Of a DNA stretch of 64,000 nucleotides, positions 1 through 64,000 are shown piece after piece (positions within the stretch are counted from its first letter, which is position 1; each line of letters opens with the position of its first letter). The notes under the pieces were generated by a model that worked only from the letters and a program-made list of their open reading frames with translations, searched no databases and was not told where the DNA came from. The position numbers and the translations under genes were made by a program. The stretch comes from Convolutriloba macropyga (taxonomy: Eukaryota), in NCBI RefSeq assembly GCF_964194025.1, contig NC_134480.1:9362001-9426000 (forward strand), read 5' to 3'.

Positions 1-1288
1 TTTTCGTTATCACGAAGACTAAAAATGCTGGGGGAGTAAGAGTAGATTTTGGAAAATTACTTCCTAACATTTCTTGAAATCTCAGTTTTGCATAGTAACA
101 TTGGTTTTTGTATGAAATAATTCTTTCTTTTCTTTACAAGTATATATCCCCTTCATGTAATACCGTCAATTTTCACTTAATTGCATTGATTTGCTAGAGT
201 TTAGTATATATAGATGTGCAAAAAAGTAACACTGCAAAATTTGCTCTCCTCCCTCAATGCAATATTACCTCTGTACATGATCTTCATTGGCCTACGGCTC
301 TTGTGATAAAATCTTTCTCTCATTTCAACACATCGAGAAATGTTTTTTACAGGGCAGATTAACAGTCTTCTCTGAAGGCAAAGATAGTCATTGTAGATTT
401 CTCCAGGGCCATCTGATACGAGAAAATTAAACCCTTGTGTTTCAACAAATGTCAAGGACGAACTCTATTGATAAATCCTAGTGTAAAATTAGCGCGCTGT
501 TCTTTTCATTATTACGTAGACCACAAGGCTGGAAGAGTGAGAGCTGGATTTGGAATACGATTATGTAGCATTTATATATCAGACTTTAGTTCCACTATTG
601 GAACTTTTTCTGAGATCGACTTGAGATTGATCAAGATTCAGAGAAATTGTCAAAACTTGATTTTTCGATGAATTACACAACTCATTCCCTCCGAGTTATC
701 AATGCTCGGATGTTTATTAGGCTTGTTGGAAAAAAAGTACAAACATTTATCTTTTTTGGGTCATTATTCAGTATTGAATTCCCAGTTTTGTATAGTACTA
801 AAAATTTTTGTAAGAAATGTTTCCTTCTTTGGTTAATTTACAAGTATGTCATTTCCCTTTTACATCCTAACCTCATTTTTCCGCTAATTTTTGCTCTAAT
901 TGGCTAAAGTTTTGTATATATAGACGTAGAGAAATCACACAACAACATTTGCTCTCTTCACTCAATACAACATCACCGCTGTACATAATCTTCACAGCAA
1001 GATTTAACAAGATTCGGAGAAATTATCAAAGCTTGATTTTTCGATGAACTACGCAACTCGTTCCATCTGAGTTATCAATGCTCGGATGTTTATTAGGCTT
1101 GTTGGAAAACTCGTACAAAAATTTATCTTTTTTGGTTCAATATTCAGAATTGAATTCCCAGTTTTGTATAGTATTAATCGTTTTTGTATGAAAGCTTTCC
1201 TTCTTTGGTTAATTTAAAAGTTTGTCATTTCCCTTTTACATACCAATCTCACTTTTCCGCTAAAATTTGCTCTAAATCGCTAATATTT

Positions 1289-1290
<2 letters not shown>

Positions 1291-1374
<84 letters not shown>
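1291..1374. repeat. (TA)n microsatellite
   Basis: Directly visible; one TG interruption. Confidence 0.98.
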
Positions 1375-1664
1375 GACCTACAAAATTAAACAGTAACATT
1401 TGCTCTCTTCCCTCAATACAAAATTACTGCTGTACATATTCTTCAAAGACCTTTGTGTTGAATTCTGCCTGTCATCTCATTACATCGAGAAGTGTATTTC
1501 AGAGTGCAGAATAACAGTCTTCTCTGGAGGAGAAGATAATTTTTTAGATTGCTCCAGGACCATCTGATCAGGAGAACTTTCAATTTTTGGGTTTCCACAA
1601 CTGTTCAAGAAAATACTCTATAAGTATAACCCGTTGTAATATTCTGGAAGAATTCTTTTCAGTT

Positions 1665-2385
1665 TAATTTTGTATTTGAGGCAAGTTGCCAATTTGAGTT
1701 TGCCTTCTCTTGAGGACGCTTCTCTAAAAGATTCATCTTTTCAACTCTGTTTTGAAGTAAAACCGCATCCGCTTTCGAGCAGAGTAACCTTAAGTGTTTT
1801 TTCCAAAGGACGTGTTGTTCTCATGAGCCTAAAACTATCGATATTTATCTTTGTCCACATTTGGCTGAATCCATGAGACAAATTTACTTCAGAGGCGCAG
1901 TTGAGATTCTCAAACACTTCGTTCAATTTTTTCATTCTTCTCATGGAGATCTTGCTTTGCCAGCTTGAAGTTGAACACTGAATGTCTCCCATTCTCCATT
2001 TACGTATCGTTAATGAAAAGCTGTTAAGCACTAAGCTCCTGATTTAATTGCTTGTTGTTTTTTCTAATTCTCTCATTCTATGACTTATTTGAGTTTTTCA
2101 CTCAACGTATTCCAACTTTTGTCAATGTTCCAGGCTATATCTTCATAGGCTGTTGAACAGAATAAGAACACTGGTAATCCTGCAAACACACATTACACAT
2201 AGTACTAGGCTCATTATTTGTCGGGGAATGAAGCTTGGCGAGATGATAATTCAAGCATTGTTTCTTCTTTGCAGAAAAATTAGGACACTTGAGACAAAAA
2301 AATTTCAATTTCCATTGTTGCTACAGTTTTTGTGTCAAGCCATATGATTCATGACACAAACTTTTTGCATCATGTTTATTTCACT
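1665..2385 (-). pseudogene. Decayed C2H2 zinc-finger N-terminal region of a Polinton protein-primed PolB-type ORF, copy 1
   Basis: Manual minus-strand translation across stops and frameshifts: CLKCPNFSAKKKQCLNYHLAKLH..CNVCLQ..ENGRHSVFNF..KLNEVFENLNCASEVNLS..DKYR*F*AHENN. This matches from memory the N-terminal region of invertebrate Polinton pPolB. No polymerase core motifs are present here. Confidence 0.55.
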
Positions 2386-3064
2386 GAGAGATTTCTATCA
2401 AGTGCAGAAATTTTTTTAGTGCACAAAAAGTTAAGTAAAATTCAGGTAAAATGCGGAGCAACTGATTCAGAAAAAAACAGAAAAAAAATTAAAGCTGATT
2501 TTTCTTTTTGATGAACTGGGCAATGAGCCATTACTTGCAAATATGGCAAAGACGTCATTTTTAATTTTACAAACAAGCGTCGTGATCGAGCACTCTGCAA
2601 GACTGGAATTATGCAATCAGATTTCATCATTATTTCACGTAGCTCTTCCTAATTGTTTTCATTTTATATGTTCAGAGCCATCTTCTGGCGTAAAGTTGGA
2701 ACTTTACGTTTTCTTCGGTTTTCCTATCATTAGTTTTTGTTGGACTTTACGTGAAACTTTCCGTTCCAACACAGAGGATTTCAACGAGAAAAATACAACA
2801 ATCTAAAACAATTGAGTTCGGTTTCCGCAAATTTTAAATTTTTCCAAAGTTTTCAGTAGAATTAGTTAACAGTTGTGTATCTCAAATAGAGATAAAAATT
2901 ACTGTCTTATATTCTATTTGAATTCGTTGAAATTAAAAATAAATTAAGAGCAAAAAAACTTGTTTTTATTTAAACTATATATAGACCGAGAAAAAATTTC
3001 CATCTATTTTTCAAGATCAAAACCTATTGTACAACCTAGTGGTGTTGTATAAGAACAAAAATTG

Positions 3065-3065
<1 letters not shown>

Positions 3066-3098
<33 letters not shown>

Positions 3099-3124
3099 TA
3101 TAAATATATATTTATATATATATA
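3066..3124. repeat. Imperfect (TA)n microsatellite
   Basis: Directly visible. Confidence 0.9.
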
Positions 3125-4320
3125 TTCTAATTTTTTTACAATTTTTTGAACTTTTTTTTCAAAAAAACAGAATTGTCCGATTTAGTAAAATTTTTGAATA
3201 TGACAACTTTTCTATCAAAGAACTCAAGTCAGAAGAGCGCAAAACAAACCACTTTTTTTATTTATCGTCAGAGTTATACATCAACACGAACATAATGCTC
3301 TTTGTTTTTAATTTTGTCACAGAATTTATGAAACAGCACAAAAATCTATCTCAGTGCATATCTCAGTGATCCAGTAACATCTCAATTCATTGCTATAATG
3401 TGCGCTGTTTTTCGTTATTACGAAGACTAAAAATGCTGAGGGAGTAAGAGTAGATTTTGGAAAGTTACTTCTTAACATTTTTTTTAACTCCCAGTTTTGG
3501 ATAGTAACCTTGGTTTTTAAACGAAATAATTCTTCCTTTGGTTATTTTACAGTATGTTAATTCCCATTCAAATCAAACCGTCATTTTTCACTTAAATGCA
3601 TTGATTTGCTAGAGTTTCGTATGTATAGATGAAAAAAAGTCACACAGCAAAAATTGCTCGCTTCCCTCAATGCAACATCACCTCTGTACAAAATCTTCAA
3701 CGGCCTACAGCCTTTGTGATAAAATTTTTCTCTCAATTCAATACATCGAAAAATGTATTTTACAGGGCAGAGTAACAGTCTTCTCTGGAAGAAAAGATAG
3801 TTTTTTTAGATTTCTTCAGGACCATGCGTTACGGGAAAAATACATCCTTGTGTTTCAACAAATGTTAAGGACGAACTCTATTAATAAATCCTAGTGCAAT
3901 GTCAGCCCGCTGTTCTTTTCATTATTACGTAGACCACAAAGCTGGGGGAGTGAGAGCAGGATTTGGAATGCGATTATCTAACATTTATATATAAAAGTTT
4001 TAGTTCCACTATTGGAACTTTTTCTGAGATCGACTTGAGATTTAACAAGATTCGGAGAAATCACCAAAACTTGATTTTTCGTTGAATTACACAATTCGTT
4101 CCCTCTGAGCTACCAATGCTCGAATGTTTATAAGGCTTGTTGGAAAAAAAGTGTAAAATTTTGTTTTTTTTCGGGTCACTATTCAGTATTTAATTTTCAA
4201 TTTTTGTGTAGTATTAATTGTTTTTGTATGAAAGTTTTCCCTCTTTGGTTAATTTACAATTTTGTCATTTAACTATTACATAATAACCTTATTTTTCTGC
4301 TAAAATTTGCTCAAATTGGC

Positions 4321-4327
<7 letters not shown>

Positions 4328-4370
<43 letters not shown>
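4328..4370. repeat. (TA)n microsatellite
   Basis: Directly visible; homologous position to the tract at 1291. Confidence 0.97.
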
Positions 4371-4373
<3 letters not shown>

Positions 4374-4659
4374 CTACAAAAGTCACACAGCAACATTTGC
4401 TCTCTTCCCTCAATACAACTTCCCTGATGTACATAATCCTGAACGAACTTTGTGTTGAATTCTCCCTCTCATCTCATCACATCGAGAAGTGTATTTCAGA
4501 GTGCAGAATAACAGTCTTCTCTGGAGGAGAAAATAATCTTTGTAGATTGCTCCCGGTCCATCTGATCAGTAGAACTTCAAACAATTTTTTGGTTTCAATA
4601 ATCGTTCAGGAAAAAACTTTTTAACTATAACCCGTTGTAATGTTCTGGAAGGGAGCACA

Positions 4660-5310
4660 ACTTAATTTTGTATTTGAGGCAAGTCGGCAATTTGAGTTTA
4701 CCTTCTGTTGTGGACGCTTCTCTATGAGATTCATCTTTTCAACTCTGTTTTGAGGTGAAACCGCATACGCTCTCAAGCAGAGTAACTTGAAAATTTTTTT
4801 CCAAAAAACATGTTGTTCTCATGAGCATAAAATTATCGATAATTATCTTTCGGCGAATCCATGAGACACATTCACTTTAGCAGCGCAGTTGAGTTTCTCA
4901 AATACTTCTTTCAGATTCTCTCTTATCTCATGGAGATTGAGCTTGGTCAATTTGAAGTTCAACACTGAATGTTTTTCCATTCTCCATTTACGTATCGTTA
5001 AAGAAAGGCCGGCAAGCACTAAGCTCCTGATGTAATTGCTTGCTGTTTTTTCTTATTCCTCTCATTCTATGGCTTTTATGAGTTTTTCACTCAATGTATC
5101 CCAACTTTTGTCGATTTTCTATGCCATCTCTTCATATGCTGTTGAACAGAATACAAACAGGAGAAATCCTGCAATCACACCTTACATACAGTACTAGGTT
5201 TAATATTATTCGGGGAATGATGCTTGGCGAGATGATAATACAAGGCTTGTTTCTTCTTTGCAAAAAAAGGACATTTGGTAAGAGATAAAGTCCCAAGCAT
5301 CATGTTGAAT
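4660..5310 (-). pseudogene. Decayed Zn-finger/pPolB N-terminal region, copy 2
   Basis: Homologous to 1665-2385; DNYR*FYAHENN at 4812-4846; second finger CKV*LQDFSCLYSVQQH. Confidence 0.55.
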
Positions 5311-8300
5311 TCACTGATAGATTTCTATGAAGCCAGGCCTTGTTTGTTTTAGTGCACAAAAAAATGAGTATTATTCAGGTAAATTGCGGAGCAACTGATT
5401 CTGAAAATAACAGAGAAAAAATGATTAAAGCTGATTTCAATAGAAATGTTTTCAATTGATGTTGTTCACACTTGTGTAAATCAAACACATAATAAAATCT
5501 ACCGTTTAGTTCCATTTTGGTTTTATTGAAATTATAAATTAGCAAATAAATGTGCTTTCATGGCAATTATAGAGAGACCGAGAAAAAATTCCTATATACT
5601 AATGCAGATCAAATCTTTCTATTACAAACTAGTGTTGTTGTATTGAAACCATAATTGATGTTGATTCTTACGTTTTTACATTTCCTTGGACACATTTTCT
5701 CAAACAACAGAATCGTCCAATTTAATAAAATAATAAAATATTGGAATATACAAATTTTCTATTCAAAAATTTATGTATGATGACTACAAACTAAAAACTT
5801 TTTTTATCTCTGAATTACACATTAATACGTACAAAGTGCTTTTCATTTTTTTTGTGTCCCAGAATTTATTGAACGGTACAAAAATTTATTGCAGTGCACT
5901 TTATCCCGTTTCCTGTACCAGTAACAGTTACTTCATAGCTATAAAGTGCGCCGACTGCGGAGACTACAATGCTGAGGGAGTGTGAGTACAATTTGAAAAA
6001 CCACTTCTTAATTTTTAATTACGAAAGTTGAGTTCCAGTTTTGGAACTTTTTCTTAGAGCGACTTGAGATTTAACAAGATGTTTATTTTTGATGAATAAC
6101 GTCAACTTGTCAACTGATTTTTGTATCAAATTTTTTCTTCTTTGGTTGTTTTAAAAGTATTTTATTTCCCATCCATTTAATAACATCATTTTTTGCACTA
6201 AGGTTGCTCAAATTGTCCAGAGTTTAGTATATATAGATTTAAAGAAGTCTTGCAGCATCGTTTGCTCTCTTCCTTCATTGAAACATCACATCTGTACGAA
6301 ATCTTCAACTACCTTTGTGTTGAATTCTTCCTCTCATATCATCACATCAAGAAATGGATTTTAAAATGCAAAATAACAGTTTTCTCTACTCCATATCCTT
6401 AACAGAGAAGACTGCCCATATGAGCATTAGAAATTTGTCAAATGAACTTACTGAGACTGTGTTATAAACCTACTTGTTACAATTTGGCACATTATAGAGC
6501 AACAGTTCGAGACGTAGGCAGGTTCCAAACACCGAGAATCAGCTTGATGTAACGTTTATACTCCATTTTTGTAATATTTTTTTGTGATGTTTTCTACTTT
6601 TCTATTATTCCATTATTTTTAGTTCAGTCATTTTTCTACGCAATATTTGAAATGATAGTTGCTGCGTTAATTTCAATACCTTTCAACATCTAGTTTTAAA
6701 TAAAATGATTTTTTGACAATTATTTGAAAAGCAAATGTCAAAAAATTCGTTGTATGGAAAAAAAATTGTGCAGAATAAAAAAATTTTAACAAAGAAATTG
6801 AGATTCAAAGTTTAATTTTTTGAGTTCTCAAATGAACATTTTTGAAAATTTTTAAAATTTTAGCAATATGTTTTGTGGCTCAAAATTTTATACTTAAAAG
6901 AAATGATTTCAATTTTTTTAACAAAAAAAATTTTTCAAGATTTGATTTTTAAGAAAAAACTTTTTTGTTATAAATTGATGTTTATCTGTACTTCAATCTG
7001 TATTAAAGTAGGTAAAGAGATAATCAATCAAATACTTTATTATTATCTAATTTTATGATGCAAAAGAGGAATATCATATATTACATGACCATCCAACATA
7101 CAATTAACAAACTTTATCAATTAAATTTGCTACTTTGTGGTTTTTTGGAGATTAAAATGTATCTAAAAAAGACGATCCGAGCGTTGGTGTACCCGCATTT
7201 TGGCATTCAGCACGTGGTAGGTGGCTCTTGAAAATCTTTCTGCTCAATAATTCTTTTGGAGACACTGGGTGGTTTCTCCACATACTTATTTTCTATGTGC
7301 TGTAAAGCTCTAGTAAACTGAGTGAAGCCCCGTCCTCACTTTTCTCTAATGGAACAAACAAACTAAAGTTTATACAAGTGATCTACAGTTTGATCATTAT
7401 ATGAGAGGTTTTCTGTTTGCTCTACTATATCTTTCACTGAGGTAGAAACGAGAATAATGTAACGACAAGTCTGTAATGGACAAAAACTATTGCTATGGGT
7501 TGTTTTGAGGATTTGGAGTAGATATTGCTTAATCTCCTAACGTGGTACAGTTAAAGTTATACTTTTTCGAAATATTGCTAGCTTTATTTCTTTAAATGTA
7601 ACAAAGACGTGCGAAACACCAGGATTTTTTGAAACTCTGGTTGCGTAGAATACTTTTTTTGGAAATTTCTGATTTTATTTTTTTTTCACTCTAGTTTTTA
7701 TGGATATACATAACGTCATTACCCTAAAAGGAGGTCTTGTAGTTTTTCAAAGGTACTAGCATGAGAAGTAAATCATTTATGTCGTTTTACACTCTCTGCT
7801 CAAGTTGTAGATATGTCTCTCTCTAAAGTATCTCCTTTTCATTGGAGTGCTCCTTCTAAGTACACTCAATCCTCAGCAAAATCAGAAACCAATTCGGAAA
7901 GATTTACTATGTCCCAATTTTTGGAAAACATCAACTTCAACTAACCTTCCAAGTCTTCAGAAAAGACAATTCTGAGATTATTAGGAACACCAGATACTGC
8001 AAATAGAAGTTTATGAATTTCGACCTTAAAAATTTCGCTTTGATTTCCATGGAAAACCGGACATGAAAAATGCAGCTTCTCATTCGACTAGGATGAGAGA
8101 ATGGAACACGTACGGGAAGTGTTTCACAAAGTGAGAGAGATATTAGTTATGGAATAAAGCACAGATTGTGTGCTACTTTTCTCTAATCTTTTAAAGACAA
8201 TCCAGCTTCAATTCATGTACAAGCTCGACTCTTTTATCGAAGTAGAAGAACAATTTCAAACAAGTGACATTATATCAGCTACACTCTAGATGAATTTGAT

Positions 8301-9249
8301 TTGATTCAAAATCTGAAGAATTTTTCCAAGTTTCAACACGGTATATTTCATTAAATGTTGCGTTGTTTTAAAACGCGTTCTTTTTTTGACATTTAAATGT
8401 TTGTTTTTCATTTTTTTTCAACCAGAAAGGGATTTGGATTTTTGGATCTCTTGGAATTTTTTTTAAACAAAGAAATAATTTATAAGTTTTCCGTGTTAGT
8501 CTCTAATACGAGCAAAAAAAATTTTACAAAGTTTTTGAAGCGTTAAATTTTTCTAAAACTGGAAAAATTGAGAGAAACATCAATTTCTCAGAACTTCTTT
8601 ATCGTTAATTATAATGGAGTAAGAAGTACTATATCAAAATTATAATCAGATAAACAAAAATTGTACTTCTTACAACAAACTTGGAACGGAATGCAAAGGA
8701 GTTTTTTTTGACAAATTATGAGTTAAAAATAAAGGAAAACAAAATAATCCACAGATCTTTCTTCTCGTTGAGACACTTTCAAAAAGACTAGTATCATTTT
8801 AGACACACAAACAAATAATTGATTGACATTGTCAAACATGTTCAATTGTTACAATAGTATTTCTCCAATAATTCTTAACATACAAAAAAAAGACTTTTCG
8901 GCAGCATGTAAAAATTGGATCAAAACATCAGCTTAGAAGAAATTGATCAAAACTTCAGGAGGAATTATTGGATAAGGTAAGTCGTTTCTGGAGTTCTACC
9001 TAGAAAGGTTAAAAATATTTTGTTTACATCCAATCTTACAGGATTCTGCTGAGGCCGAAGCCTTAAAAACAATGTCAAATAAAGTATCCTAATATTATTA
9101 AATGTTAACTCAATTTCCGAACTCAAATTTCTGAGGACACACTACAAATCTAGTCTTTTCAATATATATGAAACTTTGTCATCGAAAAAATTTGCGAATA
9201 CTGGAATGTTGACTGTTTTCAGATAATCAGTCCACAAGAACTAAGACTT

Positions 9250-9650
9250 CTCTTTGTATTAGATATTGAATGCTCAGAGGGAAACATTTAAAGAGTTGGG
9301 GATTTTAAGCGCGGAATTAAACTTGAATACAATTTTCTCCCACCTAAGACAACTAACCAACAACAAACAGAACAAAAAATATATGCCAGGCATAAAACGT
9401 AATAATTGAAATCTGTACTGTTCAGAGTTAGCGTCCTTTATATATCTTATTATCTGGCAAAATCATGTGAAAAGTGTGAAATTGTATCGCCATTGAGCAA
9501 TGACGTGGACATTTTTCACGATCTCATTTACCCGCTGGTTTTCAATCAATTTGAAAACAATGATGTTTTTTGGGTTTGCTGCAACTACTAGTATCGAACG
9601 AAAGACTCTTCATTTCACTTAAGTCAAGGTCTAAGTTTACAGGATATGGG
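9250..9650 (+). pseudogene. Polinton DEDD/DnaQ-like nuclease remnant, copy A
   Basis: LFVLDIECSEG..KELG..FLPP..YLAKSCEKCEI..WVCCNY, with frameshifts and stops. Confidence 0.55.
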
Positions 9651-9879
9651 CTTTGAGTTTATATTTGATAGGGGATAATGTAAGTTTCTCTTCGTGATTG
9701 TAATTTATTGTTTCCATTTTCAATTTTTTTGTCTGAGAACAGAGTTGCAGTAGAAAACGAGTCCGTTAAAAAGTATCTCCAACTACTGTGTACTCATATT
9801 TTGCTGCTCATTCTTACTCATGTGCCTGATTTTGATAATTTTTCTGTTTCCATGCTCTTTTTCACTTATTCCAGAGCTG

Positions 9880-10205
9880 GAATTTTTCCGCCCAAATTTG
9901 ACCAATTTTGCTATATTTATTATACGATATCAATTTCATTACGGATTGATGTCTCGAGTTATATAGAACCTTAAGGTCGTTCAAGGTGATTTTGAGTTCA
10001 TACAGAAATTACCTAACAATGGAACAAAGTGTTTTTTCACTTTGACAACTCTTGTCTCATCAAAGCCTATTAGAAAAGGATATTGAGCTACAGAACACTC
10101 ACATCTCTTCATTCAAATCACACAGAAACATTTTACAAGTAAACACACTCAGTCGAAACGATGAACTGGGACCTCAACTCAAAGACTGGTACACGACAGC
10201 AAGTT
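9880..10205 (+). pseudogene. Packaging ATPase remnant, copy A (N-terminus and Walker A deleted)
   Basis: GIFPPKFDQF..LPNNGTK..FDNS..KDIELQNTHI.SFKS; homologous to the copies at 11420 and 19634. Confidence 0.7.
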
Positions 10206-10394
10206 TCCAATTTTCAACAATGTAATTTTCATTAAATGTTGTTTTGTTTTGTTTCATAATGTGTCCGATATTTGAAATTTGAATGGATTGTTTCATTTTC
10301 TGTTCCTTTGAATCTATTTGAGAACTTCGTCATCGAGATAATTTGCAAAAACTGGAATGTTGACCATTTTCAGTAAATCAGTCCAGAAAAATTA

Positions 10395-10805
10395 ATGGCT
10401 CTTTTTGTATTAGATATTGAACGCTCAGAGCAAAAAATCTAAATGAGTTGGGAACTGTTGAGCACGGAATTTTACTTGAATACAGTTTTCTCCCACCTCA
10501 GACTACTAAGCAACAGCAAAAGAGAACACAAAAAGTATGCCCGGCATAAATAATAATAATTGAAAGCTGTTTTGTTCAGACTTGGCCTCCATTACGCGTC
10601 TTTTTATTTTGCAAAAGGATTTGAAAAAAGATTGAATTGTATTGCCATACTTGTGTAACGATGTGGAAATTTTTCACAATCTCGTTTATATGCAGGTTTT
10701 CAAGCAATTAGTAAACAATTTTGCCTAATGGGTTGGCTGCAACTACCAGTATCAAAAAAGAAGACTCTTCAATTTGCAGAAATCAAGATCTAAGTCTGGA
10801 GGATA
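10395..10805 (+). pseudogene. Polinton DEDD/DnaQ-like nuclease remnant, copy B
   Basis: Starts MALFVLDIERSE at ATG 10395; FAKGFEK motif; homologous to copy A. Confidence 0.55.
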
Positions 10806-11214
10806 TATGCTTTGAATTTATATTTGATAATGTTTTAATGTAAGTGTCTCTTCGGGATTGTAATTTATTGTTTCCATTTTCTATTTTTTTTGTCTGAAAA
10901 AAGAGTTGTATTAGAGAAGGAGTCGGTTAAAAATTATCTACAACTACTGTGTACTGATAGTTTGCAATTTGCTGCTCATTCTTACTCAAGCCCCTGATTT
11001 AGGTAATTTTTCTATTTCCATGCACTTTTTCACTGATTCCAGTGTTGGAAAAAATTTCTTTTGATTTCACTTTTAATTTTTTTAGTCTTTGGCACTTTTT
11101 GTTGATTGCGTTGCAATTCAGTTGCATAATTTCTTTATAATTTCTTTATCCATCGAGAAGACTATAAACTATAAATGAACGATCAGACTGATAACTGACT
11201 TAATTTCCGTAATT

Positions 11215-11423
11215 TTGTTTCTGATGACATTAATCATGGAAAAGTATTGGACAGACGAGCAAGCGATCTTTAGAAGTTTTTTATCCCAGTTTTGTGTCAT
11301 TCTGTGGATTATAGTATGTTATTTTGTAAAAATGACATCAGCTGGTACTTCTGAAGAGAAAACAGTTTGGATTGCATTTTTGTTGAGTGCAGCTGGACAT
11401 TTTTTGCCTTCACCAAAAAATGA
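11215..11423 (+). pseudogene. Small two-TM Polinton protein upstream of the ATPase, copy B
   Basis: SQFCVILWIIVCYFVKMTSAGTSEEKTVWIAFLLSAAGHFLPSPK; homologous to ORFs 19434 and 62133. Confidence 0.65.
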
Positions 11424-11870
11424 ACAAATAATTTCCAAAAAAAGAGTTCTTTCTCAGGCTTGGACCAAGGGGGTCTTGGAAATCTCATCTCATCCATGAT
11501 TTGGTAGTTTTTCGGATTTTTCCAACCAAATTTGACCAATTTTACTGTTTATATCATACAATATCAATTTGTTTACGGATTGATGTCTCGAATTATATAG
11601 AACCTTGAGCTCGTTCAGGGTAATTTTGAGTTCATACGGAAACTACCTAACAATGGAACAAAGTGTTTATTCACATTTGACAACTCTTTCGAAGCAAGAT
11701 CCTGTAAAAACAGATATTGTCGAAAGATATAGATAAAGTACAGTATCTTTCATCAAAGACTATTAGAAAGAGATATTGACATCTTTTTATTCAAATCACC
11801 TCAATAAACACACTCAGTCGAAAGAATGAACTGGGACCTCACCTCGAAGACTGGTTCATGACAGCAAGTT
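11420..11870 (+). pseudogene. A32/FtsK-like packaging ATPase remnant, copy B
   Basis: ATG 11420; degenerate Walker A (GPRGSWKS); FQPNLT/PKFD; Walker B-like LFTFDNS. Confidence 0.75.
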
Positions 11871-12388
11871 TTCGATTTTCCACAATGTAAATTTCATTAA
11901 AAGTTGCTTTGTTTTATAATGTGTTCGACTTTTGAAATATAAGTGGTTTGTTTCATTTTTTTTCAACCCGAAATTGAGTTGGATTTTTGGTTCTTCTGAA
12001 AATGAAATAAGCCAAGGTATTCCATGTCAGACTCTACATCGAACTAAATAATATTTTTACAGAGTTCTTGAAGCTTTAATTTTATCAAAAATTGAAGGTT
12101 TGAGGATAAGATCAATTTCTCAGAACTTCAGTGGGTTATTCATAACGGACTACGAAGCACTACTTCAAAGCTTCAATCAGATAATCAAAAAATTTCCTTA
12201 GAACGGAATTCGAAGGAGTTTTTGACAAACTTTGAACTAAAATTGAAGGAACACAAAATAATCTACAGATCTTCCTTCTTGTTGAGACATTTTCAAAAAG
12301 ACTAGTATCATTTTAGACAGACAAACAAATAGTTGAGGGACATTCTCAAACATGTTCAATTGTTACAGTAGTTTTTCGCCAATAATTC

Positions 12389-12814
12389 TGTGAAATCCCT
12401 GACTGTAGAGATACAATTCGTGTCTCAAATCCACTTAAAATTAGATGAATGGATTCGGGATTCGAATCCAAGTTTTACTGAGTTGTTGCATTACCACTTT
12501 TAGATTTACTTAGCAATCGTGCTGCGATTGCAGAGAAAATTAGTGAGAGTGGAATTCCTCCTCAAATCCGATAGGATCTCGATTAGTGCAAAACAGATCA
12601 GATTGAATGCAACTGAATAAGATTCAGTAATAAGATTCAAGAGAATGAATAAACAATCAAAAGTGGGGGACGTGAACAATCTGAAATATTGACTTTTTAG
12701 TCGGCGGTAAATTACTTGTAGGTGAACTATGACTTATAGCCTGACAAGGGCAAACATAAAATAATTTAGTACAAATTAATAAACATGAACTTAATATGGT
12801 ACAACCGTACCACA
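12389..12814 (-). repeat. 3' LTR (426 bp)
   Basis: tgtgaaatccctgactg...ccgtaccaca; about 13 substitutions plus one 5-bp indel relative to the other LTR (hand count). Confidence 0.96.
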
Positions 12815-13269
12815 TATCCTGGGCTCAAGCAAAATTTTAAAGTGTAACAGTGTAAAATTTAAGATAATATTAACATATGTACTGGTTATTATAAATAATA
12901 AGAATTGTGAGCAACAACAGATAAGCGACGAAGGAACAGTGGAAAGGAGGTTCGATTGCAGGAGGAATCGAAATCAATGCAAACTTTCAACATTTACGGT
13001 AAAATATATGCATGCAATATAAATTAAGGCACAATCGCGATGCAAATCCCGCAAAATTAATAACGCAGAAAATATGGTTACATGAGCAACATCAATTATA
13101 ACTAAAGTATAATTAACACGAACACAGTTATTTAGCGAACACAAACACGAAATGAATGGAAAAGTGATACGAATCCATATTTAAATGAACAATTACAGAA
13201 TTGAAATTTGAACAATTTAACAATTTTAGTCTAAAAGTTTTAACTCAAATTTGGTTTTCTGCGTCAAAG

Positions 13270-16200
13270 ACGCTCATACTAATTTCTCGTGCATAGTCCT
13301 CATATTCGTAGCTCTCAGGGGACCATGTTCCCACTGGAGGAGGTGCAGGAGGGCTCACTACTCACAGCTCGTAATGTGTATCAGGAACAGGGGGCTGTGC
13401 TGCTTCTTCCTGATTGATAGTCTCTATAACGGGATTCGTTGGTTTTTGTTTCTTAGAAACAGGAGGGGCTGAATCATCACTTATTGAGCACACTGAACTC
13501 TCAAATCCGAAGTAATCGGGAGCGCGGTGAGTACGTTTATTTCGAGAGGTTGAGGGGGAAGCAGCAGATGATGTCACTGAAGAGGCAGCAACGGACGAGG
13601 CATTGGATGTGTTTAAAGTTGCAGACGTATTTCGAGAACGCTTTCCTCCTGCTTGGGGCTTGCGAGGTTTTCGAGACGCCTTTGCCTTAGAGATGTTGCT
13701 ATTCGCCGAGGAGACTCCCGATGCTGCATCAGATTGGGTTGGTCGATGGCGGATTTTAATCTCTCCGCGGAATTTTTTCGCTCCACCAATCCTATAGCTC
13801 TATGATCGTTTGCAGGGGCAGTGAGTATGTTAATATTATGTTGTTTACAAAAATTTTTAACTTTATAACCTATTAGACAACGTGCTTGATCTAATCTAAT
13901 ATTTCGGGGAACACCGTGGATTTGAATGTAGTCGTCTAAAAATTTAAGAACATTTGGTCCATTAGCTTTGTCAAATACTTCTACAGTGGGATATTTTGAA
14001 AAACGATCAATACATGCAAGGAAATAAATATCTTGATCTTTTTCATTTGTGATAGGTCCTCCAAAGTCATTTTGTATTTCCTCATTAGGCTCTGTACATG
14101 GTAGCAAAGGTTTCCATTTAGACGCCGGAATAACAGGCTTAAGGTTCTTACCAATATCAGTACAAGGCTTGCACTGAGCCGCTTTGTTCAATTTTTCTCG
14201 ATGCATATACGGCCAGAACGCGTATAGCCCGAGCGTTATTATGCCCCAGCTTCCCGGATGTGTCAAGTGGAGGCTTTCCAAGACAGCGTCCTGAATGGAG
14301 TGCGGAATTGCTACTCGTTCGTCCACGCAAACACAGCCCGAGCGGACATGTAAGTCTCTCCAGTAGGAGAACAGGTAAGGATTCGCTTCCTTACATCTTT
14401 GAGGATCATTTTTAAGAATGCAGTCACGTACTTCCTTCAGGACTGCATCCTTACTGGTGAGAGCCGCCAAGAAGCCCTTCGTGAAGAGTTGCGTGAGATT
14501 GTTCTCGAAGACCTCTTCTTTTGACAGGTTCAAGTTTGGGGAAGTTTGGCCTTCATTTGACAATCTGGTAGTATTCACTGCGGAATTAGGGGTTGACTGA
14601 AACGTGACCCGGCTGTGTGTAGGGGGAGTTTGCGGGTTAGATGCTGAGCTGCTCATCGTGTGATTGTGGATTGAAATGATATGAGATGTGTTTGATTGAG
14701 TATTGAGATGTGTTTGGATTTGAATTGGCGTTGTACTAGTAGTAGAAGGAGACTGGATTTGTGCTGCGTTTGCAGAACTTTCAAGAAGCAACTGAGTTGT
14801 ATTACGATTAATGGCAGAAAGCAATTTGGAATAGTTTGTTGAGCGAGGATGCGAGGCACGTGTGGAATGTGTGTGAGTGACGCTGTTAAAGTGCTGTGAT
14901 TGACAGGTTTGTAGTGTGCTATTTACATAAATTGCAGCAATAGCGTCGCGAATGCGGGTAATTGTTGCTACCGCAAATTCCTCGTCATATTTGTTTGTAA
15001 CTTTTGCTTCTTGATTTGGCTGGCGAGAAATATAATCTACCAGCCCCATTTTTGCACCAGGTATGTGTTCGATCTTAAAATTAAAAGGTAAAAGACGGTC
15101 GATCCAGCGTGTTAATCTACTATTATAAGATTTATTAGACCTATGTTCTTTCATAATTGAAATTAATGCTCGATGATCAGTGATGATTGTGAATGATTTG
15201 GCAAATAAATAATATTTGAAATATTCTACAGACCACACCTAACAATTCTAGTTCATTAATGCTGTAGCGTTCCTCATTAGAGTTGAGGAAACGAGACGCA
15301 AATGCAACAGTATGCCAGCCCGTAGGCGAACGTTATTCTAATGCTGCTCCTAAACCCGCTCTTGAAGCATCGCATTTGATCCGCGTTTCCAAGTGAGGAT
15401 TATAATGTGTGTTTTCTGTGGCGTTTGCTACTTTATCTTTAATTGCTTGAAATTGTGTATCATGTTCAGTGTTCCAAATGAATTTTGTGTTCTTTTTTAA
15501 TAATGGACGAAGGGGATGGCACAATTGAGATAAATTAGGCATGAATTTTCCTAGATAATGAACAGAACCTAAGAAAGATCGAAGTTGTTTTAAGTTTTTA
15601 GGTGCTGATAGCGAAGCGATTGCCGCTGTTTTTGACTCAAGTGGAGCTATTCCAGATTGAATAAACTTATGTCCCAGCCATTCAATTTCTGTTTTTGCAA
15701 AATGACATTTAGGTAAGTTTATCCGTAAATTATCCTCATCTAATTTTTTTAAACATTTATAGACGAGTTTTAAGTGGTCTTCTTTAGAACCACGACTAAC
15801 TACTATAATGTCATCCAGAAAACGATAAGTATTGTGAAGTCCGACTAAAGTATAATCCATCACTTTTTGGAAAGCTGATGGCTTATCAGTTAAACCGTAA
15901 AAACCTGTAATAAAGCGGTATGTTCCAGTTCTCTCAACGCTAATAATACAATTTACAGTGTTGAGCCGTTTCCGGATCTAATTTAAGTTGACTGTATGCG
16001 TTCTTCAAATCCAATGTTGAATAGTATGCTGTTTCTTGTGATGCGGATGTATTCAAATTCTGTTGAATTGTGTCAATCAAATTGTCAATATTTGGCATTT
16101 GATATTTGTTTTTATGAATAGACTTATTTAAGATTTTAGAATCTAAAGCTAATTTAACTGTTTTATCTCTTTTAACTGTAATTACTATAGGTGAAATAAA

Positions 16201-16790
16201 ATTTTTGTCTGGGCAACTGTTTAATTTTATGATGTGTTTTTCGTCAAGTAACTTTTGAAGTTCTATATTAACTAGTGGTTGTAAGTTAATTGGGACTCGT
16301 CTCCCTTTTTTGATGAGTAGGTGTAAATTCGTTATGAAATGTTGACTTTACTGAATGTTATAAAGATTTACCGACACGGGTGATGAGATCTGGAAAATCA
16401 AAAGAGATCTGCCTCTTGATTGGACATTGATTTTGATCAATATTTGCAACTTGTTTCAATTGAATAACGGAAAAGCCTAGCTTTGGAAAGAGATCTCGTC
16501 CAATGATGAGTCGGTGACCGTCTTCCACTACAGTTACATCAAAGCCCGTGGCTATCCAGTCATTACACTTTATTGATGTATTGATTATTCCAACAATCTT
16601 GATTATATCATTAGAAAATTTTTCAGATCATGTATTTCGGGTGACTGTACCCAATAACTTTCGTTGCATTCGGACACCACTGTGTCCGCCAGACTTTTGT
16701 TCACAATAGTTCATACGCTTCTCGAATCCACCAATCCTTCGTGCGTGTATTTCCAACACAAATGACTAAATTTACGGGTTCTACCTCACG
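13270..16790 (-). pseudogene. pol: pol (protease, RT, RNase H, truncated integrase)
   Basis: PR LVDSRS (~16720); RT FLDDII (ORF 15333-15863); RH CDAS..ELELL..TDHRAL; IN HLTHPG..CKPC, DFGGP, IDRFSK, LDQA, GLVER followed by an abrupt deletion; C-terminal RNKRTHRAPDYFGF. Confidence 0.95.
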
Positions 16791-16974
16791 AGTGTCGGTT
16801 TTGATGGAAATTGCAGCTACACAGTTATCGTTATAATCATCGTAATCGGAGTCGTAATTGGCATCGTAGATGCTCTTCTGCTGTAGAAGCCTGCTGATAT
16901 TGTTAACTTGTTCCGCCGCCGTTGCTGAAGTACCTACTGTAGCCGCTTCAGAAACCGAGTCATCAACATAATCT

Positions 16975-17995
16975 ACTCTAGGTTTTGGTTTACTGGATTG
17001 TTTTGATTTGCGACAAACTTTTGCAAAGTGGTTAGCAATTCCACAATTTTTACAAGTTTTTCCACGGGCAGGACAGTTTTGTCTATGAGAAGGAGTCCAG
17101 CCATAGCCACAATTTGGGAAAATCTTAGGTTTGACAAACTGGTTTGTCGGTGCTCGGGATCTGTTCCACGATCCCTGAACATTATTTATCGATTAACTTG
17201 AAATTTCATTTGTGTTGGTGGGAGTTGGAGTTCCAGAAATTTTCAATTGGTTTTGTATTCCCATTTCAATGTTCATCGCAACTTCAAGAGCTTTTTTAGC
17301 CGTCCGTGTTTCTTTGAGTAGCTCCCTTTGGATCTCGCCATCTTGCATATCAGCTATGAAGACATCCCGAATGATCGACTCCTCGTGACTTCCTAGATCG
17401 CAGTTTAGAGACAACTCTCGAAGACACCCGTAGAACTTTTCCACAGGTTCTCTTTTCATTTGTTTTCTAGTGAGAATTGTGTATCGATCAAATGTGATAT
17501 TTCTTTGCTTAGTGAACACCCTATCAAGGCATTCCCAAAGAATTTTTGTTGTTACTCTACCGATCTGGATGCTCGGTTCTTGAGAACCAAATATTCGTCT
17601 CCCTTCCATTCCCAAGCTGAGGTATGTTAGAGAGACTGCTTAGCTATCACAATATTTCAAAGGTTTTTCTCCACACAGTATGCCAACAAGTTCTATTTTT
17701 TGACATCGATTGAGCCACGAATTTTTGAGCTGTTCATTTCTGGTACGTCGATCTCGTTCACTTTGAGCTGTGCTATTTTCGACATCATCCTCGTAAATAG
17801 GTTCTGGGGGTAGGGTGACCTTGTCCGGAGGGTGGTCAAGGAGAATGTCAATTGAAATGCCTTCTTCAACCATGATGGCCATTTTTAGCATGATCTGCGA
17901 TCTGTCCCATCGCAATGGAGGTTCAAGTGTTGGTTTTTTTCCCAAAAGGGCTCCATTCCCAAGAGTGCACGTTCTTTAGTTGCTGACTGCGCCAT
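16975..17995 (-). pseudogene. gag: gag (frameshifted)
   Basis: MAQSATKERALLGMEPFWEK/PTLEPPLRW.., TRKQMKREPVEKFYGCLRELSLNCDLG..IIRDVFI, and a Mag-type double knuckle CGYGWTPSHRQNCPARGKTCKNCGIANHFAKVC. Confidence 0.9.
17981..17994 (-). promoter_or_regulatory. Primer-binding site, probably tRNA-Ser
   Basis: Minus strand reads TGGCGCAGTCAGCA directly after the 5' LTR, similar to the known tRNA-Ser PBS TGGCG(C/T)AGTCGG. Confidence 0.75.
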
Positions 17996-18415
17996 GTGAT
18001 ATCCCTGACTGTAGAGATACAATTCGTGTCACAAATCCACTTAGAATTAGATGAATGGGTTCGGGATGCGAATCCAAGTTTTACTGAGTTTTTGGATTAC
18101 CACTTTTAGATTTACTTAGCAATCGTGCTGCGATTGCAGAGAAAATTAGTGAGAGTGGAATTCCTCTTCAAATCCGATAGGATCTCGATTAGTGCACAAC
18201 AGATTAGATTGAATGCAACTGAATTCAGTAATAAGATTCAAGAGAATGAATAAATAATCAAAAGTGGGGGATGTGAACAATCTGAAATATTGACTTTTTA
18301 GTCGGCGGTAAATTACTTGTAGGTGAACTATGACTTATAGCCTGACAAGGGCAAACATAAAATAATTTAGTACAAATTAATAAACATGAACTTAATATGA
18401 TACAACCGTACCACA
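17995..18415 (-). repeat. 5' LTR (421 bp)
   Basis: tgtgatatccctgactg...ccgtaccaca, followed by the TSD aattc. Confidence 0.96.
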
Positions 18416-18634
18416 AATTCTCTACATTCAAAAAAAAATTTTCGGCAGCATGTAAAAATTGGATCAAAATATCAACTTAGAAGATATTGACCAAATTTTA
18501 GTTACGGAGGAGTTATTGGTTACGGTAATTCATTTTTGGAGTTCTCCCTAGAAAAGCAAAAAGTATTCCTTTTAAGAGCAATTTTATAAGATACTGCTGA
18601 GGCTTTAAAAACAAGTAAATCAGTCCAGAAGAAT

Positions 18635-19040
18635 TAAGGGCTCTTTTTGTATTACATATTGAACGCTCAGAGGGAAAAATTCTAAAAAGTTGGGAATTTT
18701 TGAGCAAGGAAGGTTACTTGAATACATTTTTCTCCCACCTAAGACCACTAACCAACAGCATAACAGAACACAAAAGTATGCCCGACATCAATAATAATAA
18801 TTGAAAGCTGTTTTGTTGACGTCCATTACACGTTCTTATTTTCCAAAAGGGTTTGAAAAAACGTGAAATTGTATTGCCATACTTGTGTATTGATGTGGAA
18901 ATTTTTCACGATCTCGTTTATTTGCAGGTTTTCAAGCAATTAGTAAACAATGGTGCTTATTAGGTTTGCTGCAATTACCAGTATCAAAAAAGAATTCTCT
19001 TCTTTTTGCAGAAATCATGATCTAAGTCTAGATGATATAT
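18635..19040 (+). pseudogene. Polinton DEDD/DnaQ-like nuclease remnant, copy C
   Basis: ALFVLHIERSEGK..FLPP..KGFEKREI; homologous to copies A and B. Confidence 0.55.
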
Positions 19041-19433
19041 GCTTTGAATTTATGTTTGATAATGTTTTCAATGTAAGTGTCTCTTCGTGATTGTAATTTA
19101 TTGTTTCCATTTTCTATTTTTTTGTCTGAAAAGAGAGTTGTTCTAGAGAAGGAGTTGGTTAAAAAATATCTACAACTACTGTGCACTCATACTTTGCTGC
19201 TCATTCTTAATCATACTCATGATTTTGGTAATTTTTCTGTTTCCATGCACTTTTTCACTGATTCCAGTGTTGGAAAAAGTTTCTCTTTTCAGTTCACTTT
19301 TAATTTTATTAGTCTTTGGCAACTTTTGTTGATCACGTTGCAATTCAGTTGCATAGTTTCTTCATCCATCGAGAAGAATTTAACCTATAAATGAACGACC
19401 GCACTGATAACTGACTTAAACTCGATAATTTTT

Positions 19434-19637
19434 TTGATGACATTAATCATGGAAATGTATTGCAAAGACGTGCAAGCGGTCTTTAGTAGTTTTTTATCTC
19501 AGGATAGTGTTATTCTGTTGATTATAGTATGCTGTTTTGTAAAAAATACATCATCTGAGACTTCTGAGGAGACAACATTTTGGATTGCATTTTTGTTGAG
19601 TGGAATTGAAAGTTTTTTATCTTCACCAAAACAATGA
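19434..19637 (+). pseudogene. Small two-TM Polinton protein, copy C
   Basis: ORF track: FLSQDSVILLIIVCCFVKNTSSETSEETTFWIAFLLSGIESFLSSPKQ; its stop overlaps the ATPase ATG (ATGA 19634-19637). Confidence 0.65.
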
Positions 19638-20382
19638 ACAAAAAGTTTCCACAAAGAATGAATTTTTATTTACTGGGTCGGACTAAGTGGATCTGGGAAA
19701 TCTCATCTCATCGATAATTTGGTAGTAGTTGGAATCTTTCCACCCAAATTTGGCCAAATTTACTATTTTTTTAACGTTTTCAATTTCATTACCAATTGAT
19801 GTGTAAAAAAACAAAACTTTGAGTCTGTTCAGGGTGATTTTGAGTTCAAACGGAAAATACTTGGGAAGCAGGATCTTGTGAAGCTAGATACTGCCGGAAG
19901 ACGTAAAGATTTAAGTACACTATACATAAAACACAATTTCGTTCTTCAATGTCTTCTAGAAAGAGATATTGAGCTACAGAACACTCATATCGTTTTATTC
20001 AAATCACTTAGAAACGTTTTACAAGTAAACACTCTCAGGCAAAAAAGACCTCAACTCAACAACTTCATTTCCCTATAGTCTTTTACTTGGTGACTTGATT
20101 CCAAAAAAAAATCGACTTTCCTTGATATTGTAGAAACAATTGTTCAACGCCATCAGTATTTCTTCCACCTCAAAACGAGCAACAAATTACATATGTGATG
20201 AGCACACAGCATTGCTCTACTCTGATCACGCTGTTAAATATCCCCAGATCATCAAATTGACATTCCTCAAATATTGTCCCAAAAATTTTTTTCATTTTCT
20301 AAGCAAATGTTTATTAAATTTTCTATTAGTTGAGCAAACAATAATTCAAAAACAGGAGGTAAAAAATGAGAGAAGAAATTGA
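19634..20382 (+). pseudogene. A32/FtsK-like packaging ATPase remnant, copy C (most complete)
   Basis: Walker A VGLSGSGKS (~19677); TAGRRKDLSTLYIKHN..RDIELQNTHIVLFKSLRNVLQV (ORF 19878); C-terminal DEHTALLYS (ORF 20140). Confidence 0.85.
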
Positions 20383-20411
20383 TCTAATTATAATAAAAGA
20401 AAGAAGACATT

Positions 20412-22150
20412 AGATTTGTTCTGGTGATATAAATTGTACAAAAGTTTGTGCATTCTAAACGAAATACCAAAGCACCAGAAAGGGAATTCCTCTGAGCAAT
20501 AGTCCCACAGAAGCTGGAGGCCCCAAAATAATTGCTGATAAGGTAGAATAAAAGAAATAAAAAAACTTTTACTAGAAAAAAGTATCGAAAGAATTATTTT
20601 TTATTACCATAACCTTGAGATGATCTTTGGAACGTTTTAATGATAGTTCGTCCCGGCAAAGAGGATCATCAAAAAAGCCGTTACTAATCAAGTAATTGAA
20701 CAGAACGCATCCTCTTCAGGCCAATGAATTCTTATTTGAGGCTTTATTCAGGCGTGGTTTCTGGCAAACGCCAGATTAGACGCTCCTCGTAGTGAGGCAA
20801 TCTTTCACGTCACGCTGATAAAGGCTGTTCAGATACCGAGTAGGCAATTTAGCGTCGACCGATTTCAAAACAAATTTCAATAATGCCAGAATGTGTAAAA
20901 TTTATTCACTTAGGATAGTAGATTCTGAGAAAAGGCAGGATACATTTCGCTCTATTTTCTGAAAAATACCATTTTAAGCAGTTTTTCTGCACAATATAGA
21001 TATGCCGTAACTTAGAAGATGTTGTACATCCATAGATTAAAAGATCCTATCGAATTATTGGTTCGATTAACAAACGGTAATAAAGAATGAGAACGTTTCT
21101 ATTCACGAACTCCCTAATTCATGCGACCGCAAACACATGCTTTGACAAGCGTTTTACAACCTCATAAACATGAACGTCAAAAGAAAGATTTTTGTCCTAA
21201 TGAAAGCCCAGGTACTTCACAGAATCTGAATTCTTCAACCTTTGATTTTGAAGCCTAATATCTGAAGTGGTTGACAAGACCACATGAGTTCAGATTTCTT
21301 AACATTCAAATCTAAATAATTACAAGTGATCCCATTTTGCAGGCAAACAAGATCAAAACAAATGCATCTGTCATTCAAAGTTTCTGTAGAGTTCATAAGT
21401 GTTGTATCTTCTGCAAACATATATATGATAAAAAATTTGCAACTAAAAAAAAAGTCGTTCATATTCATAGTGAAAAGGAGAGGACCGAGTTTTGTCACTT
21501 GTGGCACACCGCTACTGATTACTTTCAAATCTGAAATGCCCCATTGATGAGCGCAGTCTGTTGCCGGTTCAAGCAACCAACTCAAAATGACTCTTCTTAC
21601 ACCATAATGTTCCAGTTTCTCAATCATCAAATCATAATTAACGGTATCGAATGTTTTACTAAATTCAAGAAAAACACAAAACCTTTTGGTTGACATGTTG
21701 ATTAGTAGTTTCTCAACTATCTCTGCGATTGCCAATACTGTACTACATCTATTTCGAAAACCTCTAGTTTTCGCTAACAACAGGCAAGATTGATGCTGGT
21801 CGATAGTTGATCACCTCAAACAAGGAGCTTTATTTGAAAAGCGGAGGTACGCGTTCGTTTTGAGACAATTTGAAAAAATTCTTTGGGAATTTGGAAAATT
21901 TAAAAATCCAGTTAAGTGTGGCAAAGTAACCGGAAGCATAGATTTCAGTATTTTCACAAAAATACCATCGAGTTCATTTGATTTATTAGGATTAAGTGCC
22001 GTAACTATTTTCTCTACCTCTTCATTACCCACTGGAATAAAAATCATTGACTGTACGGCTGTTGAAAAACTAAATTTTTTTCAAGTCTGATTGGATTGTT
22101 CTAGTTTATTGCCAGCGATGGTCGTGAAAAACTCATTGAACAATTCAACA
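20412..22150 (-). mobile_element. CR1-group LINE 3' segment, tandem unit 1 (carries the true 3' end)
   Basis: RT motifs LEFSKTFDTVN, GVPQVTKLGPLLF, MFAEDT, KYLG; 3' inverted repeat ttctggtg/caccagaa. Confidence 0.9.
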
Positions 22151-23888
22151 ATATAATTTGTACATAAGTGTGTGCATTCTAAAAGAAATATTAAAGCACC
22201 AGAAAAGGACTTCCTCTGAGCAAAAGTCCCACAGAAGATGGAAGCCCCAAAATAATTGCTGATAAGGTAGAACAAAAGAAAAAAAGAAATGTGAACTTTT
22301 ACTAGAAAAAGGTATCGAAAGAATTATTTTTTAATACCATAACCTTGAGATGATCTTTGGAACGTTTTATTGATAGCTCATCCCGGCAAACAGGATCAGC
22401 AAAAAAGCCGTTACTAATCAAGTAACTCAACAGAACGCATCCTCTCCAGGCCAATGAATTTTTATTTGAGGCTTTAGTCAGGCGTGGTCTCTGGAAGAGG
22501 CCAGATGAGACGCTCCTCGTAGTGAGGCAATCCTTCACGTCACGCTGATAAAGGCTGTTCAGATTCCGAGTGCGTCGGACAATTTAGCGTCGACCAATTT
22601 CAAAACAAATTTCAATAATCCCAGAATGTATAAATTTTATTTACTTAGGATAGTAGATTCTGAGAAAAGGCAGGATACATTTCTCTCTGTTTTCTGAAAA
22701 ATATCATTTTAAGCAGTTTTCTCTGCACAATATAGATACGCCGTAAATTAGAAGATGTTTTGTATCCATAGATTAAAAGACCATATCGAATTATTGGTTC
22801 AATTAACGAACGGTAATTAAGAATGAGAACGTTTCTACTCATGAACTTCCTAATTTATGCGACCGCAAAGACATGCTTTGACAAGCGTGTTACAACCTCA
22901 TAAACATAAGCGTCAGGAGAAAGGTTTTTGTCTAAATGAATGCCCAGGTACTTCACAGAATCTGAATTCTTCAACCTTTGATTTTGAAGCCTAATATCTG
23001 TCAGTGGTTGACAAGACCACATGAGTTCAGATTTCTTAACATTCAAATCTAAATAATTACAAGTGATCCCATTTTGCAGGCAAACAAGATCAAAACAAAT
23101 GCATCTGCCATTCAGAGTCTCTGTAGAGTTCATAAGTGTTGTATCTTCTGCAAACATATATATGATAAAAAATTTGCAACTATTAAAAAAGTCGTTCATA
23201 TTCATAGTGAAAAGGAGAGGACCAAGTTTTGTAACTTGTGGCACACCGCTACTGATTACTTTCAAATCTGAAATGCCCCATTGATGAGCGCAGTCTGTTG
23301 CCGGTTCAAGAAACCAACTCAAAATGACTCTTCTTACACCATAATGTTCCAGTTTCTCAATCATCAAATCATAATTAACGGTATCGAATGTTTTACTAAA
23401 TTCAAGAAAAACACAAAACTGTTTGGTTGACATGTTGATTAGTAGTTTCTCAACTATCTCTGCGATTGCCAATACTGTACTACATCTATTTCGAAAACAT
23501 CTAGTCTTTGCTAACAACAGGCAAGATTGATGCTGGTCGATAGTTGATCACCTCAAACATTGAGCTTTATTTGAAAAGAGGAGGTACGCGTTCGTTTTGA
23601 GACAATTTGGAAAAATTCTTTGGGAATTTGGAAAAATTAAAAATCCAGTTAAGTGTGGCAAAGTAACCGGAAGCATAGATTTCAGTATTTTCACAAAAAT
23701 ACCATCGAGTTCATTTGATTTATTAGGATTAACTGCCGTAACTATTTTCTCTACCTCTTCATTACCCACTGGAATAAAAATCATTGACTGTACGGCTGTT
23801 GAAAAACTAAATTTTTTTCAAGTCTGATTGGATTGTTCTAGTTTATTGCCAGCGATGTTCGCGAAATTCTCATTGAACAATTCAACAA
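22151..23888 (-). mobile_element. CR1-group LINE 3' segment, tandem unit 2
   Basis: Near-identical ~1.74 kb repeat; ORF 22855-23517 encodes RT. Confidence 0.9.
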
Positions 23889-26800
23889 TATAATTTGTAC
23901 ATAAGTGTGTGCATTCTAAAAGAAATATCAAAGCACCAGAAAAGGACTTCCTCTGAGCAGAAGTCCCACAGAAGCTGAAAGCCCCAAAATAATTGCTGAT
24001 AAGGTAGTACAAAAGAAAAAAAAGAAAGGTGAACTTTTACTAGAAAAAGGTATCGAAAGAATTATTTTTTAATACCATAAGCTTGAGATGATCTTTGGAA
24101 CGTTTTATTGATAGCTCGTCCCGGCAAACAGGATCAGCAAAAATGCCGTTACTAATCAAGTAACTCAACAGAACGCATCCTCTCCAGGCCAATGAATTTT
24201 TATTTGAGGCTTTAGTCAGGCGTGGTCTCTGGAAGAGGCCACATGAGACGCTCCTCGTAGTGAGGCAATCCTTCACGTCACACTGATAAAGGCTGTTCAG
24301 ATTCCGAGTGCGTCGGACAATTTAGCGTCGACCAATTTCAAAACAAATTTCAATAATCCCAGAATGTATAAATTTTATTCAATTAGGATAGTAGATTCTG
24401 AGAAAAGGCAGGATACATTTCTCTCTGTTTTCTGAAAAATATCAATTTAAGCAGTTTTCTCTGCACAATATAGATACGCCGTAAATTAGAAGATGTTTTG
24501 TATCCATAGATTAAAAGACCATATCGAATTATTGGTTCAATTAACGAACGGTAATTAAGAATGAGAACGTTTCTATTCACGAACTCCCTAATTCATGCGA
24601 CCGCAAACACATGCTTTGACAAGCGTTTTACAACCTCATAAACATGAACGTCAAAAGAAAGATTTTTGTCCTAATGAAAGCCCAGGTACTTCACAGAATC
24701 TGAATTCTTCAACCTTTGATTTTGAAGCCTAATATCTGTCAGTGGTTGACAAGACCACACGAGTTCAGATTTCTTAACATTCAAATCTAAATTATTACAA
24801 GTGATCACATTTTGCAGGCAAACAAGGCCAAAACTAATTCATCTGCCATTCAGAGTTTCTGTAGAGTTCATAAGTTTTGTATCATTTGCAAACATATATA
24901 TGATAACAAATTTGCGACTATTAAAAAAGTCGTTCGTATTCATAGTGAAAACGAGAGGACCGAGTATTGTCCGTTGTTGCACAACGCTACTGATTACTTT
25001 CAAATCTGAAATGCCACATTGATGAACGCAGTCTGTTTTCGGTTCAAGAAACCAACTCAAACTGACTCCTCTCATACCATAAACTTCCAGTTTCTCAATC
25101 ATTAAATCATGATTAACGGTGTCGAATGTTTTTACTAAAGTCAAGAAAAATACAAAACTGTTTGGTTGATATGTTGAATCGTAGTTTCTCAACTATCTCT
25201 GCGACTGCCAATACTGTACAACATCTAGTTCAAAAACATCTAGTTTTTGCTAGCAGCAGACAAGATTGATGCTGGTCGATAGTTGATCACCTCAAACATT
25301 GAGCTTTATTTGAAAAGCGGAGGTACGCGTTCGTTTTGAGACAATTTGGAAAAATTCTTTGGGAATTTGGAAAAATTAAAAATCCAGTTAAGTGTGGCAA
25401 AGTAACCGGAAGCATAGATTTCAGTATTTTCACAAAAATACCATCGAGTGCATTTGATTTATTAGGATTAAGTGCCGTAATTATTTTCTCTACCTCTTCA
25501 TTACCCACTGGAATAAGAATGATTGACATTACGGCTGTTGAAAAACTAAAATTTCTTCATGTCTGATCGTATTGTTCTAGTTTATTGCCAGCAATGGTCG
25601 TGAAATACTCATTGAACAATCCAGCTACGGTCTCACCATCACCAACAGCAGCGCCACCTTCGATTCGATGTAAGATTTGTTTGACCCGATTACCTGTTAT
25701 TTTGTTTATGTCTCTGAATATATTGCCTTTTGTTAAGATTGTACATAGGACCATATTGTTATAAGGCTGATATTTCTTATTGGCGACTACCCTACTCATT
25801 GCTTTCCTGGCCATTTTGAATTCTGGAAGGAGTTTTGATTGTCTGCTTGACTTTTCGAATTTACTTTTTCTTTTTACTATTACTCGCTGAACTTCCTCAC
25901 CAAACCAAGTTAATTTTTTTTCTGCGAGACACCATTGTCTTTATTGTTGTATAAATATGGATGAAAGACACAAGAACATTTTAAAGAGATTTCTTGTCAA
26001 CATTCGGCGCTTCGTAATACTCTATGCCAGAGAGCTGTCTTTCGAGATCAAGCAAAATTCTGCTTTGACGATATTCATTGTGGAGGAAGCCAATGCGTCG
26101 CTTTCGCAAAATCCGACAATTGATGCACACTTCATATGGAGTTATGACGGATGTAGCGTAGTGATCAGTTATAGTAAGGGAATAACTTCTTTACTCAGAA
26201 ACATATATATGTTACATATTATATGAGCAATGAGAGTAGATGCTTTCTCGCCGATCAGGGTTGCTTCAGGAATGGTTTGTTCCACACCATGATATATGAG
26301 AACATTCGTTTACTTTTCAATTGGGCTGTCTTTCTTGAGTAGATCGATGTTCCTATCACCTACTAGGTATAAGCAATCAATATTTTCAGAGAATTATTCT
26401 AGAAACTTACCAAGGTCCACTATGAACTTCGCTTTAGAGGTGGATGGCGAATTTTAAATACAGCCCACAAAAAACATTTTTTTCAAATGAGTCTTACATT
26501 TCAGCAGTAAAATATTTTCAAACTCTGTGAAAAATGCTCCAGCCTTAATACAGTCATGCAGATATAAACAAGGGCTCTGATTCTCGGTTGAAAAATGTGT
26601 ATTTATCAATTTTGAAATGAGTTTCATTCGATTCGCCACCCAACCAGGTCTCTGGTTAGTATGATGATATTATATTTGAAGTGTTTGGTAACATGATTTT
26701 GAAGTTCGTCAAAACGTTTATTTAAGGACCGAATTTTGGCATGGAAAAAAGTGTAATTTGTCAAATTTGAATTACTATAGCTTTCAATGCGATGAGTATT

Positions 26801-27480
26801 TTGAGACGGATAAGGATCCTTTACTGAAAAGATTTTCTGCCTGGTTTAAAGCTCTTTCGACAATTATGTGAAACACTCTTTTTTAACACCATACAATATG
26901 TTTAGCACTGGTTTTGAATCTTTCCTATTATATACAATAATCTTTTCATTCAAGGATTGGCTAGATTTGATGGTAGGATCTCTGCTCAAAGAAAACAGTA
27001 TTCTCAAACGCAATGATGTCACATCATCATTGAGATAAATTTTAGCCGATTGAGATTGCAGGGTTTTTTTTCCTAATCAATTCAATTTTCTTCTCTTTTC
27101 GAACAAAACGAGCAATGAAAGGCCGCTTACCGCCCTTTCTGGAAAAGAGCCGATGAAATACTCTGATTTTGACTCCTTTCAAGCTTTCCCCACAGTACTC
27201 TACCACCGTGATCACGTCCTCGTATGGATCTTCGTTGTTGCCTCCATCATCCAGCCCAACAATCCTCACCTTGTCTTGCCTCCCATATTGCTGAATTGCA
27301 TCGGCCTCGAAACTTGCTTTCCCTCCAGTACTGGGGCACCCGCTTGGCTGCTCCTCTCTGAGATCTTGTCGTGAGGTCATAACCCGCAAAGTAATGGTCG
27401 GGCCAGGAAGCCCTTGGAAATGCGTTCTGGGAGCCACATCTTCGACCACACAATGCAACCATTCCTTTCACAGCCATCAC
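23889..27480 (-). mobile_element. CR1-group LINE, unit 3 continuing into APE endonuclease and ORF1 (near full length, disabled)
   Basis: RT MFANDT; APE remnants LVGDRNIDLL, STLIAHII, TITDHY (26150-26380); ORF1 QQYGRQDKVRIVG..HRL..RPFIARFV..YLNDDVT. Confidence 0.88.
26870..27458 (-). pseudogene. LINE ORF1 (L1-like RRM/CTD type)
   Basis: ORF 27042-27458 plus a frameshifted tail IYLNDDVTSLRLRIL. Confidence 0.8.
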
Positions 27481-28844
27481 CAGTGCACTTCACCATATGA
27501 TAACTCCCATTCTTGTCAGCAACTAAGGTTGACTTTTTCGTGTCCCAAACCATCGTTCTGTCTTCTTTGAAACTTTTTATTAAGTTTATCATAAGAATTA
27601 GGTAAACCTTTACTGGTGTTGTAAATCTATGCAAAAGAAGACATTCTGAGCTCCAAAAAGTCGATTAGTCTTGTATCAATTTTAACGCCGTCAATCATTG
27701 ATTGCCTCTCTTGGAATGGATTAGTTTGTTTGATTCCTCGGCAACTATATTAGCCAATATTCAAATTATTACCCATAAAATTGAACAAAAGTGACGAGAA
27801 ACAGGCTTTGGTTCCAAAAAATTTCCAACGTTCATAGACAAGTTACTAAAACAAAGTCCTCCGGCAACGAATTACTTATCAATCAAGTTTTGGACTCGCC
27901 TCGCACTAGGCTCTCTCTATCAGGGACTCCATTTTGTTAATTGAAAAAGATACAAACGTCGCCTTTGTTGATTTTGTTCTCGCTCTGAGGAGGGAAAGTT
28001 TGAATGTCCTGATATTTTCACAATTGATGAGGCAACTGGATTAAATCCACATTAAAATATATATATTGATGTAATGATCAAAGACCAAGGAAACTTGATC
28101 CCTCCCCGAATTTGCAAAAAGTAAGCTGCAGAGGTTGTGCAGGAAAGCAAAAGCTGCATATTGTTCAATCCAAAAACTTCAGAAAGATAGTGGGTTGACA
28201 CAGAAGGATACTGATTTTCATATAGATAAAATCTTACACTAAATTTCGCAACCATCGGGACATTTAAAAGGTTACTAGCTTTTGGAAAACGTATTAATGG
28301 GATCTTTTGTCTCTATTTGGCTTTGATGTATAAATTGTCCGAATATAATAACGGCGTGAAATATTTACTGGTGTATGTATATCCTTATCCCACTGGAGTC
28401 GACTGCGGAACCAGAATGATTTAAAGATTTTTATAAGGCAACTTAAATGAGTAAGTTTGATATAAAACCAAATTGCAAAGGTTTGCGAATGCCAAACTTG
28501 GGCAAAATTTTTTTAACACAATTATCAAAGATATAGGCCTAAATTTTGTGTGATTTCATGGATCGCTTCGGTTCAACATCAGACAATTTAGTTGGTAAAT
28601 GAAAGACGCTGTTTTTATTCAGAGGGAAAATGAGATGAGGGACAAAATTGCTGCACCCTCAGTGACTTTGTGCTAACCTCGCATGTCCACGCGACAGGAC
28701 TCAATGTCATAGTCCAGGTGGCAAATTAGACCACGAATCCTTTTTTGAGAAATAACAAACAGGTGACAAGATATTAGGAAAGGCAAACCAAAGCTCAAAA
28801 TCAATCAAGAGAAATTGAAACAATTTAACAAAAACAGTTTGGGA

Positions 28845-28945
28845 TCTGCATAAAAGAATGCACATCGGTGCACATAGATTGAATGCACATGAAAGAATGC
28901 ACATAAAAGATGCACATAGATTGAGATCCGCATAAAACAATGCGC
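28845..28945. repeat. Degenerate short repeat (aatgcacat core)
   Basis: tgcacat/gcataaaa recurs about 6 times. Confidence 0.6.
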
Positions 28946-29029
28946 AAAAGCAGTTTGAGATCAGCATTAGCGTAAATCAGGAAGAATTAAAAAAGCGTTG
29001 AAGGAATCGAAAACTGGTGCGCTCGAAAT

Positions 29030-29812
29030 CACATGTGCACACTAAAAACACTAAATGCATCAAAATGTAAACTTCTCTCTCTCAAAAGCAAACAAAAAGC
29101 CTCACTAAAAAATCAGGAGCTAGGAGTGGTTGATAGTCCACGGAACCTTGGTTTGATTGTCTCCGAAAATCCTAATTGGAATAGCAATTGTAATCACCGG
29201 CTTTCGAAAGCAACAAAAGCATTCTACCAAATAAAATGAAGCATGACCGACAGCGCCTCATTGAAAAAATAAATTGAATTCCTACACAGGCTATGTCGTG
29301 CCAACACTATCATACTGTCCTCAAGCCTGGCTCCCAAACAGACAGCAGATGGAGAAAATTGAAAAGCTACAAGAAAGAGCCAGTTCATGGAAGGAACTGC
29401 GAAGTGGAAGGAACTGAACCTACCACTTTTACTATCGTAACTTGTCAATAAATTCGACATCAAAATAAACTTCGAATATCAAGACTTTGAAATGACTAGA
29501 CAAAGCGCAAGAGGGGGATAAAAACAGCAAAAATCGTCTAAGGAAGGCTGATGAAAACTTCCTTTACAGAGCCAAACTACTTTACAACATCTTTTCCAAG
29601 TTCCTTCTAATTCAACACAATTATCGAGCAAAAGAACTGAGTGACATCTGGAATTTCTGAAACAAAATACGACTTTAACAACAAATTTACGCGGAGAATC
29701 TTATGTAAATATGGGATATGCAACCCAGGATCGAAAATCGATTAAAAATAGGACACGAAAACAAGGGTGCCTTGGAGCACCCCTGGGAAGACCCTAATGC
29801 CTGAACTACTAC
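29030..29812 (+). mobile_element. Decayed 5'-truncated LINE (C-terminal ORF2 + 3' UTR, ACT tail)
   Basis: RNLGLIVSENPNWNSNCNHRLSKATKAFYQIK; degenerate Cys tail KFTRRILCKYGICN; GGG/CCC hairpins; actactac. Confidence 0.75.
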
Positions 29813-30361
29813 ACAAATAACACGACTCTACCATGGAAAGTTGAAGAATTGACTCTGTAGCAAGAAAGAAAATGAACAAATTAATTGAATAGAGAACTAC
29901 CTAATGCTTAAATAGTACATGCATAGCTGGTATAGTAAATAATACATGCATAGCTGGTAAACATAAAATAGGAAAAAACTAGATGATTTGAACCAGAAAC
30001 TTTTTTTAAGCTGCTCTGACATTATTGGTAGGAGCTAAGTGAAGGAGGCTGTTAGTAGAACGATTATATGAGTGAAGAATTCAAACGTACTGGTTAAATA
30101 AAAAAATAGGCATCTCAGAACAATCTGAATTGTTTTTGGAAAACCTGTGAATTAACGGTTAATTGAATAAAAAGCCCACATGCCTACTTATTAATTATTG
30201 CGAGATCTCATTGGAACTAATTGTCTGATTCAGGACTAATGGAGTCATGTCTTAATGTTTTAAGCCATCAAGCTATCATAATGTTTTGAACAACACATAG
30301 ATCGCGGGATCAGCTATGGCCGATAAAGACATTGCCCTGAGAATGAAATCAGTTTAAATGT

Positions 30362-30620
30362 ATTGTTGTTGTTGTTGGGGATTTTCAGGTTGTCCTGATG
30401 GGATTTCTCCCTGTTGTTGGATTAGAATCTTGACCACTAATCTCGGCACAGGTGACAATCACATGCCAGCTGCCAAGAACACACGTTTCGCTCTGAGAAG
30501 TTGTTTTGACGATTTTTCATAAGCTTTATAATTCGGGTTTTGATAATCCATATATTGGAGGTGACTTGTCGCCCGCGGTGTCGACCGAAATCATTTGGGA
30601 AGAGATTTTTAAATTTCAAT
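30362..30620 (-). mobile_element. Short LINE 3' fragment with (AAC)n tail
   Basis: ORF 30437-30619 ends CSWQLACDCHLCRD*; two hairpins; (ttg)n at 30363-30376. Confidence 0.8.
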
Positions 30621-30760
30621 CTGTTGAAAATGCAGCTGAAAAATTATAGATCTATTCGCTTAGTGGGCAAGTAACTTTTACGCCCCCAATAACAACACAT
30701 AATTTGTGAGTGGCGGTCGTAAAAAACATTGAGGGGCGGGTGCGAAACAATAGATCCGAT
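30560..30760 (+). promoter_or_regulatory. Possible promoter of MFSD13A copy A (GC box)
   Basis: Locally CpG-rich, with ggggcggg at ~30733, about 0.5 kb upstream of the first coding exon. Weak evidence. Confidence 0.25.
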
Positions 30761-31221
30761 ATCTCTTGCTCAATGGCTTTTGTGGAATATTTTTTTAAAG
30801 GTGTGTGTGTATATGAAAGTTGTGTGCGGTAATAGTTATAATTTTTTCAGATAGATTAATGCTATAGTTATAAACATCATTTTCGGGAATTCGGGTAGTC
30901 TAAGTTTATTTAACGTGCTCATTTTATAATTCTTAAAATAAAGTGTAACCTGTTTGTTTTCTGACCGCAGTTTTGAACATTCGGTTGCTTTGGCGTTCTA
31001 GCTTGAAAACGTTGCGGACTTTCACCGACAATTAGCACTTTCTTCGCGTAATCAACAATTTTTAACGCTGGCCTGCTTTCAAACAAGAGTCTCTATTATG
31101 CGAAAATTAATTGAATGCTTTTAGAGCTCACATTTATAAAAACAGTTGAAACGTGATTTATTACACAAAATAATATAGAAAAATATATTCAGATTCGTCA
31201 GAGATGTTTGGTTTCAGGTGC

Positions 31222-31449
31222 ATGATGAAAGCCAAAAATGGCATTCTTTCTCGTTTCACCTTAGATAACAATTTCCTTTGTTTTGCTTTCTGCACCTTCG
31301 CGGCTAATCTTATGAGCAGCGTATTTGGTTTTTATTATGTTTACTATTTCTTGGACGTTTATAAAGTATCGCATTCGTGCTTCCAGTTTGCGCAGTTTCT
31401 CTTTTTAATTTGGAATGCGATTAACGATCCAATATTCGGTTGGATTCAG
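31222..31449 (+). CDS. MFSD13A: MFSD13A-A coding exon 1
   Basis: MMKAKNG..WNAINDPIFGWIQ|gtgagt. Confidence 0.9.
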
Positions 31450-34400
31450 GTGAGTAAAAAAAACTTCAACTTGTGATTCGTGTGAAAAATTATAATTTCC
31501 AAGGGTGTTAAATTTTGTCTCGCTCAACTAATTCATTTTGTTCTGAATAGATAGTTTGAAAACTAATACTTGAGTGTTCAGTTGATGCCTGTTTATTGGC
31601 CTTCATGGTCTTTTTCACTTTTGAATCCGCTGCTATCATCCTTTTGTTAGCTTACTGAATGAAGTTGTCTTCAGTTTGTTCCGGAGCCTATCGTGTTCTT
31701 TTAATTGTTTAATAAAAATTTTATTGGAACAATTGTTGAACATAAGTGTTTCTTCGCCAAGCGAAATATATCATCTCTTATAATGTAGACAATTGAACAC
31801 ACGCTCAATATGCTTTTTTTTCAGACAAAAACTTGTGAAATTGCTTGTTAAAAGCTGTGATAGCTAGTTGGAGCTATTATTGGCCTTCTTTTGGTTTTAC
31901 TTCGTCGTTAAGACATTTGTTATTACCAATACGGATTCCGAATGAAACGTTCTGTTGTTGTTCAATTACTCTACAGCTTGACCCAAATCTACAAAATGAT
32001 TGGATCTGCACATTCCGTGAACTTTCTTGTCCTATTTGACTTTTCGAAAGCCTTCGATAAGCTCAAACACAGCCAGCTCCTACGGAAATTACTACAACTT
32101 GATTTGTCTGAGGGAGTATTTGAATTAGTACGTGACTACTTAAGCGGTAGAACCCAAAACGTTAAAATCAACAATGTTAAAAGCGAACCCCTCGTGATCA
32201 CAGCAGGCGTCCCCCAAGGATCTGTCTTTGGCCCGCTCCTATTCTTGATATACATAAATGACCTTCCCAATGTTTTTTTTTCCTCACTTGCCCTGCTCTT
32301 TGCAGATGATCACAAGGTGATATTCAACGGAGATGACACCTCAGTACAGAAGCTACAGGAGGACATAAATAACTTACACTATTGGAGTGCTCAAAATCAT
32401 CTGTTGTTCAATAGTAAGAAATGCTCTGTAACCGAATTCAAAGTTGGAAATCGACCAAAGACTCTGAACCAGATGCAGTTCATGCTTGGTAATAACCCGA
32501 TTGAAAGTAAGGACCTCGTTAAAGATGTTGGTCTGATTGTAAATCGGCATCTAAACTGGGGAGACCATGCTAAACACCGAGTCGGCAAAGCAGTGAAGTC
32601 ACTGTTCCTTCTGCGACGAAACACTTCTATGGCTTTACCACAGGAATCAAAAGTACACTTGTATAGAGCCATTCTTTCACCAATCCTGCTCTTCTCATCG
32701 GAATGTTGGGAACTTAGAAAATCTGAATACCAGATCATGGAATCCTTCCACAAGAAAGCAATGAGATGGATCTGCGGGAGTATTGACTACAAGGACGCTA
32801 TTTTAAAATCGAATCTACTTCCACCACTTTATTTTAAAGTATTGAAAGATCTGTTGATGTTTAGTAGCCTTCTGAGCGGCAAGTATGATGTGGAATTCTC
32901 AGAAATCCGAGTTGTTGGAGAGGACAGAAGGAAAAGATTGGCACTCCCAGAGGCCAAATATGAGGTTCAGAGATTGAACTTCTGGTACAGAACGGGGTTC
33001 CGAGTGAACGTCATCCAGAAAGTGATTGACTTCTTCTGTGAGCAGCAACTGAAGAGGAAACTCATTGAATACATGTGGAGCTATTTGGAAAGGAACTGGA
33101 ATGAGCAGAATCCTTGCACATGGACATTCATTTGTATCTGTGAAAACTGTCGTGCTTATCCTAGAACCTAACAGCGGGAATAGCATCCCAGTGGCATATC
33201 CACGAAGTCATAATAATAATAATATGACGTCAGCGTTCTTTCGTTCATTCTACCCGACAGATTGCTTGTTGTCGTTTTTTAAGATATAGCTAATCTTCTG
33301 TTCATGCAAGTGAATAAATGTTTGTCTCTCTCAAATGGATTTTTTTGCACAATTCATATCACAGAAATTTTTCTCAAGAAAGCTGATGATTTCAATATCT
33401 CAATCGACAATTTTCCTTTTAAAATCTTTTCTAACAAGTCCAACTCAATGCATAAAATTGGTACTGAGTTCTCAGAGAAAATAACTGTTAGTTTGAGGGT
33501 AAAAATGACATTGTTCAGTTTGCGGATGATACTGATATTATTTGATATTAATAAAGATATTCCATTAAAAGACAGAGAATCAACTCTCATTAAATGCTAA
33601 TATCATACCAATGCAGATCTTGAGTTTTCTCTTAAAGGTGATGTTATTAAACCAACTCATGCTTGTCGTTATCTAGGAGTACAAATTGATTCAAAGTTAA
33701 CCTGAAAACCACGCTCTTTTTTAAAATTAAAATGGCTTATGTTATTCGTTGTTCGTATCTTGTAAGAAACCAAATTCCTTAAAAAGTAAGAAATGGTCAT
33801 TTCAAATCGATTGTTCTCTCTCATCTTTCTTTCAGCGGACTATTTCTCAATTTCTTACAGCAAAAATCTTGAACCGCATAAATAAGTAATCAACTGGGGA
33901 ATAAAAGTTTCATTTTCGACAAAAGTTTGATCACTCCAGTGTTCTTCTCATTTAAGATTTATCTCGAAAGTTAGCTCAATGAAACTTCAAACAGATATTA
34001 GGCACTGGGGAACATCCGAAAACTGCAGTGTCTAGTAGTCGCCCAAAAGCTGGACAGAACAAGAGAACAAATCAAATTAGTATATAAAAATAACGAAACT
34101 GAAGTGGAGTAGCAGGCCTTTGACCATGAAAAGTTTTCAAAAATGGAACAAATTGCCTCTTTCAGTAGAAACTTTACACAGTTAATCCTTTGTTTTAGAA
34201 ATGTTTGAACCAAGTTTTTGCTGGGTCAGCACAAGAAATATTCTGTTAACAGACAAATGGAAGCGTTCAAATCCCAGTTTTACCTCTGCCAACGAAGAGC
34301 CACAATTTCAAGATATTATTGATAACAATTCTGATGCCGTTATTAATTTGTTTAATTATGTTTTCTTTAAATTGTGGAGTTGAGGTCAAATGACGGTATC

Positions 34401-37400
34401 TAACTCTAATTTAAGAATATTTGAGGGCAGCTTCTACTTTTAAGGCTTTGGGCTAAATTAAGACATGTATCAAGGTAAGACAAAAACCTTTTGTTAGTTC
34501 ATTTTATTTATTTGTTTTTGCGATTATGAAACTAAGTGTACGAAGCTATCGCAGCTTTTGCCAGCTATGTTTTAGATTCATGCTCGTTCGGAAAGTGAAA
34601 AGAAACTGTCTGATAAATCGTCCTTTCTATTAAGAGGTCTTTATTTATTTTTCTAAAATCACATTACGAAGATAAAAATATACATCTGATGTGTAATTCT
34701 TAAAGTTTTTGTTCATCCTGTATCTTTAAACGTTTCAAGTTGTTCTAAATTTATTTTAATAATAAATTTGATAAGCTCGAAGTGCTTTATATTTCTAAAG
34801 GCAAGAACAACCAAAATTCAACTAGTTTTTGGGAAAGATTTTATAAATAAGCATACGAGAATTATCATGTTAAAGCTCTTTGGTATTACATTTTTTTGAA
34901 CTAAACAATCAATAAATTGCTTTTAGACTCATCCTTTTACCTCACATACATGCGAACAATGAAAGCAATCAGTGCAATTTTTGAAAGCTCTTTGTTTGAC
35001 CGGCGCAGTTGTGATGGAAAGGAAACCTATGGAAAGTATTTGATATTCTGTAAAAGGTAGTCTTGTTGAATTTTGACTTTTCTCAACCGTTTGTCGAGTT
35101 GCCCGCTTGTCTTTCGAGACCAATTTTTCCGACGTTAGTCGGTTAGTATAGCGTTGTTTTGGGCTTTGGATTGAAAATTTTATGTTCATTTTTTGATGAT
35201 GTTTATTCAGAATTGAAATTTTCCATCGTCAAAAAAGGTTTATTATAAATTGAAAACAAAGTTTTTTGAGACGATAGATTCTTGTAGTTTAATAAAAGCT
35301 CACCTTCATTGTTAACTTCCTGAACATTGGTTGATTTAAATCTAAATTAGGTATTTTTTCTCACTTAGTGGCCTCTTTTTTAACAATTCTCTACTTAACT
35401 CTCATCGTTCAATTCTCTTTCTGTAGCTTTTTCTACCTAACAAAACTGTCTGCTGATCATATCTGGTTTTTAGGGCAGTCTACTTTTGACTTGACTGCAA
35501 AAAGAATAACTCTATTTCAATCGTTTCAGATGTCACTAATGAAAGAATCGAGCTTCTAACAGAATTGAATGGGTTTGATTTCCCATCTACTTAGTGTATC
35601 TATTTAGGACCACTCGTCCGCGAAATGGATTCGATCTCGTCAGCTGAATATACTTTACGGAGCTCCCCTGTTTGGTCTCTCCTTTCTCTACGGATGGTTC
35701 CCAATTTACGAGTACTTCCCGGGAAGCAGCGAGTATTGGAAGTGTACCCATCTGGTTATCACCCTGTGCTTTTGGGATACCATGTTCTCATTCGTGCTAC
35801 TCGCGCATTGCTCGCTCTTTGCAGAGGTAAGGCTCAATTTAAAAAAATGATTCCGTTTTTTATTGCTCTCGGACGAAGTTTGACGCTTTTATTATAACTG
35901 CGAAGCTGTAAGCTGAGCGAAGCTATATTGCGGTGCTCTTGGTTTTTACGACTCGAAGAGGAGTACTGGTTTTCTCTCGGTCTTTTTTTTACAGGAAGTA
36001 GATTTATTCATGCGGCATTTTGACCTAAAAGCGAAAGTGAGAAAAGCTGTCTTGGTGAACAGATTTTCGCTAAGCGACAGAAGTTTTTTGATCATGCGCT
36101 GCGTTTAGTGAATGAATTTTTGACTTTGAAAAGTAGTTTTTGACTGAATGGCACATATAGATGACCGTTTTTAGCCGTTTTTTCGTCTAAGTGGCCCAAT
36201 TTTTTTGCTTTTAATTTGGTTTCTTGTAGAAATAAAGTTTATGCGGTACTATATTGAAATGTTGACCTCGGAATTTATGCCACAGTGTTTCGCAGAGTCT
36301 AAAAATGTGTTTCAAGTTAAAAATTGGCACATATTTCTTGATTTTTCAGTTAATTTTTGGCTTTTTTTCTATTAATTTCTTCATTTTTGGATCTTTTAAC
36401 CGTGTTTTTGTCAAAAATCAGTTAATATGGCAACTTCTCTTTGATAATTCGTATACTCAACGCCTCTTTCTCCCTCGATGTAATTTTGTTTTATAAAATT
36501 GTACATATGCTAATCCGATTTTGGTAGTTTTTTTCCGATTTTCGTCTGTTTTTTGTTTATTTTGGTTGTAATTGCTAGAAATAGTCTTTTTGTGCAACAC
36601 GAGGGAATTTAATTTCGTTTCAATAGAAATTCAATCATTTTTTGGCGTTAAGTTTTTGAAAAACAGTTAAAACTTTTTCATAAATGCGGTCTTAAAAGTT
36701 TTTTGACCATTTTTTTGCAAAATGTTCAAATGTCTCGTATTTATGAATTCTGCCTTTTGCTATTTTTTGTTCTCTTCAGGAGGATAGATCTTCGTATCGG
36801 ATTTCTAGTTATCTTTTCTATGTCTTGAATGCTGAACAATGAAATGTATTCGTTTTTCTTGAATTTTTTAAATTGATTTTTAACTTTCAAAAAACAAGAA
36901 TGTCTTTTTTTACGGTGTTCCTTACATTGTGCCCCTATTCTCAATATTCTAGTTAGTATCATTCTATTTTTGTCCTGGCACCTACATTTGCTTCCGTATT
37001 ATATTGATCTTTTTAGTTGTTTAAAATGAATGATTTCAACTTTTTCTTAGATTTTCGTCATTTCTTTGGTTTGCAATTGATTTCATTTAACATTAGGCAG
37101 TACTGAGAGTTCGATTGCAAGCTTTTTCCAAAATTCCACCTATGACTATTTACTGCAACTTTCTTCCGGCCTTGGTATTAATTTAAACGATTTTGTGCCT
37201 TTGAATATTCTTCTGCTGCCTATGTCTTTTCTATGATCAATTTAATTTTTGAATTAGTATGAAATCATGTTGTCTAGCTTATGTACAACAAGGAACAGGT
37301 GTATGTTGTTTTTTGTCTTAATTGCAGGGATTAGAAGTGTAATTATGGGTGTTTTCTGATTCTTAAATTTGAGCTTTCTGTTTTGAAGAGATTTAACTTA

Positions 37401-40400
37401 GTTTCTAAGATTATTATCTGCCGTTTGCTTTCGCGATCTTTTTCAGATTAGAATCATGAATTATTTGAGGGCAATTGATAAACTTGTCAGCTTTTTCAGA
37501 CTATCATTTTTTTGACCACCTCAATTATTTCGTTTTTTTAACGTTACCAAACGTTTTCAATCATATAAACCTTTGCTGCATTTTGTTTCTCTTGGTGACA
37601 GTGGTTTAAGTTTCACAAATTTTTAGCAGACCTGGAGAGGTAGCGAATTAATGGTTTAATACAAAAGGTAGTGGCTTCTTTGCGATTACAGTGTTGTCAG
37701 TGAAGTTTTGACGCTTCGAGTCTCTTCCGTAATTCTTCTGGCTATGTTTTTTTGTTTCGTCGTCTGACGCTCTTTTTTCGTTTTACATTTGTTCACTCTG
37801 CAAAGCTGAAAAAGTTAAATTTTCTGAATGACTTCTTCCTCTCACTAACGTCATTTGCGCGCGTGACGTCATTTCTCACTCGCTTTAGCAAAAGTTTTTA
37901 GGTTATTTGCGTGATTAGATTTTGATCATAAGTGACTTACCTCACTCAATAAAATGACTTTTGCACTTTAAAACTTAAGTTCAGTTTGAATTTGTTTAAG
38001 GTCAAAGGAACGCATTTGTGCAGTAAAGGTCCCTAATAAGAGGCTTCTGCGGAATGAATTTTAACAAGCTTTACTAATTTATCGCTGAATGTGTTTTACC
38101 TAGTTTTTTGAGCGGCGTCGATTTTTTTTTCAATTTAGATCTGTTTCGATCTCTATTGTATGTCACGCAGGTCTATTCTTTCGCAGCTATTCCGGCAATC
38201 TGCCGGCTATGTTTTTAGTCGTTCGTTTGTCTTTCAAATGCAAAATATTTGATTGACCGTTGTTTTGCGAAAATATCTGCTCACTTGAGCGATTTGACTT
38301 CTCGGGTGACTTTTTTTACGCTTCACTGCTTGATTTTTGCGTGACCGATTTTACTCCTATTCGCGTCACTCGAAAGCAATCGTCCGACTTCCTTGATTTG
38401 GTGTTTTGGGAATCGAAATTTTACGAAAGCTATGAACAATGCAGCAAGGGAGTTTATGTATAAGTTATGGACAATTTTTTTTCTCAATTTTGGAAAACAG
38501 CACATTTTTAAAAAACGATTTCAACCAAAGTTACTCTCAAGCATTGTAATTCTCTTGGGAAAACCCGAAGTGTATAACATTTGTTTCCTTCGCTTATAAT
38601 TGCTCTCAAGCAACGTTTGTAGCATTGATATGAGTGTTGCGGTCTTTTTATGCGATTTTTTACTTGACCGATTTTTTGTCTGACCTTTTTGACTTGTCGT
38701 CCTCGAAAGCGGGATATACTGGTAAATCCCGGAGAGGAGGGCATTACGTGCTCTTAGAGCCTTATGGCTCTTGACTCACTAATCTCTAAGTATGCGATTC
38801 ACTGAAGCAGCTTAGGAGACACAAATAGATGATATGAAGGGTGGTTCTTAGAGTTTGCCCCCCTTGAACCCTCCACCACTCTTCCTCATTCCAACGGTAA
38901 CACCGAACACTCGGCGCCTCCGCGTCGGACCATTACCCTCTCATGCTCATCCCTTTCCCTTCAATTAAGCTAAAGCTAGCCTTCCTCAACCGCGCAGCTG
39001 GCTATCGACGAAGCAAACCGCTCGACAGTAGTTTGAGAGCAATTCGCTCGATGTTAGTTGGTAATGTTTTGTCATGTTGAGCTTCGAATTAAAATTAGTT
39101 CTTAGGGTCGTTCGAGATGGCTTTCTGGCATCGAACAAACTGCCCCTGATCTCGTTATCTGCCCTCGGTTTTCTTTGTATGTCAGAATTACAAATTTAAT
39201 TATTTGCTACCGGGGTTTTGTTCAGAGTAGGGGAGAAATTCTGCTTAATTTTTATAGGTTACAACTGACCATACTTCGAGGGTGAGATTGACTCAGTACA
39301 CGCGGTCTGCCTCAATCTGTGGTCTGTTTGCAGTCCCACTAGTAGAGTTCTGCTACGAGACATACGGAGATACAGGTGAGAAACCATTTAGAAATTTATA
39401 AAGTTACGAGCTGCTCAATGTTAAGTAACTGCATCAACATTTTCAATGATGGTAAAGGACACTTTTAAAATTTTAACCAATGTTATGCAGTTGTGAAAGA
39501 TCATACTGTTTAGTAGGACACGATTTTTTTAAAGACAAATGTATGATTTGGCCTAGCATTCCTGACGGTTTCAGTTTGCTAAATATTTTGTAATTTTATT
39601 GTAGTTTATTACAAACATTGGTTTTAAGTTTCATGTGTACTACATTAGTTGTGTTTCAATCTGCTGAATCACATCGCTATACTGGGCTTTTAAAGCTGAT
39701 CGATCACTTTTTAGACTCGAGTAACTCAAAATTTTTATCAAACTTTGTGAATGAATGTTTGGTTCTATTTTAACTTGTCTTTGTTTTATGATACAATTCA
39801 AATGGGGTAAATTATCACAAATAGCGACAATTTAATTACTAATAACTAATAGACTAATTTTTGTACTGCTTTTAGGGTTCTATGTGTGTCTAATATTCAT
39901 CGCAATTGTTGCTACAATCTTCATGTGTATGACGGGCTTGTACACAAAATCAGTGATCAATAGAATAGACGAATTGCCTTCAGCCGATGAGCCTTCATTT
40001 TTTTCAAGACAGTACTTGAAACTCAACTTAGAAATTCTCCTCAACAGAAACTTTCTCTGCTTCGTCACCATGAATTTCCTAACAGTCGGTTTGGGACATT
40101 TCGCAGCGAACTTCACCAAAATTTTCAGCGAAGATCTGCAGCTGTTTTCAGAGTCGAAAAGCAACAAAATCTTGTTCTTTTTCTTCAATTCGATTGGTGG
40201 AAATTCTTATATATTACTACTTTCACCCTTGATCATGATTTACGGATCGCACATGATTGCATGTGCATCTTTTTTCCTAGTACTTTTATCAAGCGTAGTC
40301 TTGTACTTTTACAGAACATTCGCGATGATAGTTACTCAAATTATCGTTCTAAATGTGGTCGCGCATGGAATCGGAGGTCTGACCGACGTTTTCGTGTCAA

Positions 40401-41450
40401 GTTTGATCGATGAAGACATGGTGAGATATAAACGAAGGCTTCCGATTTCGTCAATGTTTTTTGGTCTGAATGCCCTGGTGACGAAGCCAGCTCAATCGCT
40501 ATTTCCGATGCTGGCTGTTTTCTTTCTGGACATGACGAAAATTGAAAACAAAGATGGTGCGTTTTCATTGACCTTCCATTCAGTCCCCATATCTTTGCGC
40601 ATTTTGCGTTTTCGCCCCCACGTGTTATTATTGAAGCTTTTCAGGGGGGAGGGGAGAGGAAGGGAACGGAGGGAGGGGGTGCATAGTAAATGGTGTACTG
40701 TGAGGGACAGGCGAGAGGGGGTTGTTAAAAAGCGCTTCTAGTAGTAAAAAATGATGTGAAGTTTACGCTAGCAGGGGGAAGTATGAACTCTGAAACTTTA
40801 GATTCTGCTTCAAAAAATCAGTAAAGAAAATAATTTCTTCCCTTGCCCCACAAAATTATTGACACTCACTCATTTAGCTTGTTTTCGGTAATTGGGAAGC
40901 TTTGTATTCGAGACCCACTACCCTTCTTCTGGAGGCCGCTAAAACGGATGAACAAAACCAAAAATAAGTGATGTTTTTCCACTAGGGCGTTTATACCAAC
41001 TTTGACAAATGGTACTGATACAAGTGGGCGTGATACGTGATATTAATCCATTTTGCTCAAACTCCAGCCCCCCCCCCCCCACTATTAGTAGGTGCGAATT
41101 ACTTCTACCCCGCAAGTTTATCGCATAATGATTTACTATTTAATGGTACATACTCCATAACTCGTGAACGTACTGGAGTTGGAGGAGGAGGGGGGGGGGG
41201 GGGGTGGCGGGTGGCGGGGGGATATAACAGAAAAGATCCAGTGCCCAGCTAATTTAATGATTTCCACCAATTTTCAGGTAAAACTGTGAGGTCACAAGAG
41301 GCAATAGTGACTTTAATGTGTGTCTTACCAATGATCACAGCTCTTCTCCAGCTCATCATATTCACACCTTTCCGCATGAACATTGTGACCGCTTCAAGAG
41401 GTGGAAACTCCACCAAGATGCAGGTGGATTTGAGCAAAGATTGGGAGTAG
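31222..41450 (+). CDS. MFSD13A: MFS transporter MFSD13A/TMEM180-like, paralogue A (~472 aa, 5 coding exons)
   Basis: Exons 31222-31449, 35608-35826, 39258-39375, 39876-40556, 41278-41450. All GT-AG and phase-consistent (0,0,1,1) with an open frame. Motifs WNAINDPIFGW, YGAPLF, IDEDMVRYKRRLPISSMFFGLNALVTKPAQS. An alternative in-frame ATG lies at 31204, upstream of a tttcag acceptor. Confidence 0.92.
31932..33220 (+). mobile_element. 5'-truncated LINE with uninterrupted RT/C-terminal ORF (31942-33171) in intron 1 of gene A
   Basis: Begins GFRMKRS; FDFSKAFD, GVPQGSVFGPLLF, FADD, KDVGL; ends CTWTFICICENCR; (AAT)n tail; AATA on both sides. Confidence 0.95.
33300..34390 (+). mobile_element. Heavily decayed LINE (CR1/L2-like) remnant
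   Basis: CRYLGVQIDSKLT (~33660), FKSIVLSHLSFSG; 3' inverted repeat ccacaattt/aaattgtgg. Confidence 0.65.
35608..35826 (+). CDS. MFSD13A: MFSD13A-A exon 2
   Basis: ttag|DHSSAKWIRSRQLNILYGAPLF..HCSLFAE|gtaagg. Confidence 0.92.
35890..39070 (+). mobile_element. Cluster of Helentron-type non-autonomous (HINE-like) elements in intron 2 of gene A
   Basis: 3' ends cttccgtaattcttctggctatgtttt (~37725) and gcagctattccggcaatctgccggctatgttttt (~38185). 37850-38220 is homologous to 53640-53997, and 38700-39070 is homologous to 55180-55400 and 58330-58510. Confidence 0.6.
39258..39375 (+). CDS. MFSD13A: MFSD13A-A exon 3
   Basis: atag|VTTDHTSRVRLTQYTRSASICGLFAVPLVEFCYETYGDT g|gtgaga. Confidence 0.92.
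39876..40556 (+). CDS. MFSD13A: MFSD13A-A exon 4
   Basis: ttag|..FYVCLIFIAIV..LDMTKIENKD g|gtgcgt. Confidence 0.92.
41278..41450 (+). CDS. MFSD13A: MFSD13A-A terminal exon
   Basis: ttcag|..KTVRSQEAIVTLMCVLPMITALLQLIIFTPFRM..DWE*. Confidence 0.9.
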
Positions 41451-42220
41451 ATTGCAGTGGAGTTGCAATTAATAAGCAGATTAATAGTAGGAGTATGCTG
41501 TGCTTACGTTTGTTTCCTTTGAACTATCAAACTGCATTTTCGAAGAGCTTCGATAGAGAGAAAATATAATAATTTTCAAAAATACTTAAAATATGGATAA
41601 GCGTTTTCAGATAATCAAACAAGAATATAAAGTTTCCGCACCCTTACTGTGGAGATGGAATAATCAGATTAAAATGGGTATAAACCCTTTCCCACGCAAA
41701 TGATTTTTGAGGCAATAATGCAATATTCGTTGGTTCATATATAGTAAATGAAATTAATGTTAAAATAGACTTATTAAGTTTATTGATTTTCTCTCTATTG
41801 AAGTCCGGTTCACTTCTTTTATCTATCATATAATAAATTTTGTTGATTTTCTGGTTGTTTATTTATGCTCTGGTAGTAATCTAGGATTTTTTGGCAAAAA
41901 TTGGTGTATTATCATTCTTGTAAGGCTGCTCATGTGTTATGAACTTGAATCAATTAAGCAATCATCTAATTCTGCTAAGTGTAACTATGCATATTGTGCT
42001 ATCTCTGTCATATCAATTATTCTTTAAACTCCATTTTTTCCTGTTACGGTTGTTTAGTATCTGTATATTTTTAAAACGTCACTTTGCATTATATTTTGTA
42101 ATTGAATGTTTATTTTTCACTTGGAGGAACTATATTCGTGTAAAAATTGTTTATTTGTAATTTAAGCTTCTCCGAAATTTTCTTTGCTTTTGACGTCGAA
42201 GTTATAGAAACGGTCTTATG

Positions 42221-43070
42221 AAAATAGCCGCCTCAGCTTCTCAGCCGGCTATTATAGCGCTCCTATTTTTTACAATTCAAAGAATTTGAATTGTATTGGG
42301 GCGCTGTCTTAAGATCTGTCCACACAGTATCATGATTTTTGAAGTCAAATTGGAGTAGTGATTTTGGTCACGTCGAAACAGGAAGTGGAGCGAAAAAGCG
42401 AGTGGTTTTGCGGCGTGAAATTTTTTTCGCTCTAATTTTAAAGTAGAGTGAGAAAACGGTGTTTGAAAAAAAATTCGCTTTTTCTAGTGGTTTTTTTGTT
42501 CACATGCGGCAATTTCACTTTGATTTTTACTGTTTTTGCAATTTTTAAGATCCGATTTTTTCTAAATCGTTTTCCCAATCCATTCATAGTTCATTCTAGG
42601 ACTAGTTGTTTGTTTGAACCAAATTAGCATATCTCGCTAGTGGTTTTTCGTTCGCATGCGGCATTTTGACATTGATTTTGTTTTATTTTTATTTTTTGAT
42701 CTAATTTTTTTTAGAAATGGTTTCCCAATTCACTCAAAGTTCGTTCGAGGCCTAGTTTTTTGTTTTGTCAATGTTTAGTCAATTTTTGTTTAGTCAATGG
42801 AAATGAAACGAATTGAAACCGGATAAACCCATAAAGCCCATTTTTAGATGCCCGTTTCTCGAACTTTGTTCTTAGTTAACATCTCTAATGCTTATTGGTA
42901 TTGATACTGGCCTCTGTGTCGTACCACTACGAAACATGAATATTTCAGCTCCAAAATGACATCAAAAGAGTTCGCACTTTAAAATTGTTTGTGTACAAAA
43001 ATTATTTTTTATTTTTTTTTCTTCTTTCAATCCCAATCTTAATTGTGGAAATCAACGGCGGCTATGTTTC
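42221..43070 (+). mobile_element. HINE-like element
   Basis: 5' hairpin aatagccg..cggctatta; 3' gcggctatgttt; shared internal block (caattcaaagaatttg..gaagtcaaattggag) also seen at 43460, 44490, 44850, 47170 and 57800. Confidence 0.6.
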
Positions 43071-44589
43071 GGTAATATGCGGGGTATGGTTTGTTAGTTG
43101 CTCTCGAACGAATTTTGAAGGCTTTCCGCAAAATTGTTGCTTAATTTTTTTATAAACATTTGGTCGCTCGGTTGAACGATTTAAGTTGACTTTCCGTCTT
43201 CAAAAACGGGATAATTGATGACAGGCCGTTTTTTTTTTAAAAAAATTAATAGGGTGTATGTCGCTTAACTGTTTACCACCTTTGCTCTAGTGGAAACAAA
43301 TATCGTTGAGTGTTTTTCTATTGGACCCGATTTCTCGTATGATAATTTTTATCTGACTTTTCGATGAACTTCATCGCTCTTAACAGAATTCAGTGATTTG
43401 ATTTTATCTTCACTTACTAATAGTCGCCGTCAGCCTCTCAACGGTTATTATTTAGGCGCTCTCTTTACGATTCAAAGAATTTGAACAGGATGTGAAATTC
43501 AATGCCGCACGTGCAAAAATTGTGATTTACTTCTATTGTTTAACGAAAATGGAGAGCGGAGAGAAGAGAAAGTGGTCTTTTCGTTAAGCGAGCGAAATTT
43601 TTAGATCACGTGCTGCTTTTTTGCAGCAGTTTTTTTTTATTTAGTTTTTACTTTGCATTTTCGGGTAAAGTGGTTTTTCTAAACCATATTAACATAAACT
43701 TTGTTTCGGACCATTTTTGACCATCTCAATCATATACTTTTTTTTATATGCAATTGTGAGGTATTTTTGTTATTTTGGCCTTTTTTGACGATTTTTTACG
43801 GGTTTTAGTACTCTTTTTCTGGTTAATAGTGTCCAAGGCAATTTCTGAGATTGCAATTGGATTTGTGGATTTTTCATTTCCTTTTTTATAAATTTTTGAC
43901 CAATTTTTTTCTGGCTTTCAGAATGTTTTTTCATATCGAATTGTTTAATTAGGGTTAGTGCTAGGGTTATTATTACTAAGTGAAAACAATAAATGTCTGT
44001 ATAGCTCATATTTTCATAAAATATTTAATTCTGCAGTTTTTAATTCTTGCTCATGTTTTAAGTGTTTTCAGTGCGTTTAAGTGTCGCGTGGTTGTCTAAT
44101 GAATAAGAAAAGAATTATTAAAAAAACACGGGTTTCTCATTTTTCGTGATTCTTTTCTGCTTGCTCGGTTTTTCTCCTTTCTCGGGGATGTATCGTTGTT
44201 TTTTTCCATCACTTGATTTTTGTTTGGTAAACACAATCGAATGATACCAGGTAATATATTATAAGCCCTGTTTTGCGGAGTTGCGACTCACAAAATGTTT
44301 CTCAGAAAATTTTTTTCATTATTTGCTTTTATTCTTTGGTATTTCTTTTCCTCAGTTTGTTTTCAATTAAATTGTATAATGTAGTTGATAGTGCTATCAG
44401 TTAATGGTTGGCTTGGGTTTTAAATTACAATTTACTTCGAGTCGGTTCAGGAACTTACGTTTTTTAATCTAATCACATATTTTATGAGTTTTGAAGTCAA
44501 ATTGGAGTGATAATTTTGCTCTCGCCTAAAAAGTGGAGCGAAATTTTGATTGGATTTTCTATATAGCGTTCTCAATCCATTCAAAGTCC

Positions 44590-45660
44590 ATTCTCTGACT
44601 TCGACACTAATTGTTTTCTTCAAGAAATATTGTCGAGTTTTTTTTTAATTCTGCTAGTTTTTATTGTAAGTTTTTGGCTTATCTCTTAGTATATGGGAGT
44701 CAGAGGTGCTTTAAATAATACTGTGAAAATGTTAATTGTCAGGTCATCAATTAATTCAATTCATCAGATTGTAATTCAGGAGTTGTTTAGTCAATGAATA
44801 TTTTTACATTTGTAGGTCAGTTATTGTCCTGTTATGTTTTCACAATCCAAAGTGTTTGGATTGTATTAGTGTGCTGTCTTTTTTAAGATCTGTTCACACT
44901 TTTTTCCTACTTTTTGACGTTGGTGAAAAGTCAAGTTAGACTTGTGATTTTAATCACGATGGTGTAGTAAAGGGAGCGAAAAATGGATTAGGTCGGAGGT
45001 GTGATTTTTCCAAACTCTTTAAAATAGAGTGAAACAAGTTTTCAGTTTTTTCCCAGGTATTTTCACGTGTGTCATTTAAACTTCTGTTTTAAGTGTTTCT
45101 TTTCTTGAGTGCCCTTGAAGTGATATATATGTGTTCTAATTGTGCCTTTTTGCAATTGCCTGATTGATCAGTTGGCAGCTCTAGTTTTTATTACTTTGAC
45201 ACTATTTGTAGTCATAAAATTTTAGTGAATATTTGATTTTTGCCCACTTTTTCAAAATTGTTCTCTTGTCTTTTCGCCTAATATCATTTTTTATTTAATC
45301 GCATTAGCGTTAATAATCGCATTAGCGTTAATAATCGCATTAGCGTTAATTATCGCATTAGCGCTAATTTAATCGCATTAGCGTTATATCTCGTAGAATC
45401 CTAATAATTTTATTTTTTCTATTTGGTTTTTTTTTAATTTAAAGCTGCTGATTGCTCTGACTTTGACACTTATTGTTTTCAAGAAATATTGTCTTGTTTG
45501 TACTTTTGCTAGTTTTTATTGTCAGTTTTTGTCTTATCTCTTAGTATTTGGGGTGAGAGGTGATTGCCTGCTTTAGTTTAATAGCGCTGTAAAAATGTTA
45601 ATTGTCAGGTCATCAGTTAGTTCAAATTCAATTCTGCGGATTGTAATTCAGGACCTGTTT
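44590..45660. repeat. Local ~200 bp direct duplication (44590-44790 and 45455-45660)
   Basis: ctctgactt(c/t)gacact..ttatctcttagtat..aaaatgttaattgtcaggtcatca occurs twice. Confidence 0.8.
45296..45386. repeat. 18-bp minisatellite (TAATCGCATTAGCGTTAA) x5
   Basis: Directly visible; no unique spacers. Confidence 0.95.
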
Positions 45661-47872
45661 TTTCTAATTCGCTTTAACCTTTTGATCACGTTTTTCGTTT
45701 TACATATATCACGAGTTTCACGTTTGATCGTGACTTTGCTCTCAGTTTCAAGTGAATGGATTTTAAATTTTTTCGTGCCTTGAATTACGCAATATTGTGA
45801 ATACGGTCAAATCGATGAAGCCCGGTCATTAAGTCATATTGCCTTTGTTTATCAAAGCTCTTTAGAGTGATTGCTAGCAGACATTAGTAATAAGCTTTAT
45901 AGTTTTTAGTTTAGAGGCTGAGTTAAGAATAGCTTTAGAATATAACTGAAACTGCACGCCAATTGGGAACACTTTTTGACACTTAAAGATTTCGATCAAT
46001 TTCAAGGTTGAGTTCTATCTCTTCTTTTTCTGTTTCAATCCCTATTTGCGTCGACCGCGGGTAAATTCCGGAAATTTGCCGGCTATTTTTAAGAATTTTA
46101 AGCTGCTGAACTACTCATGTGATCGCAGTCTACTACTAAAAGTCAAATCAAATGCCAAAGCTGTTTTTTTAGGAATTTTTCCAAATTTTAAGATTTGGAC
46201 AATTTCAAATTGAAAAAAAGTTGGTGAACCTCACGGAAAATTCTCAACGTTAAAATGCAACCGCAAACTCTTTTACTTTGAGTTCTGTGAGTCCTTTGAG
46301 TGTTGCGACCAAAATTGGTTTTTATCCCATACTTTGATGAGAGTTTGTAAATTTAGGTCGTTTCGGCCCCATTCATCATTTCTTATACCCTAAGATCCAA
46401 TTTTGAGCTATTGTTCAACAACCATTTTGCTATATTATACCCTTGTTAGCCGTTCCAGTATTGTTTTTTGAATGTATAACGTTCTGCCGTAGTTTTTGTG
46501 GTTGCAAGTAGTTATCTTGCTAGGTTTGGTCAATGTCAATTTTTATTTGTTTTAAGGTAAATTGATTAAATTAATTCAGCTTTTAACCTGTATTTTTTGT
46601 ATTTTGCCCGTTTCTTTCGTTTGTGCTCGCCAGAATAATTGTGCTTTCATGAGCCTCTCTACAGGTCTTAGAACTAGCACCCCACCCCTACTTTTGCGTC
46701 TTGTTTTTGTTGGGTTGTTGGGGGGGTTGTCTGTTGTGCTTAGATGCACTGCCAATACAAACGGTACCAGAATTTAGGCGTTGGAACTTGTAAGAGAATT
46801 CTGTAAAAAAATTGTTGACAGATTTTCGATCTTTTTCATTGTTATTTTTCATCCGTTTTCTGAGTGTTTAGTTGATGCTTGGGGAGTCATAGATTGTTTC
46901 AATGTTCCATTGGTTGTTCCAATGTGGGAAGCGATTGATTGATTAAAAGGTTGTACATTTTATGTTTAGTAAACGATTTTTTTTGTAGTTGTCGACAATG
47001 TTCAAAAGGCTTTCTGGTTTCGTTTCCGCTGTTTTGTAAGCTCAAATTTTTCGAGGTTCGTATCATAGAATGCGTGGGCTTGTAAGTGCGCGGCTGGCAT
47101 GGCTGTAGATCGATTTTTAATTCGAATTGATACCGCAGGCTACGTTTTAAAACGATCTGTTCGTCTATTTTTGAAGTCAAATGTGAGCGGTCAAGGTCAA
47201 ATTTTCTTGCTGAAGTGGTTAAAGAGCAAAACATTGCGTATATTTAACATTCGAATTTTATCAAACAAAAGTGGAGTGAGAAAATTCAGCATTTTTTTGT
47301 TTTTTGATGGCAAATATTGATTCACATGCTGCAAATTGACGTTTTTTTCATTTTTTTGTCATCGCGAATTTTTTTAGGGAAATAAATGTGTCCTAACAAT
47401 GCATGCATTCATTTTAAGGACAGTTAATTGTTAATATGACTAAGACAGCATTTATGTTTTATTGCTACATCTTGATAAACAATGTAATTTTTTCAACTAG
47501 CATGCAAACTTGAACCCTTTTCTTTTCGATTTGGATCCATACTTTTTTGTTTAAAAAATAGCATTACTGAACATTGAAGCAACTATTGTATTTTTTATCT
47601 CAAATAATTCGACTATGATTGACGGAGCTATTGGAAACAGAAGGCGCAGTTATCCAAATGACTGATAAAAGTTTGCTAATCAACGGCGCTCTACAAGCAC
47701 ATTTAGGAGAAAGAGTGCTGTAGATACTAGGGAAATGAAATGTTGTTACGTTGACACAAAACCAAGACTTGTTTGGCGAATTAAATATCGTAGATGGACA
47801 AAACCTGAATTACGATTCAAAAGGCCGAAATTTTCACAAACTTGACCACCTCGCTTACTTTATAACTACTCT

Positions 47873-49286
47873 TCAACCAAATGTGGTCATTTTGTAAAAA
47901 GTTCAAAATTATATCGAATCATCAATTCGGATTTCAACCCAAAATTTCCTGCATACACGCTCTCATCAAATTTACGGAATACCTTAGAAATAATTGTGAT
48001 AAAAATCAAAGCACTCAAGCATGTTTCGTTGATTTGAAAAAAGCTTTCGATACTCTGAATCACGAGGTATTGCTCATAATACTTGACAGATTGGGATTTC
48101 GTGGCATTTTTCACAACCTACTCAAAGGCTATTTGACGAACAGAATCCAAATAGTACAAAATGGTAAAAACAGATTGTCAGAATTGAACTTGACTTGTGG
48201 CGTCCCACAGGGCCCAGTCTCAGGGCCTTTGCTTTTTCTTCTGTATAAAAATGACTTAACAGAAGTTATACGTGATAGTGAGATTGTGCTATTCGCAGAT
48301 GACACCACTATATACACCTCTGGTCCGCAAAACTCGAATCAGAAACAACTTTCAGATGACATCGAAAGGGCAAACGAGTGGTTTTCGGAAAACGCATTAA
48401 CTGTTAACAACAACAAATGTTATACGATGATTTTTGGAAAAAATGGTATCGCACACTACAACGCACTTGGTGAGTCTTCGCAGAAATTAGTCGGAAAGTA
48501 TTTGGGCATCATAATTGATAATAAATTGAGTTTTACATAGCAAATAAAACGAATATGCACTGAACTTGCTACATTCTGTGGAATTATATACAAAGCTCGC
48601 AATCTTTTCCAAGAAACTGTTTTACAACTCCTACGCAAAATCAGTCATACAATATGGTATTCTAATATATGGTAGTACTAAAAAATGATTTGAATAAAAT
48701 ATTGAAGCTACAAAAGAGAATAGTAAGGGCAATATTTTTCAAGCGAAAATATGATTCCATCTCAGAAAAATTGACTGAAGTCCAAGTTGAAACTGTTTTC
48801 GATCTATACTTGAAATTCTTGTTCAACGAATTATTCTGCCAAATCAGAAAAGTTAGCCCTCTTGATTTATTGAATATTGAAAAAATTGACAATAGGAGAC
48901 ATCTACGGAGTAAAACTAGAGGCATTCTCCCTTCTGTTCCGTGGCACTGTAGAGTAATGAAATTTTCACTATCCAGGAGACTAGTTTTTGCTTATAACTA
49001 TGCGAAGGAGAACCACCTCATACCTGAGAACATATGTGCTATGTATGATAGTACTTTCAAAACATTTTGTCAATTTCTTTCGAATCTATGTCCTTGACAG
49101 CAAAGACTTACACGACCTGATTTTCAACTAGTCCACCTACAAACTGTTTTTCCTTTCCTCTTAGCCTTGCCAAGGTGACCTGCTTGTGAGCTGAAAAGCT
49201 CGTCAGGCAACCTACTGGATGACCTTGTTATATGATTGATCATCTTTTGTATTATGGTCTCCAGTAAATGCAACTTCAGTTCAACT
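47873..49286 (+). mobile_element. 5'-truncated CR1-group LINE, disabled
   Basis: QFGFQ, VDLKKAFDTLNH, GVPQGPVSGPLLF, FADDT, KYLG; stop at 48540; frameshift into ORF 48669; 3' hairpins. Confidence 0.93.
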
Positions 49287-52200
49287 AGAAAATTTTTTGC
49301 ATTTGGCCTAGTGTCATTTTACAAAAAGACGCTAGACAATTAAGAAAAAAGTAGAGATCTTTAATAAATATTTTAATTTACTGTTGCTGTCCAATTCCTC
49401 GGAGACTTACAGAAAAGGAAACAAGGCGTCCAAGGAAGGCACACGTACTTGCTGTTAAAACGATAAATTAGTTCTGGGATATAAAATGAAGGTAAAAATT
49501 TTTGTTGAAAGGTTTTAGAAAATCACTATATTTTGAATTCTCTCGCTAGATCAAATTCTTTGAAATTGGAGCAAATAATTAGATTAGTGCAACGGATTAG
49601 TGAAACAGATTAGTGCAAGAAAAAAATAGGGTAATCATAGAGCAAACAGTTAATTTGAGCAAACGGGAAATTTAAGAAAATGGTATCAAAGTTATTTATC
49701 AATAGCATTAGAGAAAAATGCGACGTTGAAATCAAAATATTTATTAGTAAAACCTCGAGACCTGTCAAAGGTATACAAAGATAAGAAAATGCAAAAGCCG
49801 GAAACCTAAAATAACTACCATTCGTTTTCAAAGTGTCCAAATTTTCTAAAAACCATTATTTATTACTAAAATATAGAAGTTAATAACATTGAGGCTCTAA
49901 TTGATTCATATTTTAACCATTATAAAACGTGTATCTCAGCTCAATAAGCCGACGATCAAGCAAATAAAAATGACGAACAACAGATCTGAGCAAATTTCGA
50001 TGAAAGTATCCATTTAATTGAATGTATGCCGCATTAGAAAGGAGATAATATCTGGTATTAATGATACTCTGACGAAAGAGAACCCGAACGAACTCTAAAT
50101 AACGGCAGAACTAGGAAACTCTCCAAAACTGTTGAATTCAAATGATTAAAAAATCAGCGGGCCTTTGAGTTATTCTCATTTGCAACTAGGAACAATTTGA
50201 ACACATTTTTTTAAACGTTAAAATAGCTTTTGAAAAAATCAGATTATGAAAACTGCTTCGATTTGTTCCAAATCACGTTCAAATTGTGAGTTACAGTTGA
50301 CTACAAAATCATATGTAAGCCGATTTAATAAAAATTGCGCCTCAATACAATCAAAATTCGTTGGATTGTAAAAACGTAGCTTTCCCATTATAGCCTATAG
50401 ATTATCTGACCAGTAAGCTGTGGAGCTATAATGTGAAAGACCCGTAAAAACGTAGGAGCGCAGTAATAACAGACTCGGCTATTAGTAAGCATTAATGGTA
50501 TTTGAAAAAAAACAGGAATCCAACGATTGAATGAAATTTCATCAAAGCTAAAAGCTCTTCAATAAAAATTTTTGTATCCGATTGTTTTTTTTTTGAATCT
50601 CAATGTTGCCAAGTTATTTACATATTTCACAACCCCCAATTTTATGTCAGTGATTGGAAAGTATACTGCTGGTCTCAAGTTTGTGTCTAAAAGTGATCTT
50701 TCTTTCCATTTCTGAGGTTTGATATGAATTATCAGCATCTGTTGCAAATTTTCTCAAAAATTTATGAACAATTAAGCAAGTCCTGCCAGATCTGAACTTA
50801 ATTTCCTCTTGTTACTGAAAATCTCAATGATAGGGCAATCTGGAAAATATACGGGTGAAATGAGAGAAATAGGTAGAAGTTTTGTCTCAAGCTAAAATTC
50901 AATTTTCTATAAAGCGCAATTTGTTGTGTTTGAGCTAGAATGCATTGTTCTTGACAATGTTTAGTCAAGAATGCAATCATTAAGGCCCTTACGTGGCTTA
51001 AATCGTGGAGATAAGACCTAATTTCGAAAATTTTGGCCAATTTATGGGCGAAATTGAACTGAAAATTGGACAAAACTTGCTCAAAACCATTTTCCAGTAA
51101 TGAAAATTTAAACTTTTTTGGTAGTGAAATTCTATACACCGAGAGCTTTAAATTGACGCCACATTTGTCTGAACAGAAAGGGCATAAAGTCCCATTTTTT
51201 CAGAAAATTTGGGACAATTAACATTTTCGAGGCTTTTATTTAAACGCGAACATGTGTTCTTACCCCAAGTTTGGAATCAAAGTAAAGGCGGTACTATTGG
51301 GAACAACAAATGCTGTAGAATTTTATCAATGTTTTTGTTACGACTCGTCTGTTGAAAAGCATTTGAGAAAACAAATTCTAACTTTATTCGAAGGTGGTTA
51401 TAGTTCACAAACTTAACAAATTTTTTCTAGTATTGTTGTCATGTGTTCTTCTTGAGCAATTGAGTTTTTCGGGAATTATGAATTTATCTGCTGTTGCGTC
51501 AACAGTTCAGGTCCTATATATCATATCTACACAGACTTGCTGCTATCAAAATTTGCGGTCAATTTACAGCCGTTTGCTAGTTGTTTTTATTTGGATGAAT
51601 TCACTTTTGATGGTTTTCACGTATCATTACCTTCATTGTTGCTCATTCTGATTTGTCTTCAGAATTTTAGGTTGTTTTCAGACTTTGTTTTGTTTTTAAT
51701 CCCGCTCTTTTGTCATCCATAAATCTTTTTTACGATATTATTGAGTAATTTAGACATACGAAACGACAATTGGCCATTCCAAAGGTCAGTTAAATTCCGA
51801 AACGACAGTTAAATTACGAAGGTCTAATATGGTTAAACTGGCCTTGTTTGTAACTGTTTGATTCTTGTTTCTCCGAGTTTGAAAAATTATTTCTGAGAGT
51901 CATTATTGACGCATTTCTGTACGGCCCCCTCTTGCACAAAAACAGAAATATTTCAGTTATTAGCTCTTTTTGTTCCCTTCTGATCTCGATCAAACCAAAA
52001 TAAATGGCGATTCAGCTTTTAATCAACTCCTATAAAAAATGAGCAATAAATCAGAGATTAAAATGCGGGGAAATGAAATTTCTATATAACACTTTGATCG
52101 GTTCAATCTGCTATCATTGAAACATTGATCCCCAATAATGATAAAATTGAATTGATGTTAAATATTGAACAGTTTGAAATTTTAGGAGTTGAATAATCCA

Positions 52201-53215
52201 ATTTTTTTAAAGCACTCCCAGTCATAGAGCACGTGTTATTACATAGTAACTATAAAAAAAATGACGTGCTGGGGGGGTGCAAATATAGTATGCACCCACT
52301 AAGCTGGAGGTACAAATATATTTTTACTAGAGCAAACATTTGACAGGAAATATTGGCTGTTGGCTTGGAGAATATATTGGAGCACATAATTAGCCATTTT
52401 AATCTAAGGGAAATATGGATATTTTGCAAAAGTGCTGTTTAACTGGTTTATAGTTATTAGCGTTAACGCACAGCAGCGGCGATTGCTATCGTATGCGCTC
52501 TTTGTAGCTTTTTTTTGTCTATTCTATACTGATCGGTCAATTTGTCAACAAAAGAATTCTGGTTTTTTAGATTGGAATTTAAGCTATTTTCTGGTCATTT
52601 TCAGTTTCACAGACATTTTTGCTAACTCGGCGAGCTGACAAACTTGTGCTCAAATTTTTATTGGAAATTATGCGACTGAGCCTGAATATTAATTTCTTAA
52701 ACTCTATAAACGACTAAAAATATTTAGCAGTAAGTCTGCAAGCGATAGGTTTATTGTCACCGCTAAGTAATGGTAGAAATTTCTTTTTTACAGCGTACGT
52801 AGAACTATCGTTTTGTTTCAATCAAAGAAATTGAAACATTTTACCATTGGTTAAATACAGATCCGGCTTCCAAAACCAAATTGGTTTCATTTATAACAGT
52901 TTTTGGGCGCTATTTACTCACTAAAACGTCGGGTTCACGATAAGTTAATTCCAATTAAATGAATTTTAGTTGTATTTATTTGGATATTCAACCTGATAAT
53001 ATGAAAAGGTAAGAGTTAACTATACAACATGAGTGCTACATGAGACCCAATTTTTTTTCATGTAATTGAATTTATATTTTTTTAGATGCAGCACTTATAA
53101 ATAATGATAAAAAGGGACTGATAACGATTGAAATCAACTCATTTTTTAAAATGCCTTGAAACATTAAACTTAATTTTTAATTTCTGATTTATTTTTTTCA
53201 GGTTTATCTGTTTAA

Positions 53216-53452
53216 ATGAGGATGCGTTTCATTAACAACCAGAATACAAGAAACCGAATGGCGCTGGATAAGAACTTCATTTACTACTCCTTCTGCACGT
53301 TCGCGAGTAACATCATGAGCAGTGTGTTTAGTTTCTATTACGTTTATTTTTTCCTAGATGTTTACAAAGTGTCCCATTCCTGTTTCCAATTCGCACAAGT
53401 GTTGTTTATGGTTTGGAACGCTATAAACGACCCGCTGTTTGGATGGATACAG
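53216..53452 (+). CDS. MFSD13A: MFSD13A-B coding exon 1
   Basis: MRMRF..WNAINDPLFGWIQ|gttaat. Confidence 0.9.
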
Positions 53453-56400
53453 GTTAATTCTTTCGAGTTAATTGTTTAATAAGGAATCTATTTTTATTAA
53501 TAGCCGCACAGCGATAGCTGGGGCTATTATTGGCCTTCTCTTGGTTTTTTTTATTTCGTCGTCATGATTTTTGTTACGACCATGTGACGTCACAGCCACT
53601 TTTTGTTCATTCGTTCATGCAATTTCAACTGAATTGCATGTGTGACGTCATTTTTCGCTCTTAGTGGAGCGAGTTTTTTTGTTCATGCGCGTGATTAAAT
53701 TTCTGGTCACACTTGACTTACCTCACTCTCAAAAATGACTTCCTCACTTTTGGAAATTGACTTTTATTTATTTTAATTCAAAGAGATAAGGTCAAATGGG
53801 CGTGTGTCACTCTAAATGAAGGTTATTTGAGATCAGCTAATAGAGGCAGCAATAACTTATACAGATTTTAAATCAAAATATAACAGATCAGCCTTCAATG
53901 AAAAGACGAGTTTTTTGGTCTGTCTTTTTGTTTTTTTAGACTGCCGATCTACGAATCTATTGCGGCTATTTTCTGGCAATCTGCCAGCTATGTTTTTGAA
54001 CAGGAAAAAAGTTTTTAATAGTTTATAGCCGCGTAGCGTTAAGGAGGGCTATTATTAAGACATTCTTTGGCTTTTTTAAAAATCAATTCAAACTAAGAAA
54101 AAATTATTGTCATAAGGACGTCAAATGTGTCAATTATTGATTTTCAGATGTCAAGGGGGGACAAAATCCGGAACGTAACTGTTTGAGAAGCTTCGTAGAT
54201 TTCCCAAGAACTTGAGTACCACATTTTCAACAATTTTTAACTGTTGTCAGGATATTAGGGGTAGTTGACTATATCAATTACAATTTTTTTGAACTTTCTT
54301 TTAATTAGGCCACTATAAATGCTCTTATGGTCGTTTGTAACCCCACTTAGTGGTAAATTACAGTAGGCAAGAGGAAAATACTGATTGTTCCTATTCTTAA
54401 TTGGAAAATTCTATTTAAATAGCATTTCAGCAATTTTTTGGAGGATGTTTTGAATTCTCATGCAAATTTTAGTCGCCTTTTTCAAACAATCGTTTTGATT
54501 TTTTTTTTCAAACAATTTAACGCCAAAAAGTCTTTCACCTTGTTTCCTTCGGCGAACGAACAATGCTGACCCGGCCTTTTATATTAAACCTCCAACTATG
54601 CGTTGTCGAAATATACGAATAGTATCATTTAAAAGACACATGAAAAGAATTTATCATTGCAAAACGTTTTTCAGTTTCTTTATATTTAGTTAAGTGCTTT
54701 ATAATTGATAGTCAATTTAGCCTATTTCTTGACAACTACATCCTCGAAGTGGCAACGTTTCGAGCGCAAACTAAACAGACTTTTTTAAAAAAACAGACTT
54801 AACTACTTTAATCGGTTGCTTTTCATAAAATGTTTCAATTTTCTCAACAATGATCAACACTTCATGTAAGTACAACTTACCTGGAGTTAAAGTTTAATCC
54901 TGTGTGATTACGCTGGTTGATCTTAATGAACACATTGATGGATGTTTACTAATTTCCTGTGAGAATTCGCTTCTGTAGTAAAAAGTTGTTCATATATTTA
55001 GGTCAAGAAATTTTTAATGTGAGGGCAATTAGCACTTCCGCAATTTAACTGCGAGTTAATTGCCGTCAAAAAAGTTTAGTAATTATATTAGTTCGGTTGG
55101 CCATGTTGCCATTGGTCTTTTTGGCCTGTTTGTATCTAACTGTATTTTGTCTGATATTTTTTGTCTGGCTATTTAACTTTTCGTCCACAAAAGCGGGATA
55201 AAGAGGTAAAGCTCCCCACCTCATTCCAAACCCAATCCACTACATTGGAAGTCCCCGCGCCAAACTCACCTCTCTTTTGAGCCCCCTTCGGTACCCCTTT
55301 CCCACTCTCTCAGTTAAGTTTAAGTAAAGTTTCCCTGAACCCCAGCTATTGACGAAGCCAACCGTATGCTAGCATTTAGCCCGAAGTTAGTCGGTTTTGT
55401 TCAAAATTTGTGGTTCGATAATAAATGTGTTCAATTAATTCTTTTGTTTTCCTCCAGAATGCATACAGGAAAGCTATTAATCTGTTCGTGTTGTAAAAAG
55501 CAGGAAAAGTAGTTTCATAGATATTTATAGATGTTTGCTGGTGTTCAAACTACACTGGAGAACCGATTTTGAAACAAAAGACTTTTTGTCTAAATTTTCA
55601 TTACTCAATTACTGCGCCAATCACTTGTCCGAGGTTGGGCTCTATGAGCAGTAGCAATTATTTTCTGATTTTTTTTCCAATTTCCGGATATACTACCAGA
55701 TCCAACTAGATTTGAGAAATAGAAAAATTAAAAACAAATATTGGTAAAGCGAGGAGTTTGACACTGGTTTTGTTCTGTTTTTTTTTTAAAAAAACAAACA
55801 TTCTATTGTGCAAGCTTGTTACTATTAATCCAAGGATTTTTATCCGAATAGCTGTTAAGCTTCCTTGAAACCTGGTCTCTTGTTGAACAGACTGACGCTT
55901 TTTTACAGGACCATTCTTCTTCGAAGTGGATTCTATCCAGACAACTCAACATTCTGTACGGCGCACCAGTTTTTGCTGTTTCATTTCTGTTCGGTTGGTT
56001 CCCATTCTACGATGTGCTCCACTTAGACAGCGAATATTGGAAGTGTATACACCTTGTGTTAACACTCTGTTTCTGGGATACGATGTTTTCATTCGTGTTG
56101 CTGGCTTATTGTGCTTTATTCACGGAAGTAACAACTGATCACACATCAAGGGTAAGATTGACCCAGTACACGAGAGTGGCCGCCATTTGTGGATTCTGGG
56201 CGGTGCCTATGGTAGAGTATGGATACGAGACGTATGGGAATGAAGGTATGTTTTTATTGTTTAAATAGAGAAAGTATTCCATCCCCCGTGAACCCTTTCC
56301 TGCACATTGTTTCCCTTAACATGTGTGAACAAACGCTTATTATCGCACTGGTAATTTCTCGGTTTGCCTAATAATAGGTGGAACTAGCCATTACAATTAT

Positions 56401-59400
56401 TGTATACTGTTATAAAGGCCTAGAAACGTCGATTGTTCTGGGTCATAATCCACGGGGGGAAAAATATTAAGAATAAGTTTACGGGAGCTTTTTTTTCAAA
56501 TACTTTTCGGATGCGACTTTTTGCATTCAAATCCTTCTTAATACTAAATGAAACGGTCGCCTCTTAACTGAGCCCCTGGAATTTATTAGCATGTAACAAG
56601 TTTGTTGATTAACCGGATTGATCAATAATTCATTCACTTTATCGGTCAATATTGATATCTCCAATTAAGCAACAGTAGAATTAATTGCAATGATTACACA
56701 AATGTGATTACGCAATTAGATAGTTCTAATTTAGGAGTTTGGTTGCAATGAAAAATTTGAACTGCGATCATTCAACTAGAAAATCCGATGTTCAACTGGA
56801 AAAGAGAGTCCGGCTTAATATCGCCAATTTGGTTTTTTTCATAACTCGTGTGATGAGTTTTACATGTCAAATTAGGTATAAATTTAAGAATAGCTTTTTT
56901 TAAAAAAAAATTTACTGATGGATTATTCTTTTTCAGGTTTCTATCTCTGTCTCTTCTTCATAGCAATTGTTGCGACAATATTCATGTGCCTTACGGGACT
57001 TTTCACTCGCTCAAATGTGAACAGATTAGACGATGCTCAAATTGCAGAAGATCCTCCGTTCTTTTCTTACGAATTCCTTCGAATGAACTTACAAATTGTC
57101 TTCAACAAAAACTTCATATCTTTTGTTACAATGAACTTTTTGTCAGCCGGAATGTGTCATTTCGCGGCCAGCTTCACAAAAATTTTCACAGAAGATCTAT
57201 CCCTGTTTTCAGACTCAAAAAGCAACAAGTTGACCTTTTTCTTTATAAATTCGGTTGGAGGTAACTTGCTGATTGTTTTGATATCGCCGTTTATCGAGAG
57301 TTACGGCTCCGTTGTCATCGTTTGTTTGTCCTTCGTTTCTGTGTTTTTATCGAGTGTGTTACTGTATTTCTGGAGGACGTTTAATACAATTATAGTTCAG
57401 ATCCTAATTCTCAATATTGTACCGTCGGGTATGTTCGGACTGTATAATATATTCGTGTCAAGTGTTATTGATGAAGATCAGGTTCGGTACAAGAGGAAAC
57501 TCCCTCTGTCTTCCATGATTTTTGGGATCAACGCTTTGATTACGAAACCAGCGCAGTCCATTTTCCCGATGATCGCAGCTTACTTTCTGGACATGACCAA
57601 AGTTGACGTAGTTGATGCAGCAGGTGAGATCTGCCATTCCTCTAAATGCCTACAGCTTTGTGTGTGAATTTCGGAGCGCTTGTTATTTGCATCCTCCGGT
57701 AAAATTTGCCACATTACAATCGTAATTATTTTCAATTTTGTTTATTAGTAGCCGCGAAGCGATAGCGGCTGTTATTGGGGACATCGTGGTTTTTACAATC
57801 CAAAGGATTTGGATTGTATTGGTGTGCTGTCTTTTTTAAAGTTCGGTTCACGCTTTTTTCGGCTTTTTCACGTCAGTGAGAAGTCAAATTAGAGTGGTGA
57901 TTTTAGTCACACTAGTACTAAAGAGAACCAAAATAAGAGTAGGTTTAAGGCGTGACTTTTTGTCAAACTACCTTTAAATTGGAGTCAGAAATGGTGTTTG
58001 AACAAATTTTTGGTTTTTGAGACGGAGTTTTTTTACAATTCAAGAATTGGATTGCCTCGAGGCTCGTCGTTTCCATTGATGATTCTTTCGACCATTGACT
58101 TTTTCAATTTCAGTGACTTCTACTGCTTTGCAGTTATCTGCACGTTGTCCAGCTTACAAGCTTAAGTTTTTAATTGCTTTCGAACGAAGTTTTAAGGAAT
58201 TATTGCAGTGTTGTGTCTTGTACAAGTTATGCTTGACCATTTTAACGTTTCGAGTGACTTTCCTCGCTTGACTTTTTCATTGTAAAATTAGATTTTGCAG
58301 CCCCATGATGTTGAGCAGTTCTCTTAATGCTTTATTAGTCTCTAAGCGAACAAATCACCGAAGCTGCTGATAAGATAAAATCATGATGCGACCTTCCATT
58401 ATAAAATCTATAAAAGCTAAACTGCCCCTCACTCCTTTGTCCTCATCCGTGCTCCACCCGCTCGCCAATGGTTTGAGAACAATTCGCTCGACATTATTCG
58501 GTTATGTTTGAATTTTTTAAGAGAAGTAGTTGACGTAAGGTATTCTTGTTTTCTTTGTTTGGTAATTAGTATCTAGTTGTCACCAGTTATTGTATTCTAA
58601 GTTAAGAACTGAAATAATTAGCTGCATATTGAATTGATGAATCATTTATTAATATGATATCTTGAAATGAAGTTTTAAGCAATTTTTGTAGTCATTTTGT
58701 TCTTGTGTCAAGATTTTGTTTGATCGATTTGAACAGTTCCTCAGACCTACAATTGCCAGAAAAAATTGAATTGCATAGTTAAATAATAAGCGGTTTTCTC
58801 ATTACAGGGAAAGGTTTTTGTCATTCCTACCTACTTGGTTTTCCAAACCTTAAGTCTTTTTGAGGAGTCCACAATTCATGCAACTGCTCGAAATGTGATT
58901 CATCGCCTCTTCTTTTGTTTTTTTCTTTTCAACGGAGTGAGATCATCTAGATTGATACGTCAGAGACTTTACAGCAGAATTTTGGGAATGCGTTACCGTG
59001 GGCTAGTTTTTAAAACCAATTGTGTTAATATTTTTTGCTTCTGCTACTTGTCGCTTTCTTAGTTTCTTTTTTTATTGACAAATTCAACATCATATCCACA
59101 GTTTTAGTGAGGTTTAAAACTATTTTTTAGAGACATAATTGAGCTTTGATTATAGACATCAGGAAGTTGATAAAATTTTAAAATCTTTTTTATTACTCGG
59201 CTTCTGCCAATAGCTTCTGTGCGGAGCAATCATATGTTTTTCTTTTTGTTTTATTTTAATGTTGTCAAAAATGTTTTATAAAACTTTTGCTGTATGACTT
59301 CTGGTCACTTTTTCTCCAAAGCAGTTTTTTTGCATTTTTATTGCCTTACTCAAATTAATACCTGCTTTTGCGTTAGAGCGGTTTTTTTCCGTTCTTTACA

Positions 59401-60377
59401 TAATATTTTTCGCCTGTTGACTTTTCTTACGCTTAAAACGACCTCTGTTTAATTCTCTGAAGGGATAGTGTAAACTGGGATCTGTAACCATTATAACTGA
59501 ATGTCCTTGAAGTTTGTCTATATTTCGGGAATTGTCTTATCGTAAATGTGACAATAATTTAGAGGATTTGAAATGTTAGTAGCCTCTGTTTCTCTTAATC
59601 ATTTTTTGATACTTCTACAAACTATTGAGAACTCGCTTTTTGGCACCCCGAAATCTTTTTTTCTGATGCAAGAATCTGCATGTTTGGAGAATTCCGGCAG
59701 TTCTGACTTGGTAATTTGAGAGAGATTTTTCACCTACTTTTTCAAACTATCAAAACGAAGTATATGTATTAGATAGACTATATAAAAATATTAAGCAATC
59801 TCACATTAGATATCTCCATCTTTGTCGTGACTTAGGGAGATTTAGATTAGTTTTTCCAGAGGGAGAGAAAGTATAGAGGAAAAAGTGAAGAAAAAGCGTG
59901 GAGAAATAATAAAATTCAGCTTGAAAAAGCATCGAACGACTTTGGAGAGAAAAAATTTTGAGTGCACTTGTCGGATAATAATTTCGACCAGGTAAAAGCA
60001 TTTGAAAGCTATTTTTAATAGTTTTTTTCGAACATTTCAATATATTAAATGTCTTAAATTGACGCATTTCCGCGTGGTCTCTTATGAGAGGTTTAATAGT
60101 TAATTGAAATGATAGATTTTTTGTGTTAGATTTTTTATTAAACTTACCAAGTTATCGTTAAAGCAATATCCTAGTTTTATTTTCAGGTAACCCAACGAAA
60201 GAGCACCCGCAGAGGTCACGTGAGGCGATAGTAACCCTTCTGTGTGTATTGCCAATGGTGACTGCGCTTTTGCAGCTGTTAGTCTTTTGTCCCTTCAGAA
60301 TGACTCACCTTTCAGAACAGCTGAGGAAAAATACGGCTTTCAACAGGGATCAATCTCGCACAGAATCAAATTTGTAA
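53216..60377 (+). CDS. MFSD13A: MFS transporter MFSD13A/TMEM180-like, paralogue B (~483 aa, 4 coding exons)
   Basis: Exons 53216-53452, 55909-56245, 56937-57623, 60187-60377. GT-AG, phases 0,1,1, open frame. WNAINDPLFGW; IDEDQVRYKRKLPLSSMIFGINALITKPAQS. Acceptor at 53201 implies a 5' UTR intron. Confidence 0.92.
53494..53997 (+). mobile_element. Complete ~500 bp Helentron-associated non-autonomous element (HINE/DINE-1-like)
   Basis: Perfect subterminal IR aatagccgca (53499-53508) / tgcggctatt (53961-53970); 5' fold-back ggctattatt; 3' stem-loop ctggca-atc-tgccag (53973-53987); T-rich flanks with no TSD. Confidence 0.75.
55909..56245 (+). CDS. MFSD13A: MFSD13A-B exon 2 (equals exons 2+3 of copy A)
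   Basis: tacag|DHSSSKW..FTEVTTDH..YGNE g|gtatgt; 337 nt = 219+118. Confidence 0.93.
56937..57623 (+). CDS. MFSD13A: MFSD13A-B exon 3
   Basis: ttcag|..FYLCLFFIAIV..DVVDAA g|gtgaga. Confidence 0.92.
57743..58510 (+). mobile_element. HINE-like element in intron 3 of gene B
   Basis: 5' tagccgcgaagcgatagcggctgtta hairpin; shared internal block; 3' end like 39020-39070. Confidence 0.6.
60187..60377 (+). CDS. MFSD13A: MFSD13A-B terminal exon
   Basis: ttcag|..NPTKEHPQRSREAIVTLLCVLPMVTALLQLLVFCPFRM..ESNL*. Confidence 0.9.
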
Positions 60378-60761
60378 TTATCAATACCCTCAAGCAACAG
60401 ACTTAATATTTTATCAAGGTCAAGGCTCTATCTGTTTTCTGCTTTCGGAAATTTTTCCTACCAAGTGTGAGAGAAAGATTGAATTGACGTTTATGTTAAC
60501 AAAACAGATTATGTAATATGGGATTAGTGACGTCCATATAAGGTATCTTTAGATTATTGTAGCAGTGTAAGTAAGGAACATCTATATCAGATATATCTGG
60601 ATTTGGAATTGTAGCATTAGTTGTGGAATTCGTGCAATAATTTCGGAACTGTACTAGTGGAGGGAATTATCTATGGGGTCGTAGGGAGGCTTTAGGATCT
60701 ACGCTGGTAGAGAACGAACAAGTTGTACAACTGTCATCATATCAGCAGGTAATCGAGAGAC

Positions 60762-61298
60762 TTAAGAAGTTAGTGATTTAGATGATGTTGCTTCCTCTTC
60801 TTTTGTCTGTTTTGAATGTTCTGTTTTAACAAGGTACGCTGTTGCCGCGGATTTTGCCGCTTTGCTTGCTGGTGTCTCATGACAGTCCTGAATGTGTGGC
60901 GAGAGTTTGCTGGCTCTCCCGGCTTTCCTGTGGAGGTAGTTCGGAAACGGGCACTCAAATTGAGCGAGAACATGCTTCAGGAATTGATATAGGGTCTCGG
61001 AGGGTCTTTTATTTATGTATGTGCAATTTTTGCGCTGGACCGTTTTGTTAAGTCTCACAATAATCGAAACCGGGCGGATATTTGCCATGAGGAACTTGGA
61101 TCCGATCGGGATGATCATGGGGTCGACTTGTTCCTCGTTCTTTACCACTGTCTTTGTTATTGTTCCTTTTCCAATCTGATTGTGCTCACGATTCAGCGCG
61201 ATTAGGCTGACCGTGCGTCCATCCGTTAATTCAGCTAGGTCAGTTTTGATGTTCAGGATATATCCGTCGTGCTGATGTCCGTCGGTGATGAATTCCAT
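60762..61298 (-). CDS. Orphan 178-aa ORF, unknown function
   Basis: Uninterrupted ORF, more GC-rich than its flanks, preceded on the minus strand by an acceptor-like cttttcag 7 nt before the ATG. No family recognised. Confidence 0.45.
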   Translation of the reverse strand: MEFITDGHQHDGYILNIKTDLAELTDGRTVSLIALNREHNQIGKGTITKTVVKNEEQVDPMIIPIGSKFLMANIRPVSIIVRLNKTVQRKNCTYINKRPSETLYQFLKHVLAQFECPFPNYLHRKAGRASKLSPHIQDCHETPASKAAKSAATAYLVKTEHSKQTKEEEATSSKSLTS

Positions 61299-62132
61299 AA
61301 CTTTCCTGAAAAGCTCAGCTTCAGATGTGCACGTGTGAAAATTGTGTTATGATAGAGGTATGTGGGACTCTGGCATCCCACGCTGTGACCATTGACATAC
61401 ATTGAAAATAAGAAACTTTAAATATTAACTATGGCTAGATACGGCAATCAGGAGCCTCCGTATTGAAGAGGTGAGTAGGATCTCATATGTGGGATGTCTG
61501 TGAAGAACTTTATTAAATCTGCGTGGTCTACATTAATAAATAATCTTGGTTTATCTTGATCTAAAATTCAAATGTTTTCTGATTATTTATTATTGCCAAT
61601 CTTAATCCTTTCTCCGATCTTTGATGTTTCTTCCTCTCTCCCTCAGCCTTGTAACTCCCTCAGCACAAGGCCCCTCCTGTTGGATGACATTGCTTAGAAA
61701 AGGCTCCCTTCTCATTGGGTGAGTTCAATAGTGATAGTAGTATACGTAAATGGTGTGTATCAGTATACATGGGGTCCACGGTGTGTAAAAAACCGACCCC
61801 TTCATTTTTGGCAGAAAAATAAAAATTTTGAAAATTGTTAGAAATGATCTCAAATCGAAGGAGGTGTTTTAATTTTCACATTAAGACGTTTTTTATTTTT
61901 TTTTCGATTTTTTAACCTTCGGTTTTCTGGGGCACACAGTTGAAATTCTATGTCCCCACTAAATATTTACATGTCCCCACAATTTTTTTTTCAGAAAAGC
62001 GCTTGGGCGCGATGGGACAATATATGAAGACAAAATCAAAACATGAGTTTGGAAAAAATACCCCTAGCAAGTTCATTTTTCAAATAGTAGTTCCAGTAAA
62101 CAGACGTCAAGTAAAATCGATAAACTGTTCAA

Positions 62133-62411
62133 ATGAGTACCCGAGTTACGAGAGACGAAATTGTTGGGGGTATTACAAACTTGGTTTTTGATGATGGAAA
62201 CCGAGAGAGACCCCCATGGCGTTGCTGTTCCAATACCGTAGTCCCTCGATCAGAGATTATATTTTTTGTTCAAGTGAGTATTATAGTGCTCATGATTAGT
62301 CTCTGTTTTGCCATGCTCTTCCTGATATCGGAAAGTTGCGAAGAGAAATCAATTTGGATTGCACTGCCTTCGAGTCTAGTTGGTTATATTTAGCCAAATC
62401 CTAAATTATGA
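62133..62411 (+). pseudogene. Small two-TM Polinton protein (premature TAG at 62391)
   Basis: PRSEIIFFVQVSIIVLMISLCFAML..CEEKSIWIALPSSLVGYI*PNPKL*; homologous to ORFs 11215 and 19434. Confidence 0.75.
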
Positions 62412-63095
62412 ATCAGGTCATTCTCACATACGATTATCTTCATGGCGGTTGTAGGCCCAAGTGGTTCTGGGAAAACCGACCTAATATTCAACATTTTGCA
62501 AGGTTCGTCGGTCTATCCAGCATTTCACAAAATTTATTACCTCTACAGAGCGTTCCAGGACACATTTACAGCTATGCAACGTAAAATACCGCACATCGAG
62601 TTCATCAAGTATTTCGAATTGGATATTACAAAGAAGCTTTCGTATTGTTTGCTCATTTACGACGACTCATGCGAGGAAATTTTTAACGACAAAGAATTTG
62701 TGAAAATAGCTACGTCAGGAAGACACAGAAAACTTCATGTGATCTACGTCAAACATAACTTATTCCAACAGAGTAAATAGTCGCGGACAATTGACCTAAA
62801 TACCACTCATATAGTTTTATTCAAATCATTGCGTGACATTCAACAAATAGAAAACCTCGGAAAACAGTTAAACTGTCTCCACTTACTCAAGGATGCATAC
62901 AAACTAGCAACAGCGCAGCCCTGTGGACATTTAATCTTTGACCTGGATCCTTAAACAAGTCAAGTTTTACGATTTTGGTCTCAACTGATTGGTCCCGAAC
63001 CATCACTTTTCTATATTCCCTGCGAGGAAGCTCTTATTTCAACAATTACGAATGAAAAAGAGACATTTGCTTTTGCTGAGGCGCTGGTGCGTTAA
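62408..63095 (+). pseudogene. A32/FtsK-like DNA packaging ATPase
   Basis: Walker A VGPSGSGKT, Walker B LLIYDDSCEE, A32 motif TSGRHRKLHVIYVKHN. The frame continues past TAG 62778 (SRTIDLNTTHIVLFKS..GHLIFDLDP) to TAA 63095. Frameshift near the start. Confidence 0.92.
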
Positions 63096-63369
63096 CAGCA
63101 ACTCCAAATCGAAAAGCAAGAGAACTTTCCTAGCCCAAGATATTGAATTCATTTGGTTTCTAAGTGATTGTATAATGAACGTGCTCTCTGGTGTTGTCCC
63201 AATCAACAAGAAAAAACTACAACAATTCGAACCTCAACTGCGACAACTTTCTGGAAATTATTTCAGTGCGCTGGAAAGTAATAAATTTTCCCAGACAACG
63301 AGAGGGCATTCTCTGATTAAACTAATCGCCAGACTTTGTCTAGAGTATCTACAGAAAAATGCCAACTGA
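63052..63369 (+). CDS. Small basic Polinton protein (PW/core-protein-like)
   Basis: FIWFLSDCIMNVLSGVVPI..KL..F..QLRQL pattern, typical of the small ORF that follows the ATPase in Polintons (from memory). Confidence 0.55.
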   Translation: MKKRHLLLLRRWCVNSNSKSKSKRTFLAQDIEFIWFLSDCIMNVLSGVVPINKKKLQQFEPQLRQLSGNYFSALESNKFSQTTRGHSLIKLIARLCLEYLQKNAN

Positions 63370-64000
63370 GGAATTTGTACTCATTCCTCGCAACTTGTTT
63401 ACAACTGAACAACCCCAAGTTTCGCAAATATTAAACAATCCGTTCACAAAAAACAAGTCAAAACAACTATCGCTTCTAAAGAGAACTTCAAAACAAGAGC
63501 CACCAGAAGCAGTCATACAGCAGAACACAGAGCAACAGACAGATGACGTCATGGTTTCCGATGAAAAAGAAAAGCAACAAAGTATCCCAGTTGACACTAA
63601 ACAGAAAGAGTTTGATAAAATCAGTCAGAGTGTGATCGATGATAGATTTTCTCGATAAGGACAAATTCGGAAAAGTAGAAATAATTTAAAGAAAATCAAC
63701 CGATCACGCTACATTTCACTGGACGTTGAAGGTAAAATCCTGATTAATGGAAGGAACACCGACATTCTAGCATCAACTTTCCTCTACGCATTACAACAAA
63801 CATCATCAACACTTTTGCCTGACGATTATCAAGTATTGAATTGTTTGAACCTTGCACCACATCTCAGTTCTCATACTTACGCAAAGAAGTTCATAAAAAA
63901 TCCGAAAGAGCCAAAACTACATCAGTTTTCAGATGGAGCAGCCAGTGAACAGAAACCTGCTATCGAGAGAGCCGAAAAAACAGAGACTGCTAGCTTTGAT
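63359..64000 (+). pseudogene. Conserved Polinton hypothetical protein (frameshifted at ~63655)
   Basis: MPTEEFVLIPRNLF..ILNNP..QLSLL, then KINRSRYISLDVEGKILINGRNTDILASTFLYALQQ in a shifted frame. Confidence 0.55.

What the first reader, a model, noticed from the sequence alone, without database searches (positions are those of the whole stretch)
62133..63095. Conserved 2-TM protein translationally coupled to the genome-packaging ATPase: a possible membrane-anchored packaging vertex
Seen: in two divergent families a small two-helix membrane protein (..EEKxxWIA..GxxLPxPK) ends in ATGA overlapping the A32/FtsK ATPase start (62408-62411; 19634-19637). Established: tectivirus PRD1, a relative of Polintons, anchors its ATPase P9 at the special vertex through small membrane proteins P20/P22, and AUGA overlaps support termination-reinitiation. 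Inference: these animal Polintons may encode a stoichiometrically coupled membrane anchor, implying virions with an internal membrane. To my knowledge this is not characterised.
Basis: partly seen in the sequence, partly recalled or inferred. Interest (0 to 1): 0.7.

Follow-up and report, generated by a model that had tools for sequence, protein, structure and literature searches.

The report
Polinton membrane protein beside packaging ATPase
Decayed copies of a virus-like transposon (Polinton) carry a small hydrophobic gene that overlaps the DNA-packaging ATPase gene; in the related elements sampled it mostly sits beside the capsid-vertex gene instead, and its product likely ties the capsid to a membrane rather than anchoring the ATPase specifically.

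Summary
The overlap is real, but the window holds only broken copies. At 62133 the small ORF stops early (62391-62393), and the ATG of the ATGA (62408-62411) is out of frame with the Walker A. Better-preserved copies in this genome show ATGA in 70 of 70 parsed loci from five families, 40-64% identical; the overlapping ATG reads into a Walker A in most. The element is a Polinton/adintovirus. The protein is already listed, uncharacterised, as 'Macc' between Integrase and Penton in Buck et al. 2024 (supplement). Outside this clade the ATPase link is not the rule: of 72 informative clusters the downstream neighbour is the penton in 47 and the ATPase in 3. In one virophage it lies before the minor capsid gene, 3.9 kb from the ATPase. 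Only helix 1 is a clear transmembrane helix, and no TURBS-type reinitiation motif was found. Best reading: a membrane hairpin of the virion module that likely links capsid vertices to a membrane (like PRD1 P16, about 0.4). Rivals are a viroporin (0.3) and a dedicated ATPase anchor (0.12).

The parts
61736..61741 (+). AGTAGT, probable left terminus of the Polinton copy
   Evidence: The same hexamer opens five other family-A copies with unrelated flanks. The right end and inverted repeats were not examined.
62133..62411 (+). Small hydrophobic helical-hairpin gene (Macc-type, 92 codons in natural open copies); premature stop at 62391-62393 in this copy
   Evidence: model with helices 39-64 and 69-86, mean pLDDT 77.8
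62408..62411 (+). ATGA stop/start overlap
   Evidence: conserved in 70 of 70 parsed loci of this genome
62408..63095 (+). A32/FtsK-type packaging ATPase gene, broken here (frameshift near the start, stops at 62778 and 62952)
   Evidence: Pfam Pox_A32; 87% identical to a natural open copy
63052..63369 (+). 105-aa ORF overlapping the ATPase end; weakly similar to the ~107-aa ORF of other Polintons
   Evidence: local profile E 0.003 for family A, 2.6e-6 for family B
63359..64000 (+). Next ORF of the block, broken, leading into the integrase; integrase, penton and further genes lie beyond the window
19447..19637 (+). Decayed second copy of the small hydrophobic gene, with ATGA at 19634-19637
19634..20045 (+). 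Decayed ATPase remnant, second copy
   Evidence: tblastn E 1e-32 with a family-B ATPase
11175..11869 (+).
   Evidence: (D16)

Best explanation
The window holds broken Polinton copies in which a small hydrophobic hairpin gene overlaps the packaging-ATPase gene by ATGA, and the hairpin protein likely works as a membrane-embedded member of the virion-building module that ties capsid vertices to a lipid membrane, as PRD1 P16 does, rather than as a dedicated ATPase anchor. Shown: element type, gene order, overlap, family breadth, neighbour counts, one strongly hydrophobic helix. Inferred: insertion into a host membrane with the basic N-flank cytosolic and the short second helix folding back; self-association through the conserved Gln in helix 1; contact of the conserved C-terminal G-Y-x-L-P-x-P motif with a capsid protein, most plausibly the penton. 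The gene has moved within the module several times. One clade placed it before the ATPase and kept the four-base overlap, likely through tight packing plus co-expression; whether ribosomes reinitiate there is untested.
For: Polinton markers in the same block: rve integrase, Peptidase_C5, DNA_pol_B_2, Pox_A32; penton by fold (mavirus penton, E 8.2e-10). 341 representatives at E<=0.001. Neighbour census of 123 loci in 74 clusters: downstream penton 47 of 72, upstream integrase 47 of 67; at 60% clustering penton 17 of 32. In a virophage contig group the gene directly precedes the Sputnik-type minor and major capsid genes. Near-invariant W29 68/70, Q47 67/70, G84 65/70, P88 70/70, P90 67/70; mean 2.7 K+R before helix 1. 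Eight of the 150 listed homologues carry two tandem units, as expected for a protein that self-associates. P16 as membrane anchor of the regular PRD1 vertex: PMC4267777, passages.
Against: Adjacency to the penton may only reflect an ancestral gene order: small gene/penton spacing ranges from -200 to +134. In 11 of 72 clusters the downstream gene is none of the markers. A close look-alike (56 aa, local E 1e-14) lies in a 190-kb contig with phage-type DNA polymerase, thymidylate synthase and dNMP kinase genes, where an internal-membrane role is not obvious. A review calls virophages membrane-less, though it also cites a lipid layer in Sputnik (PMC10301787, passages). Helix 2 is marginal as a transmembrane segment.
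Confidence: 0.4

Rival explanations
1. A non-structural viroporin or holin-like protein, made late from a leader position ahead of capsid-module genes (as polyomavirus agnoprotein is; recalled), that oligomerises in host membranes to aid particle release. The virion then has no internal membrane.
For: Small size, one strong TM helix with a conserved polar Gln, tandem-duplicated forms. It tolerates different downstream genes: penton, integrase, small ORF, ATPase. Look-alikes occur in virophage, giant-virus-labelled and phage-like contigs. Buck et al. note holin-like hydrophobic domains in some Macc classes.
Against: No Pfam family is matched by more than 2 of 70 members at E<=0.05, and no holin family stands out; 1 of 70 members has a weak unnamed PHROG hit. 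In Polinton contigs it stays within the virion block.
Confidence: 0.3
2. One reading: a P20/P22-like anchor of the A32 ATPase at a unique packaging vertex, made in fixed ratio by termination-reinitiation.
For: ATGA invariant across six lineages 40-64% identical, while the other junctions of the block differ between families A, B and C. A separate lineage also has the ATPase 2 nt after the stop (L067, L162), and 6 clusters have the ATPase directly upstream. Third-position identity in the last 20 codons is 42/102, against 30/110 in ATPase codons 10-30.
Against: ATPase-adjacent in only 9 of 74 clusters, and about 3 kb away in the common order; 3.9 kb away in the virophage. The ATGA-linked ATPases form one branch (7 rows, 90/84, below the starred threshold). 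No UGGGA in 76 of 76 junctions, no Rfam match in 3 loci, folding z between -1.1 and +0.5 in 6 lineages. The third-position signal lies inside the range of other ATPase windows (17-43%), and the pairs are not independent. P20 and P22 are 4.7 and 5.4 kDa proteins, about half this size.
Confidence: 0.12
3. A membrane-lytic core protein carried inside a membrane-less capsid for entry, like adenovirus protein VI (the sense in which Buck et al. coined Macc).
For: Annotated Macc in four adintovirus records; the element encodes an adenovirus-type protease.
Against: Helix 1 is uniformly hydrophobic (mean 2.63 over 19 residues), which fits an integral membrane protein better than a soluble amphipathic one. 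The authors call Macc a generic, polyphyletic class.
Confidence: 0.1

Closest known systems
Adintovirus 'Macc' small ORF between Integrase and Penton (Buck et al. 2024, PMC11071296, supplementary file 2: AdiAZBV01015367, Adinto15040, Adinto16550, Adinto20002)
   Same: Same size and signature (W...Q in helix 1, then a G-Y-x-L-P-x-P end), read in supplement passages but not aligned by me; same element type.
   Different: There it precedes the penton; in this clade it precedes the ATPase, with a fixed two-residue tail and ATGA. No function was tested there, and I saw no mention of the overlap in the passages read.
PRD1 P16 (membrane anchor of the regular five-fold vertex)
   Same: Small integral membrane protein (12.6 kDa) of a double-jelly-roll virus, associated with the penton vertex.
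   Different: No sequence or structural link found; binding and an internal membrane are unproven here. Analogy only.
PRD1 P20/P22 (transmembrane conduit under ATPase P9)
   Same: Small membrane proteins in a virus that uses an FtsK/A32-type packaging ATPase.
   Different: About half the size, a heterodimer of two genes; no homology found. The gene here is mostly not next to the ATPase.
TURBS-dependent termination-reinitiation (caliciviruses, influenza B)
   Same: Stop and start share bases (AUGA is a listed form).
   Different: The always-present UGGGA is absent in 76 of 76 junctions; no shared transcript is shown.

Membership tests
Polinton/Maverick (adintovirus) | Protein-primed family B DNA polymerase | tested here: met
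   DNA_pol_B_2, E 1.3e-7, in family-A copy L032
Polinton/Maverick (adintovirus) | Retrovirus-like integrase | tested here: met
   rve, E 3.7e-11
Polinton/Maverick (adintovirus) | A32/FtsK packaging ATPase and adenovirus-type protease | tested here: met
   Pox_A32 and Peptidase_C5 above cut-off
Polinton/Maverick (adintovirus) | Single jelly-roll penton | tested here: met
   Model of the 282-aa ORF matches mavirus, Sputnik and adenovirus pentons
Polinton/Maverick (adintovirus) | Double jelly-roll major capsid protein | tested here: inconclusive
   434-aa ORF in the expected place has no Pfam hit; not folded
Polinton/Maverick (adintovirus) | Terminal inverted repeats and target-site duplication | not tested
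   Only the left-end AGTAGT was seen
Macc small hydrophobic ORF (Buck 2024) | Sequence signature of the records so labelled | tested here: met
   Motif searches hit four Macc-labelled records; compared by eye, not aligned
Macc small hydrophobic ORF (Buck 2024) | Present in the capsid core and membrane-active | not testable with these tools
   Hypothetical in the paper as well
PRD1 P20/P22-type packaging anchor | Homology to P20/P22 | tested here: inconclusive
   No relevant PHROG or PDB sequence match; such short proteins are easily missed
   9 of 74 clusters adjacent; penton follows in 47 of 72
PRD1 P20/P22-type packaging anchor | Recruits the ATPase to a unique vertex of a membrane-containing capsid | not testable with these tools
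   Needs particles or binding assays
PRD1 P16-type vertex anchor | Integral membrane helix | tested here: met
   Helix 1 above 1.6 in 60 of 60 parsed members; prediction only
PRD1 P16-type vertex anchor | Binds the penton vertex in a virion with an internal membrane | not testable with these tools
   Only gene adjacency is available
TURBS termination-reinitiation | Stop and start within about 20 nt | tested here: met
   ATGA overlap
TURBS termination-reinitiation | UGGGA upstream of the stop | tested here: not met
   0 of 68 within 100 nt, 0 of 8 within 120 nt
TURBS termination-reinitiation | Conserved RNA structure | tested here: inconclusive
   No Rfam match, no folding excess, weak third-position signal
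TURBS termination-reinitiation | Both ORFs on one mRNA | not testable with these tools
   Needs stranded or long RNA reads

The most novel reading that the evidence does not exclude
Animal Polintons build virions with an internal lipid membrane inherited from tectivirus-like ancestors. This hairpin protein, shared with virophages and giant-virus-like genomes, is their conserved vertex-to-membrane anchor, and one clade expresses the packaging ATPase from it by a TURBS-independent reinitiation at an invariant ATGA.
Probability: 0.2. Interest if true: 0.75.

Novelty: new variant of a known kind. Interest (0 to 1): 0.38.

Why it matters
Whether animal Polintons form virions, and whether those contain a membrane as their tectivirus relatives do, is open. 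A conserved integral membrane protein in the virion block is one of few handles on that question, and it reaches virophage and giant-virus-labelled contigs. The invariant ATGA also offers a simple reporter test of how these tightly packed eukaryotic gene blocks are expressed. The specific claim of an ATPase-coupled packaging anchor is weak, and the ORF family was already annotated, which limits the surprise.

Tried and rejected
Complex prediction of penton + ATPase + small protein: no answer, score 0.00, alignments not used; no evidence either way. Sequencing runs: no RNA holder listed; contigs of two runs of unknown kind were laid on the locus and say nothing on transcripts. The Protein Atlas could not be used. 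Fold searches with the hairpin model: no match at E<=0.001 in BFVD (best M1HDI1, unnamed, E 0.037) or PDB; VIA gave only generic hairpins, top Z 6.3; absence there excludes nothing. PDB sequence search with the family profile: nothing meaningful. First viral-contig scan with the narrow family: no relative. No match for the phage-like look-alike in named phage genomes. Two further homologues were not found in this genome at strict E cut-offs. A fusion or read-through reading was rejected: small gene and ATPase share a frame only in the broken copies, and natural open copies use two frames. A polyadenylation signal at the junction was not pursued: AATAAA in families A, C, E but AACAAA in B, D and the metagenomic lineage. 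Leaky scanning was not resolved: 1-2 internal ATGs in families B, C, E but 4-8 in A, A2, D. Earlier scan findings: none relevant. Literature searches that showed no functional study of this ORF or overlap: (listings only, open-access library). The vaccinia A13 paper was not held.

Full report
Observation. The window is repeat-rich, AT-rich eukaryotic DNA (GC 35%) from a 1.18-Gb assembly. ATGA stands at 62408-62411 and 19634-19637. Both copies are broken. At 62 kb the small ORF ends at a premature stop (62391-62393), the overlapping ATG is out of frame with the Walker A, and the ATPase frame has two more stops. The 19-kb copy is more decayed, and a third copy at 11.2 kb is an 81% duplicate of it. 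The ATPase fragment hits Pfam Pox_A32.

The arrangement in better-preserved copies. A search of this genome returned 150 scored matches, the scoring limit. Of the 30 best loci, 28 were parsed: all have ATGA, in all the ATG reads into a Walker A, and 17 give a 229-aa ATPase. Further families gave 4 of 4 (A2, 84% identical to A), 15 of 15 (B), 15 of 15 (C), 4 of 4 (D) and 4 of 4 (E) with ATGA; in 2 loci each of B and C my script found no Walker-A reading. A metagenomic lineage has it in 4 of 4 loci. Six lineages are 40-64% identical in the small protein. These loci were chosen by similarity and are not a random sample.

Element type. In family A the order is small gene, ATPase, 105-aa ORF, 243-aa ORF, rve integrase, 282-aa ORF, 144-aa ORF, 434-aa ORF, C5 protease, zinc-finger ORF, PolB. 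The 282-aa ORF folds as a penton (mavirus penton E 8.2e-10; Sputnik and adenovirus pentons follow). It is a Polinton/adintovirus. The block is tightly packed throughout. Measured to the longest ATG ORFs, ATPase/next is -44, +3 and -77 in A, B and C; integrase/penton is -4, +2 and -8; penton/next is +3, +17 and 0; next/434-aa ORF is -11, -4 and -11. Overlap is therefore ordinary here, but the small gene/ATPase junction is the only one of these that never changed.

The protein. An alignment profile found 341 representatives at E<=0.001, and no Pfam or PHROG family describes it. The model is a helical hairpin (helices 39-64 and 69-86, pLDDT 77.8). Helix 1 is strongly hydrophobic in 60 of 60 parsed members; helix 2 is short and marginal. 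W29, Q47, G84, P88 and P90 are near-invariant. Eight of 150 listed homologues have two tandem units.

Neighbours elsewhere. Scans of viral and metagenome contigs gave 137 loci, of which 123 had a profile hit and 14 were dropped. They form 74 clusters at 80% core identity. Downstream neighbours in 72 informative clusters: penton 47, integrase 6, small ORF 4, ATPase 3, virophage minor capsid 1, other 11. Upstream in 67: integrase 47, ATPase 6, other 14. At 60% clustering the penton follows in 17 of 32, with several mixed clusters. An earlier count had dropped four ATPase-linked loci through a strict motif; one search includes them. The small gene/penton spacing is -4 in 9 of 45 clusters and otherwise variable. 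An ATPase tree of 25 of 26 attempted loci puts the 7 ATGA-linked ATPases on one branch (90/84, not starred); the L162 lineage, with the ATPase 2 nt after the stop, was not in the tree. Homologues also lie before Sputnik-type capsid genes in virophage contigs, 3.9 kb from the ATPase, next to a MutS gene in a contig labelled as giant virus, and in six more viral contigs (5 of 6 pattern matches plus 1), one of them phage-like.

Coupling. AUGA is a known form in TURBS-dependent reinitiation, which needs an upstream element (PMC10275272, passages) that always contains UGGGA (PMC11921876, passages). UGGGA is absent in 76 of 76 junctions. There is no Rfam match and no folding excess. Third-position identity in the last 20 codons is 41%, against 27% in the first ATPase window, but it lies within the 17-43% range of other windows. 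Coupling is thus neither shown nor excluded; I put reinitiation at about 0.3.

Mechanism. Shown: gene order, overlap, breadth, hydropathy. Inferred: an integral, probably oligomeric membrane hairpin of the virion module. I favour a vertex-to-membrane link like PRD1 P16 (0.4), because the commonest downstream neighbour in Polintons, and in one virophage group, is the vertex protein. A viroporin or holin-like release protein (0.3; agnoprotein analogy recalled, from no call) is nearly as good and explains the phage-like and virophage cases. A dedicated P20/P22-type ATPase anchor gets 0.12 and a protein-VI-like core protein 0.1.

What is known. Starrett et al. 2021 (PMC8502044; passages and a supplement search) list other membrane-active adintovirus genes and unnamed conserved ORFs; I did not find this motif in the stored, cut supplement. 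Buck et al. 2024 (PMC11071296; passages and supplement file 2, cut when stored) label this family Macc in four records; in all four it precedes the Penton, and Macc is defined as hypothetical. PRD1 P16, P20 and P22 are from PMC4267777 (passages). Widen et al. (10.1101/2022.07.12.499685; passages; bioRxiv supplements not seen) propose enveloped Maverick particles from a fusogen, a different gene. PMC10301787 (passages) is contradictory on virophage lipids. PMC11980589 (passages) lists vaccinia A13, A14 and A32 only as table entries. Searches (listings) showed no functional study of this ORF or of the overlap; unseen supplements and subscription papers could hold one.

Verdict. A real, conserved Polinton gene with a clade-specific invariant overlap; already annotated, functionally open. 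The ATPase-anchor reading is weakened by the neighbour census. New variant of a known kind, interest 0.38.

Noticed in passing
window 9247-10803, 18643-19002, 27625-28379: Further scattered remnants similar to family-B Polinton genes (upstream 155-aa ORF, ATPase, small ORF, integrase), found by tblastn.
   Followed up: partly
window 13362-17639 (-): Broken LTR-retrotransposon-like ORFs with gag-, RT- and integrase-like motifs, judged by eye; they lie between the 11-kb and 19-kb duplicates.
   Followed up: no
window 20427-25429: Three tandem copies of a unit of about 1.74 kb, 89-98% alike, containing LINE-like reverse transcriptase fragments.
   Followed up: no
window 39836-40741 and 55852-57667 (+): Two related hydrophobic ORFs resembling exons of a host MFS-type transporter (by eye).
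   Followed up: no
L208 5941-6228; L209 5885-6172; L210 5833-6120: Family B has a second small hydrophobic ORF (95 aa) between the putative major capsid gene and the protease gene.
   Followed up: no
L032 1927-3556; L034 1606-3537; L036 1908-3362; L209 1925-3227; L214 1952-3569: An ORF overlaps the integrase start in families A, B and C and is fused to it in two family-A copies; decay or a programmed frameshift, untested.
   Followed up: no
P0106, P0124, P0125, P0127, P0129, P0138, P0140, P0141: Homologues with two tandem copies of the hairpin unit.
   Followed up: partly
L219 4896-5066: 56-aa look-alike among phage-type replication genes in a 190-kb contig; homology versus convergence and the virus type are unresolved.
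   Followed up: partly
L035 4970-9961: This family-A copy has its polymerase half inverted relative to the other copies.
   Followed up: no
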